Notes under the pieces: model-generated
The model's database searches: none
What the model was told of the DNA's origin: nothing
The model's input: only the letters and a program-made list of their open reading frames with translations
Shown: one piece after another, positions 1 through 59,775 of the stretch
Position numbering within the stretch: the first letter of the stretch is position 1
Layout of the letters: every line of letters begins with the position of its first letter
Program-made: the position numbers and the translations under genes
DNA from: a virus
Lineage: Duplodnaviria > Caudoviricetes
Virus record (IMG/VR): IMGVR_UViG_3300035670_000230
Location: 1-59,775 of that record
Strand: one strand, 5' to 3'
DNA length: 59,775 bases

Positions 1-127
1 TCGCAGGTTCCACTCAATCAATGGTAGTGTGTGTATGATTGTGTGTATATTTATCCAACTAATTATCCAAGGGGGCGCTTAGGCGCCCCATTTCATGGTG
101 TGTATAAAATTCTGGATAATTACCACG
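1..127. repeat. Terminal direct repeat, copy 1 (circular assembly overlap)
   Basis: 1-127 is identical to 59649-59775; the repeat cuts through ORF 59406..59675; 127 is a common assembler k-mer size. Confidence 0.95.
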
Positions 128-377
128 AATGGCTTGTAGATGCCTATCCACAGGAACAACGGGCCTTATATTTATCTATTTATCCATTTATCCATTATAA
201 AACAGTAAGCCCTAGAGAAAAAGATAAATTCCCAGTGCGTGTGATGCGGCTGATGGTAATTCTATAATTTCCTATATCTCATCATACGCTCCGTTCTCTC
301 CCTTTTTTCCCATTTTGGATAATTACTTTAAATTCATGGGCTTACAATTATCCAGCTAATTATCCAGCATTTATCCA
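51..377. repeat. Cluster of TTATCCA heptamers, candidate replication origin
   Basis: TTATCCA on + at 51, 63, 180, 188, 348, 360, 371 and on - at 113 and 316, in an AT-rich gap without a convincing gene. Confidence 0.6.
72..93 (+). terminator. GC hairpin, possible weak terminator
   Basis: GGGGCGC-TTAG-GCGCCCC followed by ATTT, downstream of ORF 59406..59675. Confidence 0.4.
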
Positions 378-420
378 CCCTACTACCATCATGGTTATTA
401 CCCTAATCTAAGGAACCACT

Positions 421-603
421 ATGACCCAGACGCAATACGACCAAGCGCACGAAAAGGCTATCGAAGCTATGAGACTGTATCTATCAGGAATCCTACTGCT
501 GTGCGAGTTTCAGGACCGCATCGCAGCACTCACAGCACCGAGACCCGTACCACATGAAACTGGTAATGCTTTGATTGACCCCGCTTCTGGTATCCGCATC
601 TAA
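421..603 (+). CDS. Hypothetical early protein
   Basis: AAGGA RBS, first ORF after the origin-like gap. Confidence 0.7.
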   Translation: MTQTQYDQAHEKAIEAMRLYLSGILLLCEFQDRIAALTAPRPVPHETGNALIDPASGIRI

Positions 604-624
604 CTTATTTACAAGGAGGACTAA

Positions 625-843
625 ATGACTTGCAATTATGATTTCTGTACTCAATGCGGTAGCGATATATTCCCCGAAACCCTAAAACAAACTGGAAACA
701 AGTGTGCAACTTGTCGTGACGGTGATGCGATATACGCACGTCGAAGCTGGTGCGTGGCCCCAATCAGTAACAAAGCGGCATACACCCTCATCACAGACCT
801 ATCCCTGCTGAAGCAGATGAACCCCAAACGAACGGAGGTATGA
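625..843 (+). CDS. Small Zn-finger protein
   Basis: AGGAGG RBS; CxxC...CxxC followed by the 'VAPISNKAAYTLIT' motif. Confidence 0.75.
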   Translation: MTCNYDFCTQCGSDIFPETLKQTGNKCATCRDGDAIYARRSWCVAPISNKAAYTLITDLSLLKQMNPKRTEV

Positions 844-844
844 A

Positions 845-1303
845 ATGAGTAAAGCCTTTCCATCAACAAAACATCGCACCCTTCTACTTTCCACACTTAA
901 ATTACTTGGTATTAAATCCGTTACTGTAAGTTTTCAGGGCGGTGGAGACTCTGGTGAGATCACTGGTGCAGAAGCACTAGACGCCCATGGTAAACCCGTA
1001 GATATATCAAAACACTCCATTGAATGGGAAGAAACCTACGGTTCGTTTTGTAGTGACCAAAACAAATGGGTTGAGGGTAGTCAAGTAACGACTAAATCCT
1101 TAGAAGAAATCTTTACAACCATAACCGAATGTGCTTTGGAAGAACAGGGGCTTGACTGGTACAACAATGATGGTGGGCAGGGCGAATTGATTATTGACCT
1201 ACAAACCTCACCCCCAACGATTAACTTAAATGTGGGTATTAACTATACGGAAACCACAGACCATTCGTTCGACTACACCGAGGAAACCGAGGAGGACAAA
1301 TAA
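845..1303 (+). CDS. DUF6878-like protein
   Basis: 'V.F.GGGDSG' and 'DWYNNDGGQG' motifs; adjacent to the DUF6915-like gene. Confidence 0.7.
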   Translation: MSKAFPSTKHRTLLLSTLKLLGIKSVTVSFQGGGDSGEITGAEALDAHGKPVDISKHSIEWEETYGSFCSDQNKWVEGSQVTTKSLEEIFTTITECALEEQGLDWYNNDGGQGELIIDLQTSPPTINLNVGINYTETTDHSFDYTEETEEDK

Positions 1304-1674
1304 TGCACCCTCATCACCACTCACTCACAAGCGTAAAAATCTGGGGCGGTAAGCCCGAAGATTATCAGCACATACATGACTGGTTTGACGCAACTAAAGA
1401 GCAGTTTGCAGATGCTCGACATAGAGCGTTGAGGCATCACAGTCAGGGCATATTTGAATGTGAGCGTGTATTTGGCTCAACTATAACTAATTCAGATGGC
1501 AAGATTGTGCCTGTGCGTTACATCGGTGAGCAACATATTAAAGAAGATTGTGGTGGGCGTATACCCACAGTTGCCGACTGGTTCCGCAATATCAAGATGG
1601 AAGTATGGATGAATCGTGGATACAAGGTGGACAAGATGACAAACGATCAACATGTCGAGGAGGAAGTGAAATGA
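1303..1674 (+). CDS. DUF6915-like His-rich protein
   Basis: 'HPHHH..SVK.WGG.PEDY..IHDWFD..K...RHRALRHH...EQHI.ED'. Confidence 0.75.
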   Translation: MHPHHHSLTSVKIWGGKPEDYQHIHDWFDATKEQFADARHRALRHHSQGIFECERVFGSTITNSDGKIVPVRYIGEQHIKEDCGGRIPTVADWFRNIKMEVWMNRGYKVDKMTNDQHVEEEVK

Positions 1675-2048
1675 AGATTAAGACGGATGAATTAACAGGA
1701 GTTGCCCTTGACTGGGCGGCGGCGAAGTGTGAAGGAATGCTTGAAGTTATCCACGACACAACGAGCGCGGAACTCTGGTACTACGACAGAGAGGCCGGTA
1801 GTGATAAACACTTCTGGCCTACAACCGACTGGTCACAAGGTGGCCCGATCATCGAGCGGGAAGGGATTAACTTAGTGAGGCTGGAATCTGCTCGATGGGA
1901 AGCGTGGCCTGATGTTGGAATGAATGACCAGTATTGCCAAGGCCCAACCCCACTCGTGGCGGCAATGAGGGCCTATGTCGCAAGCAAACTCGGCGATGAG
2001 GTGGACACACCAGAGGAGCTAAACCTATGCCAACCCCAACACAAATAA
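1671..2048 (+). CDS. NinX-family (DUF2591-like) protein
   Basis: ATGA overlap start at 1671; 'ELTG.ALDWA.AK', 'PTTDWSQGGPIIERE' and 'GPTPLVAAMR' motifs. Confidence 0.8.
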   Translation: MKIKTDELTGVALDWAAAKCEGMLEVIHDTTSAELWYYDREAGSDKHFWPTTDWSQGGPIIEREGINLVRLESARWEAWPDVGMNDQYCQGPTPLVAAMRAYVASKLGDEVDTPEELNLCQPQHK

Positions 2049-2137
2049 TTCGTTTAATCGGCTGGGCGTTGCTCGCCGGAGTTGCTTTCCTTACTTTTTG
2101 GTTTCTGATAGCCGCATCATTTATTTTGTTTGGTTAA
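2027..2137 (+). CDS. 36-aa single-TM peptide MPTPTQIIRLIGWALLAGVAFLTFWFLIAASFILFG (not in ORF track)
   Basis: GAGGAG RBS, fills the gap between genes, uninterrupted hydrophobic stretch. Confidence 0.65.
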   Translation: MPTPTQIIRLIGWALLAGVAFLTFWFLIAASFILFG

Positions 2138-2153
2138 CTTATGGAGAACCACT

Positions 2154-2372
2154 ATGGACAAACCCAAGCAAATCGTAGTAGAAGTTGAAGTAGTAGATGT
2201 GTATGGCAAGCCTACTTTTTACCCCCTAAATCACACTGCAGAGATGCTTGCTCACATTGCTGGAACCAAGACCCTAACGCCCCAGACTCTTAAGTTGGCG
2301 ATGGATATGGGGATAACCGTCGATGCACGACACAGACTTAACCCAATGGAGGTGCTTGCCAATGCCACTTGA
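2154..2372 (+). CDS. Hypothetical protein
   Basis: GGAGAA RBS before ATG 2154; 'VYG...YP.N..A...A.IAGTKTLT' is a motif common in phage early regions. Confidence 0.75.
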   Translation: MDKPKQIVVEVEVVDVYGKPTFYPLNHTAEMLAHIAGTKTLTPQTLKLAMDMGITVDARHRLNPMEVLANAT

Positions 2373-2562
2373 CCATACAAACCGATTCGTGCAGATACTT
2401 CAAGCAGTACAACAAGAGCGTCTTAAACGCCGAGCAAAACTAGCAGCAGAGCGTGGCGAGTATCTGCAGACCATACCCCCGACCAATCCTGAAGAAGATA
2501 AACCCATTGGATACGAGCGCAGGGAATATTTACATAGAAAAGTAAAGGATCTACTTAGATGA
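2362..2562 (+). CDS. Hypothetical protein
   Basis: GGAGG RBS before ATG 2362; overlaps both neighbours. Confidence 0.6.
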   Translation: MPLDHTNRFVQILQAVQQERLKRRAKLAAERGEYLQTIPPTNPEEDKPIGYERREYLHRKVKDLLR

Positions 2563-2885
2563 AAGTAAACAACAAAGACATGGCACAACAGGTGCGGGCA
2601 ACCAAGCAGTTCACAAACAATAACAATACCGTCTGGACAAACTGGGAAGGTAAGTTCTATACCGTTTATTCGTATGGTAGGCACTTTCCCATGTATGCGT
2701 ATGACACCGAGGCTGAGTTGTGGTACGGCAACGAGGACAAGTTTAGTAGGACCACCACCACTCATCAACGCCTCGCCAGACCTGTGGAAGCAGACAAAAT
2801 CAAATGGGTTGGCACGGAGATACTTAAGGATTTACTAGAAGCTAGGTCCACTAGCCGCTACGTTGCACGTCGATTAACTAACTAA
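2559..2885 (+). CDS. Hypothetical protein
   Basis: ATGA coupling; 'YTVYSYG.HFP...KFSRTTTTHQ' motif. Confidence 0.7.
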   Translation: MKVNNKDMAQQVRATKQFTNNNNTVWTNWEGKFYTVYSYGRHFPMYAYDTEAELWYGNEDKFSRTTTTHQRLARPVEADKIKWVGTEILKDLLEARSTSRYVARRLTN

Positions 2886-2897
2886 AAAGGAAACACT

Positions 2898-3107
2898 ATG
2901 AATTGGAACCATAGGGTTGTAGAAGTTGATATCGAAGGCGAGAAGATGTTTGAGTTTGCAGAGGTTTTCTACGAAGACGACAAGCCAATAAGTTACACCG
3001 AGCCGTTCATGTATTCAGAAACAATTGATGGACTACGTGAACTACTCAAGCGGCTGGAAGGTGCGCTTGAACAAAAAGTACTAACCCAAGACGACTTCAC
3101 TAAATAA
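2898..3107 (+). CDS. Hypothetical protein
   Basis: RBS; 'WNHRVV...EVFY' motif typical of small phage proteins. Confidence 0.75.
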   Translation: MNWNHRVVEVDIEGEKMFEFAEVFYEDDKPISYTEPFMYSETIDGLRELLKRLEGALEQKVLTQDDFTK

Positions 3108-3118
3108 AAGGAAACACT

Positions 3119-4102
3119 ATGCGATACGCAGACATCAAGCAGTCAATTACACGGCAGTTTCAAACCACTAACAAAGTTGTACCTTACATTGAGGGTGCAC
3201 CGGGCGGAGGCAAATCAGCACTTGCCAAGGAAATCGGCAGAGAACTTGGGTTCGATCGGGTTGAGATGTTCTTTGCATCACTGCGTGACCCTGTGGACTT
3301 GCTTGGCACACCGAGTAACAGCGGGGAGTACACAACGTGGAAACCACCCGAGGAGCTTGCACTTCTTCAGACTGGGCGTAACCTACTTATCCTCGATGAG
3401 TTATCTGATGCATTGACGCCCATGCAGAATGCACTGTGCGGTCTTATCCTTGAGGGTAAAGTCAACAAGCTGAAACTGTCTGACCAGACTCATATCATCG
3501 CCACGGGTAACCGGACCAAGGACAAATCAGGTGCTAATCGGGTTGTGTCTAAACTACGTGGTCGTGTTCGTACATTTGAGTTCACGGAGAACATTGACGA
3601 CTGGTCCGAGTGGGCGCTTAACAACGGCATCGACATAGTTCTTATTCAGTTCTTGCGGTTCAGACCTAACCTGCTCAGTGACTTTGACCCCGATAAAATC
3701 TGCCCGACACCACGTAACTGGGAGCGGGTTGCCATGATACCGACTGACTTGCCCAGTGATATTTACTTTGGCTCAGTGGCTGGTGATGTGGGTGAGGGTG
3801 CGGCGGCTGAGTACACTGGGTTCAGGCGTATTTACCAAGGACTGCCGAACATCGATGGACTACTGATGAATCCTGCCACGGCTGAAGTACCCACGGACCC
3901 TGCGGTGTTGTATGCCCTGACTGGTGCACTAGCTCATCGTGCTACGGCTAACAACTTTGACCGCATAAATACTTATACCGACAGGCTCAAGCCAGAGTTC
4001 AGCGTCATGTGTGTCCAAGATGCTATCAAGCTCTGCCCCGAAATTAAAACAACCAAGGCGTTCGTGCAGTGGGCAGTAAACAACGCCAACGTGCTGCTCT
4101 AG
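3119..4102 (+). CDS. MoxR-like AAA+ ATPase
   Basis: Walker A GAPGGGKS, Walker B LILDE, sensor ATGN, 'TPRNW'. Confidence 0.85.
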   Translation: MRYADIKQSITRQFQTTNKVVPYIEGAPGGGKSALAKEIGRELGFDRVEMFFASLRDPVDLLGTPSNSGEYTTWKPPEELALLQTGRNLLILDELSDALTPMQNALCGLILEGKVNKLKLSDQTHIIATGNRTKDKSGANRVVSKLRGRVRTFEFTENIDDWSEWALNNGIDIVLIQFLRFRPNLLSDFDPDKICPTPRNWERVAMIPTDLPSDIYFGSVAGDVGEGAAAEYTGFRRIYQGLPNIDGLLMNPATAEVPTDPAVLYALTGALAHRATANNFDRINTYTDRLKPEFSVMCVQDAIKLCPEIKTTKAFVQWAVNNANVLL

Positions 4103-4111
4103 GAGGTAGTC

Positions 4112-4672
4112 ATGCACAAACGCTGTACTTCTATTTTACTTGCTGGTGCATACGCCACATTACCTGGCGCCTCTGCCACTGTTAACGTCAACTTCTCAAA
4201 CATTAGTACTAGGTTACGCAACCAACTTACCCACAGTCTTGAGGTGTACCCCCAGAGCGTTAAAGGCTGGGGCAAGACTAAAAAGCTGATGCGCTTTTTG
4301 CGAGAGTATTACGGCTTCAGTGCATCTGTCGCCGAGGAAAATTATATATCTCTGGTTGTTAATGACTTTGACAAACACAAAGATATTTATGAAGAAGCAT
4401 ATAACTACTGCAAGGCGTTGATTACTGCAGCTCGTATGGGTGATGGCGACAAAAATAATTACGAGTACGACATGCGTAGGTTGAAAAGTAGTTATGATTG
4501 CGGTCGCATGAACTACTACCAGTGTTATCAAACAAAACCGTTTGCCTCTGGTGTTGGGTTGGAGTTAAGGCAACGAGTAGCAAAAATTATTCGTGAGAAA
4601 GAAGTAAACAAGTTATCTCAGGCAATGGATGTAGTAAAAACTGGTAAGACACTAACGATGTACATTAACTAA
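4112..4672 (+). CDS. Hypothetical protein
   Basis: AGGAGG RBS, 186 aa, in operon. Confidence 0.7.
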   Translation: MHKRCTSILLAGAYATLPGASATVNVNFSNISTRLRNQLTHSLEVYPQSVKGWGKTKKLMRFLREYYGFSASVAEENYISLVVNDFDKHKDIYEEAYNYCKALITAARMGDGDKNNYEYDMRRLKSSYDCGRMNYYQCYQTKPFASGVGLELRQRVAKIIREKEVNKLSQAMDVVKTGKTLTMYIN

Positions 4673-4682
4673 GGAGAACTAA

Positions 4683-5576
4683 ATGGAACTTAAAGTCACT
4701 TCCCTTTCCGAGAAGGCCATGCTGGTCAAGCTCACCACACGACGGGCAAACCTCAGTAAACGAGATGAGTATGCCGAGTCAATCATTCAACAACAGATGG
4801 ATGACACAAGCCTCATAGTCATATCCAAGTTATTCCGTGACAAGAACAACCCCATCAACCAGCTTATCTCATCAATCAACGAGGGGTACAACTACCATAA
4901 GACACACACTCTGCCTTACATTGATAAGGGTCCACGTATTCTGCCCAACGCCATGTATGAGGAGTACACAACAGAGTTAAGGCAACGTATAAGCAATACC
5001 GAGTCGTTGAAGCTCAAGCTCATGCCCCAGTACGATGTGTTTGTACAACAGGACATAAAGGCTCGCAGTGCATCGGCTATTGCAAAAGGTATTCCACCCA
5101 AAGCAAGTATCGATGACTACCCTGCGGCACATGAGTTTGAAAGTCGTATGGGGTTTGATATTAGGTTCTCTCCACTACCTGACCGCAAGCACTTCTTGTT
5201 TGACTTATCTGATGCAGATGTTTCTAACTTCACTCAGGCCATGCAGGATGTAGAACGTGCGGCTCATAACGATGCAGTCAGTCGGATGCTTGAACCACTT
5301 AAGCACTTGGTGGAAAAACTTAACAAGCCCATCGGCACAGACGGTTCAATCTTCCGTGATACAGCTATCGAGAACGTAGTTGAAGGTTGTGAGCTTGCCA
5401 AGAAACTACTCATCGACGCATCGCCTGAGGTCATTGGGTCGATTGATGGGTTAGTCACTGAGATGACCAAGTATCACGGGTCATGGTTGCGTGAGTCTCC
5501 AGTTGTTAGGGAGCAAGCGGCGAAGAAGTTGGATGACATTGCCCGACAGATGGGCGCTTTTATGGGGGCTGTATGA
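4683..5576 (+). CDS. Helical protein of the AAA/vWA module (DUF3150-like)
   Basis: 297 aa; 'HTLPY.DKGPRILPN', 'FRDTAIEN'; lies between the ATPase and vWA genes. Confidence 0.55.
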   Translation: MELKVTSLSEKAMLVKLTTRRANLSKRDEYAESIIQQQMDDTSLIVISKLFRDKNNPINQLISSINEGYNYHKTHTLPYIDKGPRILPNAMYEEYTTELRQRISNTESLKLKLMPQYDVFVQQDIKARSASAIAKGIPPKASIDDYPAAHEFESRMGFDIRFSPLPDRKHFLFDLSDADVSNFTQAMQDVERAAHNDAVSRMLEPLKHLVEKLNKPIGTDGSIFRDTAIENVVEGCELAKKLLIDASPEVIGSIDGLVTEMTKYHGSWLRESPVVREQAAKKLDDIARQMGAFMGAV

Positions 5577-5803
5577 GTTACGGTGAGATGTTCTTATTAG
5601 TATGGGCGCTGGGTGGTACGGCAGTTGCAGTTATATCCAGACACAGAATAAACATATACGAGAGGAGGTCCATGATCGCAGAGATGATGTTGATTGGGTT
5701 CATCGAGGGTACGGCCCGTATGATTAAAGAGCAGGACGGTGCGAGGTTCGTTAACGTAGCAGAAGATGGTGAAGATGAAATTTTCTTTAGGAGAAGGACA
5801 TGA
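5573..5803 (+). CDS. Small membrane protein
   Basis: N-terminal hydrophobic helix; ATGA coupling on both sides. Confidence 0.65.
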   Translation: MSYGEMFLLVWALGGTAVAVISRHRINIYERRSMIAEMMLIGFIEGTARMIKEQDGARFVNVAEDGEDEIFFRRRT

Positions 5804-6930
5804 GGCAAGTAACTAAATTAGACAGGGCCAAGGCACAGATTGTGATGGACTATCCGTTCTTCAGTAGCATACTGTTCAAGCGGGGGTTACAAGAGGATCG
5901 CACCATACCAACACTTGCTGTACCACTTAAGGGTGCAATCAGATACAACCCGGAGTTCATTGAGGGTTTACCCGTACCACAGATTGTGTGGGGCCTGTGC
6001 CATGAGGTTGGTCATGTTATTGCACAACACGCCATACGACGTAAACACCGTGACCCTAAGAAGTGGAACTATGCTGGTGACGCTTGGATAAACGACATGC
6101 TCGATGATTGTAAAGTCGGTGAGCGCATACCAGACTGTGTGGACATACCCGGCTCCAAGGACAAGACGACTGAGACAATCTACGATTCCCTGCCTGATGG
6201 TGATGATGGTGGTGGAAGCGGTGGTAGCGGTGATAAGTTCGACAATGGTTTGGGAGATGATGTTGAGTACGGTGAGCAGCTAACCGAGTCGGAGATACGT
6301 GAGATCGAAGCGCAAGCCAAGGTTGATATTGCTGAAGCAGCGCAAGCAGCGAAGGCACGAGGTAAATTACCCGGTAAGTTGGCTGAGATTGTTGCAGATA
6401 TTATCAACGTCAAGACACCGTGGTATGACATCCTTGAGCGTTACATGGTTGGTATGACTAAGGGTGAATACACTTGGACTCGGCCTAACCGACGATTCAT
6501 CGGCGGCGGCATGTACTTACCATCAGCGGGCAAGATTCCAACAATGGGTGAGATTGTCTTGCAGGTTGACATCTCAGGTTCAGTAAGTCGCAAGGAGACA
6601 GACTATTACAACGGTCATATCAGGCGCATCATAGAAATGTGCAAGCCTAGCAAAGTGCATGTCATCTACACCGATACAGAAGTTCAGAGCCATGAGGAGT
6701 ATGACAATCCAGACGATGTACATATTAAACACCAGTCGGGTGGTGGCACTAGGATGGAAGCGGGCTTTGACTATATTGCAGAAAAAGGTATCCAGCCTGA
6801 TGTAGTAGTAACCCTGACGGATGGGTACGACGATTACACCGAGGACCCCGGTTTCCCCACGGTGTGGTGTGTGAGCAGTCCCAACAAGACTGTGCCTTAC
6901 GGCGAAACCATTCACTTTGAAACTAACTAA
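5800..6930 (+). CDS. DUF2201-type metallopeptidase plus vWA domain protein
   Basis: HEVGH zinc motif, 'WNYAGD..IN', MIDAS DISGS, GGGT and LTDG. Confidence 0.85.
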   Translation: MRQVTKLDRAKAQIVMDYPFFSSILFKRGLQEDRTIPTLAVPLKGAIRYNPEFIEGLPVPQIVWGLCHEVGHVIAQHAIRRKHRDPKKWNYAGDAWINDMLDDCKVGERIPDCVDIPGSKDKTTETIYDSLPDGDDGGGSGGSGDKFDNGLGDDVEYGEQLTESEIREIEAQAKVDIAEAAQAAKARGKLPGKLAEIVADIINVKTPWYDILERYMVGMTKGEYTWTRPNRRFIGGGMYLPSAGKIPTMGEIVLQVDISGSVSRKETDYYNGHIRRIIEMCKPSKVHVIYTDTEVQSHEEYDNPDDVHIKHQSGGGTRMEAGFDYIAEKGIQPDVVVTLTDGYDDYTEDPGFPTVWCVSSPNKTVPYGETIHFETN

Positions 6931-6941
6931 GGAGAGTACAC

Positions 6942-7604
6942 ATGGCACGAGTTGCTATCAGTAAGGGAGTACTGGAGTCTGTAGGAAATAACTTACTTCA
7001 GTTTAAAATGAAAGAGATCAACCAGCTTCACAACCCCACGAAGGGTATAACCTTTGCGGCTAACGAGCCATTCATTCAGGAGTACATGTGGGAAGGTAGG
7101 CTTGACCTTCAAAGTCTTTTACCGCAGTCTTGGTTGAACAAGGACAAACGTGAGGTTGGTTTCAAGTTTAACTGTGAAGACAAAAACGCAAACGTCAGTT
7201 GGTACGAAGCAGACGCACATGTGACAATCGATTTCACCACTCATCCAATTCCATACCACATGACAAACGGTCGCCAAGTTATCAAGGTGTCGCCTGAAGT
7301 CTCAGCGCAGTACGGCATGGACAAGCTAATCAAGTTCAAAGCAGATCACGAAGCAATTTATGAGCGTTACAGCAAAGTTAAAGAAGATGTTATGACCTTC
7401 TTAAATAAGTGTAAATCGCTTAACGAAGCACTGAAGCTGTGGCCTGCAATTGCTGCTTACGTTGACAAGGATTATGTGGAAAAAGTCAATGAGGTAAAAC
7501 CCAAAGGCGAACGCAGAATTAGCGAAGCAATGGATGCCCTTGCAAAAATTGATGTTGATGCGGTACAAGCGACAGCAGTTGCTGCTAGACTTGCAAACAC
7601 TTAA
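6942..7604 (+). CDS. Nmad5-like (nucleotide modification associated) protein
   Basis: C-terminal 'L..CKSLNEALKLWP...Y' motif. Confidence 0.55.
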   Translation: MARVAISKGVLESVGNNLLQFKMKEINQLHNPTKGITFAANEPFIQEYMWEGRLDLQSLLPQSWLNKDKREVGFKFNCEDKNANVSWYEADAHVTIDFTTHPIPYHMTNGRQVIKVSPEVSAQYGMDKLIKFKADHEAIYERYSKVKEDVMTFLNKCKSLNEALKLWPAIAAYVDKDYVEKVNEVKPKGERRISEAMDALAKIDVDAVQATAVAARLANT

Positions 7605-7618
7605 ACTAGGAGGTGTGT

Positions 7619-7804
7619 ATGCATTATGACCCAGCACAGTCACAAGTCGAACTTCAACACTTGGTTGTGAAATTACAGGAAGCACTAAGCAAAACATCGC
7701 AACCAAACTTTGAGGAGATAACCATGATTGCCACAGAAATACGGGAACAAGCTAGCGATATACGCCTGTGGTCTTTTGAGAAAATGAACCGTGTAAAAGC
7801 ATGA
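7619..7804 (+). CDS. Hypothetical protein
   Basis: AGGAGG RBS. Confidence 0.6.
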   Translation: MHYDPAQSQVELQHLVVKLQEALSKTSQPNFEEITMIATEIREQASDIRLWSFEKMNRVKA

Positions 7805-7995
7805 GGTGTCAAGAGTGCGAGCACAAACCAACAAAGGTGCGGGAGACAAGAGAGATGTTAGCCAACCCACGATGGACATATAGATACCGAGTGTGTCCTA
7901 ATTGCAACAGCAAATTTGCAACGGTTGAACTTCCTGCAGTAGATTTAAACATTGGTCCAGCCGACGGTGACCATGTCGTGGAGTTTGACGAATAA
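7801..7995 (+). CDS. NrdR-N-like zinc ribbon protein
   Basis: 'MRCxxC...TKV.ETR...R.R.CxxC...F.T.E'. Confidence 0.75.
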   Translation: MRCQECEHKPTKVRETREMLANPRWTYRYRVCPNCNSKFATVELPAVDLNIGPADGDHVVEFDE

Positions 7996-8074
7996 CATCG
8001 GCAGTGGGGGCTTGAGGCATCCTCCCTCGTAACCTCAGGTGACCCCACACTTAATTTACTTACGGAGAAACTAA

Positions 8075-8350
8075 ATGGAAGAAGAAGAAGAAGTAACAAT
8101 TGACGACATAGCGCGGCTACTGGAAGTCAACAAAAAGAGCGCCATCCAACGCATGTCTCGACTGGTTAAACGACAACATGCAATCAGACTTAATTTACCT
8201 AAGCGAGGTATTCCATCACGGTTCAAGTTGCTTATATCCGTGGAGAATTTACTTCAAACACAGAAGTTTGCTGGTCCTAAGATGAGTCGAGAGGTGAACT
8301 GGCGAAAGTTCTGTGCCGACCCGTTTGGCATGGCAAAGAAGGAGATATAG
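8075..8350 (+). CDS. Winged-HTH DNA-binding protein
   Basis: 'TIDDIARLLEVNKKSAIQRMSRLVKRQ'; TACGGAGAA RBS. Confidence 0.6.
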   Translation: MEEEEEVTIDDIARLLEVNKKSAIQRMSRLVKRQHAIRLNLPKRGIPSRFKLLISVENLLQTQKFAGPKMSREVNWRKFCADPFGMAKKEI

Positions 8351-8352
8351 AC

Positions 8353-8583
8353 ATGAATAATTGGTTCGTAGGGTTTGTGATGGGTTCCTTGGTTGTACTG
8401 GCGTACCAGCGTGTTTACGACGAACCGTTGATCGTTGAGGTGGATGAGATTCAAGCCGTAGACATCATCGAGTCGTACAACCGTGGTCGTGCTGATGCAT
8501 TAAACACACAGCCAGTGAGCTTTGAGCTTGAGGAAACTTGCCTGTCTGTCTGGTCCAATAAACAAATTGTGGAGGCAAAATGA
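8353..8583 (+). CDS. Small membrane-anchored protein
   Basis: N-terminal TM segment; 'LEETCLSVW' motif. Confidence 0.65.
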   Translation: MNNWFVGFVMGSLVVLAYQRVYDEPLIVEVDEIQAVDIIESYNRGRADALNTQPVSFELEETCLSVWSNKQIVEAK

Positions 8584-8798
8584 AAACAATTGTCCACGTA
8601 AACCAGCACGTTATACGAAGCAACACAAAAACTGGAGCAAGAGAGCCAGCATTAACTGTAAAGACGTACAAGAACAACACGTATGCAAATGAAGTTCAGA
8701 TCAACGGCCCCAGTAAAGTTGTTTATAGCCCAGACAAACCTCTGTCATGCGGAGCTAGGGTATGGATAGAAACGGAAGCAGAAGTACTAACTTACTAA
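8580..8798 (+). CDS. Conserved small phage protein
   Basis: 'IHVNQHVIRSN...P.LTVK...GPS.VVY.PDKPLSCGARVWIET'. Confidence 0.75.
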   Translation: MKTIVHVNQHVIRSNTKTGAREPALTVKTYKNNTYANEVQINGPSKVVYSPDKPLSCGARVWIETEAEVLTY

Positions 8799-8808
8799 GG
8801 AGAACACA

Positions 8809-9480
8809 ATGATTACACAACGTGACGGCTGGTGGATGCCAACATCAGACCGAGTGGGTTTTAGGTACATATCAGCGCAAGCCTCAGACATCAGCACCAT
8901 CGTGGATTACTGTCAAGACAGGCGGGTTTGTATACAGGCTGGTGGCAACATTGGTATCTGGCCCGTCAAGCTGGCTGAGATATTTGAGCATGTCATTACG
9001 GCTGAACCTGATGAAGCAAACTTCCAAGCATTGATGAAGAACACCGAGAGCATAACTAACATCACACGGTACAACTCTGCCTTTGGTGATTCAGTTAAAT
9101 CAGGTTCAATCAAGGTCAATCAGGAAGGCAACATGGGTGCATTGTCGGTGGTCGAAGGCAGTGGGTTTCATGTAGTCCCCATAGATTCTTTGAACGTAAC
9201 GAACTGTGACCTACTACAACTAGATGTCGAGGGCTATGAACTATTTGCTCTTACTGGTGCAATCAATACTATCAACAGGTGTAAGCCAACAATTTGTATT
9301 GAACTTAACGGGTTATCGCAGAACTACGGCCACGCAGATGAAGATGTTGTTAAATTTCTAATAAACCTTGGCTACACAAAGACTCGCAACATACATAGAG
9401 ACATAATATTTATGCACCACACAAAAGTCTTTGGGACCCAAGAACGTAAAAAAGAACCGCTACCTGAGGCACTACTATGA
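8809..9480 (+). CDS. FkbM-family SAM-dependent methyltransferase
   Basis: 'IQAGGNIG.W', 'EPD..NF', 'LLQLDVEGYEL..L.GA...I....P.I.IE'. Confidence 0.9.
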   Translation: MITQRDGWWMPTSDRVGFRYISAQASDISTIVDYCQDRRVCIQAGGNIGIWPVKLAEIFEHVITAEPDEANFQALMKNTESITNITRYNSAFGDSVKSGSIKVNQEGNMGALSVVEGSGFHVVPIDSLNVTNCDLLQLDVEGYELFALTGAINTINRCKPTICIELNGLSQNYGHADEDVVKFLINLGYTKTRNIHRDIIFMHHTKVFGTQERKKEPLPEALL

Positions 9481-9653
9481 ATCTTGAACAGATCGAAAGG
9501 CGGCTTGCAAGGATGGAGTCTCGCATTGTCCAAATCATGCAACACCTAGGCATTGACCCCTATGAGCGGATGTACGACAGATTTCAAGGGTCAGATAAAA
9601 ATACTATCCAAGACTTGCAACCCAAGAAGAAAGGAGATAACATACACACGTAG
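9477..9653 (+). CDS. 58-aa hypothetical protein MNLEQIERRLARMESRIVQIMQHLGIDPY... (not in ORF track)
   Basis: ATGA overlap with the FkbM stop; fills the gap. Confidence 0.65.
   Translation: MNLEQIERRLARMESRIVQIMQHLGIDPYERMYDRFQGSDKNTIQDLQPKKKGDNIHT
9615..9651 (+). promoter_or_regulatory. Sigma70-like promoter with ATACACACGT box
   Basis: TTGCAA(9615)-17 bp-TAACAT(9638); the box overlaps the -10/+1 region. Confidence 0.5.
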
Positions 9654-9664
9654 TACCTACGGAG

Positions 9665-9847
9665 ATGAAAATGAACTCGGAACTGATCTGCCAACTTCAA
9701 ATTAGGCGGGTGGAAAACGGCTATCTGTTGGCCTGTATGCTACCCGGCAAACTCCAAGAGCAAGTGCTTTATGCCGCTGACATCGGGCGGTTGGGTGATT
9801 TATTAACTACTTTTTTAATTGAGGAGAAGCTCAATGCAAACAATTGA
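9665..9847 (+). CDS. Hypothetical protein (start may be 9671)
   Basis: 'IRRVENGYLL' motif; CTACGGAGA RBS. Confidence 0.65.
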   Translation: MKMNSELICQLQIRRVENGYLLACMLPGKLQEQVLYAADIGRLGDLLTTFLIEEKLNANN

Positions 9848-10166
9848 ACTTAGCAAAGAATACTACGCAGCACTCATACAAATCTGCAATCGCAACTACC
9901 GCACAGCAGATCTTCAGATAAAACAATGGATTGACCGAGAAGCCAGTAGTATGGGAATACTCATTCAAAAAATCCCACCAAAGACAGAACTTGAAGCTCC
10001 ACCAACAAAGGTAACCCCAAAGGCTACAAAGGAAATAAAAGTAAAAAGAAAGTGGTCGCCAGAACAACGTGAAGCCGCAAGGCAACGCATGAAAGCCCAG
10101 TGGGAAGCCGGTGTTATCAAGAACCGCCACTTAGAGAAACTACTTGAAGGGGCATACGATGACTGA
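9834..10166 (+). CDS. Basic protein with NUMOD3-like motif
   Basis: GAGGAG RBS; 'KWSPEQREAARQRMKAQW'. Confidence 0.6.
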   Translation: MQTIELSKEYYAALIQICNRNYRTADLQIKQWIDREASSMGILIQKIPPKTELEAPPTKVTPKATKEIKVKRKWSPEQREAARQRMKAQWEAGVIKNRHLEKLLEGAYDD

Positions 10167-10401
10167 CCAAGTAAACAAACCAGCGCACTACACAGCAGGA
10201 GAAATCGAGTGTATCGATGCCATCGAGGCCGCAGTTAAGGGGTTACCAGCATTTGAAGCAGTCTGTGTTGGTCATATTATTCGTTACGTGTGGCGTTACA
10301 GGCAGAAGCACCCGGAAGACCCAAGCATTGATGTGCGTAAAGCCACTTACTATTTCAAAAAACTACTAAAGAAACTGGAAGAAGCCCGTGATAACGATTG
10401 A
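10159..10401 (+). CDS. DUF3310 (T7 gp1.7/SaV-like) protein
   Basis: 'VNKPAHY..G.IECIDAI...IRYVWRY..K....D..KA..Y'. Confidence 0.85.
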   Translation: MTDQVNKPAHYTAGEIECIDAIEAAVKGLPAFEAVCVGHIIRYVWRYRQKHPEDPSIDVRKATYYFKKLLKKLEEARDND

Positions 10402-12229
10402 CTTTGAGACGTACTACGACAAGGAGTTCAGCTTATCCAAGATAACAACTGAAGAGTACATACGCTCTGAGCAGTTTGAAGTCATTGGTGTAGCGGCTAA
10501 AGTTGATGACCAACAGACCCAGTGGTGTACTGGTAGTAAGGAGCAAATTGCGAAGTTTTTACATTACCTTGATCTTCCTAGTCATGATGTATTGGCTCAC
10601 CACATGGCCTTTGATGGGGCAATTCTTGCGTGGCAGTTTGGGATACGACCAAAGTATTACTTTGATACATTGAGTATGGCTCGACCATTAACTGGTCTTA
10701 CGGTTGGTGGTTCACTTGCGGCACTTGCCAAGAAGTTTGAGCTTGGGGCCAAGGGTACTGAGGTTGTTAACGCACTAGGTAAACGTAGGGAAGATTTTTC
10801 TCCACAAGAGATATTTGCCTACGGTACTTACTGTATGAATGATGTGAACTTAACCTACGAGCTTTTCAAGATCCTAAAGCCGCACAGCACAACAAAAGAG
10901 TTATACATAATTGATTTGATGCTACGGATGTACATTGACCCGGTGCTTGAGCTGGATAAAGAAAAGTTGACGCATCATCTGAGTAATGTGCAGACCAAAA
11001 AAGAAGAGCTTATGCGTCGTATAAGTGATGCCATCGGCAAGGACGATCTAATGAGCAACATGAAGTTTGCAGATGTGCTCAAAAAGTTAGGTGTTGAACC
11101 GCCAATGAAAGTCAGTCTACGCACGAACAAAATGGCCTATGCATTTGGTAAGACCGACTACGAGTTCAAAGCCCTACTTGAGCATGAAGACCCACGAGTT
11201 CAAGCAGTTGTATCCGCTAGGCTTGGTATTAAATCTACCCTTGAAGAAACCAGAACCATATCGTTTCTTGGCATAGCAGATCGTGGGACACTGCCCATCA
11301 TGTTGAACTACTACGGTGCACATACAGGCAGGGCAAGCGGTGGGGATAAAATGAATCTGCAGAACCTACCCCGTGGTGGGACACTGCGCAAATCCATCAA
11401 AGCGCCTGAAGGTCACGTTGTCATAGCCGTTGACTCAGCACAGATTGAGGCACGAGTTGTTGCTTGGTTGGCTGGTCAGGATGATTTGGTTGAGGACTTC
11501 CGCAATGGTGTGGATATTTATTCCAAGTTTGCCTCAGATGTTTATGAACGGCCCATCGATAAGTCAATAGATAAGGTGGAACGGTTTGTTGGTAAGACTT
11601 GTATTCTCGGTCTGGGCTACGGCATGGGTAAGGACAAGTTTAAATCTACACTAAAAATTGGCATGGCTGGTGTATCGGTTGACCTGCCGCTCGAAGATGC
11701 TGAGCGTATTGTTAAGTTGTACCGACAAAAATATGAACGCATAACGTCACTATGGTCTGATGCTGATAAGGCGTTACCTGCAATTGCCAATGGGTTCGAT
11801 TACAAGTTTGGCGCAACTATAGCACTATGTGCTACACCCGAAGGCATAAGGCTACCCAACGATATGCTGGTGCGATACCCCGGACTACATAAAACAAACG
11901 AGGGGTTTGTATATACAACAAAGCGTGGATCAATCAAAATATATGGTGGTAAAGTTGTAGAGAACGTGGTTCAAGCACTGGCTAGGATAGTTGTGTTCGA
12001 CCAGATGGCGAAGATTGACCAAGAGTTCCGCAAACGAGATTCTGCAGATACAAGATTTAAAGTTGCATTAACAGTTCATGACGAAGTTGTTGCAGTTGTG
12101 CCTGAAGATCAAGCTCAACGGTCTTTAGATTTTATGATTAAGGTTATGTCTACCCCACCCCAGTGGGCACAAGGTTTACCGGTAGCCTGTGAAGGGGACT
12201 TTGCTTTAACATATGGGGATTGCAAATAA
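10388..12229 (+). CDS. polA: Family A DNA polymerase with 3'-5' exonuclease
   Basis: ExoI DFETY, HTGR, NLQNLPR, motif A DSAQIEARV, motif B R...K...LG..YG, motif C VHDE. Confidence 0.95.
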   Translation: MITIDFETYYDKEFSLSKITTEEYIRSEQFEVIGVAAKVDDQQTQWCTGSKEQIAKFLHYLDLPSHDVLAHHMAFDGAILAWQFGIRPKYYFDTLSMARPLTGLTVGGSLAALAKKFELGAKGTEVVNALGKRREDFSPQEIFAYGTYCMNDVNLTYELFKILKPHSTTKELYIIDLMLRMYIDPVLELDKEKLTHHLSNVQTKKEELMRRISDAIGKDDLMSNMKFADVLKKLGVEPPMKVSLRTNKMAYAFGKTDYEFKALLEHEDPRVQAVVSARLGIKSTLEETRTISFLGIADRGTLPIMLNYYGAHTGRASGGDKMNLQNLPRGGTLRKSIKAPEGHVVIAVDSAQIEARVVAWLAGQDDLVEDFRNGVDIYSKFASDVYERPIDKSIDKVERFVGKTCILGLGYGMGKDKFKSTLKIGMAGVSVDLPLEDAERIVKLYRQKYERITSLWSDADKALPAIANGFDYKFGATIALCATPEGIRLPNDMLVRYPGLHKTNEGFVYTTKRGSIKIYGGKVVENVVQALARIVVFDQMAKIDQEFRKRDSADTRFKVALTVHDEVVAVVPEDQAQRSLDFMIKVMSTPPQWAQGLPVACEGDFALTYGDCK

Positions 12230-12245
12230 CCATACGGAGAACATT

Positions 12246-12893
12246 TTGAAAGCATGGACTTACTCACATCTAGAAAAATTCGCCACTTGTCCTAAGCAGT
12301 TTTACCATACCAGTGTAGTAAAGGATTTTGTAAGTCCACCGACCGAAGCAACAATATGGGGGCACAGAGTACATGAAGCGTTTGAAAACAGAATTAACAA
12401 CGGAGCATCGCTACCAAAAGGAATGGAACACTGGGAGCGAATTGCAAAACGAATCGACAGCCTTGAAGGAAACAAGTACGCAGAAATCAAACTTGCCATT
12501 GGTAAAGGGTTTCAACCGGCAGATTGGGATAGTGCGTGGAGCCGTGGCATCGCAGACTTGGTGGTTATCCGAGAGAAGAATGCCATGGTACTTGACTACA
12601 AGACCGGAAAGCGAAAGCCGTCGGAACAATTAGACCTGTATGCGGCTTACATTTTTGCGCATTACCCAGAAGTTGAAAACGTAAAAACTATTTTTGTATG
12701 GCTCAAAGAACAGAAGACTGACAAAAAACGATTTAACCGTGATGAACTACCCATTATCTGGCGTGAATTTATACCAAAAGTTGCTCGGCTTGAGTCAGCA
12801 TACAATCGTGATTCGTGGCCCGCTAAGCCATCAGGGTTGTGCAACGGATGGTGTCCTGTGAAGACTTGTCAGCACTACAAGGAGAAGCGATGA
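12246..12893 (+). CDS. PD-(D/E)XK (Cas4/RecB-like) exonuclease
   Basis: 'YSHL..F.TCP', 'G..D...LDYKTGK', 'QL.LYA', C-terminal CxWCxxxxC; TTG start at 12246 follows a TACGGAGAA RBS. Confidence 0.85.
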   Translation: MKAWTYSHLEKFATCPKQFYHTSVVKDFVSPPTEATIWGHRVHEAFENRINNGASLPKGMEHWERIAKRIDSLEGNKYAEIKLAIGKGFQPADWDSAWSRGIADLVVIREKNAMVLDYKTGKRKPSEQLDLYAAYIFAHYPEVENVKTIFVWLKEQKTDKKRFNRDELPIIWREFIPKVARLESAYNRDSWPAKPSGLCNGWCPVKTCQHYKEKR

Positions 12894-13183
12894 CTCCCGA
12901 AGGCCGTGTCAAGGAAGCTGTAAAAAAAGTTCTCAAACAGAGAAATATATGGTATTTTATGCCATCGGCTAACGGATATGGAAAGGTCGGTGTACCCGAC
13001 TTTATTTGCTGTTGGGACGGACGGTTTTTAGCTATTGAAACAAAAGCCCCGGGTAAATTAGACAATCTGACAGCAAACCAAATAATACAAATTAACTTAA
13101 TACGGCAAGCCAAAGGAAACGCAGTTGTTGTAGATGATATTGCACAATTACATGGATTTTTTACTGCTTTTGATAGGAACTAA
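12890..13183 (+). CDS. VRR-NUC nuclease
   Basis: 'TPEGRVK', 'GVPDF', 'F.AIETKA', 'Q...I'. Confidence 0.9.
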   Translation: MTPEGRVKEAVKKVLKQRNIWYFMPSANGYGKVGVPDFICCWDGRFLAIETKAPGKLDNLTANQIIQINLIRQAKGNAVVVDDIAQLHGFFTAFDRN

Positions 13184-13184
13184 C

Positions 13185-13448
13185 ATGCCAGAATCTACCA
13201 AACGAAAGCTGGAATACCAGAAAAAATACAACGCTAGGCCCGAAGAGGTTGCCAAGCGAGTTAAAAACAACGCCGCTAGACGCAAGGCCGTAGAAGAAGG
13301 TCGAGCCAGTAAGGGCGATGGTAAAGATGTGGCCCACAAAAAAGCGCTTGACAATGGAGGCGGTAATGGAAAAGGAAACACGGTCGTTCAAAGCCGAAAA
13401 GCCAACCGCAGTTGGCGCAAAGGCAAAAGCGGATATAACCCAGACTGA
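13185..13448 (+). CDS. Small basic HNH-like protein
   Basis: 'GDGKDVAHKKAL..GG.N...N..V.....NRS'. Confidence 0.7.
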   Translation: MPESTKRKLEYQKKYNARPEEVAKRVKNNAARRKAVEEGRASKGDGKDVAHKKALDNGGGNGKGNTVVQSRKANRSWRKGKSGYNPD

Positions 13449-13476
13449 GTTATGTAACCTTTTTTGTGTTCATATT

Positions 13477-13692
13477 ATGAACATATTTCCGCACATTTCA
13501 GATGTACAGTGGAAACCTTTTGGTGACCATGCAGTTGAGTTTGTTTGGTCGGACAGCTACAACAAGAACCCCCCTATAAGGGTGGCAATGATTTTACCTA
13601 TGGATAACCTAGAAAACGTAATAAATTCTACAGTAGAGGTAATGAATGGCAACTATCCTGAAAGACAAAAAAGCAGTCGTACTAAAACTTAA
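13477..13692 (+). CDS. Hypothetical protein
   Basis: Fills the gap before the helicase; start uncertain. Confidence 0.45.
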   Translation: MNIFPHISDVQWKPFGDHAVEFVWSDSYNKNPPIRVAMILPMDNLENVINSTVEVMNGNYPERQKSSRTKT

Positions 13693-15226
13693 AGAACCAA
13701 CAAGAGTAACAACGGTCATACCGACCGCTAAACTTATAACGCATAAAGGGGCCACACTTGTGGCCCTTCCTCACAGACCTGATGAAACACGGGTGCTACG
13801 CCAGCTTGGGTTCAAAAATATACCTGACCCACTGAAGACGCATTACGAGTTCCCCAAGGCCAGCGGTAAGTTTGAGCCATTTGACGCTCAGATAGAGACT
13901 GCTAACTTTTTCTCCATGAACAACCGATGCTTCTGTACTAACTCGATGGGGTTAGGCAAAACAGTTTCGGCTCTGTATGCATTTGATTATATGAAGAAGT
14001 CTAAGTTAGTTAACAAGGTTTTGGTTATCTGCCCACTGTCAACGATGGAGCGCACTTGGGCTGATGAGATATTTAAAACTTTTCCACACTTTGATGCAGT
14101 AGTTGTCTATGGCTCACGAGCAAGACGCCACAAGATACTTAAAGAAGACGCTGACATATACATTGTTAACACTGATGGCCTAAAAGTTATCGAAACTCAG
14201 TTAGCTTCAAGACCTGATATTGATCTTGTTATTGTTGACGAAGTGGCTATGTTTAGAACGCCAAACACCCAGCGATGGAAGACCCTCAACAACGTAATTA
14301 ACAAGCAAACAATTAGCCGCAGAGTGTGGGCCTTAACTGGTGCGCCATGTCCTAACGAACCTACTGATGCTTGGGCGCAGATACGGGTGATAACACCATC
14401 AAACACAGACGCACCTAAGTACTTTACGCAGTTTCGTGACATGACCATGCGGCAGATTACTCAGTTTAAGTGGGTTCCCAAAACAGATGCCATGGATACT
14501 GTGCGTAAGCTGATGCAACCATCAATACGATTTGCTTTGGATGACTGCGTTGATCTGCCGCCCCAGTTGTTTCAGACACGAGATGCTGAGATGACTGATG
14601 AGCAGAAAAAAGCATACAGAGACATGGTGTCTAAACTTTCAACCGAGTACGCTGGTGGTCAAGTACTCGCAGTTAACGAAGCAGTTAAGGCCAACAAACT
14701 TGTTCAGATCGCCTGTGGTGTTGCATATGGTAAAGATAAGACCGAAATTATCCTACCAAACAAACCACGCATTGACGTTTTGAAAGAGGTCATTGAAGAG
14801 TCTGAAGGTAAGGTCATCGTGTTTATACCACTGACTGCTGTTCTGAAGTATGTAGCCAAAGAGCTTGAACCATATTGGCCTATTGGGATTGTTCATGGTG
14901 AAACTTCAAAGCACGAACGGGACCAGATATTTTCAGGCTTCCAGACAGCCGACGATCCTCATGTTTTGGTAGCGAATCCAGCAACTATGTCACACGGGTT
15001 AACCCTAACTAGGGGAACTACTATCGTATGGTTTGCCCCTATTTACTCCAATGATATTTATGAGCAGGCTTGTGCTCGTGTTCGTCGTCCGGGCCAAACA
15101 AAAACCACCGTGATCGTACATCTTGCGGGGTCAGAGATAGAACGACGAATCTACCAGCGGCTGTCCAGCAAGCAGAAGATGCAGGGCATATTGTTGGATT
15201 TGATGAAGGAGGGCATTGAAGACTAG
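13646..15226 (+). CDS. SNF2-family helicase
   Basis: MGLGKT, DEVA, LTGAP, 'HGLTL', 'QACARVRRPGQ'. Confidence 0.9.
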   Translation: MATILKDKKAVVLKLKEPTRVTTVIPTAKLITHKGATLVALPHRPDETRVLRQLGFKNIPDPLKTHYEFPKASGKFEPFDAQIETANFFSMNNRCFCTNSMGLGKTVSALYAFDYMKKSKLVNKVLVICPLSTMERTWADEIFKTFPHFDAVVVYGSRARRHKILKEDADIYIVNTDGLKVIETQLASRPDIDLVIVDEVAMFRTPNTQRWKTLNNVINKQTISRRVWALTGAPCPNEPTDAWAQIRVITPSNTDAPKYFTQFRDMTMRQITQFKWVPKTDAMDTVRKLMQPSIRFALDDCVDLPPQLFQTRDAEMTDEQKKAYRDMVSKLSTEYAGGQVLAVNEAVKANKLVQIACGVAYGKDKTEIILPNKPRIDVLKEVIEESEGKVIVFIPLTAVLKYVAKELEPYWPIGIVHGETSKHERDQIFSGFQTADDPHVLVANPATMSHGLTLTRGTTIVWFAPIYSNDIYEQACARVRRPGQTKTTVIVHLAGSEIERRIYQRLSSKQKMQGILLDLMKEGIED

Positions 15227-15252
15227 ACAACATACACACGTTTTGTTATACT
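15224..15252 (+). promoter_or_regulatory. Sigma70 promoter with ATACACACGT box in the spacer
   Basis: TAGACA-17 bp-TATACT with TGn extended -10. Confidence 0.7.
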
Positions 15253-15277
15253 AAATTACCTTTACGGAGATTGACCT

Positions 15278-15661
15278 ATGAAACTATCAGAAGTTGTAGC
15301 CAAGTACATCGAGCTACGGGACCAAAAAGCCCAGCTAAAAACCGAGTACGACATGCAAATAGCCCCCATCGAAGCAAAGATGTCCAAAATTGAAGGTAAG
15401 TTGTTGGAAGTACTTGACCAAACTGGTGGGAAATCTTTTAACACTCCCCATGGAACGGCATATGTATCAGTACGAACCACAGCCTCTGTTGCTGACAGGG
15501 AAGCATTTTTTGATTTTGTTAAGCAAAACGAGGAGTGGCCCTTGATGGAAGTCCGTGCCAGCAAGTTAGCAGTAGAGCAGTACAAGTCTGTCAATCAGGA
15601 ATTACCCCCGGGTATCAATTGGCGAGAAGAGCGGGTTGTAAACATCCGTCGTTCGTCGTAG
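15278..15661 (+). CDS. Conserved replication-module protein
   Basis: N-terminal coiled coil, 'T.HGT', 'D.EAF..FV', 'PPGI'; lies just before SSB. Confidence 0.7.
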   Translation: MKLSEVVAKYIELRDQKAQLKTEYDMQIAPIEAKMSKIEGKLLEVLDQTGGKSFNTPHGTAYVSVRTTASVADREAFFDFVKQNEEWPLMEVRASKLAVEQYKSVNQELPPGINWREERVVNIRRSS

Positions 15662-15693
15662 TATTCTTAACCTCTACAGGAGATTTTTAGCTT

Positions 15694-16587
15694 ATGAACA
15701 TTATTCCATTTGAGGGTGGCAAACTACCCGCCCATTTGGCAAAAGCAGATGTAGCACAACTTAACGCTGATTTGACTGCCCACGCCGCAGTCGGTGGCTT
15801 TCCAGTAGTTAGTATCAAAGGCAAGGTCTTTGCCATCGTTCGTGATGGTGAGCGTAAAGTTCTGCCTAACCCCAAAGACCCCGATAGTCCTGCTACGGCT
15901 ATTGATGTGGTATTGCTCAAGGTCAACAAGGGCACGAGTAAAGTGTTCTACGCCAAGGGCTACCAAGAGGGTTCTGACGGTGTTAAGCCCGACTGTTTCT
16001 CTAACGAGGGTGTAAGGCCAGATGCTTCCATCGAATCGCCTCAGTCTAAATCTTGTGCTGTGTGTAAGTGGAACCAGTGGGGTTCTAAGATCAGCGAGAG
16101 CGGCTCCAAGGGCAAGGCTTGTCAGGACAGTGTACGGATGGCGATTGCTACGCCTAATCTGATTAACGACCCATACCTGTTGCGTGTACCTCCGGCCTCA
16201 ATTCGTGCCGTTGGTGAGTATGGTCAGATGTTGGCTAAGCGTGGCGTGGCTTACAACATGGTGGTTACGAAGGTTGGTTTTGATATGCAAGCCCCCAACC
16301 CCAAGCTGACATTTAAGCCTGTCGGGTTGCTTGATGAAGAAACTTTTGAGAAGGCCCAAGAGGTTATTCAATCTGACACAGTTGCTCAGATTCTTGGGGT
16401 GTCAAACGTAGCTTTACCTGAGGCAACACAAACCGCAGACGAGGAAGAAGCAGAAGAACCTGAAGTTACTGCGGCCCCCACAGAAGAAACCGAGAAGAAA
16501 AAACCAGGGCGCAAACCTGCGGCTAAACCGGAACCAGAACCCGAAATATCTGGACTAGATCTCGACGATCTAAATTTTGACGATTAG
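15694..16587 (+). CDS. Single-stranded DNA-binding/annealing protein
   Basis: 'PDCFS..G..PD', 'C..C..NQWGS', 'GKAC'; acidic C-terminal tail ...DLDDLNFDD. Confidence 0.7.
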   Translation: MNIIPFEGGKLPAHLAKADVAQLNADLTAHAAVGGFPVVSIKGKVFAIVRDGERKVLPNPKDPDSPATAIDVVLLKVNKGTSKVFYAKGYQEGSDGVKPDCFSNEGVRPDASIESPQSKSCAVCKWNQWGSKISESGSKGKACQDSVRMAIATPNLINDPYLLRVPPASIRAVGEYGQMLAKRGVAYNMVVTKVGFDMQAPNPKLTFKPVGLLDEETFEKAQEVIQSDTVAQILGVSNVALPEATQTADEEEAEEPEVTAAPTEETEKKKPGRKPAAKPEPEPEISGLDLDDLNFDD

Positions 16588-16616
16588 GGGGTAGTGCCGA
16601 GCCTAGCGCTCTGACA

Positions 16617-16641
16617 GCCGGGAAAGACCGGCTTTTTGTTT
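16617..16641 (+). terminator. Intrinsic terminator between ssb and primase
   Basis: GCCGG-GAAAGA-CCGGC followed by TTTTTGTTT. Confidence 0.7.
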
Positions 16642-16654
16642 CTTGGGAGTTTTA

Positions 16655-19585
16655 ATGGATACCTTAGAGTTTCTGCAGACCGTCTTACCAGAAGACGGCA
16701 TAAAGTATCTGGCGCTCATCGACCCCAAAACAGGAAAACCCGCACACAAGCCATACGAAAATTTAATCGATATGGCAAAAGCAGTAGAAGAATACGATGC
16801 AAAACCCGTGCAGGTTTATCACGCTTGCGGTGCTTATAAAGAACCGTTTGTTGAGGTTGATGGCAAAAAAAGGTGGCGGGTCAAGGAGAACCAATTTAAG
16901 GCCAAAGCGTTTTGGTTGGACGTTGATTGTGGGTTAGCTAAGTCAGAAAAGGGTGAGGGTTATCCGACAAAGAAGGATGCGCTTGTTGCCATCAAACAAC
17001 TATGCGTCAAGACCGGACTGCCAGCACCACTCATCATTGACTCGGGCAACGGGCTACATATTTATTGGCCTTTAACAAAAGCTATCAGTTCTAGCACATG
17101 GATAAAAATTGCTAATCGGTTTAAGGCAGTCACTATCCATCTTGGGTTGATTGCAGATCCCACGGCAACGGCAGACTTTGCTCGGGTTCTCAGGCCGGTT
17201 GGTAGCACAAACAAGAAAAAAGAACTTAAGACTGTTGTAGCAAAAAATTCAGTTGAGGCAGTTACCCCCGAAAAATTTGTCGAAGCGCTAAAAAGTGTAG
17301 ATTTACCCAAGCAGGAACCGCAGAAAAAAGTAGATATTAACGACGACCTGATTGCCCACGCACCTGTTTCCGTCCCCAGCTTTGCCGAAGTTATCTCAGA
17401 AAAGTGCGCACAAGTTGGTGTGATGCGGGATACCCTTGGCGACGTAAATTACGAACACTGGCGGGGTGTTATTGGCATCATCAAGCACTGTGAAGAAGGT
17501 ATTGAGAAGGCCCGAGAATGGAGCGCTAAGAGGGCTGAGACAGGCCATGGTCAGGTAGATGTAGATCAGAAGTACGATACTTGGTCATCGCCACCAACGA
17601 CCTGTGAGTTCTTTTCTAAGTGCAACCCTGTGGGGTGCGAGGGCTGTCAGTTTTCTGGCAAAATTAAATCTCCTATTGTCTTGGGGCGTAAAGAACCGGA
17701 GCCTAAGGCAATCGAGGTTGAAGCTAAAGTCGATGGTATGCATTTGCAAGTTGTGGTCCCAGAGTTCCCACAAGGTTACGGTTTTAGTAACTTTATGATG
17801 ACTCGCTACATGAAGGACAAGGACGACATAACCCACTCGTTTGCTTTCTGCCAAAATTTGTTTTATCCAATACACAGGATTCGTAAAGAAGATGGGTCTT
17901 TTAGCCTTGGGATGCGGATGCACTTACCCGACAAAAGAACTCGGGAATTTGAGATCGAGACTAAACTACTTGCTTCTCCACAGAGACTAATTGAGGGTCT
18001 TGCCAACCACGAATTATTGCCAAACAACGCTAAGGATTCTTCTATGCACATGACTGCCTACCTCAGAGATTCTCTGGAAAAGCTCAAACAGGAAGCAGAG
18101 GAACTTAACACATACACCAGTTTTGGGTGGAAAAACGACTTCCAAGGATTTTTACTAGGTGATCGGCTTTACCACCAAGATGGGACGGTACGTAAGGTTT
18201 TGGTTGGTGGTTATGCTAAAGACCGTGCCGCAGATTTCCCCACCCCTACTGGTAACGCCGGGGGTTACGCTGACGCACTAAATTACCTGTATGCCAGAGA
18301 TGGTATGGAACCCATGCAGTACGTCATCATCGCTGGTTTTGGTTCTGTGCTAAGCCCTCTGTCTGAGTCCATGTATAAGGGTCTGACGTTTGCAGTTGTG
18401 GGTGAGGAGACAGCCAAGGGTAAGACTACGGTATGTTGGGCATCGCTGTATGCTTTTGGTGATGCTGACCGCATGAGCCTTAAAACAGAGGAGAACGCCA
18501 CCACCAATGCTCGGTACGCTAGGCTTGGAACGTATGGCAACATCCCCATGCTGATTGACGAGCTTACCAACATTGACCCCGAGGAGTTTTCTAAATTTGC
18601 CTACACAGTTAGTCTGGGTCAGGAGAAGGAGCGGCTTACATTAGGTAAGGGCAACTCAGGTGTCCGGTTTGCCGAAGCCCAGACTTGGGGTATGAATTTG
18701 TTTGTAACCGCTAACAAAGACTTACATGCTGCTATGGCGGTCAGGCAGAGCAATACCCAAGCAGAAGCCGTGCGTATGATCCAAATTAAGATCGACCGCT
18801 ACGATATGCCAGAGCTTAAGATGTCTGAAGTCGAAGCGGCTAAGCGCAAAATGTCGATCAATAAAGGTGCGGCGGGTGATTTATTTCTTAGGTACATAAC
18901 TGCTAACCTCGACGATGTGATGAGACGAATGGCAGATTGGGGTGTACGGTTTGAAAACGACATGCCAGATGTGCGCTACAGGTTCTATCGTAACCATGCT
19001 ATTTGTTCGTTTACAGCGTTGGAGATCTCCAACAGTCTGGGCATAACTAAGTTTGACGTTGAAAAACTGTATTCGTTCGTCATCAATCTGTTTCTAGAAC
19101 TGGCGGTATCGGTTAAAGAACAGAACACCATTACCCCAGAAGATGCGCTAAACAGGATGCTCAATGACTTATCTGCACGGATATTAGTAACCAACGAGTA
19201 CCGTGATGGCAGGGATACACGAGGCCCGGAGGACGCTCAGAAGGTGTACGGTGGAGCAATTGCTGGTCGGTATATTATTGGCAACATCAACAACAAAGAC
19301 AATCCCCTAACCGGCAAATTGTTTTTAGTGAAGAAAGAAATTATGGATTGGTGTCTAAAGCACCGTGTTGACCATAAACACATGGTTGAAGTTGCTATGA
19401 AGTTGGGAGTTGCCACCGACCCCAAAGAAAAATTCAACGTCGGTCGTGGTACCAAGGTGTCTGCCGGTCAGCATCGCTGTGTCTGTATTGACATGCTCAA
19501 GCTAGAATCCATGTATGCAGAAGCACCAAAACTGACAATAGCCTCAGTTACCAAACTAGAGGGTAGTCAAGTAGCCAATAATTGA
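16655..19585 (+). CDS. Primase-helicase (AEP/RepB-like primase, PriCT, DUF927 helicase)
   Basis: 'WLDVDC', 'SGNGLHIYW', 'ARVLRPVGSTN', Walker A-like 'GEETAKGKTT', 'IDELT'; GGGAG RBS before ATG 16655. Confidence 0.85.
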   Translation: MDTLEFLQTVLPEDGIKYLALIDPKTGKPAHKPYENLIDMAKAVEEYDAKPVQVYHACGAYKEPFVEVDGKKRWRVKENQFKAKAFWLDVDCGLAKSEKGEGYPTKKDALVAIKQLCVKTGLPAPLIIDSGNGLHIYWPLTKAISSSTWIKIANRFKAVTIHLGLIADPTATADFARVLRPVGSTNKKKELKTVVAKNSVEAVTPEKFVEALKSVDLPKQEPQKKVDINDDLIAHAPVSVPSFAEVISEKCAQVGVMRDTLGDVNYEHWRGVIGIIKHCEEGIEKAREWSAKRAETGHGQVDVDQKYDTWSSPPTTCEFFSKCNPVGCEGCQFSGKIKSPIVLGRKEPEPKAIEVEAKVDGMHLQVVVPEFPQGYGFSNFMMTRYMKDKDDITHSFAFCQNLFYPIHRIRKEDGSFSLGMRMHLPDKRTREFEIETKLLASPQRLIEGLANHELLPNNAKDSSMHMTAYLRDSLEKLKQEAEELNTYTSFGWKNDFQGFLLGDRLYHQDGTVRKVLVGGYAKDRAADFPTPTGNAGGYADALNYLYARDGMEPMQYVIIAGFGSVLSPLSESMYKGLTFAVVGEETAKGKTTVCWASLYAFGDADRMSLKTEENATTNARYARLGTYGNIPMLIDELTNIDPEEFSKFAYTVSLGQEKERLTLGKGNSGVRFAEAQTWGMNLFVTANKDLHAAMAVRQSNTQAEAVRMIQIKIDRYDMPELKMSEVEAAKRKMSINKGAAGDLFLRYITANLDDVMRRMADWGVRFENDMPDVRYRFYRNHAICSFTALEISNSLGITKFDVEKLYSFVINLFLELAVSVKEQNTITPEDALNRMLNDLSARILVTNEYRDGRDTRGPEDAQKVYGGAIAGRYIIGNINNKDNPLTGKLFLVKKEIMDWCLKHRVDHKHMVEVAMKLGVATDPKEKFNVGRGTKVSAGQHRCVCIDMLKLESMYAEAPKLTIASVTKLEGSQVANN

Positions 19586-19597
19586 TGTATTATTTGT

Positions 19598-19667
19598 GGG
19601 ACAACTTTGTTGCCATTGTTGTCTTCTCCGTAGAGTTTCCCCCCGGCGCAATGTCGGGGGGTTTTTT
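19598..19667 (+). ncRNA. Candidate anti-RBS small RNA
   Basis: 5' hairpin (19598-19625), single-stranded CTCCGTAGAG, terminator hairpin; possible promoter TAGTCA(19564)-18-TATTAT(19588). Confidence 0.55.
19639..19667 (+). terminator. Intrinsic terminator ending the early arm
   Basis: CCCCCCGGC-GCAAT-GTCGGGGGG followed by TTTTTT. Confidence 0.9.
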
Positions 19668-19980
19668 ATTCCACAATCTCAATTGGAATAATTTTCTTAA
19701 TCATGTTTTTTGGAATTACGATTGCATTGGCATGATTGTCATCTGCTACGCTTTGCGCTAGATAAATACCTTTTGCGCTTTTCTTAAGTAGCCACCCCAA
19801 CGTCTTAACTTCTGTCGGATCAGCATTTAAATTTTCATTACCATCTTGCCAGTAACCTACTTGGTGCGCATCAAGCCAGATCACTAGAACGGGTTTTGGA
19901 TTTTTTTCTGAAGTAGTCTCTAAGCGTTTGCGCCGTTCTGGCAACATCTTCTCGTTCGATTTGTCTGGCAACAGGTTCAT
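19666..19980 (-). CDS. Conserved small phage protein (start uncertain)
   Basis: 'V.V.W.DAH...W', 'T.GWL', 'IPK.MI..I'. Confidence 0.7.
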   Translation of the reverse strand: MNLLPDKSNEKMLPERRKRLETTSEKNPKPVLVIWLDAHQVGYWQDGNENLNADPTEVKTLGWLLKKSAKGIYLAQSVADDNHANAIVIPKNMIKKIIPIEIVE

Positions 19981-20368
19981 TGATATACCTCGCAGCTTGC
20001 GTAAATAAACTTACCTTGTCTTTTAGAAGTCCGATGGCAGAATTACAAGGACGGCATAAAATCCCACGAACTTCTCCGGTTTTGTGGCAGTGGTCTATGA
20101 CGGACTGATTTCCTTCTAGCTTTAATTCGGACTCGCATATTGCGCACTTCCTTTCTTGAACTTCTAAAAGATCTTCGTAAAACTGAGGCGTAATACCAAA
20201 GCGTTGTAGTCTGTTACGATGACTTCTACATTCTTTGCATTCTCGGAACTTACCAACGTGCTGGGAACCATAGTCAGCACGAGATTTATACTGGTCACAG
20301 ATAGAGCATTTAATAGCCCCACCATGAAGTGTATCTATCTTTTGTTTAAGTTTCTTTGCTATATGCAT
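19871..20368 (-). CDS. Endonuclease VII-like (Hpy99I/recombination endonuclease VII) protein
   Basis: 'Q..KCAIC...IDHCHKTGEVRGILCRPCNSAIG...D'. Confidence 0.9.
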   Translation of the reverse strand: MHIAKKLKQKIDTLHGGAIKCSICDQYKSRADYGSQHVGKFRECKECRSHRNRLQRFGITPQFYEDLLEVQERKCAICESELKLEGNQSVIDHCHKTGEVRGILCRPCNSAIGLLKDKVSLFTQAARYINEPVARQIEREDVARTAQTLRDYFRKKSKTRSSDLA

Positions 20369-20372
20369 AAAT

Positions 20373-20399
20373 AAAAAAGCCCAGCCGGAACTGGGCTTT
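20373..20399 (-). terminator. Intrinsic terminator ending the late operon
   Basis: AAAGCCCAG-loop-CTGGGCTTT with a U6 tract on the - strand. Confidence 0.8.
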
Positions 20400-20412
20400 C
20401 AGGATATTGGCC

Positions 20413-20544
20413 TTACTTCTTACGAGCCGCTTCTTTTTTCATGCATTTACCCATGGCCTTGCATTTAGCAGGACTGGGGCAACCGGGACAAGTTTTAAAG
20501 TCAGACTTCTTAGAACCAGCGGGTTTTGCTTTGCCGTACATCAT
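20413..20544 (-). CDS. 43-aa basic Cys-rich peptide MMYGKAKPAGSKKSDFKTCPGCPSPAKCKAMGKCMKKEAARKK (not in ORF track)
   Basis: AAGGAGA RBS; CxxC-x5-C-x5-C; lies directly before the terminator. Confidence 0.75.
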   Translation of the reverse strand: MMYGKAKPAGSKKSDFKTCPGCPSPAKCKAMGKCMKKEAARKK

Positions 20545-20555
20545 AGTAAATCTCC

Positions 20556-20831
20556 TTACGATTTGCGTTTAAGAGGTGCCACCCGTTTGGGTGAACCGGG
20601 GGGTTGACCCAGACTTTTTTTCTGGGTGATTCGGCTACGCTTTTCGCTGTCGCTTATTTCTGACGAAGTTTTAGGCGTTTTGTCCGAAACTCTTTTGCTC
20701 GGGCGGCAGTAGGGAGTCCCACGTTTCTCACCCTCTTGGCGTCCACAGGGTTTACCTGTACGGACATCCTTCCATTCTTCTTGGAACCACCGTTTGAGGG
20801 CGGCACCTTTATCCGTTTTTCTTATTGCCAC
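20556..20831 (-). CDS. Small basic protein (DUF5872-like)
   Basis: 'LKRWF.E.WKDV.TGKPCGR...P.CRP.KRVS..TPKT'; GTG start. Confidence 0.7.
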   Translation of the reverse strand: MAIRKTDKGAALKRWFQEEWKDVRTGKPCGRQEGEKRGTPYCRPSKRVSDKTPKTSSEISDSEKRSRITQKKSLGQPPGSPKRVAPLKRKS

Positions 20832-20970
20832 TTTTATTTCCCCAGTTTTTAGCACCGACCTTACGGCACTTGGCTATGGCCCCAGATGCATAAGCGCTGG
20901 GAAAGACTTTATAGCGAGCCTTGACTTTACTATAACAAGCGTCTTTAGGTGATTTAGATTTTGTAGCCAT
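20809..20970 (-). CDS. 53-aa basic protein MATKSKSPKDACYSKVKARYKVFPSAYASGAIAKCRKVGAKNWGNK... (not in ORF track)
   Basis: Recognisable 'KDACY.KVK.RY.V.PSAYASGA..KCRK.GA.NWG' family motif; GGAG upstream. Confidence 0.8.
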   Translation of the reverse strand: MATKSKSPKDACYSKVKARYKVFPSAYASGAIAKCRKVGAKNWGNKSGNKKNG

Positions 20971-21157
20971 CACGCCGCTCCGTTTCTGGTATCAAAATAC
21001 AAGTTGTTCTGTAGGCTGAAACTTCTTCTGCAGCTTCAAAATAGTCATGTGCCCTTGCGTTTTGTAGTTCACATTGCGTTAATGATACGGCATGGCGACT
21101 GACAACAAAGTCACACTCGCTAGTCACGAGACACACAAAGGCGATGGCGATATACAT
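20954..21157 (-). CDS. Hypothetical Cys-containing protein with hydrophobic N-terminus
   Basis: ORF fills the gap in the operon. Confidence 0.55.
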   Translation of the reverse strand: MYIAIAFVCLVTSECDFVVSRHAVSLTQCELQNARAHDYFEAAEEVSAYRTTCILIPETERRDGYKI

Positions 21158-21158
21158 G

Positions 21159-21428
21159 TCAGCACTTCCAAGCCCGTAGGCTTTTGTTAATCCTAGAATC
21201 TGGGTCGTTGGCTGTTTTGGAGGAAGTAAGTTTCTTCTTCATACCCTGCATCCTTGCGCAAAAGCTCTTTCTCCTCCCCGAGTCTTCCTTCGTCTTTGGA
21301 TTGGGTGCGGGAGGCTTTAGTCCGGGCTTCCCGGGGTTTGCTGCGTTGTAGCTCGCTCGGCCTTTTGCGTTCAGACCACCCTTTGGATCTTTGCCTTCTT
21401 TCCTCTGCCATGCTTCTGATTTTGCCAT
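21159..21428 (-). CDS. Small basic protein (DUF6321-like)
   Basis: 'AWQRKEGK..KGGLN.KGR.SY...RRKSFCARM...SRINKSLRAWKC'. Confidence 0.75.
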   Translation of the reverse strand: MAKSEAWQRKEGKDPKGGLNAKGRASYNAANPGKPGLKPPAPNPKTKEDSGRRKSFCARMQGMKKKLTSSKTANDPDSRINKSLRAWKC

Positions 21429-21439
21429 GATAGTGGTCC

Positions 21440-24400
21440 TTATGCAGTTATGCGTTCTACAAACCTACGACTACTGTCGGTAAATGGTACGCCCTCTGAT
21501 GTTTGCTCTTCACGCTTGCGTTGTTGTTCTGGAGCATTTGTCAATTCTGTCATAGGTTTACGTGGATAACCATTACGAACACGAGCCGCTTGAAGATCTA
21601 GCCATTGCCTACGCAGTTCAGCTTGTTTAGTCCTATCTTGGTCTTTAGTAGCTTCGGAATATTGACGCTTCAGGGTAGAAGAACGGCTACTAAACTTCTG
21701 TTCAAGGTCGATAGTACGGCCTTGCTGTTCACCACGAACGGATGTTTGTGTTGGGCTTAACCCTAAAGCCTGCCAGAAAGCCGTAACCTCACCAATTTGG
21801 TCGGGTTTTAGAAGAACATCACCACCACGATTAGTGAACCCCTCGCTGTATATGCGAACAGCTCGCATGGCGTCCCCAAGACCTTTTGGTAGCATTAACT
21901 CAAGACCTTTGTATTCGTCACCAGCGGCAATGTAGCTCATACCATCTGCCATCCGAGCCGCCATACCACCAGCAGGACCACCTAGGAGCGTACCAATAAT
22001 CTGGTAGGTCTTCTCACCATTGAGGTCTTTAATTTCTGTAAACGGCATTACGGACAGGGCGTTACCCATGCCAATTTTGCCTGAGAGGTTTACACCAGCT
22101 AGGTTGGGCGAACCATAAAGCACGATGTTGGATATGTCGTTGTTACCAATCGCATCACGAATCTGACCTTTAATATCAAATGGCTCGTCTTCATCTCCAA
22201 GCAAACCCTCAAGCGCCCAAGCAATAGCAGCAGCTCCCGGCATACCCATAACACCAGTAAGAACAGCAGTCTGAGCAAGGATATAACCTAGGGCCTTACG
22301 GGCAACTTGTTGTTCTGGGCCTTTTGTAAATGAGTTTTTAATCAACTTGGCAAGCAGACCCAACTGAATAAGCTGGAATTTACGGAACTGCAGGGCGACT
22401 TTACCAACGTTCGTATTGAACATACGTGGGGCGTTAAACGCCGAGTAGTCACCGTGGGTGTCGTTAATGATGCTGCTTGCGTAGTCGATGGCTACATCTC
22501 GATTGCCTGTTTTTGCAAGCTCAAGTCGATAGGCAGCAATGGCAGTTGTAAGTCGGTTGATGGCCTCAACTTTTTGTACAGCTAAACGCAAGCCCTTATC
22601 AACTTTGTTCCATGTATCAGTAACAGGACCTTGGCCTTCAATGGTAAATTCACCCATCTCTGTGGAAATGCCAATGTCAATCTGGCTGCGGTTAACCAGT
22701 GTTTCAATAACATCTTTAACATCATCAGGAACTTTAGAAAAATCAAATTGCTGGTCGAACAACTTGGCTGACTTCATTACATCTTTAAGATCGAAGTAGG
22801 CGTTGTAAAGGGCATTAGCAGATTTAGTGTAGTCGTGTCGTCCAGCCATTACAGGCAAGCTCATCATCCATGGCTGAGTAAAGTTCTGCAGGTAGTAACC
22901 CGGGCTTGACGCCAAAAAGTACACAGACGTAATACGGTTAAGTTTCTGAACTGCTTGGTTAGGTTCGTACTCCAGTGACTGGATGTAACGTCCGTTTAGC
23001 TCATTAAGAAGCTCTGACTTGCGGGTACGGTTACCACCTTGTTTGGCTTGCTTGCGCATCTTTTGCAGCGCTTCTTGTGTTCTGTTGTTGTATTGAACAG
23101 CGGCTAAGAAGTTAGCATCAGCTCGACCTTGGAGGGCAAACGATTGAAGCATGTCAATTTCACCGGGTACTGCTCGACGACGAAGCTCTGACTTTCTTGC
23201 ACTAGAATCAGCCAACGCATGGAGGTACATGTCTGTAATGATTCTACGAAGCTGGTTGGTACTTTTTTCATCCTGACCAGTTCTTTCCACCGTAGCCCGT
23301 AATTTACTTAGGGCAGCAAGCATGGTGTCTCCACCATATAGTTCGTCTTGGAACTTTTCACGCTCAAAGTAGTAAACGGCATCCTCATTAGTACCGTAGA
23401 AACCCTGATCTTGAAGCTGTTTCTGCAGGTTACGAGCCTGAATATCTGAGTCTACAAAGCTAACTTGGTAGTGGTTGGGGTCTTGCTCAAGCTCACGTAT
23501 ACGTTTTTTGTCGTCAGCAGTTTCTGCCGCACGGTACTCAGGCGATTTAGCCACCACAGCATATTTGCCTATACGCTTTAACGGAGCATAGGGTATACCC
23601 TCACGCAATTTAAACAACGTATCAAACTTTTTAAGATCAGCAATTTTTTCTTTTTGGAGTTGAGCAACTAGCTCGGCATTACCATCAGCTTGAGCGGCCT
23701 TAATCTGCGCATCGTATTCGCTGTTAGTGTAGTCAAGCAGAATCTTTTTCTTCATGGCAAGCGTATCGTCACCATGTTTGAACACAGCACGGATAAACGA
23801 CTGAGCCTCAGAAGATAAAGCGTCGAATCTGGTTTTTAGATCTGCGTCAACAGCTACGCCAGTGGTACGCCACTTAGGCGTAAAGCCCCACTTCTTGGTT
23901 CGTGTGGAGTCATAGATAAATGCGTTGACACTTTGGGATCCTGTACCACGATCTTTGTCTGGCACTAGGGCATACATGTCGGCGATGCGCTCAACTTCTT
24001 TTTCAAACTTACGGGTTTCAACCCCACGAGCCTGCATCAGTTGTTTAAATTCTGCAGCCGACCGGATACCAGATTCAACAGCACGGTTAATCAACGCCTC
24101 GGTAAATACCACACGATCAACACCCTTACGAGTCCAGTTACGGATTGTCTGGTAAATACTGTTAGAACTACTTCTGACCGTAGGCGGTATGTTATTTAAA
24201 ACATTAGCCGCAGCTCTTGCATTACGAGACCGAGCTACTGGGACGTTTTGTTGGGCTGCGGCGACGTCTCTTGCGATTGTCGTAAGGGCTTCTGCGACCT
24301 CTTTAGAAATTCCCCCCCTGCCCGCATCGACCCTCTCGGCTCTACTATCGAACGCTGGGCCTGTGAGGTTTGTGGCGTTGAAGTTTTCTGTTGTTTGGAC

Positions 24401-27400
24401 ATCTGCAAGTACCTCCTTCATAAATGCCACTGTAGCTGGCGCATTGTCGTTAAGAATTTGTTGTGTTTCAGCGGTAGCAGTAGTATACAAAGCCCATATC
24501 TGCGCAAACAACTCATGGCGAATTTGGTTTGAATCTAAACCTTTTCTTTCATTAGGGTCTAGTGGGTATGCAAAAATAACATTTGCGTCTTCGTTAATTC
24601 TGCGTAGCTTTGCAATTTCTACAGATACTGCCCCCATAGGGACAACTTTACCGTTTACAAGTTTAATATTTAACCTAGGGTCAGAAGAGTAAGTATCTTG
24701 ACCTTGTACAACTTGATCTACAGCGTGGCCTACTTCGTGAGCCATTGTCCATTTAGCAAAACCTCGATCAGCAGCAATATCTTGGCGCAAAACCACTGAC
24801 ACCTTTTGATCGATGTTGGTAATGATTCCATCCCAGTCTACATTCATGTTGTAGCTGACAAAGAACTGACCAACAGCATTAAACGCATTGCTGATCCCTA
24901 GTGAGTCATACGCACTACGAAGTTCAGCAATGCCTTCATAAACATCAGACATCTCATCAAGAGATGCGTCCTCAATAAACAAACTCTGATCGGTTCTAGT
25001 TAGCTCCTGAACCTGTTTCTCCGCACGACGCCGCATTGCGTTGACTTTTGGCTTGGCAACAGGAGTAGTAGGAGCAAACGGAGCTTCGGGCAGCACATAG
25101 ATGAAACCACCGTTGAACTCACCAAGCTGGGGTTTAATTTTATTTAAAAACAATTCGTGGCTAGTGTTGATGCAGCCATAGCTAATTCGATTGTCTTTAA
25201 CATCTGGCGAGGCTAAGCGCTCAAGGCGTCTATCATTTACGTTTCCAAGCCAAGCTGGATGCACTGCAATAATGCCTTTATTAAAACTGGTTTCGGCAAG
25301 ATCTAAACGATAGCCGCCTTCGTAGTCAGAATCTTCCACGACTTCCAAAGTAAATTTGCCTGCAGGGGTTATTTTTTTACCACCATTTAGCGAATCGCCC
25401 TGAAACGTATCTCCAATGTCTGCCCCAAAAAGCGCAGTGTCGGAAGCTAAATGTTGACCACTGGAGAAAAACATGTGGAGCTTGCCATTACGTTTGTCGG
25501 CAATCATAAACCCACGTTGTTTTTCTTTGGCTAATGGAGCGACTTGTCGGTAAATAATTTTTGCTTCTTCGCTCATTTGGTTAGCAACTTCAGTCGGAAC
25601 AGTAGCTTCTGTTTGTCTAGCTTGAATACTAGCGTAGGCTTCTTGCAGGTTAAAGTTAAACCCGTTACCAGTAATGTTGGGGTTAAATACGATTGCTGCT
25701 GCGATTGCAGCTTTAGCCAACTGCTGGATAACGCCACGAATCTTGGCGGCAACAAATTCTGCGCCTTCATTTATATAATTGGTAATGTCTTGGCTTAGTT
25801 TACTAAGGAATAGGTCAGTTCCTGCTTTATCGCCATAGTGGGACTCAAGCAACTTAGTCTGCGAGTTATTTAGTTTGGAAGTTTGCTCAAGCAGCAGTGT
25901 ACGCTGAGCCTCAGGAATAACAGTAGCTTCCACATCGATGGTACGGCTGTCATCTACGATGCGCTGTAGGTCCCGCATATTCATCTGCGCAGGATCAATT
26001 TCCACCAATGCAGCCCGTTGGGCGTCAGTTAACTTATCCCATGTGGGTAGTGCATCGTCAACTAACTGGCGAAGTTCGTTGTATTTAGTTTCAGCCGCTT
26101 CTTGTTTGGTAAGAACTACCGCAGCCTGCGTTGTCTGTGTAGACGGTGCCTTGGTTGTACCTGTAGTGGTTACTTGTGTTGATTTTCTGGCTTCTATAGC
26201 TCTAGGAGATCCAAAAATATTAAAAAGTAAATTTCCACTTTCTAAGTCGCCGGGGTAATGAACCATTAAGGTATCCCCGTCAACGGAACGTCTTTGCTTT
26301 AGGCTATGAGGCTCAGAGCTAGTTGTCCCTAGATCAAAGTCCATTTGAAAAACTTCATTATTTCTACCACGACCCATTAAAACTAAAGTGTGTCGTTTAA
26401 TTTCGCTATTAGGTAAGTCTCTAACTTCGTATTTAGCTTGTATTTCACCATCGGTAACGTTCTCAAGTGTTTTAAACTCAGAATTTTTCCTAATAGCAGT
26501 AAGTTGGCCTGAGCCTACCATTTGAAAATTTTGTGTTGAAAGTGGTTTAAATCGATTTAAGTATTCCTGTAAACGCCCAAACTGCTTATTTGGGTATCTA
26601 ACTAAACCTGAGTACGACACTCCAGCTTCTATGCGTTCACGAGATTGCGCATCTGGTTCAAACCCACGTTTTTCGTAAAACTTAACTAATTCTTCTTGGC
26701 TAAGTTTTTTACCGGACTGTGTATCAGCAGCAGCTACAACAGTTAAAGTAAGGTTATTTTTATCTGCCCAAGTTGTAATGCTGTTTAATAATTTTGAACC
26801 AGCACCCTGACCCGGATCTTTTGCAGTTAACAAGCCCAACTTCCACGTATTTGAATTTCGTGCTGGGTCGTTATGTAATTGTGCTCTAGCACCCTGTGCT
26901 TCAAATGAAAACGTATTGATTGTTGATTTAGGAAAATCAGGATCTTTTGGTCTAAGCGCAACAGCTACTCCCGGGACATCCGGTAGTACTACTTCTTCTT
27001 TTTGGGTTTGGGTTTCACCTTCTGCGGCAGGTTCTTTGGCGACCCGTACTTTTTGGCCCACTTTTTCGCCAACTCTGGCTTTTGGCTGAACAGATACTTT
27101 CTCTGTTTCTCGCTTTGGAACGGCACTTGGCTCTCCTTTAGCATCGAGGACTTCGGTTTCGATCAGACTATCAATTAATTTTTCGTCGGTATAAACACCT
27201 TGCTTCCCAAGATTAACAAAAGGAAGCCTTTCGCCATCCACTTTAATGTTAAACCCAGCAACTTGGTTTGGCTCTTCAATGCTACGAATAATAGTTAACG
27301 TAGCTGGCTGACCTTCAAAAGTTACTCGATGTTTTGTTTTGGTTTCCTTTACTTCTCGCTTTGGAACGGCATCGTCTCCCTCCTGTGTAGGCTCGCTAGT

Positions 27401-30400
27401 CCGTCTTCTAATATTAGCTTCAGATAATTTTTTAGCAGTCTCTATTCTATTTTCAAGCCTGTTGTTTAACTCAGTAACAATCTGATCTTTGAAAAATTGA
27501 TCGTCGTTAAGCTCTGCATCAATAGCCAAGGCAGATAGATGGTCTGGATTTTTGACTTGAGTTAGATCATTACCTGCATCTTCGTATGCTTTATTAGCGG
27601 CACTTAGTTGTTTTGAGGTTGGTTTGTTCCCAACTTCAATAGCATCAAGCGCTTCGATAACACGAGCATAGGCTTGATTGTTAGTTTCTACAGCGTTATT
27701 TTTTTCTTGTATGCTGTCCGAAGTACGACCCTTAGCTATGATAGAGGCGTCTTCTGCACCAAGCTCTCGTTCATCAATCCTTAGTTCTTGTACTTCTGCT
27801 TCAGTTATCTGCGCTTGATCTTGTTGGGTTCGCAAAGTTTCTATTAAATTATTCAAATACTCGGTGGACTGTTCATTTGAAAGTCTAAGTTCCACCATTG
27901 CAGCTTTGATACCATTTTCAAATTTTTGACGATCAGCCCCCATAAGAGCTTTAACTGTGCGATTCCAATCTTTTTTGATGGTATCTACGCTGCGATTAAA
28001 TCGTTTAGCTAATTGCTCTACTGTTTCATCTCGATTTTCTTGGGTAGTACCGTACATTTCAAGCACAAATTCCCGTTTGACTTTTTGTTTGTCAGCGGGG
28101 TACATACGGTTAATAGCAATTCGTAAAATTTCATCTGCAAGTTTGCTGTTGTTATCTAATGTCTGCTCGTTTGCAAGGGCAGTTACAACTTCTCGGTTAG
28201 CTGCATTAGCCTCTACAGCGTTAAACCATGCTTCTTGGAGGCTAGGGTCAAGGTCAGTAAACTTAATATTGATTTCAAATCGCTGGGCAATACCATCAAA
28301 TATCCTGCTGGCAACATCTACATCTTCTTCTGGTCTAGTGGCAGCAGGGCTAGTTCTGCCAGTTTGCGAAGCCCCTGTAGTTGGCGTTGAAGCGACTGCT
28401 CCTGTTGCTGGGGTTCCAGTTGTTGTAATCCCAGTCGTTCTACCCACCGCTGTTTGCGGGCCTTGTCCAGTTCTTGCTGTAGATTGAAGTCCACTTGGTG
28501 CTCCTGTTCGTTTAACTGCTGCAATAGCATCATCAACTTCTTCTGTGCGATTAAAAACAGCTTCAGTTTCTATAAATTGCGGTAGGGTTAACCCTAAGCG
28601 TCTAGCTACCTCTGCTCGTTGTTCATTTGGTAAAGCGTCATATTGAGCAAATACTTGTTCCGCATAATCCCTTTGTGCTGTTGGGGCAGGTTGTCCTGTC
28701 ATTAATCCTAAAGTACCAGCCGCAGGGGTGGTGGTTGGTGCTGCAGTTGTAGTTGGTGCTGCAGTTGTAGTTGGGCCTTCCGTCAATCGTTGGAAAGCTG
28801 GTGACATCTGACCAGTTAGAGCCTCGTAAATACGAGCCAATGGTTCTACAGACTTAGGTGATTTGGCCTGACCAATCTGGAACTCTAATATATTAGCGGC
28901 ATCGTTTAGGGTAGCTGCACCATCAAGCTGATACTTTTTAATGACACCATCGATACCACCAAGAATGCCCTTGGCTGAAGGCTGACCACTTAGGGGGATA
29001 CCCGAGGCTACGATTGCAGACTCAAGTTGTACACGCTCTGGGTCTTTGTTCTGGTTAGCTTGAGCAATTTCACTAACGATCTGGTTTACACGAGGCACAC
29101 CCATAACGGTCTTACCGGCGATGGTAAATGCTTGTGTGGGAACACCGGGACCGGGAGGAACTTGCCTTACACCATATGTTTGGGCTACTTGTTGTGCAAC
29201 TGCTGGGTCAATTTGTGGAGCCTGCGCTTGTGGCGGCTGAGCGCCCTGAGTTTGTTGCGCTGCGGGTTGTGCGGCACGGGCTGGTGCCGAGGGTACTCCA
29301 TACACATCACCAGCAGTTTGTGGGCGCTCGATGCCACCGGGGCCAGCAACCATTTGACCAGTCGGTTCATTAAGAGCAGCCTCCATGGATTGGCGGGTTG
29401 GTCGTTCGCCTTCTGGTCTTGTGACACCCGTAATCTGGTTAATAAGATCCTGTGTGGATAGACCAGCCCCCGGCTGGACGTTAATTCTTGAAGTATCTAT
29501 GCCTTGATTAAGCGCACCTTGGGCATCTTTGGTTAGGTCAAGCGGTTCTACGGAACGACGCCATCCACCGCCAAGGGTTCCAAAAGTTTTACCTAGGGCA
29601 AATCCACCAATGGCAGATTCTGTAAATCGCTCTCTGGCTTCAGGACTTAAAAACTCTTCTGACGGATCTACAGCCATACGACCCACTTGGCTAAGACCTT
29701 CTTGCCCTGTTTCAGAAAGAGATTCAGTAGCACCAACTCGTAAGCCAGTAACACCAGCTCTAGTTAGACCACCACGAAATCCTTTAAGTGCATCAAGCCC
29801 TTCGCCCATACTTCTAAAAGCACCAAGTCTGGCAGCAGCACCTTCAACACCTATGACATTAAGAGCGGCAAAAGGCACACCCAAAGCTGCAGCAGTTCCT
29901 AAATCGGCAGTGCCAGTTTGTTCCCGTTGTGCTTGTAGTATTTCGCCAACAGAAGATGGGTAGCTAGTAACGGCAGCACCGGTTAAAGGCGCTCTTGCAC
30001 CACCTAACAATGCACTACCACCTAACAATGCACGACCAGCTAAGCCACCAACTGCAGCTTCGGCAATATAAGGAGAACTTCCAATGGCTAAACCACCAAT
30101 ATAACTTGGCACGTCGCCAATACCACGAATGTCTTTATAGCTTTCGATACCGCCTAGTTCTCTAGCAGCTCTGGATGCTACGGCAGCTTCAAATTCGTTA
30201 GCTCGTCTACGTTCTGCAAGTGATTCTTGAGCACCTGTAAAGCCTAAACCACCAGTTGCGGCTTCGCCAAGACCATAAAAACCAGCCTGATAGCGATCAA
30301 GAGCAGCACCAAAACGCTGTCCAGTTACACCAGATTCGCTAGGCTTATATCCAAGAGTGTTAGCAATCTCAACAGGATCGGCCTGAACAAAGTCAGCATA

Positions 30401-30484
30401 TGCAGAAATTAAGTCTTCGTCGGTTTTGTCTTGCCACTGACCACCGGCTTGCCTACGAAGATCTTGGATGGTGCGAATTGGCAT
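21440..30484 (-). CDS. 3014-aa polyvalent internal virion/ejection protein
   Basis: Last large gene of the ejection cluster; contains a sigma-region-4-like HTH, GNAT, L,D-transpeptidase-like, HExxH and PLxRFG-like (YAPLKRIGKY) segments. Confidence 0.85.
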   Translation of the reverse strand: MPIRTIQDLRRQAGGQWQDKTDEDLISAYADFVQADPVEIANTLGYKPSESGVTGQRFGAALDRYQAGFYGLGEAATGGLGFTGAQESLAERRRANEFEAAVASRAARELGGIESYKDIRGIGDVPSYIGGLAIGSSPYIAEAAVGGLAGRALLGGSALLGGARAPLTGAAVTSYPSSVGEILQAQREQTGTADLGTAAALGVPFAALNVIGVEGAAARLGAFRSMGEGLDALKGFRGGLTRAGVTGLRVGATESLSETGQEGLSQVGRMAVDPSEEFLSPEARERFTESAIGGFALGKTFGTLGGGWRRSVEPLDLTKDAQGALNQGIDTSRINVQPGAGLSTQDLINQITGVTRPEGERPTRQSMEAALNEPTGQMVAGPGGIERPQTAGDVYGVPSAPARAAQPAAQQTQGAQPPQAQAPQIDPAVAQQVAQTYGVRQVPPGPGVPTQAFTIAGKTVMGVPRVNQIVSEIAQANQNKDPERVQLESAIVASGIPLSGQPSAKGILGGIDGVIKKYQLDGAATLNDAANILEFQIGQAKSPKSVEPLARIYEALTGQMSPAFQRLTEGPTTTAAPTTTAAPTTTPAAGTLGLMTGQPAPTAQRDYAEQVFAQYDALPNEQRAEVARRLGLTLPQFIETEAVFNRTEEVDDAIAAVKRTGAPSGLQSTARTGQGPQTAVGRTTGITTTGTPATGAVASTPTTGASQTGRTSPAATRPEEDVDVASRIFDGIAQRFEINIKFTDLDPSLQEAWFNAVEANAANREVVTALANEQTLDNNSKLADEILRIAINRMYPADKQKVKREFVLEMYGTTQENRDETVEQLAKRFNRSVDTIKKDWNRTVKALMGADRQKFENGIKAAMVELRLSNEQSTEYLNNLIETLRTQQDQAQITEAEVQELRIDERELGAEDASIIAKGRTSDSIQEKNNAVETNNQAYARVIEALDAIEVGNKPTSKQLSAANKAYEDAGNDLTQVKNPDHLSALAIDAELNDDQFFKDQIVTELNNRLENRIETAKKLSEANIRRRTSEPTQEGDDAVPKREVKETKTKHRVTFEGQPATLTIIRSIEEPNQVAGFNIKVDGERLPFVNLGKQGVYTDEKLIDSLIETEVLDAKGEPSAVPKRETEKVSVQPKARVGEKVGQKVRVAKEPAAEGETQTQKEEVVLPDVPGVAVALRPKDPDFPKSTINTFSFEAQGARAQLHNDPARNSNTWKLGLLTAKDPGQGAGSKLLNSITTWADKNNLTLTVVAAADTQSGKKLSQEELVKFYEKRGFEPDAQSRERIEAGVSYSGLVRYPNKQFGRLQEYLNRFKPLSTQNFQMVGSGQLTAIRKNSEFKTLENVTDGEIQAKYEVRDLPNSEIKRHTLVLMGRGRNNEVFQMDFDLGTTSSEPHSLKQRRSVDGDTLMVHYPGDLESGNLLFNIFGSPRAIEARKSTQVTTTGTTKAPSTQTTQAAVVLTKQEAAETKYNELRQLVDDALPTWDKLTDAQRAALVEIDPAQMNMRDLQRIVDDSRTIDVEATVIPEAQRTLLLEQTSKLNNSQTKLLESHYGDKAGTDLFLSKLSQDITNYINEGAEFVAAKIRGVIQQLAKAAIAAAIVFNPNITGNGFNFNLQEAYASIQARQTEATVPTEVANQMSEEAKIIYRQVAPLAKEKQRGFMIADKRNGKLHMFFSSGQHLASDTALFGADIGDTFQGDSLNGGKKITPAGKFTLEVVEDSDYEGGYRLDLAETSFNKGIIAVHPAWLGNVNDRRLERLASPDVKDNRISYGCINTSHELFLNKIKPQLGEFNGGFIYVLPEAPFAPTTPVAKPKVNAMRRRAEKQVQELTRTDQSLFIEDASLDEMSDVYEGIAELRSAYDSLGISNAFNAVGQFFVSYNMNVDWDGIITNIDQKVSVVLRQDIAADRGFAKWTMAHEVGHAVDQVVQGQDTYSSDPRLNIKLVNGKVVPMGAVSVEIAKLRRINEDANVIFAYPLDPNERKGLDSNQIRHELFAQIWALYTTATAETQQILNDNAPATVAFMKEVLADVQTTENFNATNLTGPAFDSRAERVDAGRGGISKEVAEALTTIARDVAAAQQNVPVARSRNARAAANVLNNIPPTVRSSSNSIYQTIRNWTRKGVDRVVFTEALINRAVESGIRSAAEFKQLMQARGVETRKFEKEVERIADMYALVPDKDRGTGSQSVNAFIYDSTRTKKWGFTPKWRTTGVAVDADLKTRFDALSSEAQSFIRAVFKHGDDTLAMKKKILLDYTNSEYDAQIKAAQADGNAELVAQLQKEKIADLKKFDTLFKLREGIPYAPLKRIGKYAVVAKSPEYRAAETADDKKRIRELEQDPNHYQVSFVDSDIQARNLQKQLQDQGFYGTNEDAVYYFEREKFQDELYGGDTMLAALSKLRATVERTGQDEKSTNQLRRIITDMYLHALADSSARKSELRRRAVPGEIDMLQSFALQGRADANFLAAVQYNNRTQEALQKMRKQAKQGGNRTRKSELLNELNGRYIQSLEYEPNQAVQKLNRITSVYFLASSPGYYLQNFTQPWMMSLPVMAGRHDYTKSANALYNAYFDLKDVMKSAKLFDQQFDFSKVPDDVKDVIETLVNRSQIDIGISTEMGEFTIEGQGPVTDTWNKVDKGLRLAVQKVEAINRLTTAIAAYRLELAKTGNRDVAIDYASSIINDTHGDYSAFNAPRMFNTNVGKVALQFRKFQLIQLGLLAKLIKNSFTKGPEQQVARKALGYILAQTAVLTGVMGMPGAAAIAWALEGLLGDEDEPFDIKGQIRDAIGNNDISNIVLYGSPNLAGVNLSGKIGMGNALSVMPFTEIKDLNGEKTYQIIGTLLGGPAGGMAARMADGMSYIAAGDEYKGLELMLPKGLGDAMRAVRIYSEGFTNRGGDVLLKPDQIGEVTAFWQALGLSPTQTSVRGEQQGRTIDLEQKFSSRSSTLKRQYSEATKDQDRTKQAELRRQWLDLQAARVRNGYPRKPMTELTNAPEQQRKREEQTSEGVPFTDSSRRFVERITA
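24235..24402 (-). CDS. Nested +1-frame ORF, 55 aa (MSKQQKTSTPQ...)
   Basis: AAGGAGGT 8 nt before ATG, inside a linker of the giant gene. Confidence 0.5.
   Translation of the reverse strand: MSKQQKTSTPQTSQAQRSIVEPRGSMRAGGEFLKRSQKPLRQSQETSPQPNKTSQ
26989..27126 (-). CDS. Nested +1-frame gene, 45 aa MPFQSEKQRKYLFSQKPELAKKWAKKYGSPKNLPQKVKPKPKKKK
   Basis: TAAAGGAGAG RBS plus GTG; the sequence resembles a standalone small phage protein family. Confidence 0.8.
   Translation of the reverse strand: MPFQSEKQRKYLFSQKPELAKKWAKKYGSPKNLPQKVKPKPKKKK
27107..27371. repeat. 19-bp direct repeat TTCTCGCTTTGGAACGGCA, 246 bp apart
   Basis: Copies at 27107-27125 and 27353-27371. Confidence 0.9.
28318..28494 (-). 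CDS. Nested +1-frame ORF, 58 aa (MDFNLQQELDKARKQRWVERLG...)
   Basis: CAGGAG-CACCAA-GTG; same GGAGnnCCAAGTG context as the 27126 start; amphipathic helical product. Confidence 0.6.
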   Translation of the reverse strand: MDFNLQQELDKARKQRWVERLGLQQLEPQQQEQSLQRQLQGLRKLAELALLPLDQKKM

Positions 30485-30493
30485 TTTTAATCC

Positions 30494-31966
30494 TTACTGA
30501 GGACCTAACAAACGCCCATACTGGCGTTCCCACTCTAAGTAATCCGGGTTAACCCTTGTTACACCACCACGAGTTGTAATTGTTTGTGGAGGAGGTTGGG
30601 GTATTGTATCTTGTCTTGCAGCAGCTCTAGCAGCACGAGGGCTTGCTGGGACTAAACCTTGTGTTGGTGCTTCTGGTCGTGATGCTACTGCCCCCGGTAA
30701 TGGAAGCCCGCCTTCAGGAATATCAGGTAAATTTGGAGTGCCCCCACCTCCGCCTCTAATACTGTTGATATACGCTATTGCTTCATTAGGAGGTAAGTCT
30801 CTTAAAGTTATTGGTTTACGATCAGCACCTTGCCCAACAACAGTATCCCCAAACACTTCCATAAATGACTTAACGTCGGCTGCAGTAAGTGGTTTTTCTG
30901 CAGTTAAACCTGCGCCAGCTCGTGGGCGATCACGACGTAAATATGAGGCATATTCGCTTGCTTGTTCTGCTTGAGCTTCTGATTTCTTAATATCGGCTTC
31001 TGTTTTTGCAAGCTCTAAAAATCCACCGGGCTTGGCAATGGCGTCCATGCGCATCATTATTTGATCGTCAGTACCTTGGGCAAAAACCCGTTGGTTGCCT
31101 GCTGTATCCGTTTGGATAATTTGGTTGCCCTCACGACGAAGGGTAAAACCATCGTTAACGCTGTCATACCAGCTAATAACGGAATCAACGCCTTTTGCCC
31201 TAGCTTGAGTGTAGTTTTGCTCAAACTTTTTGGCTTTGAGGGTAATGTCGTTTAGTTCAGCTTGAGTGTATTCGTTTCGCAGCTTAAGAGCTATAGCAGG
31301 ATCAAAGGCTTCTGTTGCGGCTAATATGGCAGCAGTTCTTTCTGTTGGATCTGCAAATTTTTGTTTGTTAATTTCTTGCAGTGCAGTATTGTAATCTTCT
31401 TGGCGTCGGGCCTGCCCTAGTTGTAAACCAGACAGTTCTTGCTGTTGCGCAAGCTGACGCATACGCATAGCTTCTTCAGGCATACCCTGCTGCTCGTAAA
31501 CCCTAGCCATCTCCTCGGTTCGTGCACGTTGGATCTCAGGCTGGGTAAAAGGAGTTTCTCGGGTAAGTCCACCAATTTGATATTGAGTTGTTTCAGGTAT
31601 ACGAACAGCTTCAGCAGGGGTCAACCGAGATTCAACGCCACGAGTGCCGGGTTGCACAACAGGAATTTGATCGGATCCGACTCCCGGTTGTATTTGATCT
31701 GGTCCAGCGGGTCTGGGTACTGTAGTTTCTACGTCAAAGTTAGGTTGGACATACCCATCCCGTACAGAATAATACGGACGCCCAGTTTCTGGGTTGATGC
31801 CAGCGCCCTCAAGGTTACGTATCATTTCTGGGTCAGCCATTGTCTGCTGACTAGGCTCTAACGATCCTGCACGTTGTAAACCTTTACGCAATTCTTCTTT
31901 ACGGCGGCGCTCTTCTGCAGCGCTAACTACGTCGTATCCTGCACGAAATCCTGATGCAAACCCCAT
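30494..31966 (-). CDS. Internal virion/ejection protein
   Basis: 'MGFASGFRAG' N-terminus, Gln/Ala-rich helical sequence, gene position. Confidence 0.7.
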   Translation of the reverse strand: MGFASGFRAGYDVVSAAEERRRKEELRKGLQRAGSLEPSQQTMADPEMIRNLEGAGINPETGRPYYSVRDGYVQPNFDVETTVPRPAGPDQIQPGVGSDQIPVVQPGTRGVESRLTPAEAVRIPETTQYQIGGLTRETPFTQPEIQRARTEEMARVYEQQGMPEEAMRMRQLAQQQELSGLQLGQARRQEDYNTALQEINKQKFADPTERTAAILAATEAFDPAIALKLRNEYTQAELNDITLKAKKFEQNYTQARAKGVDSVISWYDSVNDGFTLRREGNQIIQTDTAGNQRVFAQGTDDQIMMRMDAIAKPGGFLELAKTEADIKKSEAQAEQASEYASYLRRDRPRAGAGLTAEKPLTAADVKSFMEVFGDTVVGQGADRKPITLRDLPPNEAIAYINSIRGGGGGTPNLPDIPEGGLPLPGAVASRPEAPTQGLVPASPRAARAAARQDTIPQPPPQTITTRGGVTRVNPDYLEWERQYGRLLGPQ

Positions 31967-31968
31967 GA

Positions 31969-32982
31969 TTAGCTCCTTACCCGTTCCATGCTCATACCAA
32001 GCATGTCATATCGAACTCGCTTGTACCCATCTGCCCCCGCAACCACAGCTTGTGGGTAAACTTTCTCAACATCTTGAGCCATGACACCACGGTAACGCAG
32101 AGTTGGAGCAGCTTTATAAGCAAACTCGTAGATGGCTAGATTAGTAGTAAGGTCAATGCCTTTTAGTTTGATGTCGGTTTTAAGTCGGGCATCAGAATAT
32201 TTAGCAATCCCCGCACCGGCAAGTGATCCAAGAACTTCACCTTGTGCGTTTAATGACTGCCCATAAACACTGCCTTGCGTACTAAGAATATTACTTAACC
32301 CGCTCTGCAACATGCTTCTACCTGCACCTATCGTACTAATACCTTGCTGCTGACCTGCCATATATTGGTTGCCCGGAGCCATAGCCGTTCCAGTTGCCGC
32401 ACTTCCTGCTCCAGTTGCCGCACCATAAGCTGCAGTAGAAGCACCCGGTAAATTACGACCAAGACCAGCAGCATCAAGCATTCGTGCATAACCAAATTGT
32501 TCTGCAGATCGTCGTCCACCCGTCATAGCTGCTGCTCGTTGAGCAGCAAGCCCCAATTGATTTTGATTTTGCAAACCAGCAAAACGACCGGAGGCAGGGT
32601 TAACCCCCATACTTGCCATAGATCTTTCGCCTGCTGCTTGTGTAACACCAAAAGCTCTGGCTGCATCAGCAGCCGCTTGTCCAGCAAGCTGTTCACGGTA
32701 GGCTTCGGTGTTAAATTGCTGTGCTTGTTGGACAAGGCCACGCTCTAGGGGTCGGAAGGTACGAGTTTGATAGTCGTAGTATTCTCTGCCTTGCCTTAGT
32801 TGTTCTGCCTGTGCTGCCGCTTGCTGATTAGCAATTTCTTGAGCAAAAGGTAAAAGATCTTCATACTGCTGTCTAGAAAACGCTAGCTGCTCTCGCCCGA
32901 GACCTGACATTATCTCAGCAGATTCCTTAGAGGCCGCAGCTAGTGGTGCATAATCTGGTGCCCGAGCTGATTTACCGCCCAT
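31969..32982 (-). CDS. DNA pilot/ejection protein with C-terminal peptidase S74-like chaperone domain
   Basis: 'MGGKS..APD' start, A/G/Q-rich; C-terminal 'SDARLKTDI...Y.F.YK...GVMAQDVEK..P.AV'. Confidence 0.75.
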   Translation of the reverse strand: MGGKSARAPDYAPLAAASKESAEIMSGLGREQLAFSRQQYEDLLPFAQEIANQQAAAQAEQLRQGREYYDYQTRTFRPLERGLVQQAQQFNTEAYREQLAGQAAADAARAFGVTQAAGERSMASMGVNPASGRFAGLQNQNQLGLAAQRAAAMTGGRRSAEQFGYARMLDAAGLGRNLPGASTAAYGAATGAGSAATGTAMAPGNQYMAGQQQGISTIGAGRSMLQSGLSNILSTQGSVYGQSLNAQGEVLGSLAGAGIAKYSDARLKTDIKLKGIDLTTNLAIYEFAYKAAPTLRYRGVMAQDVEKVYPQAVVAGADGYKRVRYDMLGMSMERVRS

Positions 32983-32985
32983 GAT

Positions 32986-33402
32986 TTACTCCTTAGGTAA
33001 CCAGCGGCATTCGTCGTGCCGCATAACAAGTACACACATATCTGCCCCCGGAGCAGCATCCTTCATAATAAATTCTGGTTTAAAGCCAAGTTTCATATCA
33101 AAGCGTATTGTCTCTGGTTCATCAGTGGGTACTAACCCAGTAATCCTTTTGAGCGCAAGCTGCCTAAAACAATAATCACCAACAACTTCAAATAACTTGT
33201 ACATCGTTTTACAGGGCTTTTCGATGGCTATGTGGCAAAACGCATTAGCCCCATTGATGTTGTGGATGACGACGCCAGCAACAAGCTCCCCGCCCATCTC
33301 GACACCAAAAGCATTAAAGTCGCCCCATGAACCATGTTGGTAAACTTGGTGTGCAACCCACTCGCCTACACGTTCTCGGTCGTAAAGGATAAGTTGCGCC
33401 AT
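32986..33402 (-). CDS. GNAT-fold virion-associated protein (T7 gp13-like position)
   Basis: 'YCF.QL...RITGLV...N/E...F..KLGF..E'. Confidence 0.75.
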   Translation of the reverse strand: MAQLILYDRERVGEWVAHQVYQHGSWGDFNAFGVEMGGELVAGVVIHNINGANAFCHIAIEKPCKTMYKLFEVVGDYCFRQLALKRITGLVPTDEPETIRFDMKLGFKPEFIMKDAAPGADMCVLVMRHDECRWLPKE

Positions 33403-33426
33403 ATCGGATTGTATATCAGAAAACGC

Positions 33427-35172
33427 CTACCCACACAAGTAGATACAAGCAATTTGTTTAACTTCTGTAGGGCTAGAAAAAGTGACGTTTTCCCGAGCTT
33501 TCGCCACCGTGATGGACCGCACAAGATCATCAGACTGCTTCATTCCTTTGCCTGCAATAGATGAGGTAACAATCAGGTCACCAATCTCTATGTCCCCACC
33601 CTCACCACAGATGTTGATTTTGCCCTCGCCAATAGCGTTGACAACCAAGGGTCGATAAGTGTCAAAAACATTCTCAAATTCTGGTTTAAGAACAAATTCT
33701 TTTTGAGCTGCAGGACCAATATCAACGTATTCGCCCAATGACGTTGGGACAAATCCAGTCCCCAATTGACCAGCATAAATCCCAATGACACCTTTTTGAT
33801 TTGCTGACGAGCTGACTTTCACTTCGGTGATGGAGTCATTGACATTGGGAGCCGCAACCAACGCAACGTCAACTAGAATGTCGCCTATCTCAGGGAGCGT
33901 TTCTGTGAGCTTTTGCAGTCCGTCGTGCGCCGCAGTAAATGGGCCACCAACACCGCCGGTAATGTAATAAGCATAGCCAGAGGTCCATGTTGGTTCCGCA
34001 TAGCCCAAATAGATACCCGCAATGTTAGATGCCGTTGCGCCAACATTAACAGTATTGAAGCCCCAATAACCAGACGACATTGCCGAGTAAACTGTCCAAC
34101 TGTTATACGAACTGTTTGAATTACCAATGGCAAAAATCGCACCATTTGACCCATTGCTGTTTGTTGTGCCCGCACCAAAAGCTGAACCGCCAGCACTATT
34201 ACCAACAATCGCCCCGAAGTAGCTTGCATTCGTACTCATGAACTGAGCACCAGCATTGATGCCGCCGACGGTCGTTGATGTTCCGAGGCCAAAGGTCGTG
34301 TTGTTTACGGTCTTAGTTGTATTGGATTCAATGCGGTCAGCAGAAAGTGTGTTCGTGGTGATCTTTCCACCATCAATGACTGTCACTCCCGAATCAAAAT
34401 CTGATTGAATATTACTAAAAGTGACTAGCCCATCAAAATTCTGCCACCGAAAAACAGACCCAATACTTACAGTTTGTGTCCCATCAAAAGTAGATTCGTT
34501 TACTGTGTAACGTACCGCCCAATAAGTATTTTCACCAGCCGTTGTTGGAGCTGTAAATGTTGGTGACCAGTTAGAAGTTAAAGAGCTAAATGTATGCGTA
34601 GAAAAACTATACCCACTAGCAGATGGAGCGCTTGGTGCAGACCCACTAGATAACGCATAGTATAAATATCCGTTTGCTGTACGAGGTGTGCCATCAGAAT
34701 TAGCACCAGTTTGACCTAAAGTTCCAGACGAGGAATTAAAATCACCAAACGTACCTGCGATATTTACAAAACGAATCCAGTAGTAAAATGTAGCTGCTTC
34801 GCCAGTGCTATGATAAAAACTTCCACCCGGAGTTTGACCTACAATAGCTGCTGTAGCTAAATCATTTGTTATAGAAGCCCATACTTCAGCATAAGAATGC
34901 CCGTAATATGTAGGGATACTCCAAGAAATCGTTATATTAGCTAAGCCACCTGAAGTAGTTACATCTAGTGGTATTGATGGAGGGCCAATTTTTGTAGTTG
35001 TAGAAGTTATAGAACCGCCGGGAGCAGGTAGTGCAATACCAGCCGTTGTAAGATCTTTAACTGATACAAGCCTTTCTGATCCTTGACTTGTTAATAATTC
35101 ACGAACTCGGTCTAAAAAAGCACGAAGATCTTTTGGTATGTCTGAAGAAATAAATGGTAGCTTTTTAGACAT
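33427..35172 (-). CDS. Tail fibre/spike with C-terminal peptidase G2-like autocleavage domain
   Basis: Fn3-like N-terminal part ('YYWIRFVN'); 'FTAAHD...VNAIGEG.I..CGEGGDIE.GDLIVTSS..GKGMKQ'. Confidence 0.7.
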   Translation of the reverse strand: MSKKLPFISSDIPKDLRAFLDRVRELLTSQGSERLVSVKDLTTAGIALPAPGGSITSTTTKIGPPSIPLDVTTSGGLANITISWSIPTYYGHSYAEVWASITNDLATAAIVGQTPGGSFYHSTGEAATFYYWIRFVNIAGTFGDFNSSSGTLGQTGANSDGTPRTANGYLYYALSSGSAPSAPSASGYSFSTHTFSSLTSNWSPTFTAPTTAGENTYWAVRYTVNESTFDGTQTVSIGSVFRWQNFDGLVTFSNIQSDFDSGVTVIDGGKITTNTLSADRIESNTTKTVNNTTFGLGTSTTVGGINAGAQFMSTNASYFGAIVGNSAGGSAFGAGTTNSNGSNGAIFAIGNSNSSYNSWTVYSAMSSGYWGFNTVNVGATASNIAGIYLGYAEPTWTSGYAYYITGGVGGPFTAAHDGLQKLTETLPEIGDILVDVALVAAPNVNDSITEVKVSSSANQKGVIGIYAGQLGTGFVPTSLGEYVDIGPAAQKEFVLKPEFENVFDTYRPLVVNAIGEGKINICGEGGDIEIGDLIVTSSIAGKGMKQSDDLVRSITVAKARENVTFSSPTEVKQIACIYLCG

Positions 35173-37720
35173 TGCCTAATTCGCTTACAGATTGTGCTAA
35201 GTCGATTGAAAAAACTTCTCTGGTGCCTTCAATTTGAATCTCCCAGTCACGGGCTACTACAGCAGGCAATCTAAATGGGTTCCTATTAGCAACTGTTTGT
35301 GTGTGAATCAAAGTACCATCTGCATAAAATTTAGCTGTAAACGAATAACTTTCGGCTTCAACCTGCGCACAATTAAAAGACATCGGGTAAGCTAGAGAGA
35401 ATTTTTTAGACTTCCATGTGTAGCTCAAAGCAGAACCAGCGTTCCATATTTTTAAGGCCTTGTTGCTAAAAGCCAAAAACAATTTGTCGCTTTGGATGTC
35501 TGTGTATCCAGCAGTAGCGTAGATGTTGTGCGTTACAAACTGTCCAGATTTAAAGTCATAGATAAAACCACCTTGTGTGGTGCCGGTATCATAAAAACCA
35601 ACATACTTAAGATCAGTCTGATAAGCATGAATTGATTCCGGTCTAAAGTCTTGCCACTGTACACGGTCATATATGGTGTCAGTTAAAATTTTAGAGCCAC
35701 CGGGTTGCAGTGCTATGAGGCCATCGGGACTAGCATAAACAACAACGCCATTAAAACTAACGATACTTTGTTTAGAGACACATGCCTGTTCTATATCCGA
35801 CCTAACAACTACCATTGATTCAGGGTCAGTGCCTTGTATAAAGTATGGAGTACCTGTGGTTAGAACAACTAAGGTCGTATCAATTTTTCCAAGACCTACA
35901 ATAAAATAATCTACAGTCTGGATGTATTGTTGGGGCCATGCATGGGGCCGATAAGGGACTGAAAAATAAATATCTCTACCAACAAATCCCGCCATCAAAC
36001 CGTTGGGTAAATTTGTAAGTCCTTGTAAATTTGCAGGTGGAGGCGTCCAAGTAAGAGAAGGCAGTTCTTCCGATAAATCTTCTGGCAAACTGTCATCAGC
36101 ATACTTACTGTCAATAATTGGTATTTCATCGACAAACAAATAGATGCCGTTTACTGCTCTATATATCCTACGATGAGTAACTGTATACCCAGTTGGCGGG
36201 GCTAAAAAATTGCTAAGGTTTACGATTTGTTCAAACCGCACATCGATAGACTCTGAGGCTGGGGCTGGTGCAGATTCAAAATCATACCCACCTACTTTGT
36301 TAACCCAAGTGTAAGTGTAAACCCTAGTATCTAATAGTTCTGACCCATCTGCGCCACCTGCGTCTGACAAAATAACAACATCATCAACAGACGGGAATGA
36401 ACCAGCACGTATTCGTAAAGTTGAAGTTGCATCGCCCGGAGGAGCAGAAATTAAAGCAACTGGGTTTTCATTACCATAAATAACTACTGTTAAATTAAAG
36501 TCTCGCAGCGCAACCAGATCGGCAACTTTGGCATTAGCGCCAAGATACAAAAACCGTTCAACGCCAGCGTTGTATATGCCGGTGTAGTAGATCGAAATAA
36601 TTGAGTTAGCAACAACATCGACAGCCGCTTGATCGACAATAAAATAAGCAGCTCGTGCGCTTGGAGAATACTCACTACGGAATTCAGAAAGTAACGCTGA
36701 AGATCTATAATGCTTATATAAAATGTGATTGGTTGTTGCGGCAGTCCCGGGTTCAAATAATAAATTAGATCCATAAGCAGTAACATCAACAGAACCAGAT
36801 AAGATTCCATTAAAGTATGTAGCCCAGTCTGATGCGGTTGAATATACAGTAGAAATAGTTTCGTTTAGGTGTATCCCATCCCCGGACGAAATAGCAATAA
36901 CATCACCAACTTGTATAGATCGCCATTCAATATCTGGTATCGGGAGGAATGGGGGTGATGTAGAAGTACTTGTTGCCTGTATATCTAATGTGCCTGTGTC
37001 ATAAACAAACGCATCAGTCTGGTCTTCAATCGTTCCTACTTTGTATGCAATATGTAATGTTGCAGAACTCCCTGTGGCAACAGTTGATACTTTGACTTTA
37101 TCATCGACAACAACCGCATTAAGAGTAACAATTGCATTTAGCGCTGCAGCAACTGCAGAAGCCGTAGTTGAGGCCAATGGAACATTTAGATAAGTTTGTC
37201 CATTGTCTAAGCTGTAATTGACCCCGTAAGCAGTTTGAAGTTGAGATAAATGAACTGAAGTAAGATAAACAATTGCTGGAATAGTTTCTGGGTCGAATAC
37301 ATCTGCTGATACCGTTAACGGATCTAGTGGTGCAGGTAACCCAAGTGGTATAGAAGAAGCAGGATAATTAGCGCTAGAAAGCGCAATCGTATTGTAAGTT
37401 GCTTTTGGCGCACCATCACCAGTATAGAAAGTCCATTCGGAATCATCACCATGGATTTGGCTACGGCATACATCTACCGAAAAAGGCCAATGAAACCAAT
37501 AATTAGTGTCTGATTTAGCATCCTGACCAAAACGATAAATTGATCTAGGCACCCCATCTTTTGGTAGGGTAAGCAAAGAAGAACCAACATTAGCAATTGG
37601 GGCTAGCGACCCATTAAACGGACCAGCATTTAGCGAAGTCTGTGCCTGCCCATTTTGTAAATACCGAGCTGGCGTTTTAGGTGAAATACCACCAAAAGAT
37701 TTTATGCTGATGACTGCCAT
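35165..37720 (-). CDS. Tail nozzle/stabilisation protein
   Basis: 'I.SFGGISPK', 'RVYTYTWV', 'FS.PYRPHAWP', 'YASPDGL', 'WKSKKF'; carries a central insertion. Confidence 0.75.
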   Translation of the reverse strand: MAVISIKSFGGISPKTPARYLQNGQAQTSLNAGPFNGSLAPIANVGSSLLTLPKDGVPRSIYRFGQDAKSDTNYWFHWPFSVDVCRSQIHGDDSEWTFYTGDGAPKATYNTIALSSANYPASSIPLGLPAPLDPLTVSADVFDPETIPAIVYLTSVHLSQLQTAYGVNYSLDNGQTYLNVPLASTTASAVAAALNAIVTLNAVVVDDKVKVSTVATGSSATLHIAYKVGTIEDQTDAFVYDTGTLDIQATSTSTSPPFLPIPDIEWRSIQVGDVIAISSGDGIHLNETISTVYSTASDWATYFNGILSGSVDVTAYGSNLLFEPGTAATTNHILYKHYRSSALLSEFRSEYSPSARAAYFIVDQAAVDVVANSIISIYYTGIYNAGVERFLYLGANAKVADLVALRDFNLTVVIYGNENPVALISAPPGDATSTLRIRAGSFPSVDDVVILSDAGGADGSELLDTRVYTYTWVNKVGGYDFESAPAPASESIDVRFEQIVNLSNFLAPPTGYTVTHRRIYRAVNGIYLFVDEIPIIDSKYADDSLPEDLSEELPSLTWTPPPANLQGLTNLPNGLMAGFVGRDIYFSVPYRPHAWPQQYIQTVDYFIVGLGKIDTTLVVLTTGTPYFIQGTDPESMVVVRSDIEQACVSKQSIVSFNGVVVYASPDGLIALQPGGSKILTDTIYDRVQWQDFRPESIHAYQTDLKYVGFYDTGTTQGGFIYDFKSGQFVTHNIYATAGYTDIQSDKLFLAFSNKALKIWNAGSALSYTWKSKKFSLAYPMSFNCAQVEAESYSFTAKFYADGTLIHTQTVANRNPFRLPAVVARDWEIQIEGTREVFSIDLAQSVSELGNV

Positions 37721-37729
37721 GGTAGGTCC

Positions 37730-38194
37730 TTATGCAACAAGCCCTGGTAGATATACTGTTTTACCGTTTTGTTTAGTTGCGGTCAATACCTGCTTGCGGA
37801 GATCCTCGGGCACATAGCTTACATGCACCCAGCCTGAATCGGGTACACCCGGGGTGTAAAATTCTAAAATTACTTGGGTGAAGTCCAAGTTATCCACAAT
37901 CCACTGGGCCAATTCTGCATTAGCTATTCCAGGGATTTCAATATCTGCTGCCATACCACGAACATGATGCGAGTTGTCAGACGAACCGATAACTCGGTTT
38001 ACAGGCAAAGTACGCAGGGCAGAGTTTACTTTAACACCACGAGCAAAATGATCTCGGACTGGTTGAAGTACCTTCTCAGCTAGGATTTGCAGTGCAGCAA
38101 GCTGCTGCTCATTGGGTTCATTTTCCAAATTAAGGCGTAAAGCCGTCTCAGATTTGGTCATCTCATGCAGAGTAAAGTTCTTAGTGATGTTCAT
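37730..38194 (-). CDS. Endolysin, peptidase M15A family
   Basis: 'S..R...N..IG....S.H..G.AADI', 'WVHVS'. Confidence 0.9.
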   Translation of the reverse strand: MNITKNFTLHEMTKSETALRLNLENEPNEQQLAALQILAEKVLQPVRDHFARGVKVNSALRTLPVNRVIGSSDNSHHVRGMAADIEIPGIANAELAQWIVDNLDFTQVILEFYTPGVPDSGWVHVSYVPEDLRKQVLTATKQNGKTVYLPGLVA

Positions 38195-38622
38195 TTCAGC
38201 GCCTTCCTAAGCTCTTCTGCCTTGTCTTTTGAACCCATACTGCTACCAAAATAGTAGCTGGCAATCTGGGTCACCAAAGCGCTTAGAACGCCTAAAACAT
38301 AAATCAAGATGTCTTTGCCTTCGGGGGTAACGTCCACAAAAATGATGACCACGAATAGGGCAAAACTGAGGCCCGTAACAGAAAGAGCCAATACTGGAGT
38401 GATAATCTTGTTAATGAGAGGTGCATATTCAGACATTGCGATTTGAGCTTCTCGTTGTCTGGCTGAGTCCAAATCTTTTGCATACAGTTCTACCTCCTTT
38501 AATTGCCCGTCCTGAGCAAGTTTGGCAAGGTCAAGTTTTGCTTTGGCGGCAGCTTCAGGGTCAGGCATAACCCTGTCAAGTACCTTTTCACCAATACTTA
38601 AAATTGTGTCCAAACCAATCAT
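38191..38622 (-). CDS. Holin-like membrane protein (3TM-holin type)
   Basis: 'D..SAR.RE', two TM helices, 'YYFGSS'; adjacent to the endolysin. Confidence 0.75.
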   Translation of the reverse strand: MIGLDTILSIGEKVLDRVMPDPEAAAKAKLDLAKLAQDGQLKEVELYAKDLDSARQREAQIAMSEYAPLINKIITPVLALSVTGLSFALFVVIIFVDVTPEGKDILIYVLGVLSALVTQIASYYFGSSMGSKDKAEELRKALK

Positions 38623-39113
38623 GCTGCCCCCATACTAATAAGTTCGACCGCCATCCACAGAATTGAGATCACCCCAGCCGCACCCGCAAGAATCAACCCG
38701 CCTGTAAAGCAAGCCTCAAAGAAGGCCCGTTGGCGTATAAGCTGGTCTTGTATGGCCTTGATCCGCTGCTCACGAATCCTGCGTCGAATGCTATAAAACT
38801 CCCGAAGTCCGTCCATACCCAAGTGGCACAGGCCACCGTACAAGAATTGATGCCGAATGTCTGCTTCCATCTCCCGCATCTTGACCTTGGCGGCGTAAGC
38901 ATCAAAGGCTTGCTTGGTGTCGTTACTAAAGTCAATCTTCTTAAATAACGGCGGTTTCTTAGGTTTATCCGATACCTGCTCTAGTACATCAGCGGCTTGC
39001 GCCCACGCAGACAGTTGGCTCCAAACATCGGAAACCTCCCTGCCTACTTCGACAGCCTTCTTGATACCACCCCAGATGGTCGAGATGGTAGCTAATGCGG
39101 TTATCGGGTCCAA
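38619..39113 (-). CDS. Lysis-region membrane protein
   Basis: 'MDPITALA' N-terminus, coiled coil, C-terminal TM segment. Confidence 0.7.
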   Translation of the reverse strand: MDPITALATISTIWGGIKKAVEVGREVSDVWSQLSAWAQAADVLEQVSDKPKKPPLFKKIDFSNDTKQAFDAYAAKVKMREMEADIRHQFLYGGLCHLGMDGLREFYSIRRRIREQRIKAIQDQLIRQRAFFEACFTGGLILAGAAGVISILWMAVELISMGAA

Positions 39114-39323
39114 TCATTGCTCCGGTGTTTTGTTTTTATTTCGTATGTCTTTGATTATTAAGAATATTTTATGCCCAATTAGTAGTATAGTGTAGATCAG
39201 GGTTGCCCATAGAACCAGCTCAGATACCTGAACACCAGCGACGGTTGCCAGACTTATACCGGCTGGCGGCGATAATTTAGCTGCAATAGCAGCGGCTGAT
39301 TCACCGTGTTCGTGCGAGGTCAT
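39114..39323 (-). CDS. Small holin-like protein
   Basis: GGGAG RBS before ATG 39323; TM segment(s) and basic C-terminus. Confidence 0.55.
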   Translation of the reverse strand: MTSHEHGESAAAIAAKLSPPAGISLATVAGVQVSELVLWATLIYTILLIGHKIFLIIKDIRNKNKTPEQ

Positions 39324-40627
39324 ACAAAAAGCTCCCTGTCCAAGTCCCATGGGCGTGGTTTACCATGAAAGCATACTACAGATGCGCCCTCAGGTATAGT
39401 CTGTTTACAGTGAACTTTATATGATACGACCTTGTTTGGTAAGACATTTTGCCATCTCTGCGGGTTCGTTAAAACACTGTTTAAAAATCCCTGATCTCCG
39501 ATCAAAGGTGGCTTTGTGTAGCGGGCCATATGGCCTTGTGGGTCTGCCATAAACTGCTCGTAAACCCTAGCTTTGTCCGATTGTTGTATATACATTAATC
39601 CCGAGGCAAAGACATCCGGGTAGTAAAAGTCTGACAGCAATGTGGTTTTACCCATCTTTAGTAGGGGTGTAATGTCTCCCACAATTGTAGTATCCAGATC
39701 GAAATGCAAAATATCCGTATCCAAGCCCGGACCAAACAATTCCATCTTTGACCACCATCCGGGCCAGTTATGTTTAAGTGGAATACAGCGAACGCCCGGA
39801 ATAGATATATCTGAAAAGCATGTTAAGTTGGGTATTTGCTTGGCAAGACGCTGGACATGCTCAGGTTTGTATTCACCTCCAGAACGTAGAACTGTGACCG
39901 GAGTCACAGGTCGATCAAGCACATGTCTTGGTTTGGAGTGTTTAGGATGATGCTTTTCTAATAACTGATAAACAGAAGTGTAGGGAAGAAACTCATTAAT
40001 TGGTGAATCTGGTGTGCTGCTGTGGATTGTTATACCGTACTTAACTGCTTCTTTAGCAAGATTCTCGATAAACACGACTTGCTGAGCATAAAGCCTACGG
40101 TTTGTTTTGCGGTGGTCATCTGTAAGTTTTAGGTCATGGCAATAGTCATCAGAACCACCAAGATCACAGCCAACCAAGAATATATTTCTAGCCCCCATCC
40201 AAACCATGAAATGAAGTGCGACTCCAAGCGTGTGCTTATGCCACGCAAACTTAACATCATGGCTGCGCAGATCGAACATAGTCTGACCCAGAGGGATTTT
40301 ATCCACATCCGCAAAATACGATTCCGGATACGCATGGAGTTTTTGACCGTGGTACTCACGCTTTGCATAGGGTCCTCTAAATATTTTCGGGAAACCTTCG
40401 GTCAGAAGGTTGATGTCGTAACAGTGGGGTTCGTCCATCCCGATCCAAATGTCGGGCTTGACTGTCGGGTAGGCTGTGTTTAGGGCAAAGACCTTGCGCC
40501 CACGCCCACGGAGATCGGGTGTGTTTTTTAGAGAAGGGCCGGGGCAGCAGAGAATCGCATCAAGGTGAAGTTCTTTTCGGGCCATGTGCGCCCGTTGCCA
40601 ACCATTGCCACAGTCATACCAGAGCAA
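39320..40627 (-). CDS. Two-domain glycosyltransferase (MptE/GT29-like Rossmann N-domain plus GT-A/GT8-like C-domain)
   Basis: N: 'CPGPSL', 'ALN', 'MGA.NIFLVGCD'; C: 'VLRSGGEY', 'GWWSKMELF', 'FDLDT', 'GDQGFL', 'VCFHGKPRPW'. Confidence 0.8.
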   Translation of the reverse strand: MLWYDCGNGWQRAHMARKELHLDAILCCPGPSLKNTPDLRGRGRKVFALNTAYPTVKPDIWIGMDEPHCYDINLLTEGFPKIFRGPYAKREYHGQKLHAYPESYFADVDKIPLGQTMFDLRSHDVKFAWHKHTLGVALHFMVWMGARNIFLVGCDLGGSDDYCHDLKLTDDHRKTNRRLYAQQVVFIENLAKEAVKYGITIHSSTPDSPINEFLPYTSVYQLLEKHHPKHSKPRHVLDRPVTPVTVLRSGGEYKPEHVQRLAKQIPNLTCFSDISIPGVRCIPLKHNWPGWWSKMELFGPGLDTDILHFDLDTTIVGDITPLLKMGKTTLLSDFYYPDVFASGLMYIQQSDKARVYEQFMADPQGHMARYTKPPLIGDQGFLNSVLTNPQRWQNVLPNKVVSYKVHCKQTIPEGASVVCFHGKPRPWDLDRELFV

Positions 40628-41186
40628 GAATTAGTTCCTCAATAGTCGTTGCCGCAGTAATCGCCGCCTCTTTTGCGGTACATGCTTGAACGACGGCAGC
40701 ACGATCAGCTACCACTTCCGCAGGTATATCCGTACCTCTTTCAGCCTTCCTAATCACATACCAGTCCGTTGCGGCAAGTGCTTTGTTGGCAGAGTCTTTT
40801 GCTTGGGCGATGAACTGTGACTTCAGCCCTTTTGTAACCAGCCGCTCCGCAGAGTCCACCATTGCTGGTTTACCGTCTACTTCACCCAGAACTTTTACAT
40901 ACAGAGGATTACCGTCCTCATCCACTTCTTCCCTGTCCTCTAGCTCTTTAGGTGTGTTTGTGAACACGAATGTTGGAACACCGTCCACCAGTTGCAGATG
41001 AGGATTCGCAGGAGTGACCCAGTAGAACCTTTGGTCTTTCTGCTCACCGTCCACCACCTCCATAACACCGTGATCTGCTTTGAACTGGGCAGATGCACCA
41101 CCCGCAGGGAAAGAGATGTTGGGGAATAAGGTGCGGATACTGCCACCTGTCTTTACTATTTCGTTGTCTTTTATGATGCAATACAT
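40614..41186 (-). CDS. Tail fibre assembly-like protein
   Basis: 'L..TDWYVIRKAE...IP'; downstream of the fibre gene. Confidence 0.65.
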   Translation of the reverse strand: MYCIIKDNEIVKTGGSIRTLFPNISFPAGGASAQFKADHGVMEVVDGEQKDQRFYWVTPANPHLQLVDGVPTFVFTNTPKELEDREEVDEDGNPLYVKVLGEVDGKPAMVDSAERLVTKGLKSQFIAQAKDSANKALAATDWYVIRKAERGTDIPAEVVADRAAVVQACTAKEAAITAATTIEELILALV

Positions 41187-41195
41187 TTGTTACTC

Positions 41196-43589
41196 CTATC
41201 GTGCGAGAGAGGTCTTAAAGGGGTTTTCTGCGAAGGCCATGTAAATGTAGGTAATTCCGCTACCGTTCCATGCTGTGTCGGATGTTCTAATTTTAAAACC
41301 GTTAGACGTAAAATCTTGAGTTGTAAAAGTTCCTTCAGCATCAGATGCTTGTGGTTGAAGGTATTTTGTTTCTGGGTTAAATGTATCTCGCTTATTATCC
41401 TCAATTGTCCAGATATATCCTGCACTTGTTCCTTTAACCATCACAAACGCTGGCCTAAACCCCGTGTATACGAAAGGCCCGTCCGTAGAAGCATTACCTG
41501 TATAGCTCCCGAACTTGGAGAAGCCTTCTACCTCTGCGAAACAGTAGGCGATGTAGGTTGCGGTATTGGTGTTTGTCCAGCCCGTATCACCTATGGTGAA
41601 AACGCTGCTTGTTGGAGCAGTATCGTTCCACGGGCCTGCGTTATCTGCGACAGCATTTGTTGTTTCAAGTGTCAGGTAATCCGTTTGCGGATCAGAAGCC
41701 ACGCCCTTGTGATACACGAGCCAGTTGGAAGTTGCGCTGCGACTTTTGACAATCATCATCGCTGGCACAGCACCCAACCCATGTCCCACCGTAGCACCAA
41801 CAACACCAGTACCCGTATAAGTAACAATACTAAACCCGCTGGTCGTACTCACAGATACAGTAGAAGCAATCGTACCCGCTGTGTTGCTTACGCCAGCACC
41901 GTTGGCTTTCCAGACCCAACCCACATAATTTCTTCCGGTTTCGTTTGTTCTTCCATTAAGAGAACCTGTGTTGTCTGCTCCAAGACTTATAGCATTGCTA
42001 CCAAAACTCGTAATTGCGTTGTACCCAGTTGTTTCTGCGTCCGTGCTTTGTGATGAAATTAATGCGCCAGTTCCACGCAATACATCCCACCATGCGTGAC
42101 CCGCCGTATCCCCTCTGCTTTTATTCCAAATCCACCCAGGAGCAAATTCCAAAGCAATGGATTGGGTTGAACTGTTACCTGCCCAAAGTTTTGTATCAAA
42201 GTATTTATTACCCTGCACCACCGTTGGCTCTGGTAGGTTCGTTGTGCAGAGTGCTTTGAAACCTGATGGGGCGGTGTATGCGAAGGGGCGTTGACCGAAG
42301 TTGATGCTAAACGCTGAAGAAGCGGCTGGAGTAACGGTAATAAAATGAAGACCTGTAAGGCTAGATGCCAAAGTTCCTTGCGATACATTGTTTTTATACA
42401 TTACAACGGTTCCGGCAGATTCATCTATGGCAATACCAATAACATCTCCCCCTGTATATGATGCACCATAGGCGGTTAAAGACGCACCGTTATACTTTTC
42501 ACCACTTGCCATATATGCAGTACCGCCACCTGCATCGCCACCTTGTATATCTGACCCTATAAAATTTTTAGTGGCGGGAGCTATTCCAAATGAAGGGTAG
42601 TAGGTTGAAGCTACAGTTGTTACATTTAACTCGGCATACCACTTATTGCTTCCTCCAAAGTTAACTGCAAATGTAGTTGGTATTTCTCCGTATGTAGCCC
42701 CGCCCCCAATCGACCCAGAACTTAAATTTCCATTGGTTACTGTCACAAAAGTGCTTGATATTAACAAAGGATTCAGCGTAGCGTAGTTCCCCCGCACCTC
42801 ACCACCAGCACCCGTGTCTGTACCGTACTGTGTAGGTGTGTCCACCAGAGAATCGTTGCCAGCACCCGCAGTTACAGAGAAGTTGTTAAGTGTCCAGTTG
42901 TTAGACCCTGCATGATCCTCACCAAGCGTGGTTGTGCTTGTGTTGTCTGAGAAGTCGAGATAGAACCCGTTTGTGCCGTAGGAACCCGCATAAGCAATAG
43001 GTGACCAGACTCCTGTGGTTGCGTTGGTTTCACCGAAAGAGGTAGGGGTGAGTGCTTGACCGTCTATGAAGTTTATTTCGGTCATGTAGCCGTTGAATTG
43101 CGGAGAAGAAGAATTTTCCCCGCCTAAAGTATGGGCCTGAGTAGTGTTTATTGCACCATCTAAATTTAAAGTGGGTGTCGTTGTAAAACTTAAAGTCTGC
43201 TGAACTCCGTTGACATAAATTTTCATCCTGTCAGAACCAGTAGCCTGTGTTGTATCCCAGACACCCACAACATGATACCAAGCAGAAACATCACGAAATA
43301 CCGCAACGGTACTTGCTTCAACAATAGCAGGCCCGTATGTGTAAAGTTTGTCTTGATAAAAAGCAATGTACTGCCTTGAAGAAGGATCAACCGCAAAAAG
43401 TGCTTCAAAATAGGAAGAACCTAATTTGCTCCGCTTTACCCACCCACTCCAAGTCCAAGTCTTTCTATCACCCGCACTTGCTGGTGTCCTACTCAGATAC
43501 GCAGAGTCAGCAGAGTTAAACCGCAGACTGCGGGAGATTTGGTACTCGCCGCCAGTGCCTGCCGCTAATGTTTTAAGAATGTTACTCAT
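41196..43589 (-). CDS. Tail fibre with LamG/concanavalin, SPRY and repeated C-terminal modules
   Basis: 'SLRFNS.D...L.RT', 'RD.SAWYH', 'YGTNGFYL.F', 'NFGQ.PF...P.GF', 'GFSIVTYTG', 'YIYMAFAE.PF'. Confidence 0.8.
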   Translation of the reverse strand: MSNILKTLAAGTGGEYQISRSLRFNSADSAYLSRTPASAGDRKTWTWSGWVKRSKLGSSYFEALFAVDPSSRQYIAFYQDKLYTYGPAIVEASTVAVFRDVSAWYHVVGVWDTTQATGSDRMKIYVNGVQQTLSFTTTPTLNLDGAINTTQAHTLGGENSSSPQFNGYMTEINFIDGQALTPTSFGETNATTGVWSPIAYAGSYGTNGFYLDFSDNTSTTTLGEDHAGSNNWTLNNFSVTAGAGNDSLVDTPTQYGTDTGAGGEVRGNYATLNPLLISSTFVTVTNGNLSSGSIGGGATYGEIPTTFAVNFGGSNKWYAELNVTTVASTYYPSFGIAPATKNFIGSDIQGGDAGGGTAYMASGEKYNGASLTAYGASYTGGDVIGIAIDESAGTVVMYKNNVSQGTLASSLTGLHFITVTPAASSAFSINFGQRPFAYTAPSGFKALCTTNLPEPTVVQGNKYFDTKLWAGNSSTQSIALEFAPGWIWNKSRGDTAGHAWWDVLRGTGALISSQSTDAETTGYNAITSFGSNAISLGADNTGSLNGRTNETGRNYVGWVWKANGAGVSNTAGTIASTVSVSTTSGFSIVTYTGTGVVGATVGHGLGAVPAMMIVKSRSATSNWLVYHKGVASDPQTDYLTLETTNAVADNAGPWNDTAPTSSVFTIGDTGWTNTNTATYIAYCFAEVEGFSKFGSYTGNASTDGPFVYTGFRPAFVMVKGTSAGYIWTIEDNKRDTFNPETKYLQPQASDAEGTFTTQDFTSNGFKIRTSDTAWNGSGITYIYMAFAENPFKTSLAR

Positions 43590-43987
43590 TAGGGTTGTCC
43601 CACTTCCGTACCATAAATGTTAGCTCCCACCTTCCACAGCAAAATCCATGTATAACCAGACGTTGCAAGTGTTGGGGCCGTAGCAGACCCACCCGCCTTC
43701 ACCCATGTAACCCCGACCGTTGCCCAAGTGATTGTGTAAGCAGTACCGTCATCAATGCCAAGCAATACAGTCTGCCCCGCATCAAAGTTAGTTGCCGCTG
43801 GTGTACGACTAGCACCAAGTGTGACCACCTGAATAGAACCATTGCCGGGATCAATTTGAAATCCAGCACCGTCTGTGATGGTATGTACCGTGTCTGTGAA
43901 CTCACCAGCAAAAACGTATTGAACATCTCCCGATTGAAGTTCTTTGATGGTCGTGCCATCGAGTATGAGTGGGTAGCGTGAGGCCAT
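43589..43987 (-). CDS. Tail-associated protein
   Basis: Beta-rich sequence in the fibre cluster. Confidence 0.65.
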   Translation of the reverse strand: MASRYPLILDGTTIKELQSGDVQYVFAGEFTDTVHTITDGAGFQIDPGNGSIQVVTLGASRTPAATNFDAGQTVLLGIDDGTAYTITWATVGVTWVKAGGSATAPTLATSGYTWILLWKVGANIYGTEVGQP

Positions 43988-43997
43988 GATTCAGTCC

Positions 43998-44150
43998 TTA
44001 TGTCACTGGGACGTTGATAATAGAAGTTGCACGGTTTGTAACTTGTAAAAAACCATTTGATAAGGATACGTTCACGCCAGAGCCAGATCGGTTAAGTACA
44101 GTCAAAACCGTTGCCGTTCCTGATCGAATGATGCTTGAAAGTGTTGCCAT
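43998..44150 (-). CDS. 50-aa peptide MATLSSIIRSGTATVLTVLNRSGSGVNVSLSNGFLQVTNRATSIINVPVT (not in ORF track)
   Basis: GGAG RBS; fills the gap exactly; internal 'L.V.NR' duplication. Confidence 0.7.
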   Translation of the reverse strand: MATLSSIIRSGTATVLTVLNRSGSGVNVSLSNGFLQVTNRATSIINVPVT

Positions 44151-44153
44151 GAT

Positions 44154-44531
44154 TTACTCCGTGATCTCAATCCAGTTTGTCGTTACCTCATCCCACTGAT
44201 AACGCTTAGGTGGTTCACCTGTGCCAGCATCTTCAGGCATGGTTACTGGAGCATCCCATTGTGCCAAATCGGTATTAAGAATCCAAGAGTTAAAAGGCTT
44301 AGGAGGCACAAAAGCATCTAGGTCTTCATTAAACGTATAACCCAGTCCCGCATAGTTCTTGCGGATGGAGCCGTTATAACTTGTTTGCTTCCATGTACCG
44401 CCAAGCAGTCTTTCGCAGAACGCAATGCCAATGCTTTCCTTCTCGACACCAGAAGCGTCAGCACAGTCTTTGTTGTCCACCACAATCACTTGGGTTACAA
44501 CACCGTCTTCAATCTTAGCGTAGTGCGCCAT
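44154..44531 (-). CDS. Conserved fibre-associated protein
   Basis: 'MAHYAKI...V..VIVV', 'W.QTSYN..IRKNYAG.GY.F....DAF.PPKP..SW'. Confidence 0.8.
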   Translation of the reverse strand: MAHYAKIEDGVVTQVIVVDNKDCADASGVEKESIGIAFCERLLGGTWKQTSYNGSIRKNYAGLGYTFNEDLDAFVPPKPFNSWILNTDLAQWDAPVTMPEDAGTGEPPKRYQWDEVTTNWIEITE

Positions 44532-45135
44532 CTAACTCTCCAATCTGTAAGCCAGTTAAATTCATTTCATCCCCTACCAAACCTATGGGGAAAGTATTAA
44601 ACGACAGACTGATTCTTGTCTGATCGCCCTGTACCGTTTCAACCATGTGCGTAAGGCTTGAGGGAAATAGAACTAGATCACCTGTACCCACCTCGAACCA
44701 CCAGCTCTCCGAGTTCCAGATATTCCACTCCGCAGGGGGAAACTTGATCTGCTGGAACCCATCACGGTAGAAGTAAATCTTGTCTGTTTCTCTGTTGGCC
44801 TGTGGATAAAACACACCAGAGACAAACGAGTTAGGATGTGCGTGTTTATGATGGAACTCACCAGGCTCTGTGTAGTTTGTCCACGACTGCGTAATGCGTA
44901 GGTTTACATTGTGCTTGGGGTTGTGGATGGTCTTAAAGTATTCCGCAACCTTGGTTTCCATGAAGTCCCGCAGCTTAGTCATCTCCTTACTGCGGAGAAG
45001 CGTGTTGTTGACAGAAGTCGTGTTGCCCATGTTAGGCCGTGTTTCTTGGCCCTTGATAAACGACAATTCCTTCTGCGTTAGATCACGCTCTAGCTTGTAG
45101 ATCGCAACAGGTGTGGGAAATAGGTTGTGGATCAT
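44515..45135 (-). CDS. 2OG-Fe(II) oxygenase (TIGR02466-like)
   Basis: 'LFPTP', 'SW.N....G..H..H.HPNS.VSGVFY', 'LFPS.L.H.V', 'RISLSFN'. Confidence 0.9.
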   Translation of the reverse strand: MIHNLFPTPVAIYKLERDLTQKELSFIKGQETRPNMGNTTSVNNTLLRSKEMTKLRDFMETKVAEYFKTIHNPKHNVNLRITQSWTNYTEPGEFHHKHAHPNSFVSGVFYPQANRETDKIYFYRDGFQQIKFPPAEWNIWNSESWWFEVGTGDLVLFPSSLTHMVETVQGDQTRISLSFNTFPIGLVGDEMNLTGLQIGELDGALR

Positions 45136-45362
45136 TTTCTTCCAGTAAGTTCTTCTATCTGCTCAGGTAGCCAGATGGTGTTTATGGAGTCCTCAAACGC
45201 CTGAATCTTATCCATGACTTCTCTGACTTCTTCCATGCTTGGTTGCGGTCTTGGGTCATCCCACTTTGTTATGACTGAGTTTGAGATTTCCCATTTAGCA
45301 CCGGGTCGAAGTAGGTGCATGGCTGTGTCGATGCCGTACAAACGATAAAGTTTTGCGTCCAT
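45132..45362 (-). CDS. Small fibre-associated protein (XkdW-like)
   Basis: 'A...LRPGAKW...W.DPRPQPS.EE'. Confidence 0.65.
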   Translation of the reverse strand: MDAKLYRLYGIDTAMHLLRPGAKWEISNSVITKWDDPRPQPSMEEVREVMDKIQAFEDSINTIWLPEQIEELTGRK

Positions 45363-45364
45363 AG

Positions 45365-47113
45365 TTAAGTCGTGTATTTGATAATTACGATGCCAGAGCC
45401 GCCAGATACCCCAGCGACAGTTATATCTCCAGCCCCAGAGCAACTATTACCACCAGCACCGCCACCAGTATTTGCGGCTCCAGCAGTTCCTGGGTTGTTT
45501 GCACTAGGGCCGGAGGCTCCTGCTGCACCTCCTCCACCAGCAGATGCGGTTCCAATCGTTCCTCCGTTGTATGAACCGCCTGCGCCACCCGAAGCATAAG
45601 TTACGCTTGTTCCAGTAATACTTGAAGACGATCCAAGTCCCCCATTACCGCCATTAGATGTAGTTCCGTTTCCTCCTGTACCACCTGCGCCTCCCCCACC
45701 GCCGCTTCCAAAATTAGGAGAGTTTCCACCAGCACCACCGTTACTGCCTTGGCTAGGAGATGTGTTTGGAGTGTTTCCTGAACCACCTGCATTTGCAAAT
45801 TCCGGGCCACCTCCACCACCAGAACCACCATCTCCTCCTACACCAAGAGCCGATCCACCAAATCCACCGCCAGCAGACACAATACCGGGAGATTGAAAAG
45901 GTGATGAAGAACCACCAACAATTGAAGAACTAAATCCTTGAGAACCTGAATTTTTTGCACCAGATGCACCACCAGGGCCACCTGCACCAACAGTAATAGT
46001 GTAAGTCGTTCCGGCTGTAACAGATTGTCCTGATGCTGTTCTGTATCCACCAGCACCACCAGCACCACCTTGCGCTGAACCTGCGCCACCCCCACCCGCA
46101 ACCACAAGGTAGTCCACAGAGGTCACCCCCGTAGGCGCAACCCACGAACCCGATCCGTTATAAATGTGCGTGACAGTTGTTCCTGTAGGTACAAGGTATT
46201 TTAGGATAACGATGCCAGAGCCGCCTGCGCCGCCTTGATAATTTGTTGCTCCAGCATCCGCATAACCTCCTCCACCGCCACCGCCGCCAGTATTTGCAGT
46301 ACCGGATGTTGCTGTTGTATTAAAACTTCCCGCCCCGCCACCTCCAGCACCTCCAGCACCCACTGGAATTAAACCGAGTGTTCCTTCACCGCCACCACCA
46401 CCGCCAGCATAGGGAACAGAAGAACCAGAAATAGAAGATGCTATGCCTGCGCCACCGTTTCCGTTTGTTTGTCCGTTATCGCCAGCCGCAAATGCGCCAC
46501 CACCTCCAGCCCCTCTAAATTCTCCAGATATATTAGTACCAGGGGATGAACCGCCATTATTTCCTTGACTGGGAGAGGTAACTGGAGTATTCCCAGTTCC
46601 ACCCGTTCCAGCAAATCTGCCAGCACTACCGCCGCCGGAGCCACCATTAAAGCCATTGCCCGTGTCACCATGCCCGCCGCCGCCTCCACCATTTGAAGTA
46701 ATGGTGCTAAACACAGAATTAGAACCAGTTGCCCCGTTATTTGCACCACCTGTTCCTGGGCCACCAGTAGGTGCGCCACCAGCACCACCAGCACCAACGG
46801 TAACGGTATAAGTCGTTCCAGCAGTTACAGAAAAACCTGCGGCTGTACGAAAGCCACCTGCCCCGCCACCACCCGAAAAACGACTACCACCGCCACCCCC
46901 ACCCGCAACAACCAGATACTCCACCTCTGTAACACCTGTAGGGCATACCCACTCACCAGTAGCAGTAAAGGATTGGATGACGGTTACATACATCTGAGGC
47001 CAACTGCCAGCCCCTACTGCCAATGCAACCGCAGATAAAGACCAAATGCCTTTAGCCGCACTAGAAGTTGGTGCGTTAGCTACACCAATGATGGAACCAT
47101 TCTCACGGCTCAT
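45365..47113 (-). CDS. Glycine-rich fibre protein with two tandem repeats
   Basis: Two copies of 'W..PTGVT.V.YLVVAGGG...GGSGIVI.KY'. Confidence 0.85.
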   Translation of the reverse strand: MSRENGSIIGVANAPTSSAAKGIWSLSAVALAVGAGSWPQMYVTVIQSFTATGEWVCPTGVTEVEYLVVAGGGGGGSRFSGGGGAGGFRTAAGFSVTAGTTYTVTVGAGGAGGAPTGGPGTGGANNGATGSNSVFSTITSNGGGGGGHGDTGNGFNGGSGGGSAGRFAGTGGTGNTPVTSPSQGNNGGSSPGTNISGEFRGAGGGGAFAAGDNGQTNGNGGAGIASSISGSSVPYAGGGGGGEGTLGLIPVGAGGAGGGGAGSFNTTATSGTANTGGGGGGGGYADAGATNYQGGAGGSGIVILKYLVPTGTTVTHIYNGSGSWVAPTGVTSVDYLVVAGGGGAGSAQGGAGGAGGYRTASGQSVTAGTTYTITVGAGGPGGASGAKNSGSQGFSSSIVGGSSSPFQSPGIVSAGGGFGGSALGVGGDGGSGGGGGPEFANAGGSGNTPNTSPSQGSNGGAGGNSPNFGSGGGGGAGGTGGNGTTSNGGNGGLGSSSSITGTSVTYASGGAGGSYNGGTIGTASAGGGGAAGASGPSANNPGTAGAANTGGGAGGNSCSGAGDITVAGVSGGSGIVIIKYTT

Positions 47114-47460
47114 TAGCTAATAACCTCGTAAGAACAAACTGCTTCTAAATCGCTTGTTGCATTTGCAGTTAATCGCAAAGCATCACCTTCTTCAAGATAA
47201 ATAGATTTGCTAATAACATCTAATGTTGCATCTGCTGGAACAACAACCGTCTTAGCAACATGATAGGCAGTAGAGGAGCGATAAATGTCTACATTAACCT
47301 CCGCATTACTTGTGCCATCTACATTGCTAACATAAAGAGCATTAACTTTAACAACGGTATCAGATGCCGCAGTTACAATTGCAGTCGCAGATGTTCCTAC
47401 TGCTTGCACTGCAGTTTTGCCTGTGATCGTTACGACGTTGACTATATTTGGGGCCGCCAT
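47113..47460 (-). CDS. Conserved structural protein
   Basis: 'MAAPNIVNV.TI.GKT...N.DG...VPADATL....K.IYLEEGD...SYE.IS'. Confidence 0.75.
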   Translation of the reverse strand: MAAPNIVNVVTITGKTAVQAVGTSATAIVTAASDTVVKVNALYVSNVDGTSNAEVNVDIYRSSTAYHVAKTVVVPADATLDVISKSIYLEEGDALRLTANATSDLEAVCSYEVIS

Positions 47461-47470
47461 TTAATTCTCC

Positions 47471-49158
<1,688 letters not shown>

Positions 49159-49162
<4 letters not shown>

Positions 49163-49509
49163 CGTGTGACCTCTTTAGAGAACTCAACTGCTCCTTCGAT
49201 CAAACGAGTAACCGCACCACTGGCGTTTTCAACTTCAAGATCATATACACCGCAGCCAAAGTCAAGATCATCTGTAACCGTAGCAGGAATAGTTACCGTA
49301 ATCGTACCTAAGGCTCCGCCAAGAACAATACGTCCGTCTGTAGTAGAGGCTTCAACAATCACAGTGGAGGACTGTTTGGTGCGACGCACCTGCATCCGAG
49401 CTGTGTAGCTTGTGAGATCAATGGGTGAATTGCTGCTGTCCTTCCACGTAATAACTAACGAGAAGGTTGCCCCTTGCTCCATGTATAAATCATAGTTGCC
49501 AGCAGCCAT
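49159..49509 (-). CDS. Fibre-anchoring/BppU-like protein
   Basis: 'EQGATF', '[11 protein letters not shown]', 'VYDLE', 'RLIEG'. Confidence 0.7.
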
Positions 49510-49521
49510 ATCAAATCTCCA

Positions 49522-50133
49522 TTACGCAACAGGTCGTGCTCTAACCCGTAAATCGATGTTTCGTTTATCTCGTATCTCAGCATCTGCAATTGCTTTCTCA
49601 TACATAGCCCTATGCATCTCAGCCATAGTAGGGTCAGTCCAGTCTTTGCCGGGAATACGAGCAAGTTGAGCAATTGCACCACTCACTAATTTGTCAGCCC
49701 AAGTCTCGTAAATCCAAGTTTTTACACTTGTTGCAGTGCGGGAAGGCTTGAGAACTAATTCATACTGCAATGTATAGACTGCATCAGGTATAAAAAACAA
49801 ACGCAGTGTGTCGTCGTTTTTAAGCCAGTAAGCAGAAGGCTGACCTGTTCGGGTAAGTTCTGTGTGGTCTACAAGTCTTGGGTCTGTGCTAGATAGTTCA
49901 ATACCATTACAGGTTACCCATTGGACAGCTTCAACTTTAGCCACACCACCGCACAGATCGTACTCTGCTTGCTCAGCAACGGTTGCAAGAACTTCAGATG
50001 TTTCCCGCCACAACTGGGTACGCATACAAAAGTCTGCCGTTGTCGAAGCAAGATATGTCTTAAGCGTTGCCTCAGGACAAGTAGGTAGGTGCGGCTGAAT
50101 AAGAGGGAGAAAAGTTTCCCATTTCGTATACAT
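49522..50133 (-). CDS. Head-tail adaptor/tail tubular protein
   Basis: 'P.CP.......FC..T..WRE', 'LKPS', 'IPGK.W.D...A'. Confidence 0.65.
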   Translation of the reverse strand: MYTKWETFLPLIQPHLPTCPEATLKTYLASTTADFCMRTQLWRETSEVLATVAEQAEYDLCGGVAKVEAVQWVTCNGIELSSTDPRLVDHTELTRTGQPSAYWLKNDDTLRLFFIPDAVYTLQYELVLKPSRTATSVKTWIYETWADKLVSGAIAQLARIPGKDWTDPTMAEMHRAMYEKAIADAEIRDKRNIDLRVRARPVA

Positions 50134-50810
50134 TAAGAAGCTCCCGGTTGTACAGCTTGGTCGCTTTGGGTCTTAATACCAAGGCCGTTTTGGAATGCTT
50201 GGTAATGTGCAACCGCACGAGACGCATTAGAGGGTTGGTCAGAATCTTTCGTGTATGCCCTGTACAGGATGTAGTCCAGAATTGCATTGGCATAGCTATC
50301 TGAGATATTAATTACGGTTGTCGTTGCAGGATTGGTCAACTGTTCTTCAGTTAACGCATGTGCCGCAGGCACAGTGTTGTACACCACCTCAAGCTGCGTA
50401 GATGTCGTAGCAGGCGGATACACCAAAAACTCCGTTGCAAAACGGGGGTCATAAATGTATAGCTGTGTATTGACAGACCCATTTTCGTTATACCAACCGG
50501 GACGATCTGTATCCAAAGATCTACGGGTAACAATGCGAACGCCTTGCTTGGTCGATGTTGCTGCTTTGTTAGATATAACCTCAAGCAGTCGGTTTGCCGT
50601 AGCAAGCGAAGATGTTAGGTTTTGGCGATAGCCAGCTACACAGGTAAATGTGGATGTTTGCGAATTAGCATCAGGACGAAGATTTACAATTTCCCGATAA
50701 CTATCGTTTAACCAATATTGAAGCTCTACTGCCGCCCACCGAGTTGCTGTCGTGTCAAGCAGTAGCGTCTGTGCTCTCGTAATAATATCAACGACTTTGA
50801 CTGTCGCCAC
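50133..50810 (-). CDS. Head-tail adaptor (DUF6682-like)
   Basis: 'L.D....RW...EL..WLND', 'RPDA', 'VYPP', 'DYILYRAY.KD'. Confidence 0.7.
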   Translation of the reverse strand: MATVKVVDIITRAQTLLLDTTATRWAAVELQYWLNDSYREIVNLRPDANSQTSTFTCVAGYRQNLTSSLATANRLLEVISNKAATSTKQGVRIVTRRSLDTDRPGWYNENGSVNTQLYIYDPRFATEFLVYPPATTSTQLEVVYNTVPAAHALTEEQLTNPATTTVINISDSYANAILDYILYRAYTKDSDQPSNASRAVAHYQAFQNGLGIKTQSDQAVQPGAS

Positions 50811-50822
50811 GGCATACTCCGG

Positions 50823-51083
50823 TTAGTCCAGATCTAGTTGGATATTATCGTCAATATCGAGCTTCTCTTCAACTGGTTCTGGTTGTTTAGCTTTACGCCC
50901 CCGCTTAATCACAGGAACTTCGGGTTCCCCGGCAGCAAGATTTTTACCTTCGGGAGTAAATTCCATGTTATCGCCGTTCAAACGCCCGAGGATTATATAG
51001 TCCTTACCACGACGAATACGAGCTTGGCCTCGTACAATTTCACCACCAAGCTGTTCTACAAGTTCATAAACGGTCATATACAT
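50823..51083 (-). CDS. Hypothetical protein
   Basis: RBS present; lies in the head module. Confidence 0.65.
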   Translation of the reverse strand: MYMTVYELVEQLGGEIVRGQARIRRGKDYIILGRLNGDNMEFTPEGKNLAAGEPEVPVIKRGRKAKQPEPVEEKLDIDDNIQLDLD

Positions 51084-51120
51084 CCTTAAAGGTCCGGGGG
51101 ACTAGCCCCCGGGTTAATAC

Positions 51121-51483
51121 TTAGGCAGGTGTAGCAACACCACCGAGCATGGCGATCCAAGTCAGACCGTCCGTGCCGATTTGAACGAACTCAACAGTCT
51201 GCTGTTGACCGACAGCAAGGCCAGTGTTAGCGGCAGCGCCGTTAATTGTTCCACCCGTGTTGGGGAAAATCTTAACGTCTTGAGCTGAGTCAAGGTTAGC
51301 AACCATGATACGAGCGCCTTGGGGCATGTCAGCAGGCAGAATGCCCGAGTCATTATCCGTAGCAACAGTCGTAAAGGTTACGTAAGCACCAGTAATAGCA
51401 GTAGCGCCAGAAACAGCGCCGCCTGCAAGAGCCGTAAGGCCAGTTTGAACACCGCCAATGACGGTAGCGAATTGCGTAGACAT
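51121..51483 (-). CDS. Putative capsid decoration protein, paralog 2
   Basis: Downstream of the MCP; shares 'LP...G....V.N......FP..G..ING..AN' with 51502..51882. Confidence 0.6.
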   Translation of the reverse strand: MSTQFATVIGGVQTGLTALAGGAVSGATAITGAYVTFTTVATDNDSGILPADMPQGARIMVANLDSAQDVKIFPNTGGTINGAAANTGLAVGQQQTVEFVQIGTDGLTWIAMLGGVATPA

Positions 51484-51501
51484 ATTTATCTCCTAAAAAG
51501 A

Positions 51502-51882
51502 TTAAGCGCCACTAGGGCCAGTAGGACCAGTAGGACCAGTGACTGAAGTATCAACGTCAATGTCAGCACCCCAGTTACCATCACCAAGCGAAACATACAC
51601 AGCCATAGCGTTAGCACGAAGCGTTACCGCCGCATTAGCAGAACCACCATTGATGGCCTTACCAACAGCAGGGAACACATCCAAAGCTACTGCCGTGGTA
51701 TTAACAACCGTAAGGCTGTCACCAGCAGGCCATCTAGGAAGAATCAGGCCATCTGCAGAAGTACCCGTTGCCGAAGTGACGATGTTGAGATCGTCAGCAA
51801 CCAGTTTTGCAGTAGCTTGAGAGTTCCCAGTAGCAGCCACAGCACCGTTGACTGTATTGAAAACACGATACAAACCGCTCAT
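51502..51882 (-). CDS. Putative capsid decoration protein, paralog 1
   Basis: Same shared motif as 51121..51483; C-terminal (TGP)3. Confidence 0.6.
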   Translation of the reverse strand: MSGLYRVFNTVNGAVAATGNSQATAKLVADDLNIVTSATGTSADGLILPRWPAGDSLTVVNTTAVALDVFPAVGKAINGGSANAAVTLRANAMAVYVSLGDGNWGADIDVDTSVTGPTGPTGPSGA

Positions 51883-51902
51883 TTTGAACCTCCGTTCGTT
51901 AA

Positions 51903-51924
51903 TTGGGGGGCGTTAGCCCCCCAA
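51903..51924 (-). terminator. Hairpin after the major capsid gene
   Basis: TTGGGGGG-CGTTAG-CCCCCCAA; short U tract; a similar hairpin lies at 51094-51112. Confidence 0.55.
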
Positions 51925-51927
51925 AGT

Positions 51928-52929
51928 TTAGGTTGAAGAACCAACCTGAGTAACCACAAGAGCCTCAGGCTTCAGGGTCTTACGACCGTAGATAGCAAGG
52001 CCACGAACGATGTCACCGAAGTCCGTCTGGTTACGCAAAGGCTCAGTCTTGTTGACAGTCATAGCAAAGCCAACAGCGTCTTTGGTACCAGCGATCATGG
52101 TGCGACGAACCTTAGCATTACTAACAGCACCGCCAGTAGAAGGATCGGTTAGGCCAGATACAAGAGCTTTACCAGCAGCACCACGAGGCAGGAGGTTCGA
52201 CACATAGACCGTGAAGCGGTCGAGCATACCAATCTTACCAGTACGAATCGTGCTTGCTTGGTCGCCAGTGAAGTAGGCTTGAGCAATGTTGGATTGCATC
52301 AAGAGGTGGCGGTCGAAAGGAGTTATGATAAGCCAACGACCATCTTCGGGAACATTCTGCTCATCAAGAACAGACGACATACGAAGGATGGCTTGAAGGA
52401 CGTTAGCAGGTGTGCTCTGATCGACAGGAGTTGTATCCGTACCGAGGTTATAAGCAGCAGAGATAGCACCAGCAGTAGCGCCTTCGTTGGCAGCAGCAGG
52501 ACCCTCAGTCACGAAGGAATTGAAGAACACCTCATCTTCCATCTTGATTTTGAGCTGCTTGGCAGCGTCCTCAGTAAACATGTTCATCAGGTCCATGTCG
52601 GACTGATAACCAAGAACGTCGCTCACCTGAACGCCGAAGTACAAGCCCTTGTTGATCTGCATGTCGGTGAAGATCGGGGTGGGCACTTCGTAGCTAAGGT
52701 TGTTGCCAACTTCGTACTCAGAAATATTGATAGTAGGAGCGGTACGAATACGGACCGTATCGCCTTGGTTCTTCAGCTCACCTTCCCAAGTCGTATTGCA
52801 GACCTCGGAAAGCATGGTGTTCTGGTAGAACTTGGCATTGAGCTTGCCAGACCAGAGGGTAGGAATAAAGCTACCGGAGTAGCTAGGATTGGTATTAAAC
52901 GGTGCATTGACCGGGTAAACAGCAGCCAT
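51928..52929 (-). CDS. Major capsid protein
   Basis: 'FIPTLWSGKL', 'GE.KNQGDTVRIRT.P', 'LDEQNVPEDGRW', 'FGDIVRGL.IYG.K...PEAL'; AAGGAGG RBS. Confidence 0.9.
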   Translation of the reverse strand: MAAVYPVNAPFNTNPSYSGSFIPTLWSGKLNAKFYQNTMLSEVCNTTWEGELKNQGDTVRIRTAPTINISEYEVGNNLSYEVPTPIFTDMQINKGLYFGVQVSDVLGYQSDMDLMNMFTEDAAKQLKIKMEDEVFFNSFVTEGPAAANEGATAGAISAAYNLGTDTTPVDQSTPANVLQAILRMSSVLDEQNVPEDGRWLIITPFDRHLLMQSNIAQAYFTGDQASTIRTGKIGMLDRFTVYVSNLLPRGAAGKALVSGLTDPSTGGAVSNAKVRRTMIAGTKDAVGFAMTVNKTEPLRNQTDFGDIVRGLAIYGRKTLKPEALVVTQVGSST

Positions 52930-52990
52930 GATGGCCTCCTTATGAAAAATAAAAGATCAAGTTGGTTCGATCTCGGCTGCTGTTATTGGA

Positions 52991-53959
52991 TTACGCTGTA
53001 ACACGACCTTCCATATAAGCAGCATCGATCTCGGCTTCAAGTTTTGTTGCCTCATCGAACTTCTGCGTCGCATTGAGCTTAGCTGCCTTCTCGAACATTT
53101 TTTCAATGTCCTTAGTCGTAAAAATACGACCCTTCTGGCTACTAGGCGGTGCTGACGAAGCAGACCGATTTGGCTGGATTTGACGTTCTAATTCGGCTTG
53201 CTTGGCGTTTGATTTGTCTGATGGAGCAAGTGTCTGCCTAAACATCTTCACATAATCTCGTACCGCTTCTGCATCACCTCTATTAAAAGCCTCTTGGGCG
53301 ACAAGTTTTCTAGGACCTCGAAGGATGGGGTCTACTTCTTCAAGCCACGCTACCCACTTTGGATCGACGTTAATCTCCTCAAAGTCCGGTACCAACTGGT
53401 ACAGGCGGGTATCGAAACTAACAGCTCCAACTTGGCTACCAGTCTGTGTCAACTTCTCACGAAGTTCTACATTTTCTGCACGTAGCGAATCAATATCCTT
53501 CTTGAACTCCATAGCAACTTCTCGGGCAACCTTTCTCTGTACTTCGATCAGGTCACTTCCAAAAGCCTCTACGTCTGCATCCGTTACCAGTTTCTGTATC
53601 TCAGGCTCTTCCTTCTTAGGTTCTGGTTTCCTCATGGCTTCTTGCAACTGGTTAAGCTGCGCCATTAGATCCCTTACCTGTGCATTCAACCTTGGTACTT
53701 CTGCTGAGTATTTACCCTCAAGCGTTCTGTACTTCTGCTGCCACGCATCTTCAGAAATTTCCTGTGGTACAGGCTGAGTTGGCTTTTCTTCCCTAACTGG
53801 CTCAGTAACAGGTTCTTGTTTTAATTCCACCTCGGGTGGTGGTTCTTTGAGCGGCGGTTCAGTATCCTCTGCGGGTTTACCCTCACTTTGGGCTGCTATC
53901 TGCTTTTCAAGTTCCTCAAGTTCCTTTTGCTGCTGAGCAATCTGTTTAGGCAAAGCCAT
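52991..53959 (-). CDS. Scaffolding protein
   Basis: Acidic/Pro-rich coiled coil, 'W.QKY.TL.G.Y..EVPRL', directly upstream of the MCP. Confidence 0.8.
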   Translation of the reverse strand: MALPKQIAQQQKELEELEKQIAAQSEGKPAEDTEPPLKEPPPEVELKQEPVTEPVREEKPTQPVPQEISEDAWQQKYRTLEGKYSAEVPRLNAQVRDLMAQLNQLQEAMRKPEPKKEEPEIQKLVTDADVEAFGSDLIEVQRKVAREVAMEFKKDIDSLRAENVELREKLTQTGSQVGAVSFDTRLYQLVPDFEEINVDPKWVAWLEEVDPILRGPRKLVAQEAFNRGDAEAVRDYVKMFRQTLAPSDKSNAKQAELERQIQPNRSASSAPPSSQKGRIFTTKDIEKMFEKAAKLNATQKFDEATKLEAEIDAAYMEGRVTA

Positions 53960-54047
53960 GTGTACATCTCCTTAAAGCACCGACTCAATCCTACAGCGCC
54001 ATAGTATGCTGCAAAACTGCTTACGGTGTGCTTCTAAAGTACGACTC

Positions 54048-54284
54048 CTACCGGAGCCGCTCCAAAATTGAAGGCGCTTCTTTCACCGCCTCCAAAAAAT
54101 CCTGTAATGCTTCGGCTCTACCTTGCAAACGGTGGAGTTTCACCATATCGTCTGCAACCACTAGCGCCGCTTTTGTTTCATCGAGCTTAGCTCTAAAAAC
54201 TGTTAAGAGGTCTTCCGATCCCCGGCACTTTAAAAGCGCCGTTATGTGTTGCCGATCTGGACGACTACTTAAAAATAAATTCAT
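54048..54284 (-). CDS. Small head-module protein
   Basis: 'LQGRAEAL..FL'; lies between portal and scaffold. Confidence 0.7.
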   Translation of the reverse strand: MNLFLSSRPDRQHITALLKCRGSEDLLTVFRAKLDETKAALVVADDMVKLHRLQGRAEALQDFLEAVKEAPSILERLR

Positions 54285-54316
54285 ATTGACATGTTAATCA
54301 TACAACAAATCTATTG

Positions 54317-56395
54317 TCAAGTCCTAGGCGACATAAAATTCATATCACGACCGCCTGCGGGCGACCCATCAGGCAAAATGTTTATGCCTTCAATTTTTGA
54401 TGGTGTACCTTGACCACCGGGTTGTGGGGGCTGTTGTCCTGTCAGAGCCATGAGCTGCTGTTGTAATTGCGCAATAACTTGCTGTTGCTGCTGAATGGTG
54501 CTGATCTGCTGACGGTCGGGCACAATCCGATCTACATTACCCTTTAAGTTTTTAGCCGCATCACGTAAAAGCTCTGCTGCCCCATCCATACCCACAATCT
54601 GCTGCGCTAGCGGGCTATTAAGAACCAGACCCAAGAACTCGTTACGCCGTACAGCATCAGCTTCTTTAACTACCAAGTTTGACGCACCTTTAGCTACGAT
54701 CTCCACATCACCCACCATGTCGGGGTCAGGGCTGTAGCGCAGGTTGTCTTGATAGAGCCGCTCTAAGAGGGGGACCATTACGTGCTGGTCAATGTTACTT
54801 ATAACCTGTTTGATGCCTTTACTGGCATTATTAATAAGCATCGCTAAACCAGACGATGTACGACCTGCTCCACCTGTAGATTCTCCAGTCATATAACGAG
54901 GAATCATTGTGTCTTCATCAGCTCGGGTAGAAAATTTTTCAAATACCGCCATTAATTCACTAGCGTTGCTCGACGGCTGAAAAAAAGTTACAGGTGGTGC
55001 TGAGTCTGCATAATCAGGCGACTGAAACTGCCAAATCTTCCATGGATACATCTGCGTAATATCTTCCCCAGCAGGTAACCGAGATATATTTACCCCGACC
55101 TGAGGTCCTGAGGAGATGCCCATGTTATTAGCCAGTGAACGAGCCGCAGCATTAACCATCGCCTGAGAATCCCGGCAGAGGTCTGCCACACCATTACCAT
55201 CCAATGCACCGGGGACTTTCTCAAAAGACGTTAAATAATACGGTTTACGCCCAATCGGATCGTAGTTGACCACTGCCCGGATAACCGTGCTACCAATTAT
55301 CCACAACTCACACGGGTAGGTTTTAGTCGCCTCAAGCGTATCCTTAAAGCTACTGTCCCAGTCAATCAACATACTGCCGGGGAGGGTGTCCCAAAGTTGC
55401 AGTGCATCAATAAGGTCGTTTGTATCAAGTGCCTCAGTCGTATCTTTGCCTTCAGCTTCGGCTTGAGCAGTGTCTGTCCACAGCCACTCTTTCAGGCTAC
55501 CTCGCTCAAAGTCCTGCAGCACCGTATCGATCGACTCGGTGGAATAACCCTCTACACCTTTTAGGGATTCCAGATCCATCCGTGTCATTTTGTGACGCTC
55601 GATCACAAACCCATCCTGAATGTCTGAAGCCCACGCTGCCCAATAAAGATTGAACGGATCAACCCGCTCCCACTCGTTACGTATTTCTTCAACAGGCACA
55701 AGCTCATTGCCTTGCCACACCAATTTAGTCCGACGACGCTTAACCGGCCCCTTAACACACGCAAAAGGAAACGTCACGATGTCATCTAAAAACTCATTGA
55801 ACGCCTTGAGCCAACCACCTTCAACAAGCTGGTCTTCCATCCGAGTTTCCATCCGAGCTACCCGAGCATCTGCATCTTCTTTAATTTGACGCAGTGCAGC
55901 ATCTTTCATTTCCGCTGCTAAGGCTCGTAGTGTCTCTTCGTCAGGCTGTTGCCCTTGAGCGTAGACCTGCATAAGCTGCGCAGCCATCTGCGCTTTAAGA
56001 CTATCAATTTTCTGTGGGGGAAGCTCTGGGAGGGGAGTTGTGTGCAACCCCCAAGGTTTGTCAGCACCTGTGCCAAGTAACGCATCCCGCAGCCAGCTTG
56101 TAGCTGCCCGACATTTAACGGAGGTAAGCTGGATAAAAATCTCCGAACCACCATCTCGCTGAATTTCTGAAAGTTTCTCTGGGTCGTACTTGCCTTGGCG
56201 CTGGCGCAGGCACTCAAGCATTCGCTCTTCTAGTTCACGTTTAGCATCTTTGGCAGACTCCCAACGGATTTTGGTATGCGCCGCTAAACCACGAATCATG
56301 GGCTGGGCATTCTGCCTCTCGCTCTCACGACGAGACATGGCTTCCATATCAGAAGAACGAGCAACAGGTACTAGGGCAAGACCTTCCATAAACAT
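54317..56395 (-). CDS. Portal protein
   Basis: 692 aa after terL; 'KCRAA.SW..D', 'DQLVEG.W', 'GAGRTSSGL.ML', Q-rich tail. Confidence 0.85.
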   Translation of the reverse strand: MFMEGLALVPVARSSDMEAMSRRESERQNAQPMIRGLAAHTKIRWESAKDAKRELEERMLECLRQRQGKYDPEKLSEIQRDGGSEIFIQLTSVKCRAATSWLRDALLGTGADKPWGLHTTPLPELPPQKIDSLKAQMAAQLMQVYAQGQQPDEETLRALAAEMKDAALRQIKEDADARVARMETRMEDQLVEGGWLKAFNEFLDDIVTFPFACVKGPVKRRRTKLVWQGNELVPVEEIRNEWERVDPFNLYWAAWASDIQDGFVIERHKMTRMDLESLKGVEGYSTESIDTVLQDFERGSLKEWLWTDTAQAEAEGKDTTEALDTNDLIDALQLWDTLPGSMLIDWDSSFKDTLEATKTYPCELWIIGSTVIRAVVNYDPIGRKPYYLTSFEKVPGALDGNGVADLCRDSQAMVNAAARSLANNMGISSGPQVGVNISRLPAGEDITQMYPWKIWQFQSPDYADSAPPVTFFQPSSNASELMAVFEKFSTRADEDTMIPRYMTGESTGGAGRTSSGLAMLINNASKGIKQVISNIDQHVMVPLLERLYQDNLRYSPDPDMVGDVEIVAKGASNLVVKEADAVRRNEFLGLVLNSPLAQQIVGMDGAAELLRDAAKNLKGNVDRIVPDRQQISTIQQQQQVIAQLQQQLMALTGQQPPQPGGQGTPSKIEGINILPDGSPAGGRDMNFMSPRT

Positions 56396-56442
56396 ATTCC
56401 CAGAATGATTTACCCCCTTATACGCTTACAGGGGGCTTTATG

Positions 56443-57849
56443 TCAAGCGTAGACGTAACTTACCTTTTTCACTTCCCGCCGTTCTGTACCACTTAATGTA
56501 CTACCAAATGTCTCACCACCGTCTGCATGTAAGCAAGCATACTCAAACGCATCAGCCACATCTGACCATGGGTGGGATTTCTCCGGTGTTTCTTCTCGCT
56601 GCCCCTTGGTATTTACTTTGTATCGATATTTACCAGCCAGAGCCTGAACCAGAGGAGACGCACCATCAGGGCATATCAACAACCCCGCTTTATTATCAAC
56701 TGTGCGGGTTAAGTACTTGTCAACCGCCGCAATTCGTGCGGTGATGGCGTTGGTTTTTGATGGTTTTACTTGAAACCCCTCGGCTTTGTAGATGTCTGCT
56801 ACTGTCCGTTCGTCTGTCTGCGCTCTCTGGAACGCCGCTGGGTCAATTATAACTATAGACCTATAACCAGCAAATTTGTTCGCTAAAAGTGGTTTTAACT
56901 TCTCTCGCACGAACCTTAGCGCCCCCATATCCTCAGAAATCAAAGCGTTATACACCACAATACGCCCATCCCAGAGCACCTGAGCAATTATCGCAGCAGG
57001 AGTTAACCCCGCATCTACCCCGATTATCAGAGGTGTAGAGGTCGAAAGTGGTTTTAAAGGTTCCTTTGATACGTGCTGGTCCCTATTAAACGACCGAAAT
57101 ACTGGTTGCCCAGAGAGCGATTTGCCAAATTGAGCGTGGATATATACATCCACCCAGTCCTCTGACTTACCTTTAGCAAGGTTGTCGTAATAATCGTCTG
57201 GCAAAAACTCCAACCAGTCTGCTTCTGGGCTAAGACCACTGGGCTGAAAAAATACATCCGCATTATCTGGTGGGTCCGTAAGAAAATCCTCCCAGAATGT
57301 ATCCATATCAGGCGGGTTAGTCATCCCCCATATATGCGCATTGCTTTTACCGTTGTCCGTAACGCACCCGACGTTATTATCCAACTTCGACGGGTACCGT
57401 CCCAAGCGACCCTGCAGGGCGTTGAATATATCTGGGTTAATTTCTCTGAACTCGTCAAGTATCCCGAAGGAAGCCTGTAAGGAGAGAAGTCGCCTAACGT
57501 CGTCGGAGTCATCGAGGCCCCGGAATAAGATCTCACACTCGACATCATCAAACCTCAACATGAACTTGTATTCAGATTTAAGGTAACTGCCAGCCTGACC
57601 ATCAGGGAACCACCGCAACACATCCGGTATCGACGTATCCCTTAACTGCTCTCGTGTATTACGTACCCATATTGCCCTTGACCGCCTTATCCCATCACGA
57701 GCTTTTGCCATATGAGCAGCGTGGTACGCAATCTTCATTATCCCCGCAGTGGTTTTGGTGGAGCCTACTGGACCCACGATGAGGCTTATAAACGCCTCAC
57801 TCTGCAGAAATTCTTTGGCGCTCTTCGGTGGGGTGTAGGTTAGGTTCAT
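56443..57849 (-). CDS. terL: Terminase large subunit
   Basis: Walker A 'GPVGSTKTT', 'VRNT..QL.DT', 'DEFREI', 'TNPP', nuclease 'GVDAGLTPA', 'SDVADA..Y'. Confidence 0.92.
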   Translation of the reverse strand: MNLTYTPPKSAKEFLQSEAFISLIVGPVGSTKTTAGIMKIAYHAAHMAKARDGIRRSRAIWVRNTREQLRDTSIPDVLRWFPDGQAGSYLKSEYKFMLRFDDVECEILFRGLDDSDDVRRLLSLQASFGILDEFREINPDIFNALQGRLGRYPSKLDNNVGCVTDNGKSNAHIWGMTNPPDMDTFWEDFLTDPPDNADVFFQPSGLSPEADWLEFLPDDYYDNLAKGKSEDWVDVYIHAQFGKSLSGQPVFRSFNRDQHVSKEPLKPLSTSTPLIIGVDAGLTPAAIIAQVLWDGRIVVYNALISEDMGALRFVREKLKPLLANKFAGYRSIVIIDPAAFQRAQTDERTVADIYKAEGFQVKPSKTNAITARIAAVDKYLTRTVDNKAGLLICPDGASPLVQALAGKYRYKVNTKGQREETPEKSHPWSDVADAFEYACLHADGGETFGSTLSGTERREVKKVSYVYA

Positions 57850-58291
57850 CGATAATTATGGGTGTTTGTAGTTCTTTTTGTGGTTCTGCCAGATTTATCA
57901 CTATGGAAAAACCCGGGCCAGCCTGCACTTGAGAGTTCTGCTTTGGCTCCATATCTGCCAGCTTGGCCCCCAATTTTACAAACTCCAACTTCTGTAACAG
58001 CGATGTCTCTGAGGACTTAGCAAATTTATACGCCTGCTCAAACACATCCTCCGTCAGTACACGGGCCTTGACCTTAAACGTAAAGCCAGATTTTTCATAT
58101 TCTGCTTTCTGGGTTGCCACAGTATTTTGAAACGGCACCCACGCTTTAAGGTCTTCCCATGCTTGACCAACAATGCCATAACGAAATGCAATGTCCTTAG
58201 GCTCTTCCAAGCCAGCAGCAATCTCAGCCACCATCTCCGAAGGAATGGATAGCCGTCCGGGCAGAATTTCATCAAGCGTTTCGTTGTTCAT
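57797..58291 (-). CDS. terS: Terminase small subunit (probable)
   Basis: Immediately upstream of and overlapping terL; C-terminal 'GFSIVINL'. Confidence 0.65.
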   Translation of the reverse strand: MNNETLDEILPGRLSIPSEMVAEIAAGLEEPKDIAFRYGIVGQAWEDLKAWVPFQNTVATQKAEYEKSGFTFKVKARVLTEDVFEQAYKFAKSSETSLLQKLEFVKLGAKLADMEPKQNSQVQAGPGFSIVINLAEPQKELQTPIIIDEPNLHPTEERQRISAE

Positions 58292-58415
58292 GTTGTTTGA
58301 TATACGTCATTAGGATACGCCGAATCAGAGCTGAGTGGGTCATGTCTTTCTGTTGAGCAATGACTTTTAGAGTTTCAATAAGTTCCTCTGGGAGGAAGAA
58401 GTTGTAGCGTTTCAT
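58272..58415 (-). CDS. 47-aa ribbon-helix-helix protein MKRYNFFLPEELIETLKVIAQQKDMTHSALIRRILMTYIKQHEQRNA (not in ORF track)
   Basis: CopG/Arc pattern: beta strand RYNFFL, P, helix, then S.LIR..L..Y. Confidence 0.8.
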   Translation of the reverse strand: MKRYNFFLPEELIETLKVIAQQKDMTHSALIRRILMTYIKQHEQRNA

Positions 58416-58450
58416 GTGTGCAAGTGTACCAGATAGTTGATCGAGGTGTA

Positions 58451-58479
58451 AGTATAACGTGTGTATATAGTAAAAACAA
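58451..58479 (-). promoter_or_regulatory. Late/RHH promoter with ATACACACGT box in the spacer
   Basis: TTGTTT-17 bp-TATACT on the - strand. Confidence 0.6.
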
Positions 58480-58545
58480 GGGGCGTGTTGAACGGCTTAC
58501 GTAAACAAGGCGGGGGGCACCCACCCCCCTGGACCCGTACCCCAC

Positions 58546-58615
58546 CCCCCACCCCTGCGGCTGTCAATGTAGGGCAAGGGTATGCAGTACCCCCACCCCT
58601 GCGGCTGTGAATGTA
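58546..58615. repeat. 26-bp direct repeat CCCCCACCCCTGCGGCTGTSAATGTA in a C-tract region (candidate packaging site)
   Basis: Copies at 58546-58571 and 58590-58615, one mismatch. Confidence 0.85.
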
Positions 58616-58627
58616 AAGCGGTGCTTT

Positions 58628-58828
58628 GCTCATCAGGTGATATTACCTACGGGTATGTCACGCCGTTAAATCCGGTGAAAAGACCTGAGCGCATGGTGTC
58701 GGGATTGTCCCGCTCTTTAACAATATAGAACGATTCCCCATTCCCTTGGGGTAAAGCCAGGGTTGCGTAAACTCTCGCCCATAGCCCCAGGGGGATACTT
58801 GAAGCACCTTAATTGGTAGGGTGTTTCA
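58628..58828 (+). ncRNA. Structured early leader RNA
   Basis: Stems at 58637-58661 (C-UACG-G loop), 58700-58712, 58741-58795 and 58800-58828. Confidence 0.5.
58711..58723 (+). promoter_or_regulatory. boxA antitermination element
   Basis: CGCTCTTTAACAA matches the consensus NusB/NusE boxA. Confidence 0.75.
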
Positions 58829-58854
58829 TCTATCAACTAACTAGGGGAATTATC

Positions 58855-59337
58855 ATGCAAAACGAAATCGCTAACTTCGGTTCGGCTGAGATTGTTGAGT
58901 ACGCACCAGCTTGTACATTGGTTAACGGCAAAACAGTTTCCGAGCGTAGGCTTTCGGTTCTACCAAGCGCATCATTTGAGGCGGTTCTCTACGCTTCAAG
59001 TCGTGCCGGTAGAGTTGGCAAGGTTGCCCGCGCTGGTTTAGCCGGACAATCGACTGAGCTTATCGCTAGCAAGGCAAGGCGTGGGGATTATCGCCCATTG
59101 TCTGAAGCTCTAGCAGTCATGCTTGGCGAGTCAGTATCAATATCAAACCGCGCATCATTTGACGGTTTAGCGGATCGGTTTTCCGATCGACTGTATGACC
59201 TGCAATTAGCTAAAAATGGCGGGTATGTTGTAGACAAAAAGACCGGCTTAACTAAGCCTAATGCCAAGCGCAAAATGCTTGACGATGTTATCGGGTTTAT
59301 CCGTGAGGTGCAGGAAATCGCTTCTGCTACCAAGTAA
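58855..59337 (+). CDS. First early protein (hypothetical)
   Basis: AGGGGA RBS before ATG 58855; followed by a terminator. Confidence 0.75.
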   Translation: MQNEIANFGSAEIVEYAPACTLVNGKTVSERRLSVLPSASFEAVLYASSRAGRVGKVARAGLAGQSTELIASKARRGDYRPLSEALAVMLGESVSISNRASFDGLADRFSDRLYDLQLAKNGGYVVDKKTGLTKPNAKRKMLDDVIGFIREVQEIASATK

Positions 59338-59342
59338 TCAGG

Positions 59343-59367
59343 CGGGGGGCTTGCCCCCCGATTTTTT
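59343..59367 (+). terminator. Intrinsic terminator
   Basis: CGGGGGGC-TT-GCCCCCCG followed by ATTTTTT. Confidence 0.85.
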
Positions 59368-59405
59368 CAGCGTCAGCACTCACTCTAACTAAATAAGGCG
59401 CAACT

Positions 59406-59675
59406 ATGTCCACACTTCGTAATGCTTTAATGCAAGCAGGCTTTCGTCCGTCCAAACGGTTCTATGTCGAAGATGGCAAACGCATCTTCTCACTTGGCAA
59501 GGTCACTATCGCCTACTCATCTAAACCTGTACCAGTCAAATCAAATGAAACATATGTGAGGGAATACTACCTCGGCATGAAGTCATCAACCCATCGTGCC
59601 ACCGAGTACGCTCGGACCTTCGGTATCCGCTCACGAATCAACACCAAATCGCAGGTTCCACTCAATCAATGGTAG
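59406..59675 (+). CDS. Hypothetical basic protein
   Basis: TAAGG RBS; runs into the terminal overlap. Confidence 0.6.
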   Translation: MSTLRNALMQAGFRPSKRFYVEDGKRIFSLGKVTIAYSSKPVPVKSNETYVREYYLGMKSSTHRATEYARTFGIRSRINTKSQVPLNQW

Positions 59676-59775
59676 TGTGTGTATGATTGTGTGTATATTT
59701 ATCCAACTAATTATCCAAGGGGGCGCTTAGGCGCCCCATTTCATGGTGTGTATAAAATTCTGGATAATTACCACG
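59649..59775. repeat. Terminal direct repeat, copy 2
   Basis: Identical to 1-127. Confidence 0.95.

What the first reader, a model, noticed from the sequence alone, without database searches (positions are those of the whole stretch)
19564..19667. Candidate trans-acting anti-RBS sRNA targeting the phage's own early/middle genes
Seen: the 80-bp gap after the primase holds a hairpin (GGGACAAC/GTTGTCTT), a mostly unpaired TTCTCCGTAGAG (19624-19635) and a strong terminator, with a possible TAGTCA-18-TATTAT promoter. The complement of that seed, CTCTACGGAGAA, matches + arm RBSs well beyond the SD core: TACGGAGAA (8061, HTH; 12233, exonuclease), CTACGGAGA (9657), CTTTACGGAGA (15260, G-U), CTCTACaGGAGA (15672, ssb, one bulge), TATGGAGAA (2140) and CTAAGGAGA (4669, 6927, 8795, one mismatch). 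The late-arm RBSs I read do not carry TACGGAGA. Inference: one sRNA could silence a regulon of early/replication mRNAs, for an early-to-late switch, carrier state or superinfection control.
Basis: partly seen in the sequence, partly recalled or inferred. Interest (0 to 1): 0.85.

Follow-up and report, generated by a model that had tools for sequence, protein, structure and literature searches.

The report
Phage small RNA matching its own ribosome sites
The gap after this uncultured phage's primase gene holds a conserved short RNA gene, and its exposed CUCC stretch has changed in step with the ribosome-binding sites of two nearby replication genes across related phages, which suggests the phage uses it to turn those genes' translation down.

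Summary
The 80-bp convergent junction 19586-19665 contains a 5' hairpin, a mostly unpaired CUCC stretch and a strong + strand intrinsic terminator.

Inside this one genome the pairing to early ribosome sites is not beyond chance. 15% of shuffled-flank seeds reach an equally good best hit, and a generic anti-SD shows the same early/late bias.

The support comes from relatives. The element follows the primase gene in 31 of 38 related loci. The loci with both flanks give 13 sequence lineages.
- Its seed co-varies with the translation-initiation regions of the two genes just upstream of primase, the orthologues of 15278 and 15694. Cognate duplex energy is -17.4 vs -12.5 kcal/mol (p&lt;=1e-5) and -15.5 vs -12.2 (p=2e-4). 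Control genes show nothing.
- A TAnnAT box sits 6 nt before a covarying 5' hairpin.
- No Rfam family matches.

Best reading: a new ~50-80-nt anti-RBS small RNA that represses two replication-module genes. Expression, trans versus cis action and a wider regulon are not shown.

The parts
19564..19569 (+). -35-like hexamer TAGTCA, weak
   Evidence: Consensus scan, 9 of 12 with the -10. Not conserved as a clear -35 in relatives.
19588..19593 (+). -10-like box TATTAT
   Evidence: A TAnnAT box is present in 12 of 12 lineages examined, with the two middle bases variable. It lies after, across or inside the end of the primase reading frame depending on the lineage.
19600..19667 (+). Predicted small RNA of about 68 nt, from 6-7 nt after the -10 box to the end of the U-tract. 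The 5' end is inferred, not mapped.
   Evidence: The same architecture (5' hairpin, open seed, terminator) is predicted in relatives at 49-80 nt. No Rfam family reaches its gathering score.
19598..19625 (+). 5' stem-loop, with GUUGCCAU in the loop at 19609-19616
   Evidence: Fold. On alignment A3 (14 sequences) the 6-bp stem is 97% paired over 66 cells, 5 of 6 pairs have changes on both sides, 0 of 500 shuffles reach this, and slid controls give 20-61%.
19620..19636 (+). Seed region UGUCUUCUCCGUAGAGU, with the CUCC core at 19626-19629.
   Evidence: Predicted opening cost is 1.2 kcal/mol in the short RNA.
19639..19667 (+). Intrinsic terminator: 10-bp stem with 8 G-C pairs, then T6
   Evidence: On the - strand the tail after the hairpin has only 2 T in 8, so it works in one direction only here.
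15259..15276 (+). Predicted target 1: start region of gene 15278-15661 (Pfam DUF7307 'Pam3 gp33-like', phrog_13900)
   Evidence: 14 bp, -20.2 kcal/mol, rank 1 of 76. Across 13 lineages cognate energy is -17.36 vs permuted -12.47 +/- 0.94, and 0 of 100,000 permutations are as low. Families.
15671..15692 (+). Predicted target 2: start region of gene 15694-16587 (297 aa, phrog_27714, function unknown)
   Evidence: 15 bp, -18.2 kcal/mol, rank 2 of 76. Across 13 lineages -15.45 vs -12.23 +/- 0.87, p = 1.9e-4.
13646..13653 (+). Possible extra target: the start of the SNF2 helicase gene (AUGGCAAC), complementary to the hairpin loop
   Evidence: Top hit of the whole-element comparison in the window (1 of 76) and in its closest relative G001 (1 of 49; 11 + 13 bp around a 4-nt bulge). 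The co-variation test is only marginal (p = 0.016 among 15 groups tested).
9657..9665 (+). Possible extra target: CTACGGAGA before gene 9671-9847
   Evidence: Third-best start region in the window (-17.9/-18.0 kcal/mol). No orthologues were found with which to test co-variation.
19590..19616 (-). Antisense mini-ORF MATKLSHK with its own SD (rival reading)
   Evidence: A - strand SD plus start is present in 9 of 13 lineages and absent in 4. The peptides are not alike beyond Met-Ala.
16655..19585 (+). Primase/helicase gene; the element forms its 3' untranslated end
   Evidence: DUF927 and primase PHROGs.

Best explanation
The junction encodes a small regulatory RNA read from the + strand. The RNA has a 5' stem-loop, a single-stranded anti-Shine-Dalgarno seed (CUCC plus 4-8 flanking bases) and an intrinsic terminator with a U-tail.

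It is made either from its own weak sigma-70-type promoter, whose -10 box overlaps the end of the primase gene, or as the 3' end of the primase mRNA, or both.

The seed base-pairs across the Shine-Dalgarno region of the two genes just upstream of primase: 15278 (Pam3 gp33-like) and 15694 (a 297-aa protein of unknown function). This would block ribosome binding, so that translation of these replication-module proteins falls as the RNA accumulates.

Shown here: the anatomy, its conservation, the co-evolution of seed and target sites, and the covarying 5' hairpin. Inferred: that the short RNA exists, that pairing represses rather than activates, that it acts in trans, and any timing role.
For: 1. 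Conservation. The element follows the primase stop in 31 of 38 loci whose primase is about 38-69% identical. By my inspection it is missing from the 27 printed loci with about 25-30% identity.

2. Co-variation, first test. Among 14 orthologue groups, cognate-minus-foreign duplex energy is -5.1 kcal/mol for 15278 and -4.9 for 15694, against -2.4 to +0.5 for the other 12.

3. Co-variation, permutation tests.
- 9 lineages: p = 5e-5 and 1.2e-3. Controls: primase 0.76, DNA polymerase 0.38.
- 13 lineages: 0 of 100,000 permutations, and p = 1.9e-4.

4. The bases 5' of GGAG switch together in the seed and its targets. They read ACGGAG in the window, G001 and G007; ACAGGAG in group A; CTGGAG in G005; TTGGAG in G011; and CACAC..GGAG in L129 and L130. 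Genome-wide the commonest context is AAGGAG.

5. In L133 the seed reads CUUC, which still pairs with GGAG through a G-U pair but would spoil a - strand SD.

6. Within each genome, at least one of the two targets ranks in the top 3 start regions in 9 of 12 genomes.

7. Promoter and transcript shape. A TAnnAT box is present in 12 of 12 lineages, 6 nt before the base of the 5' hairpin in 8 of 12. The seed opening cost is 0.1-2.6 kcal/mol in the predicted short RNA.

8. The 5' hairpin is supported by compensatory changes.

9. The terminator U-tract is on the + strand in all lineages. The - strand tail is T-rich in only 2 of 13.
Against: - No RNA evidence. Three metatranscriptome runs hold only scattered short contigs between 15000 and 19340.
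- Within the window the pairing is not better than 15% of shuffled-flank seeds, and the early/late bias is shared by a generic anti-SD.
- Transition differences between seed and targets do not favour G-U over A-C (27 vs 30). The co-variation therefore cannot tell complementarity apart from identity of an inverted motif.
- The + strand folds better than the - strand only in group A (overall Wilcoxon p = 0.12, 12 genomes).
- Three or four lineages lack the 5' hairpin.
- The 15278 orthologue ranks poorly in G010 (65 of 70), and only 12-13th in G003, G005 and G006.
- Gene starts come from my own ORF and SD heuristic.
- Lineages were chosen by me, and the related ones are not independent.
Confidence: 0.6

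Rival explanations
1. The same pairing acts in cis. The element is only the 3' untranslated end of a long SNF2-to-primase mRNA, and it folds back over about 4 kb onto the two upstream start regions of the same molecule. This would be icaR-like 3'/5' pairing, and no separate small RNA would be made.
For: The element lies between the primase stop and the terminator, so every primase transcript carries it. Both targets lie in the same + strand gene block. Co-variation fits cis as well as trans.
Against: - The conserved TAnnAT box at a fixed 6 nt before the hairpin suggests a separate start.
- In group A and L008 the seed is masked in the 3'-UTR context (opening cost 8-13 kcal/mol) but open in the short RNA.
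- A terminator-like hairpin at 16616-16633 separates the targets from primase.
Confidence: 0.15
2. The functional strand is the - strand. The motif is a real ribosome site for a 6-8-codon mini-ORF at the tail of the late transcripts. Alternatively it is an inverted copy of a motif that one phage protein recognises at the 15278 and 15694 starts, for example a RegA-like translational repressor or a DNA-binding regulator. The copies would then stay alike because they share that reader.
For: - GGAG, then 7-10 nt, then ATG is present on the - strand in 7 of 13 lineages, and with TTG in 2 more.
- The hairpin would not stop - strand transcripts in 11 of 13 lineages.
- Identity rather than wobble dominates (G-U 27 vs A-C 30).
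- MATKLSHK resembles the SNF2 N-terminus MATILKDK.
Against: - 4 of 13 lineages have no - strand start, yet they keep the seed and its co-variation.
- The peptides are unrelated.
- L133 has GAAG in place of GGAG on the - strand.
- The hairpin G-U pairs and the group A folds favour the + strand.
- A protein reader would have to change its specificity in every lineage.
Confidence: 0.13
3. It is only a terminator with a spacer. The resemblance to ribosome sites is chance plus the general likeness of any CUCC stretch to Shine-Dalgarno complements.
For: Within-window statistics are weak. The Rfam hits are generic terminator-type matches below threshold.
Against: Lineage-specific co-variation with two particular genes and none in the controls. 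A conserved -10-like box and a covarying hairpin.
Confidence: 0.08

Closest known systems
c4 antisense RNA of phages P1 and P7
   Same: A phage RNA that pairs in trans with the ribosome-binding region of a phage mRNA and blocks translation. Its complementary stretches are thought to be displayed in loops (passage of review PMC12197685 read).
   Different: c4 controls the antirepressor and immunity of temperate phages. From recall, it lies upstream of its targets and is cut out of the same transcript. Here the RNA sits at the 3' end of a replication operon, has its own terminator and probably its own promoter, and targets replication-module genes. No Rfam family, c4 included, matched at E up to 10 apart from 8 generic sub-threshold hits.
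3'-UTR-derived, Hfq-type bacterial small RNAs
   Same: They lie at the 3' end of a coding gene and share its intrinsic terminator with U-tail. They carry a short open seed upstream of the terminator and may have an internal promoter inside the coding region.
   Different: Those are bacterial and usually act on unlinked mRNAs. Hfq dependence cannot be tested here and the host is unknown.
icaR mRNA 3'-UTR / 5'-UTR pairing in Staphylococcus aureus (PMC3868564; title and start of abstract seen)
   Same: A C-rich anti-SD stretch in a 3' untranslated region pairs with a Shine-Dalgarno region to control translation.
   Different: In icaR the pairing is within one monocistronic mRNA. Here the targets are two upstream cistrons about 4 kb away or on other molecules.
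Phage small RNAs that act on host or phage mRNAs, such as VpdS of a vibriophage and PreS of lambda (review passage); lambda OOP and P22 sar (recalled)
   Same: Short phage-encoded regulatory RNAs.
   Different: According to the review passage, VpdS represses host small RNAs and competes with them for Hfq, and PreS regulates essential bacterial genes. OOP and sar are cis-antisense to their targets. The present seed is complementary to sites 4 kb away on the same strand.
T4 RegA and RegB control of early mRNAs (recalled; the review PMC3014915 appeared only in the listing)
   Same: Post-transcriptional shut-down of early phage genes at their Shine-Dalgarno and start regions.
   Different: Those are proteins. 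Here the specificity would be carried by an RNA.

Membership tests
Intrinsic (Rho-independent) terminator | G+C-rich stem-loop directly followed by a U-tract on the transcribed strand | tested here: met
   10-bp stem with 8 G-C pairs, then T6, at 19639-19667. A stem and T-run were found downstream of the primase stop in 34 of the 38 loci examined, including all 31 that carry the element.
Trans-encoded base-pairing small RNA | Seed complementary to the target start region, kept by compensatory change | tested here: met
   Cognate vs permuted duplex energies in 13 lineages: p <= 1e-5 (15278) and 1.9e-4 (15694). Control genes are not significant.
Trans-encoded base-pairing small RNA | Discrete transcript with its own 5' end | tested here: inconclusive
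   A TAnnAT box is conserved in 12 of 12 lineages, 6 nt before the hairpin. The contigs from RNA runs give no cover and no ends at the site.
Trans-encoded base-pairing small RNA | Accessible seed | tested here: met
   Predicted opening cost is 0.1-2.6 kcal/mol in the short RNA in 12 of 12 lineages. It is 8-13 kcal/mol in the 3'-UTR context in L008, L009 and L014.
Trans-encoded base-pairing small RNA | Chaperone (Hfq or ProQ) dependence | not testable with these tools
   The host is unknown. Only the U-tail is seen.
Any curated Rfam family (including phage c4 and other small RNAs) | Score at or above the family's gathering threshold | tested here: not met
   The best hits score 18.6-24.6 bits against thresholds of 41-197.
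Small ORF on the - strand | SD, start and stop conserved across relatives, and a conserved peptide | tested here: not met
   SD plus start is present in 9 of 13 lineages and absent in 4. The peptides differ beyond Met-Ala, and 2 run on into the antisense of primase.
icaR-type 3'-UTR anti-SD element (cis) | Element and target on one mRNA molecule | not testable with these tools
   Same strand and same gene block. Transcript boundaries are unknown.

The most novel reading that the evidence does not exclude
A clade of uncultured aquatic ~55-65-kb phages carries a self-targeting small RNA at the end of its replication operon. Its anti-Shine-Dalgarno seed is hidden when it is read as the tail of the primase mRNA and is exposed only in the short transcript. 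It then shuts off translation of two replication proteins, and in some lineages the SNF2 helicase and further early genes. This would make an RNA-based timer of the early programme. Late - strand read-through RNA, which is perfectly complementary to it, could neutralise it.
Probability: 0.3. Interest if true: 0.75.

Novelty: new variant of a known kind. Interest (0 to 1): 0.62.

Why it matters
Few regulatory RNAs are known by which phages control their own genes. The known ones come mostly from temperate model phages (c4, sar, OOP).

Here a candidate is supported by the kind of evidence normally used for bacterial small RNAs: seed and target co-variation across lineages. It comes entirely from metagenomic phage genomes.

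It gives a directly testable pair of targets. It offers natural compensatory variants (13 seed/target combinations) for reporter assays. It also shows a way to find such regulators in uncultured viruses: look for anti-SD stretches next to operon-end terminators and test them against cognate and foreign start regions.

Tried and rejected
- Rfam search at E up to 10 gave 8 sub-threshold, terminator-type hits.
- DNA search of the junction against cultured phages found no match. A protein search with the primase found only distant hits of 22-26% identity, to Pseudomonas phage Rollin and four Rhizobium phages. There is therefore no annotated relative.
- Expression. The look-up of sequencing runs found 3 RNA runs from 3 studies with small word shares. 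When laid, they gave 13 short contigs between 15000 and 19340 and none over 19416-20500. Contigs cannot show a small RNA, its ends or its strand, so this says nothing either way.
- Strand test by wobble pairs gave G-U 27 vs A-C 30, which does not discriminate.
- Strand test by fold energy gave a mean of -11.0 (+) vs -8.7 (-), p = 0.12.
- RNAalifold on the MAFFT alignment found only a seed-to-terminator pairing and missed the hairpin, because the alignment was poor. I therefore counted a stem that I named myself, which leans towards that stem.
- A second targeting region (hairpin loop to start codon) was tested against 15 orthologue groups. SNF2 gave p = 0.016 and the 6942 group p = 0.008, marginal after 15 tests.
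- Wider regulon test: cognate seeds show an excess of strong targets in 4 of 8 lineages (win, G001, G003, G010) and none in G002, G004, G005 and G007.
- Function of target 15694. There was no Pfam or NCBIfam hit and no PDB sequence hit (best E = 0.79). The Atlas gave a lead to 'Pam3_Gp34' on 10% of one cluster. The AlphaFold model was poor (pLDDT 58.8) and Foldseek against the PDB found nothing at E <= 0.001. The conserved cysteines and acidic C-terminal tail make an SSB-like role a lead only.
- A paper search for Pam3 gp33/gp34 gave nothing usable.
- Supplementary files of papers were not asked for.

Rows dropped before the 13-lineage test:
- near-identical group A loci (L005, L006, L010, L012, L120-L128, L131);
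- loci that look like copies of the same contig (L119, L126, L137, L021, L136);
- loci without upstream flank (L140 and others);
- loci without the element (L013, L020, L135, L134, L141, L024, L025).
Full report
**What the window is**

It is a complete 59,775-bp viral record with direct terminal repeats. Genes on the + strand run from the left end to 19585. They include a family A DNA polymerase, a PD-(D/E)XK nuclease, an SNF2 helicase and a DUF927 primase/helicase. Genes on the - strand run from about 58.8 kb down to 19666. The finding lies in the 80-bp gap where the two arms converge. No cultured phage is close: the junction has no DNA match and the primase is at most 26% identical to any cultured phage protein.

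**The observation**

All described features are present.
- The hairpin lies at 19598-19625.
- A CUCC-containing stretch is largely unpaired.
- A strong + strand terminator lies at 19639-19667.
- A 9-of-12 promoter-like match lies at 19564-19593.

The statistics inside this genome are weak.
- TACGGAGA is enriched (6 vs 1.03 expected).
- The 12-mer with two mismatches is not (4 vs 2.98).
- The seed prefers + arm start regions (p = 0.003), but so does a generic anti-SD (p = 0.002).
- Against 500 random-flank seeds that keep CTCC, the real seed is in the top 2.2% for mean + arm pairing.
- Its best single hit (-20.2 kcal/mol, gene 15278) is matched by 15% of 400 shuffled-flank seeds.

From this genome alone one cannot say more than 'terminator plus an SD-complement-like spacer'.

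**Relatives**

An alignment of three primases (A1) found related loci in viral contigs and metagenome contigs. Of 38 loci with primase about 38-69% identical, 31 carry a C-rich seed (CUCC, once CUUC) within 100 nt after the primase stop, followed by a terminator. Three have a terminator only and four have none. Several loci appear to be the same contig held in both collections. By inspection, the 27 printed loci at about 25-30% identity have other arrangements. I fetched eleven related records whole. I called genes with a simple ORF and SD heuristic and set orthologue starts by alignment to the window's proteins.

**Co-variation**

The bases just 5' of GGAG differ between lineages, and they differ in the same way in the seed's complement and in the start regions of two genes. 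Those genes are the orthologues of 15278 and 15694, which sit between the SNF2 helicase and the primase.
- ACGGAG in the window, G001 and G007.
- ACAGGAG in group A.
- CTGGAG in G005 and TTGGAG in its relative G011.
- CACAC..GGAG in L129 and L130.

In each genome only 1-6 of the 5-33 GGAG-bearing start regions share the seed's context. Where that context is not the common AA, these nearly always include one or both of these genes. The commonest context genome-wide is AA.

Quantitatively:
- Over 14 orthologue groups, cognate minus foreign duplex energy is -5.1 and -4.9 kcal/mol for these two groups and between -2.4 and +0.5 for the rest.
- Label permutation over 9 lineages gives p = 5e-5 and 1.2e-3. 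The primase, DNA polymerase, SNF2 and 6942 groups give 0.76, 0.38, 0.09 and 0.07.
- With 13 lineages the cognate means are -17.36 vs -12.47 +/- 0.94 (0 of 100,000 permutations) and -15.45 vs -12.23 +/- 0.87 (p = 1.9e-4).

Independent neutral drift from a complementary ancestor would not favour cognate over foreign pairs, and the control genes rule out a composition effect. I therefore take this as co-evolution.

Within genomes the 15278 orthologue ranks 1, 1, 12, 1, 4, 13, 13, 3, 2, 65 and 1 (out of 17-91 start regions). The 15694 orthologue ranks 2, 3, 5, 18, 14, 1, 19, 3, 1, 2 and 2.

**Which strand, and is it a separate RNA?**

For the + strand:
- The U-tract follows the hairpin on the + strand everywhere. 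The - strand tail is T-rich in only 2 of 13 lineages.
- The 5' stem has compensatory changes (97% of 66 cells paired, 5 of 6 pairs changed on both sides, 0 of 500 shuffles). It includes G-U pairs that would be mismatches on the other strand.
- In group A the + strand folds 4-10 kcal/mol better than the - strand.
- L133's CUUC seed keeps pairing by wobble, while its complement loses GGAG.
- Four of 13 lineages have no - strand start codon after the motif.

Against, or neutral:
- G-U-type and A-C-type differences are equally common (27 vs 30).
- The strand energy difference is not significant overall (p = 0.12).
- 9 of 13 lineages do have a - strand SD plus start with a 6-8-codon ORF or longer.

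For a separate transcript:
- A TAnnAT box is present in 12 of 12 lineages. Its middle bases vary. It lies after, across or inside the end of the primase frame depending on the lineage.
- A start 6 nt downstream coincides with the first base of the 5' stem in 8 of 12 lineages. It gives RNAs of 49-80 nt with an open seed (0.1-2.6 kcal/mol).
- With 30 nt more upstream sequence, the seed costs 8-13 kcal/mol to open in L008, L009 and L014.
- No clear -35 is conserved.
- RNA runs gave no information at the site.

**Other possible targets**

The hairpin loop GUUGCCAU is complementary to the first 8 nt of the SNF2 gene. In the closest relative the whole element can form 11 + 13 bp with the SNF2 start region. 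The test over lineages is marginal (p = 0.016 among 15 groups), as it is for the 6942 group (p = 0.008).

Beyond the two main genes, cognate seeds have more strong + arm targets than foreign seeds in 4 of 8 lineages. These include the window, with 4 against a mean of 0.9 at -16 kcal/mol. A wider regulon in this phage is possible but not shown.

**The targets**

- 15278 matches Pfam DUF7307 ('Pam3 gp33-like') exactly at the cut-off, and phrog_13900.
- 15694 matches only PHROGs of unknown function. It has conserved cysteines and an acidic C-terminal tail. Its model was poor and found no fold.
- Both are conserved parts of the replication module, and their functions are unknown.

**Comparison with known systems**

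The mechanism proposed is that of RBS-masking antisense RNAs such as c4 of P1 and P7 (review passage). The anatomy is that of 3'-end small RNAs that share a gene's terminator (recalled). If the element acts in cis, the parallel is the icaR 3'-UTR anti-SD (PMC3868564; listing). It belongs to no curated RNA family. I rate it a new variant of a known kind.

**Verdict**

The element is real and conserved, and its seed has co-evolved with two specific start regions. That it is a trans-acting repressor RNA is the best-supported reading (0.6), but it rests on comparative inference only.

Noticed in passing
window 2890-8810, and 58840-59410: Many + arm genes are preceded by stops in several frames fused to the SD (for example TAACTAACTAAGGAGA, then 5-8 nt, then ATG). 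This extended start-region habit is not seen on the - arm.
   Followed up: partly
window 16616-16633 and 15224-15252: A terminator-like hairpin with a T-run lies between gene 15694 and the primase. A promoter-like site with an upstream TG (TAGACA-17-TATACT) lies just before gene 15278. The two predicted targets may therefore form their own transcription unit.
   Followed up: no
G001 (contig of L008) 11880-11915 vs its element after the primase: In the closest relative the element can pair with the SNF2 helicase start region over 11 + 13 bp around a 4-nt bulge. That is much more than in the window.
   Followed up: partly
L009, L014 and other group A loci, first 45 nt after the primase stop: The -10-like box region and a GGGG/GGUG run pair with the seed in one long hairpin. 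The seed is therefore masked in the mRNA-tail context but open in the predicted short RNA.
   Followed up: partly
window 12233-12248: TACGGAGAA is followed by an in-frame TTG at 12246. This may be the true start of the PD-(D/E)XK nuclease, rather than the SD-less ATG at 12213 that overlaps the polymerase gene.
   Followed up: no
window 15694-16587: The 297-aa protein has conserved cysteine pairs and an acidic C-terminal tail ending in an aromatic-acidic motif in 14 orthologues. It may be a single-strand DNA-binding protein, but no fold or family confirms this.
   Followed up: partly
window 21440-30484 (-): A single ORF of 3,014 aa in the late arm, conserved in all 12 genomes compared.
   Followed up: no
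window 19666-19980 and 19871-20368 (-): The last late-arm ORF (104 aa, phrog_25889) overlaps the endonuclease VII ORF by 110 nt if it is read from its first ATG, so its real start is probably further in. Its stop codon overlaps the terminator's T-run.
   Followed up: no
window 15000-19340: Short contigs 90-100% identical to this stretch (most 95% or more) occur in metatranscriptome libraries of three studies, labelled aquatic, marine and freshwater. The phage or close strains are therefore present in such libraries. DNA carry-over cannot be excluded.
   Followed up: partly

Follow-up and report, generated by a model that had tools for sequence, protein, structure and literature searches.

Putative small genes nested in the +1 frame of interdomain linkers of a giant virion-protein gene of a 59.8-kb phage

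The giant gene and its nested reading frames

The window analysed (59,775 nucleotides) is a complete phage genome of 59.8 kb, in which a single open frame on the minus strand (21440..30484) encodes a polyvalent virion protein of 3014 aa with a DarB-like C-terminal region. Residues 2418-2974 match phrog_10089 ('DarB-like antirestriction', E=9.7e-55), and the gene closes the virion module, with genes for an internal virion protein and tail fibres as its neighbours. A tblastn search with the C-terminal 615 aa retrieved 33 phage records with identities of <60%; some of the genes matched carry the annotation 'PLxRFG protein' or 'DarB-like antirestriction'.

An earlier note on this DNA had described three ORFs in the +1 frame of the giant gene, and all of them were found within the 3014-aa ORF, on the same (minus) strand. 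ORF1 (28318..28494; GTG at 28494, stop at 28318; 58 aa, pI 9.4) overlaps the host linker of aa 664-722, and this stretch, when read in the host frame, consists of G/A/S/T/P/Q to 81%. ORF2, termed here the 'MPF peptide' (26989..27126; GTG at 27126, stop at 26989; 45 aa, pI 10.5), overlaps host aa 1120-1166. ORF3 (24235..24402; ATG at 24402, stop at 24235; 55 aa, pI 11.5) is rich in S/T/Q/K/P; it overlaps host aa 2028-2083 and lies directly 3' of the HExGH peptidase domain.

The adjoining domains are located where the note had placed them, although the HTH and GNAT assignments are weak Pfam matches only. The HTH-like segment (aa 804-831; minus strand, 27992..28075; DUF4817, E=0.09) is downstream of ORF1, and the GNAT-like segment (aa 1225-1291; minus strand, 26612..26812; E=0.013 and E=0.091) is downstream of ORF2. 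The zinc-peptidase motif, HEVGH, occupies aa 1916-1920 (minus strand, 24725..24739); this region matches PF07737, a zincin family, below the threshold only (E=0.026). Homologues of the giant gene were located with the HExGH motif as the anchor.

Each nested ORF is preceded by a Shine-Dalgarno (SD) site, as had been reported. These are CAGGAG, 6 nt 5' of the GTG of ORF1 (minus strand, 28501..28506), AAAGGAGAG with its GGAG 6 nt 5' of the GTG of ORF2 (minus strand, 27131..27139), and AAGGAGGT, 8-9 nt 5' of the ATG of ORF3 (minus strand, 24411..24418), which falls within the conserved host motif FMKEV. The context GGAGnnCCAAGTG is indeed common to ORF1 and ORF2. Sites of this kind represent the normal RBS style of the genome: GGAG, GAGG or AGGA is present at positions -16..-5 of 29 out of 42 large ORFs, versus 5.7% of random positions.

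Considered as a single sequence, the host gene gives a modest signal above chance, and the decisive support is comparative. It contains 18 +1-frame ORFs of at least 30 aa, and +1-frame open stretches of at least 45 codons are not enriched (13 versus 12.4+-2.3 in 1000 synonymous-codon shuffles). Combinations of SD, start codon and an ORF of at least 45 aa were observed four times, both with a 4-nt SD (1.66+-1.16 in the shuffles, P=0.066) and with a 5-nt SD (0.58 in the shuffles, P=0.002).

A seven-codon stub, 'MPFQSEK*' (minus strand, 27349..27372), with an ATG start and the strong SD AGGAGGGAG (27384-27376), was also identified. Nineteen nucleotides of the stub (27371-27353) repeat the 5' end of ORF2 (27125-27107), and the two 19-nt repeats flank a 246-nt (82-codon) segment of the host gene. 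In a metatranscriptome contig of a close strain, position 27106 is joined to 27353 and the 246 nt are skipped, with a 19-nt ambiguity at the joint; in that strain the ATG of the stub would serve as the start of the full MPF ORF. The matches in RNA libraries comprise six short contigs of the close strain, which are uninformative on starts and in which DNA carry-over is possible.

Divergence of the host gene over the nested ORFs

The host gene was aligned over 2485 codons with that of a moderately close relative, L089 (L086-L089, L117 and L088 are the same phage and were counted as one independent relative). The background differences at codon positions 1, 2 and 3 were 0.44/0.36/0.67. Over ORF1 they were 0.37/0.24/0.19 (Fisher p=4e-14), and the third-position difference fell to 0.09 over ORF2 (Fisher p=6e-15) and to 0.25 over ORF3 (Fisher p=1.5e-8). 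Over each of the three ORFs position 1 differed more than position 2, and position 2 more than position 3. Windows of 24 codons with a third-position difference of 0.40 or less were confined to ORF1, ORF3 and one ordinary, highly conserved stretch. The start, SD and stop of the nested ORFs are kept in L089. Two of the signs of coding that the earlier note had proposed to look for, suppressed synonymous variation in frame 0 (found exactly over the three ORFs) and conservation of SD and start in homologues, were detected, and the stop is conserved as well. The order of the positions, together with the suppressed third position, points to selection in the +1 frame, and purifying selection in that frame with the host frame kept open argues that these stretches are dual-coding. 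A fourth ORF with SD and start (start 29370, 61 aa) is unconserved versus L089 (d3=0.54) and was rejected; it provides an internal negative control for the comparative test.

The homologue of ORF1 in L089 has the same GTG, the same length (58 aa) and a stop at the matching place; its SD, GGGGGAG, is at equal spacing, and a stop codon immediately precedes the GTG. The peptides are 67% identical, while the host frame is 49% identical over this stretch and 56% over the domain around the HTH (aa 723-900). An AF2 model of ORF1 (pLDDT 85.9) is a helical hairpin formed by helices 5-20 and 28-50. The searches found no homologue of ORF1 beyond the L089 phage, and since the loci listed above are one phage, the support for ORF1 comes from a single independent relative.

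For ORF3, a start codon occurs at the same place after HExGH in 23 of 24 homologues (ATG in 22, GTG in L089; L116 is without it), at 109 to 115 codons from the motif and in the +1 frame, and opens ORFs of 44-64 aa. L089 shares an unchanged stretch of about 20 nt that includes the SD, against a background third-position divergence of 0.67, and GGAG-type motifs are found 5' of the start in the other homologues. Suppression of the host third position over ORF3 was detected in 10 of 13 other pairs (p<0.01), and the remaining three, which are cross-subfamily pairs, gave no such signal (p>0.05). A general divergence scan of 10 other pairs re-found the places of ORF2 and ORF3, the latter in all 10, plus two further nested families. 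The ORF3 peptides are of low complexity, with 9-52% identity across subfamilies, and ORF3 is a basic, probably disordered peptide.

These features of ORF1 and ORF3 bear on the possibility that ORF2 alone is a real gene, the other two linkers being conserved for some other cause and their +1 ORFs being incidental. Such an explanation would fit the single independent relative of ORF1, the low complexity and strong divergence of the ORF3 peptides between subfamilies, and the fact that neither ORF has a called or free-standing homologue. We nevertheless consider it unlikely, because the order of codon positions seen over both ORFs is predicted by +1-frame coding alone, the start, SD and stop positions are kept (those of ORF1 in L089, those of ORF3 in 23 of the 24 homologues), the fold predicted for ORF1 is a confident one, and the place of ORF3 was recovered in every other pair scanned.

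Functional RNA or DNA elements also suppress synonymous variation, so that conservation at the nucleotide level (due to RNA structure, to a promoter inside the giant gene or to some other regulatory element) could be invoked in place of +1-frame coding. This is very improbable, as the suppression has a period of three, with the codon positions ranked as a +1 reading frame predicts, the start and stop codons and the SD spacing are conserved, and ORF2 shows full-length homology to free-standing proteins and to N-terminal domains with their own Met.

The MPF peptide family

By sequence comparison, ORF2 belongs with the N-terminal "MPFxSxxQ" peptides, a very large family that has no name. The family profile matches ORF2, its sole copy in the genome, at E=2.6e-21, and 4165 representative proteins at E<=1e-3; the start M(M)PF.S..Q is present in 136 of the best 150 of these. 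Residues M1, P2, F3, S5, Q8, P17 and A20 are invariant and W23 is nearly so. Members reside on at least 433 confirmed viral contigs and occur as free-standing proteins, as N-terminal fusions on longer proteins, or nested. The AF2 model of ORF2 (pLDDT 78.9) contains helices 6-15 and 17-27 plus a Lys/Pro tail. ORF2 has no Pfam match, and phrog_1375 ('unknown function') matches only weakly (E=0.031 for ORF2 itself, E=0.031 to 0.001 overall). More generally, neither a Pfam match nor a functional family annotation was obtained for the nested peptides, and fold searches returned no match.

In a set of 28 giant-gene homologues fetched via the peptidase domain, i.e. independently of ORF2 and therefore unbiased, ORF2 is nested in 20, in each case in the +1 frame, with no instance in frame 0 or +2; it was not found within the 20-kb loci of the other eight. 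Inspection by eye of 21 giant-gene copies revealed GGAG or a near variant (GGGG or AGGA in a few) about 6-9 nt 5' of the start. Versus L089, the peptide is 79% and the host frame 60% identical.

Full-length free-standing homologues of ORF2 were detected by tblastn in all four GenBank phage records examined: URG13095.1, a 39-aa CDS of phage 023Pt_psg01, and unannotated ORFs in Synechococcus phage S-CBS2, Prochlorococcus phage P-RSP2 and phage C75C1. They share with ORF2 the two short helices and the basic tail, but they are separate genes between genes, whereas ORF2 lies inside another frame and its codons leave the host frame free of stops. In agreement with this, of 23 distinct free-standing copies 22 have the host-like frame broken by 1-13 stops, and in nested copies it has none. 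Four called small proteins resemble ORF2 (59-79% identity). No called protein resembling ORF1 or ORF3 and no free-standing homologue of either was found; together with the lack of annotation in three of the four GenBank records, this bears out the earlier statement that gene callers miss such ORFs.

Elsewhere, the ORF2 module forms the N-terminus of a scaffold-position protein and of long Gly-rich proteins, the latter with weak matches to tape-measure families. In other phages an unrelated gene that occupies the scaffold position likewise has ORF2 nested in it, and there the third-position difference is 0.18 versus 0.48 and is lower in 307 of 307 pairs. The suggestion that ORF2 is a partner of the adjacent GNAT is contradicted by the closest relative (L086/L089), which keeps ORF2 without the GNAT segment, and a tie to any adjacent domain does not agree with the occurrence of the same peptide as a free-standing protein or within the unrelated scaffold-position gene.

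At one locus (L028) the ORF2 module is fused in frame to a C-domain that elsewhere hosts ORF2 out of frame, and the end of ORF2 (...CCC AAA AAG AAG AAG TAG) is A-rich and slippage-prone. Both observations are in line with programmed frameshifting, either as a -1 slip at the end of ORF2 into the giant frame or as a detour of the giant polypeptide via the +1 frame. This mechanism appears just as improbable as nucleotide-level conservation: there is no conserved slippery heptamer, as the other 20 giant-gene copies end, for example, in ...AAG CGT GGG ATG TAG or ...CCG AAG GGC AAG TAG; members of the ORF2 family begin with Met-Pro-Phe; and +1-frame stops lie just 5' of the starts (for ORF1, in L089, the codon next to the GTG; for ORF3, five codons before the ATG), which makes a detour from the host frame impossible. 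That the three are meaningless chance ORFs is hardly credible, since, although the host gene has 18 +1-frame ORFs of at least 30 aa, open stretches at shuffle frequency and a loose-SD count of P=0.066, this explanation is rejected by the comparative tests, and the other SD+start ORF (29370) is unconserved (d3=0.54).

The view of the linkers as dual-coding and of the giant gene as an operon within a gene has therefore withstood the comparison, owing to the conservation of SD, start and stop, the suppressed synonymous variation and the free-standing homologues of ORF2. It is likely, on these comparative grounds, that the giant virion-protein gene holds three real, separately initiated +1-frame genes in its interdomain linkers.

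Parallels and possible role

The embedded spanin genes Rz/Rz1 of lambda are a well-known case of a small gene wholly within a larger one, on the same strand and in the +1 frame; the inner gene has an RBS and a start codon to itself, and both proteins are produced. The putative nested genes described here are arranged likewise, each with SD and start. However, the three peptides contain no Cys and hence no lipobox, the host encodes a 3014-aa virion protein and has no part in lysis, a single host contains three nested genes, placed in interdomain linkers, and ORF2 also occurs free-standing or as an N-terminal fusion.

The host gene fits the type of the polyvalent proteins of phages described by Iyer et al. 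2017 (PMC5512222), being a multidomain giant of the virion module that combines a peptidase with acetyltransferase-like and DarB-like parts, and whose product is predicted to be packaged and injected. In the main text of that paper the words 'overlapping' and 'frameshift' have no occurrence, and linker-nested genes are not described there. GndA, encoded within E. coli gnd (PMC11230408), is likewise a small protein of <60 aa nested out of frame in a longer gene of the same strand; unlike this cellular, single ORF, the present ones number three per gene, are phage-family-wide, and include one from a large mobile family.

On the late mRNA of the virion module, ribosomes would begin at the giant gene's own ATG, and other ribosomes would begin independently at the three internal SD sites. 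The internal starts would yield the 58-aa helical hairpin of ORF1, the 45-aa two-helix peptide of ORF2 with its Lys/Pro tail, and the 55-aa basic peptide of ORF3. A free N-terminus seems to be required for ORF2, which would exclude its presence as an in-frame domain of the giant protein, and out-of-frame nesting would keep it co-expressed with that protein.

Short terminal modules target proteins to the phage head in other systems, e.g. the capsid-targeting sequence of T4 and the coat-binding helix-turn-helix of the P22 scaffold. By analogy only, the ORF2 module, a terminal helical hairpin with basic residues on scaffold-position and long Gly-rich proteins, may work in the same way; no match in sequence or fold was found. 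The chances are about even that ORF2 is a small head-assembly or head-interior protein, made together with the packaged giant protein, and lower that ORF1 and ORF3 are proteins of this kind.

Overprinted genes are also known from phiX174, in which gene D contains E and gene A contains K and B; one of the nested genes lies in a scaffolding-protein gene. The out-of-frame nesting is the same, and the scaffold-gene case parallels ORF2 in the scaffold-position gene of other phages. Overprinting of the phiX174 type is a feature of ssDNA genomes that are tiny and strongly constrained in size, and the nested gene is regarded as the more recent of the two readings. In contrast, the present phage has a 60-kb dsDNA genome, and for ORF2 it is probably the host frame that arose later: as the ORF2 family is far wider than the host linker, the small gene is probably the older reading, on which the host linker was overlaid. 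The two further nested families detected in relatives indicate that the nesting of small genes in the giant gene is a family-wide trait.

The giant gene and its +1-frame ORFs

The giant gene is a single ORF of 3014 codons (21440..30484, minus strand) and closes the virion module of this complete virus record (59,775 bases, with direct terminal repeats); genes around it encode, among others, an internal virion protein (phrog_511) and tail-fibre-like proteins. The C-terminal third of the encoded protein matched phrog_10089 'DarB-like antirestriction' (E=9.7e-55), and its C-terminal 615 aa retrieved 33 phage records (coverage of at least 80%, identity below 60%), many of them of ~60-kb phages. 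The giant genes of these records are variously annotated as 'PLxRFG protein', 'DarB-like antirestriction' or 'DNA methylase', and the PLxRFG label for this gene type comes from these annotations. Because its C-terminal region is homologous to giant genes of ~60-kb podophages and the gene is located in the virion module, the host protein belongs with the polyvalent/DarB-like giants, i.e. it is a polyvalent virion protein in the sense of Iyer et al. 2017 (PMC5512222). Pfam gave weak matches to a DUF4817 HTH (host aa 804-831, E=0.09), a GNAT domain (aa 1225-1291, E=0.013) and a zincin HExxH region (aa 1916-2024, E=0.026). No close DNA relatives were found by blastn among GenBank phages. The host segment with the GNAT-like region and the stretch following it (window 26150-27000, host aa ~1170-1440) is missing from the giant gene of L086, a locus of the nearest relative, and the identity matrix of the C-terminal halves of giant genes is mosaic; these two observations point to a probable exchange of domain cassettes between giant genes.

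Three small ORFs lie in the +1 frame of this gene, all on the minus strand: ORF1 (GTG 28494 to stop 28318, 58 aa), ORF2 (GTG 27126 to 26989, 45 aa) and ORF3 (ATG 24402 to 24235, 55 aa). Their coordinates and lengths are exactly those given in the earlier note, which had also ascribed to each a strong Shine-Dalgarno (SD) site and to two of them a common start context. Both features were recovered: a GGAG-type SD stands 6-9 nt 5' of all three starts and is kept in relatives, and ORF1 and ORF2 share GGAGnnCCAAGTG. This type of SD is the usual ribosome-binding site of the genome (29 of 42 large ORFs, vs 5.7% of random positions). All three are nested genes in the sense of complete start-to-stop ORFs in an alternative frame, over which the host frame stays open, also at the equivalent places of homologues. 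The predicted products are basic (pI 9.4, 10.5 and 11.5 for ORF1, ORF2 and ORF3, respectively).

Taken from the single sequence, the case for nested genes is weak. The host gene contains 18 ORFs of at least 30 aa in the +1 frame and none in the +2 frame. The excess of +1 ORFs over codon-shuffled linkers that had been proposed stood only in part: open +1 stretches of at least 45 codons show no excess over 1000 synonymous shuffles (13 vs 12.4), and ORFs of at least 45 aa with SD and start number 4 vs 1.66+-1.16 expected (P=0.066), the excess being clear when a 5-nt SD is demanded (4 vs 0.58 expected, P=0.002). A fourth +1 ORF (window 29185-29427, minus strand; internal start at 29370, 61 aa, with an SD-like site) showed no +1-frame conservation in the nearest relative and was rejected as a chance ORF.

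At the 5' end of ORF2, a 19-nt direct repeat (27371-27353 and 27125-27107, minus strand) flanks a host segment of 246 nt (82 codons). Its upstream copy forms a stub of 7 codons, MPFQSEK and a stop, with an ATG and a strong SD (window 27107-27372, minus strand). Six short contigs of a close strain were detected in one metatranscriptome run (12 of 30 bins), in which DNA carry-over is possible; these contigs carry no information on transcript ends, strand, level or translation starts. A contig from this run lacks the 246 nt, and there the full ORF2 would begin at the ATG of the stub. The indel in the host domain thus coincides exactly with the 5' boundary of the nested gene, which remains intact.

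Selection in the +1 frame

The nearest relative of the giant gene is found on IMG/VR contig 3300042691_004233 (loci L086, L087 and L089, with L088 and L117 as identical copies), the protein of which is 34% identical to the host protein over aa 36-1019 and 45% over aa 1444-3012 (blastp). The window was compared with L089 over 2485 host-aligned codons, in windows of 24 codons with a third-position (pos3) difference of at most 0.40. Only three stretches appeared: aa 643-731, containing ORF1 (aa 664-722), aa 2018-2083, containing ORF3 (aa 2028-2083), and aa 1867-1896, an ordinary highly conserved stretch in which all codon positions are low. In the background (2362 codons) the differences were 0.438, 0.356 and 0.673 at pos1, pos2 and pos3, respectively. 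The corresponding values were 0.37, 0.24 and 0.19 for ORF1 (Fisher p=4e-14, pos3 vs background), 0.28, 0.21 and 0.09 for ORF2 (p=6e-15; gapless over 43 codons) and 0.43, 0.32 and 0.25 for ORF3 (p=1.5e-8). The order pos1 > pos2 > pos3 is predicted by coding in the +1 frame, since in that frame the host pos3 falls on the second codon position. An inverted order would not result from recent recombination.

In agreement with this, the peptides are better conserved than the host reading of the same DNA: 67% vs 49% identity to L089 for ORF1, 79% vs 60% for ORF2 and 55% vs 45% for ORF3. In L089, ORF1 has the same GTG behind GGGGGAG, a +1 stop directly before it, the same length of 58 aa and the stop at the same place; ORF2 has a GTG start behind AAAGGAGAGCC; and the GTG of ORF3 stands exactly at the ATG of the window, behind ~20 identical nt including AAGGAGGT. 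Two expectations of the earlier note for homologues of the polyvalent gene were thereby borne out: conservation of SD and start (ORF1 in L089, as well as ORF2 and ORF3), and suppressed frame-0 synonymous variation over the linkers, which is three-periodic at all three ORFs in the comparison with L089.

The conservation of ORF1 refers to one independent relative. An alignment scan of viral contigs for ORF1 retrieved only this relative, on two contigs, and a metagenome scan with the adjoining host domain gave one locus, identical to L089. AlphaFold2, run with the two-sequence alignment, predicted a helical hairpin (helices 5-20 and 28-50, pLDDT 85.9, 41 residues at 90 or above); the host reading of the same DNA consists to 81% of G/A/S/T/P/Q. 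The ORF1 and ORF3 peptides gave no tblastn match in phage records and none in loci L001-L084, and word-index searches (lengths near the query) revealed no similar called protein.

For a wider comparison, 28 loci with 10-kb flanks were fetched via an alignment of the peptidase domain, i.e. independently of the peptide sequences. An ORF of the ORF2 family (MPF, after its N-terminal Met-Pro-Phe) was found in 20 of them, in the +1 frame of the giant ORF in 20/20, and by eye a GGAG-type motif is present upstream. No MPF-like sequence was found in the other 8 loci, one of which is 5'-truncated. An ATG in the +1 frame at the place of ORF3, 109..115 codons after the HExGH motif, is present in 22 of the 24 homologues with a full C-terminal part; L089 has GTG there, and L116, the most distant, has no start. 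The ORF3-type ORFs encode 44-64 aa and end at HExGH+153..173. Their peptides are of low complexity and form subfamilies with a common core pattern (M.KS.KP...KVLSQDKFK; MTSSLQ.RFKS.RQ; and the type of the window, MSKQQKTSTPQTS..RSIVEPRGS). Codon diversity across all 24 sequences showed only a faint dip in the C-terminal half, at ORF3; third positions are saturated and the peptide subfamilies cannot be aligned, and pairs within subfamilies were used instead. The host pos3 over ORF3 was suppressed (p<0.01) in 10 of 13 other pairs, which are partly non-independent; of the three pairs without suppression, two join different subfamilies and one is GC-rich.

Ten other giant-gene pairs were scanned blindly for stretches in which pos3 was both less than half the background value and lower than pos1; the place of ORF3 was found again in 10/10 pairs and that of ORF2 in 6/10. 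The scan also revealed two further nested families, always in the +1 frame and in the N-terminal halves of the giant genes: '..QEAWESGAL..' / '..QEAWESGALSFKE..' in 14 loci (L090, L092, L094, L097, L099, L101-L109; host aa ~450-570), and '..PGWEQYQSK..' in 7 loci (L089, L095, L110-L114; host aa ~550-670), which in L089 closely precedes ORF1. Neither occurs in the window. The few other stretches flagged contained no long +1 ORF. As judged from these comparisons, the predicted nested genes are family-wide among relatives of the giant gene.

The MPF family of ORF2

The 45-aa peptide of ORF2 matched 12 records of GenBank phages (tblastn), always from residue 1, and a complete small ORF was present at the match in all four records examined. 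Free-standing homologues occur in phage C75C1 (MPFKSEKQRKFLYANKPKLAKQWTKKYGTKKKRK) and, with 36-40 aa, in Synechococcus phage S-CBS2, Prochlorococcus phage P-RSP2 and phage 023Pt_psg01. In the GenBank records of C75C1, P-RSP2 and S-CBS2 the MPF gene is unannotated and fills annotated 'intergenic' gaps (L001:2998-3105, L002:3001-3123, L003:3001-3111). In seven records of Streptomyces phages, a stretch of 29 residues matches the MPF N-terminus (45% identity) where two annotated genes meet; in one record, one of these genes is annotated as a peptidase.

Among called metagenomic proteins four resemble ORF2 (41-54 aa, 59-79% identity over up to the full length). A profile built from 41 members retrieved 4165 representative proteins at E<=1e-3, of which 1540 reached E<=1e-10. 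Among the 150 best profile matches, 136 start with M(M)PF.S..Q; 73 are of at most 70 aa, 32 of 71-150 aa and 45 are longer. M1, P2, F3, S5, Q8, P17 and A20 are invariant and W23 nearly so; ORF2 itself reads M-P-F-x-S-x-x-Q from residue 1, followed by P17, A20 and W23, and was found by the profile as the sole copy in the window genome (E=2.6e-21). Pfam has no family for these peptides. The family phrog_1375 (unknown function) matched ORF2 weakly (E=0.031) and six other members at E=0.001-0.006, among ten scanned. The AlphaFold2 model of ORF2 has two short helices (6-15 and 17-27) and an extended Lys/Pro tail (pLDDT 78.9). A PDB profile search with ORF2 gave only repeat-design 'Cake' proteins, judged to be spurious, and Foldseek found nothing at E<=0.001 for the models of ORF1 and ORF2.

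A pattern scan of IMG/VR yielded at least 600 matches to ORF2, at least 433 of them confirmed, and the best 80 loci were kept; a single-protein pattern scan around ORF2 in viral contigs gave 11 matches, none confirmed. The 81 motif matches listed for the best 80 loci comprise 25 free-standing copies (at most 70 aa), 9 at the N-terminus of a longer protein, 5 that run off the contig end, 36 nested in a frame of 240-440 codons and 6 nested in a giant frame. All 42 nested cases among these matches are in the +1 host frame, a uniformity that probably reflects few origin events (giant genes; scaffold-position genes) and carries no evidential weight.

Another phage group (36 loci, L012-L084) has the MPF gene nested, again in the +1 frame, close to the 5' end of a gene encoding ~400 aa, e.g. 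L019:6001-6126 within L019:5811-7022. In L019 this host sits between a portal gene and a virion structural gene, i.e. in the scaffold position, a label that comes from the gene order in L019 alone; searches against Pfam and PHROGs assigned it to no family. In L028 the MPF module is joined in frame to the N-terminus of the same C-domain. Over the MPF core the host pos3 difference is 0.18, vs 0.48 in the rest of the gene, and it is lower in 307 of 307 pairs of these hosts (host identity 45-85%). Of 23 distinct free-standing copies, 22 have stops (1-13) in the would-be host frame, whereas nested copies have none, so the open host frame is selected and is not a by-product of composition.

Expression, origin and significance

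We propose that, on the late mRNA, each internal SD site would serve for independent initiation, so that three small basic proteins would be made alongside the giant protein. Use of the ORFs via programmed frameshifting is unlikely: +1-frame stops lie just upstream of the starts, and by eye the 3' ends of 21 giant-gene copies of ORF2 share no slippery motif. An embedded o-spanin (Rz1-like) was rejected, as this requires a lipobox Cys and none of the three peptides contains Cys.

ORF2 would require its free Met-Pro-Phe end; this would account both for its constant absence as an internal domain and for its out-of-frame position when nested. The fusion partners of MPF (a scaffold-position protein and long Gly-rich proteins with weak tape-measure-family matches) and its host genes suggest that it may act in head assembly or in the head interior. 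The idea that ORF2 is a partner of the adjacent GNAT domain is contradicted by L086/L089, which keep ORF2 without the GNAT segment, and by the occurrence of the peptide in unrelated contexts. ORF3 is constantly linked to the peptidase (23/24 homologues), which proves little, since a gene nested in another is bound to stay with it.

The ORF2 family has a far wider distribution than the linker overlying it, and for this reason the host reading over ORF2 is probably younger than ORF2. A broader reading, put forward tentatively and held to be somewhat less than evenly probable, is that the interdomain linkers of giant polyvalent phage proteins, rather than being spacers, are live small genes in an alternative frame, that the giants grew by fusion across small genes retained in the +1 frame, and that MPF is a general head-targeting or DNA-end-binding tag. 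Neighbouring virion genes would have been joined straight across the intervening small genes; these would survive in the +1 frame for the sake of a free N-terminus (Met-Pro-Phe in ORF2) and the same late expression, and the host reading would be a younger, nearly unconstrained by-product that need only avoid stops.

In tailed phages, genes nested out of frame count as textbook rarities. Nested +1-frame genes with a ribosome-binding site of their own have precedents both among phages (Rz/Rz1; phiX174 E in D) and among bacteria (GndA). We found no description in the literature of nested genes in polyvalent or giant virion proteins, and the words 'overlapping' and 'frameshift' are absent from the main text of PMC5512222, the supplements of which may bear on the point. 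What appears to be new is that the linkers of a single giant gene contain several conserved nested genes, one of which comes from a very large unnamed family that moves between free, fused and nested states.

Three nested genes in one gene, and no fewer than five nested families among its relatives, are all invisible to gene callers. The earlier note had foreseen such oversight: no protein like ORF1 or ORF3 is called, and the ORF2 homologue is annotated in one of four phage records. The ORF2 family comprises more than 4000 sequence clusters without a Pfam name. The 'low-complexity linkers' of polyvalent and giant virion proteins need rereading, and in phage engineering, deleting domains of such genes or recoding their codons would destroy other genes unnoticed. 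The natural examples are unusually clear ones for testing methods of overlapping-gene detection. Fusion across small genes may provide a concrete model for the growth of giant genes and, if true, giant phage genes would harbour a whole hidden small proteome, this gene family alone contributing five or more nested families.

What the first reader, a model, noticed from the sequence alone, without database searches (positions are those of the whole stretch)
26989..27126. Nested 45-aa gene looks like a known standalone small basic phage protein
Seen: translation from GTG 27126 gives MPFQSEKQRKYLFSQKPELAKKWAKKYGSPKNLPQKVKPKPKKKK. From recall, not a search, this fits the pattern MPF(K/Q)S(E/K)xQRxY(L/M)...PE(I/L)AKKW of free-standing small proteins in aquatic phage late regions. 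A random shadow frame is unlikely to reproduce it. Inference: a once-independent gene was engulfed in-register by the giant ORF, which now reads through it out of frame. This is the strongest single support for the nested-gene system.
Basis: partly seen in the sequence, partly recalled or inferred. Interest (0 to 1): 0.85.

Follow-up and report, generated by a model that had tools for sequence, protein, structure and literature searches.

The report
Small phage gene nested in giant gene
A 45-codon gene for a small basic protein, found free-standing in many aquatic phages, lies inside a 3014-codon virion gene of this phage in a shifted frame, and comparison with relatives shows both readings are kept by selection.

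Summary
GTG 27126..26989 (- strand) gives the quoted 45-aa peptide, +1 to a 3014-aa ORF (21440..30484) in a complete 59.8-kb phage genome.

The peptide belongs to a large unnamed phage family:
- It has 3952 cluster representatives at E<=1e-3. The domain starts at residue 1 in 144 of the best 150.
- Members are free-standing, N-terminal on long proteins, or embedded +1 in other genes.

Evidence that the nested frame is selected:
- Of 24 relatives found through the giant protein's C-terminus alone, 18 keep the gene intact, always +1.
- All 19, with the window, have a start codon and GGAG 5-7 nt upstream.
- Variation is lowest at nested codon position 2, which is host position 3.
- Four of four strain differences in codons 19-24 are silent in the nested frame and change the host protein.
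- The host frame carries stops in 22 of 23 free-standing genes and in none of the nested ones.

Function is untested. Synteny points to head assembly or the virion interior. Translation was not shown.

The parts
26989..27126 (-). Nested gene: GTG start at 27126, 45 codons, TAG stop at 26991-26989. Small basic protein of the MPF-S-Q family.
   Evidence: Translation. Family profile E = 6e-18. Alignment A2 with invariant P2 F3 S5 Q8 P17 A20. AlphaFold model with two helices (6-15, 17-27) and an extended Lys-rich tail, mean pLDDT 79.8.
27133..27138 (-). Shine-Dalgarno-like AAGGAG, 6 nt upstream of GTG 27126.
   Evidence: Read. Duplex energy -8.7 against a median of -2.05 for 200 internal out-of-frame ATG/GTG sites of the giant gene, of which 2% are as strong. 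GGAG lies 5-7 nt upstream in 19 of 19 genes of the window's clade, while the host amino acids over it differ.
21440..30484 (-). Host gene: 3014-aa giant virion protein, last gene of the late operon. It reads through the nested gene in frame 0.
   Evidence: The C-terminal 800 aa or so match phrog_10089 'DarB-like antirestriction' at E = 9.7e-55 and other giant-protein PHROGs. Neighbours are an internal virion protein and tail fibres.
26989..27129 (-). Host-frame reading of the shared bases (about aa 1119-1165), a Lys/Glu/Val/Gln-rich stretch that I read as an interdomain linker.
   Evidence: The stretch varies among relatives. L092 has an Ala/Pro-rich linker at the same site. In the window, insertions relative to L087 lie on both sides.
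27349..27372 (-). Seven-codon copy of the nested gene's 5' end (MPFQSEK then a stop), with ATG at 27372.
   Evidence: (E = 0.33, profile positions 1-7).
27379..27384 (-). AGGAGG, 6 nt upstream of ATG 27372.
   Evidence: Read.
27107..27125 (-). 19-nt exact direct repeat, downstream copy (bases 2-20 of the nested gene).
   Evidence: 2 matches, 0.01 expected; 28 nt at 86%, spacing 246.
27353..27371 (-). 19-nt exact direct repeat, upstream copy.
27107..27352 (-). 246-nt (82-codon) cassette between the repeats. It is present in some natural strains and absent in others.
   Evidence: Contigs of runs X9 and X17 join 27106 to 27353, with 19 letters fitting both sides. Other contigs of X6, X9 and X17 run through the cassette. 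Removing it leaves the host frame open and gives the same nested protein, started at ATG 27372 behind AGGAGG. The cassette's peptide has no relative in the fetched loci.

Best explanation
Window 27126..26989 (-) is a real protein-coding gene embedded in the +1 frame of the giant virion-protein gene.

Shown: it belongs to a very large, unnamed family of phage proteins. The conserved unit is the extreme N-terminus, about 28 residues, MPF.S..Q..Y/F/W(L/M)...P..A..W...Y. It is predicted as a two-helix hairpin and is usually followed by a Lys/Arg-rich tail. The same unit occurs in three layouts: as a free-standing 34-72-aa gene, as the first residues of long low-complexity proteins, and embedded +1 in other genes.

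Inferred: it is translated by internal initiation on the late mRNA of the giant gene, from its own Shine-Dalgarno site and GTG. Ribosomes already translating the giant gene read the same bases as a linker between domains. The small gene is the older reading, and the giant gene's reading of these bases is the derived one.

Inferred more weakly (about 0.4): the protein acts in head assembly or inside the virion. For example it may anchor itself, or fused cargo, to the portal, scaffold or capsid interior, or to the packaged DNA through its basic tail.
For: Family:
- The A2 profile finds 3952 cluster representatives at E<=1e-3 and 1590 at E<=1e-10. Among the best 150 the match starts at residue 1 in 144, and 53 are 200 aa or longer by my count.
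- Of those 80 loci, 36 hold the gene inside a same-strand ORF of 200 aa or more, and in all 36 the small gene is +1 to that ORF. Sixteen hold it as the N-terminus of a protein of 100 aa or more. The rest are small ORFs.

Unbiased test in the window's clade:
- 24 loci were found with the giant protein's C-terminal region only.
- 18 hold the intact gene, always +1 inside the giant ORF, with 16 ATG and 2 GTG starts.
- In 5 of them a stop lies 3 codons before the ATG.

Initiation signal: GGAG lies 5-7 nt upstream in 19 of 19, while the host residues over it differ (KGE, EGE, LEK, LGE, QEE).

Selection:
- Diversity at nested codon positions 1/2/3 is 0.227/0.135/0.317 in the window's clade, 0.208/0.174/0.309 and 0.101/0.070/0.278 in two host-ascertained groups, and 0.276/0.206/0.588 in free-standing genes.
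- Nested position 2 is host position 3, which would vary most if only the host frame counted.
- In metagenome contigs, 4 of 4 single differences in nested codons 19-24 are synonymous for the nested frame and change the host residue. In the flanks, host third-position synonymous changes are common.

Both frames are kept: the host frame has stops in 22 of 23 free-standing and 14 of 15 N-terminal-fusion sequences, but in 0 of 21 and 0 of 27 nested ones.

Synteny:
- L009 reads portal, small gene, scaffolding protein, major head protein.
- In L079 the roughly 400-aa host gene lies between portal and virion structural genes.
- In L027 and L042 the small gene abuts or overlaps the 3' end of 1976- and 1886-aa ORFs.
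Against: - No direct evidence of translation.
- In the window's own clade the nested frame is only moderately better conserved than the host frame (0.68 against 0.61), and the most variable position is nested position 1 in 10 of 27 codons.
- Six of 24 relatives lack the gene. Two of these are complete genomes with no copy anywhere at E<=1, so it is dispensable there.
- One locus of the scaffold-position clade (L187) shows a decayed copy with no start and an early stop.
- The motif-ascertained sets are biased towards intact copies. Only searches are free of that bias.
- The strain differences come from low-depth contigs at 85% likeness or more, which may belong to related phages.
- Function rests on gene order and on fusion partners without known function (DUF6321 only). 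There is no Pfam family and no solved structure.
Confidence: 0.82

Rival explanations
1. The small ORF is a dead relic. A captured gene's sequence now serves only as a linker of the giant protein, and its old frame stays open by composition and recent ancestry.
For: Purine-rich sequence is easily open in several frames. Eight alternative-frame ORFs of 40 aa or more lie in the giant gene. Six of 24 relatives do without the gene. One decayed copy exists in another clade (L187).
Against: The gene is intact with a start codon in 18 of 18 relatives that have it, at 0.68 mean identity, so they are not near-clones. GGAG is conserved in 19 of 19 over differing host residues. The least variation lies at host third positions. 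Four of 4 strain differences in codons 19-24 are nested-synonymous. Where the gene is missing it is replaced outright rather than decayed.
Confidence: 0.07
2. The peptide is made by programmed +1 ribosomal frameshifting. That would give a truncated giant protein (the N-terminal 1119 aa or so) ending in the basic two-helix domain, not a separate 45-aa protein.
For: The frames are adjacent and on the same strand. Frameshift products are common in phage structural genes (established knowledge). The domain is fused to large proteins elsewhere, though at their N-terminus.
Against: A start codon sits exactly at family residue 1 in 19 of 19, with GGAG at initiation spacing. In 5 relatives the +1 frame is closed 3 codons upstream, which leaves 9 non-conserved bases for a shift site. 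In 144 of the best 150 family representatives the domain is the extreme N-terminus. I did not scan for slippery sites.
Confidence: 0.04
3. The conservation is mainly at the DNA level. The stretch would be a homology patch at a domain junction that mediates recombination between giant genes, and the protein reading would be secondary.
For: The nested gene is an island of identity: 0.76 against 0.54 upstream and 0.60 downstream. Relative to L087 the window has insertions on both borders. A 246-nt cassette bounded by 19-nt copies of the gene's 5' end is present or absent in natural strains. Many contigs match only within the nested gene and then run on unlike (share 0.31-0.54).
Against: The substitutions are codon-patterned in the nested frame. 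The family exists as ordinary free-standing genes and N-terminal domains. Constraint from two frames alone predicts an island of identity. This reading is better taken as an added consequence than as a replacement.
Confidence: 0.05
4. Assembly or sequencing error: the 'giant ORF' is really two genes with a small gene between them, joined by indel errors.
For: The window is a metagenome-derived record. One locus elsewhere (L032) differs from its relatives by a 14-nt gap that changes the layout.
Against: The same continuous host frame over the nested gene is seen in 18 independent contigs and in contigs of 4 independent runs. The host frame is open in 21 of 21 nested sequences.
Confidence: 0.02

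Closest known systems
Lambda Rz/Rz1 two-component spanin genes (embedded, overlapped, separated and unimolecular layouts); passages of PMC6139136 read
   Same: A small gene lies wholly inside a larger gene of the same strand in the +1 frame. Related phages carry the same pair in several layouts. Here these are free-standing, abutting or overlapping the end of a giant ORF (L027, L042), embedded, and fused. Gene callers skip the embedded member. The paper also proposes that a neighbouring gene can extend across a small one.
   Different: This is not a lysis gene. It has no signal peptide or lipobox, and no Cys at all. The host genes are virion or assembly genes. The small gene is embedded in at least two kinds of host gene with no detectable similarity to each other. 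The embedded member here is the older and better conserved reading.
Overprinted viral genes (review PMC8227390; only the search listing and the start of its abstract were seen)
   Same: One stretch of DNA encodes two proteins. One reading is constrained and the other is compositionally biased and probably disordered.
   Different: In classical overprinting a new short frame arises inside an old gene. Here the short frame is the old gene, and a stretch of the long gene is the new reading.
phrog_1375 (PHROGs, function unknown)
   Same: The only library family with any match: E = 0.032 for the window's peptide, and 0.005 for two fused relatives over residues 3-25.
   Different: The match is too weak to file the peptide there. 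The PHROG carries no function.
Head-targeting N-terminal modules of packaged phage proteins, such as SPP1 gp7 / the MuF domain of polyvalent proteins and the T4 capsid-targeting sequence, and the helix-turn-helix coat-binding domain of P22 scaffolding protein (all recalled, from no call)
   Same: A functional analogy only. The unit is short, lies at one end of proteins with variable cargo, and is encoded beside the portal and scaffold genes or with giant virion proteins.
   Different: No sequence or fold relation was shown.

Membership tests
MPF-S-Q small basic phage protein family (unnamed; defined here by alignment A2) | Significant match to the family profile | tested here: met
   E = 6e-18, 64.3 bits, profile positions 1-29. 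76% identity to P0003.
MPF-S-Q small basic phage protein family (unnamed; defined here by alignment A2) | Invariant or nearly invariant residues P2, F3, S5, Q8, P17, A20, W23, Y27 | tested here: met
   All eight are present in the window's peptide.
MPF-S-Q small basic phage protein family (unnamed; defined here by alignment A2) | The domain is the extreme N-terminus, with a start codon directly before Pro-Phe | tested here: met
   GTG 27126 aligns with M1. 144 of the best 150 representatives start at residue 1.
MPF-S-Q small basic phage protein family (unnamed; defined here by alignment A2) | Two-helix hairpin followed by a basic tail | tested here: met
   AlphaFold model with helices 6-15 and 17-27, pLDDT 79.8. 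This is a prediction only.
Embedded overlapping gene (Rz1-in-Rz type layout) | ORF wholly inside a longer same-strand gene in another frame | tested here: met
   +1 frame at host aa 1122 of the stop-to-stop frame.
Embedded overlapping gene (Rz1-in-Rz type layout) | Own initiation signals | tested here: met
   AAGGAG 6 nt upstream of the GTG, and GGAG conserved in 19 of 19.
Embedded overlapping gene (Rz1-in-Rz type layout) | Purifying selection in the embedded frame while the host frame stays open | tested here: met
Embedded overlapping gene (Rz1-in-Rz type layout) | Protein product demonstrated | not testable with these tools
   No proteome or ribosome profile was available.
o-spanin (Rz1-like outer-membrane lipoprotein) | Lipoprotein signal with a lipobox Cys; position in a lysis cassette | tested here: not met
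   The 45-aa sequence has no Cys and no hydrophobic signal. The host is a virion gene at the end of the structural operon.
DUF3008 (PF11450) | Match to the Pfam model | tested here: not met
   0 of 26 family members match at E<=10, and the window's peptide has 0 Pfam families. The only lead was an Atlas neighbour cluster at score 0.80 in which 15% of members carry it.
Programmed-frameshift product | No independent start needed; a conserved shift site upstream | tested here: inconclusive
   The start codon and SD are conserved, and in 5 relatives only 3 open codons lie upstream. No scan for slippery sites was run.
Giant DarB-like / polyvalent virion protein (the host gene only) | Match of the C-terminal region to giant-protein PHROGs | tested here: met
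   phrog_10089 at E = 9.7e-55, phrog_11358 at 8.2e-46, phrog_30335 at 9.3e-41. The name is the library's. The function was not tested.

The most novel reading that the evidence does not exclude
The MPF-S-Q unit is a detachable 'address tag' for the capsid interior. Phages would encode it in three interchangeable layouts (free, fused to cargo, embedded +1 in cargo or scaffold genes). Because two frames constrain it, the embedded copy would also serve as a conserved recombination joint at which domain cassettes of giant virion proteins are swapped between co-infecting phages. The 246-nt cassette bounded by 19-nt copies of the gene's 5' end, present or absent in natural strains, would be one such event caught in progress.
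Probability: 0.2. Interest if true: 0.8.

Novelty: new variant of a known kind. Interest (0 to 1): 0.7.

Why it matters
Embedded genes are dropped by gene callers. The window's peptide did not come back from a word-based search of the 5.8-billion-cluster protein collection, and in C75C1, P-RSP2 and S-CBS2 even the free-standing copies are unannotated.

Here a single small-protein family is embedded in the same +1 register in at least two kinds of structural gene that show no detectable similarity to each other. In host-ascertained samples it is present in 18 of 24 loci (giant virion genes) and 68 of 80 loci (scaffold-position genes).

This offers three things:
- a clean natural system for studying how a long gene comes to read through an older short one;
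- a likely missing component of head assembly or of the virion interior in many uncultured aquatic phages;
- a caution that giant 'polyvalent' phage ORFs can hide further genes.

Five full-text searches found no paper describing it.

Tried and rejected
**Library and structure searches**
- Pfam gave nothing for the peptide or for the 26 family members.
- The profile search of PDB sequences gave one chance-level hit at E = 1.4.
- Foldseek against BFVD returned only uncharacterised small phage proteins, none at E<=0.001.
- The ESM Atlas, queried with homologue P0006, returned only 'hypothetical protein' clusters and a weak DUF3008 lead. I tested that lead and rejected it.

**Host genes and fusion partners**
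- PHROGs and Pfam gave nothing for the roughly 400-aa host proteins.
- Pfam on 9 long fusion proteins gave only DUF6321, in 3 of them.

**Phage records**
- blastn of window 26000-28500 against phage records found no match.
- tblastn with a second family member found the same 12 records as the first.
- Cultured relatives of the roughly 400-aa host (Flavobacterium elemo phages, ctfjg026) hold no nested gene in the loci I opened.

**Around the nested gene in the window**
- The promoter and terminator scan of 26700-27800 found no more than shuffles give.
- The cassette's 82-aa peptide has no relative in the fetched loci.
- Single-linkage clustering of the flanks was too crude to show mosaicism.

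**The spanin idea.** Rejected: the peptide has no Cys and no signal sequence, and the gene is not in a lysis cassette.

**L032.** Here the small frame is fused in frame to the scaffold-position protein through a 14-nt gap relative to L052. I do not lean on it, because it is one contig and could be an error.

- Supplements are closed, so I did not see the additional tables of PMC6139136 on spanin registers.

**Rows left out**
- Duplicates L016, L047, L070, L082, L025, L081 and L018.
- L019, L033 (host cut by the contig end), L037 (ORF runs off the contig) and the second copy in L066.
- L007 is the same contig as L089.

**Correction.** The output lists 36.
Full report
**What is at the coordinates**

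The window is a complete virus record of 59,775 bases with direct terminal repeats. On the minus strand a late operon runs in this order:
- large terminase (56443-57849);
- portal (54317-56395);
- a 322-aa protein in the scaffold position;
- major head protein (51928-52929);
- tail and fibre genes;
- an internal virion protein (35165-37720);
- a 3014-aa ORF (21440..30484).

The last 800 residues or so of that ORF match giant-protein PHROGs, the best being phrog_10089, 'DarB-like antirestriction', at E = 9.7e-55.

The frame is one base downstream of the giant ORF's frame. The genome holds only this one full copy.

**Is it more than chance?**

An open alternative frame of this length is ordinary. 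Eight same-strand ORFs of 40 aa or more lie inside the giant gene, and the other seven have no PHROG match better than E = 0.19.

The sequence is what counts.
- tblastn against 50,697 phage records found 12 records, each aligned from query residue 1.
- All five records that I opened hold small ORFs starting MPF or MPY, with no long ORF spanning them in another frame: C75C1, P-RSP2, 023Pt_psg01, S-CBS2 and Vorvolakos.
- Two of the five are annotated as hypothetical proteins. Three are not annotated at all.
- A profile of 26 members (A2) has invariant P2, F3, S5, Q8, P17 and A20. It found 3952 cluster representatives at E<=1e-3 among 1.84 billion proteins.
- In 144 of the best 150, the match begins at residue 1. 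Lengths run from 45 to 958 aa.
- The window's peptide scores E = 6e-18 against the N-terminal profile.
- No Pfam family, no solved structure and no named relative exists. phrog_1375 (function unknown) matches weakly at E = 0.032.
- AlphaFold with A2 predicts two helices (6-15, 17-27) and an extended basic tail, pLDDT 79.8.

**Three layouts**

Among the 80 best IMG/VR loci:
- the unit is the N-terminus of a protein of 100 aa or more in 16;
- it lies inside a same-strand ORF of 200 aa or more in 36;
- it is a small ORF on its own in the rest.

In all 36 embedded cases the small gene is +1 to its host. Four hosts are giant ORFs of 1327 to over 3121 aa. Thirty-two are ORFs of about 240-430 aa, some cut by contig ends, with the small gene at host residues 45-120 or so.

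By blastp only L007 resembles the window's giant protein strongly, and L072 weakly. The roughly 400-aa hosts, L050 and L078 show no similarity to it.

The roughly 400-aa host sits between the portal gene and virion structural genes (L079). In L009 a free-standing copy sits between the portal gene and a scaffolding-protein gene, followed by the major head protein. In L027 and L042 the small gene abuts, or overlaps by 17 bases, the end of giant ORFs of 1976 and 1886 aa.

**Unbiased test in the window's own clade**

I searched IMG/VR with the giant protein's residues 1816-2500, aligned with L007, a stretch that begins about 650 codons downstream of the small gene's end. This returned 24 loci.
- A six-frame profile scan found the small gene in 18, every time inside the giant ORF in the +1 frame, at E from 1.3e-11 to 2.7e-17.
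- Six loci have none.
- Five of the records behind those six were searched whole, two of them complete genomes. None has a copy at E<=1.
- In L092, the giant protein aligns across the site with an Ala/Pro-rich linker, and the +1 frame shows no remnant.

So within this clade the gene is either embedded and intact, or cleanly absent. It is never free-standing in what I saw.

**Signals and selection**
- With the window, all 19 genes start with ATG (16) or GTG (3) at family residue 1.
- All 19 have GGAG 5-7 nt upstream, while the host-frame residues over that GGAG differ.
- The window's site pairs with the anti-SD motif at -8.7. The median is -6.5 for 41 gene starts of the window and -2.05 for 200 internal out-of-frame ATG/GTG sites, of which 2% are as strong.
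- In five relatives the +1 frame is closed three codons before the ATG. This leaves little room for entry by frameshifting.
- Nucleotide diversity over codons 2-28 follows the nested frame. Positions 1/2/3 give 0.227/0.135/0.317 in the window's clade.
- The minimum falls on nested position 2, which is the host's third position. That is the opposite of what host-only selection predicts.
- The nested protein is somewhat better conserved than the host reading (0.68 against 0.61). In this clade the margin is modest.

**The same test in the other host family**

I searched with the conserved body of the roughly 400-aa host, downstream of the overlap. This returned 80 loci out of at least 590 relatives.
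- The narrow profile found a +1 embedded gene in 44.
- A start-motif rule (MPF then K or Q, ORF of 30 aa or more) found 66. The union is 68.
- The extra ones are divergent forms that also start with MPFK.
- In the 17-member MPFKH form, diversity is 0.101/0.070/0.278. The nested protein identity is 0.88 against 0.66 for the host reading.
- Eleven loci lack the gene and one is cut by the contig end. One of the eleven (L187) has a decayed copy.
- Cultured relatives of this host protein, annotated 'structural protein' in Flavobacterium elemo phages, have no embedded gene in the loci I opened.

**Both frames are maintained**

Read in the host's register, the first 28 codons of free-standing genes contain stops in 22 of 23 sequences, and those of N-terminal fusions in 14 of 15. 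Embedded genes contain none (0 of 21 and 0 of 27). The open host frame is therefore not a by-product of the small gene's composition.

**Natural strains**

Near-identical DNA occurs in runs of several coded studies. I laid contigs of four runs on 26700-27500.
- Inside the nested gene, single differences occur at seven places.
- The four in codons 19-24 are all nested third positions. They are synonymous for the small protein and change the host residue: G>S, E>K, K>E and Q>K.
- Three differences fall in the variable codon 29.
- In the flanks the usual host pattern returns, with many host third-position synonymous changes.
- Depths are low, and some contigs may belong to related phages.

**A polymorphic cassette**

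The first 19 bases after the start's first letter are repeated exactly 246 bases upstream (27353-27371 and 27107-27125). That is 2 matches against 0.01 expected. The upstream copy has its own AGGAGG and ATG but stops after seven codons.
- Contigs of two runs (X9, X17) join 27106 directly to 27353. Other contigs of X6, X9 and X17 contain the 246 bases.
- In the short form the host frame stays open, and the nested protein is unchanged but starts at the upstream ATG.
- Relative to L087, the window also carries about 280 extra residues just downstream of the nested gene (aa 1169-1447), including a weak GNAT match.
- The nested gene is an island of identity: 0.76 against 0.54 and 0.60 in 240-base flanks.

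**How it most likely works**
- Shown: homology, embedding, conserved initiation signals, selection patterned on the nested frame, and a host frame kept open.
- Inferred: ribosomes initiate internally on the late mRNA at the SD and GTG to make a 45-aa protein. Ribosomes already on the giant gene read the same bases as an interdomain linker.
- Inferred: the small gene is the older reading. It is widespread outside any overlap, and the host reading is variable and replaceable.
- Function is not known. Its place beside the portal and scaffold genes, inside scaffold-position and giant virion genes, and at the N-terminus of long low-complexity proteins suggests a role in head assembly or inside the virion (about 0.4).
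- A specific role as an anchor to the capsid interior, the portal or DNA is a guess (about 0.2).

**Comparison with what is known**

The nearest parallel is the Rz/Rz1 spanin pair. It shows +1 embedding, several layouts among relatives, neglect by gene callers, and a proposed origin by extension of a neighbouring gene across a small one (passages of PMC6139136). This gene is not a spanin. It has no Cys and no signal sequence, and it does not lie in a lysis cassette. Five full-text searches found no description of the family or of this arrangement. Subscription journals and supplements were not searched.

Noticed in passing
window 27107-27371 (-): A 246-nt, 82-codon cassette bounded by 19-nt exact repeats of the nested gene's 5' end. 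Contigs of two public runs lack it and others hold it. Both forms keep the nested gene and the host frame.
   Followed up: yes
window 27349-27384 (-): A seven-codon mini-ORF (MPFQSEK then a stop) with AGGAGG 6 nt upstream. It is a 5' fragment copy of the nested gene and becomes the real start in the short natural form.
   Followed up: yes
L118, L128, L142-L148, L151, L155, L156, L160, L162, L163, L166, L169, L170, L174, L175, L180-L182, L186, L192 (5' part of the gene after the portal gene): Divergent embedded +1 genes that start with MPFKH or MPFKSKAQM, which the narrow profile missed. The MPFKH form shows strong third-position-only variation. Their homology to the main family rests on start motif, position and frame, and was not scored.
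   Followed up: partly
L032 5880-7044: The small frame is fused in frame to the scaffold-position protein through a 14-nt gap relative to L052, and the leader frame then stops. It is either a natural fused layout or a contig error.
   Followed up: partly
L187 (5' part of the scaffold-position gene): A decayed embedded copy with no start codon and a stop after 13 codons. It is the only pseudogene-like case seen.
   Followed up: no
L027 5999-6183; L042 6001-6189: The small gene starts 2 bases after, or 17 bases before, the end of giant ORFs of 1976 and 1886 aa that show no blastp similarity to the window's giant protein.
   Followed up: partly
window 21440-30484 (-), aa 1225-1291 and 1916-2024: The giant protein has below-threshold Pfam rows for GNAT acetyltransferase (E = 0.013) and for PF07737 (E = 0.026) around an HEVGH motif, and an 'ISYGCINTS' stretch near aa 1760. 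These fit a multi-enzyme polyvalent virion protein. None was examined further.
   Followed up: no
window 53960-54316: A 357-base gap between the portal gene and the scaffold-position gene, which is where free-standing copies sit in other phages. It holds no copy of the family here. Its content was not examined.
   Followed up: no
window 24235-29427 (-), seven other alternative-frame ORFs of 40-80 aa: None has a PHROG match better than E = 0.19. Their conservation in relatives was not tested.
   Followed up: partly
P0045, P0080, P0119: Long proteins (601-958 aa) that start with the MPF-S-Q unit carry DUF6321 (E about 1e-20) and Cys-rich stretches. P0004 and P0005 show a second, internal match to the profile.
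   Followed up: no
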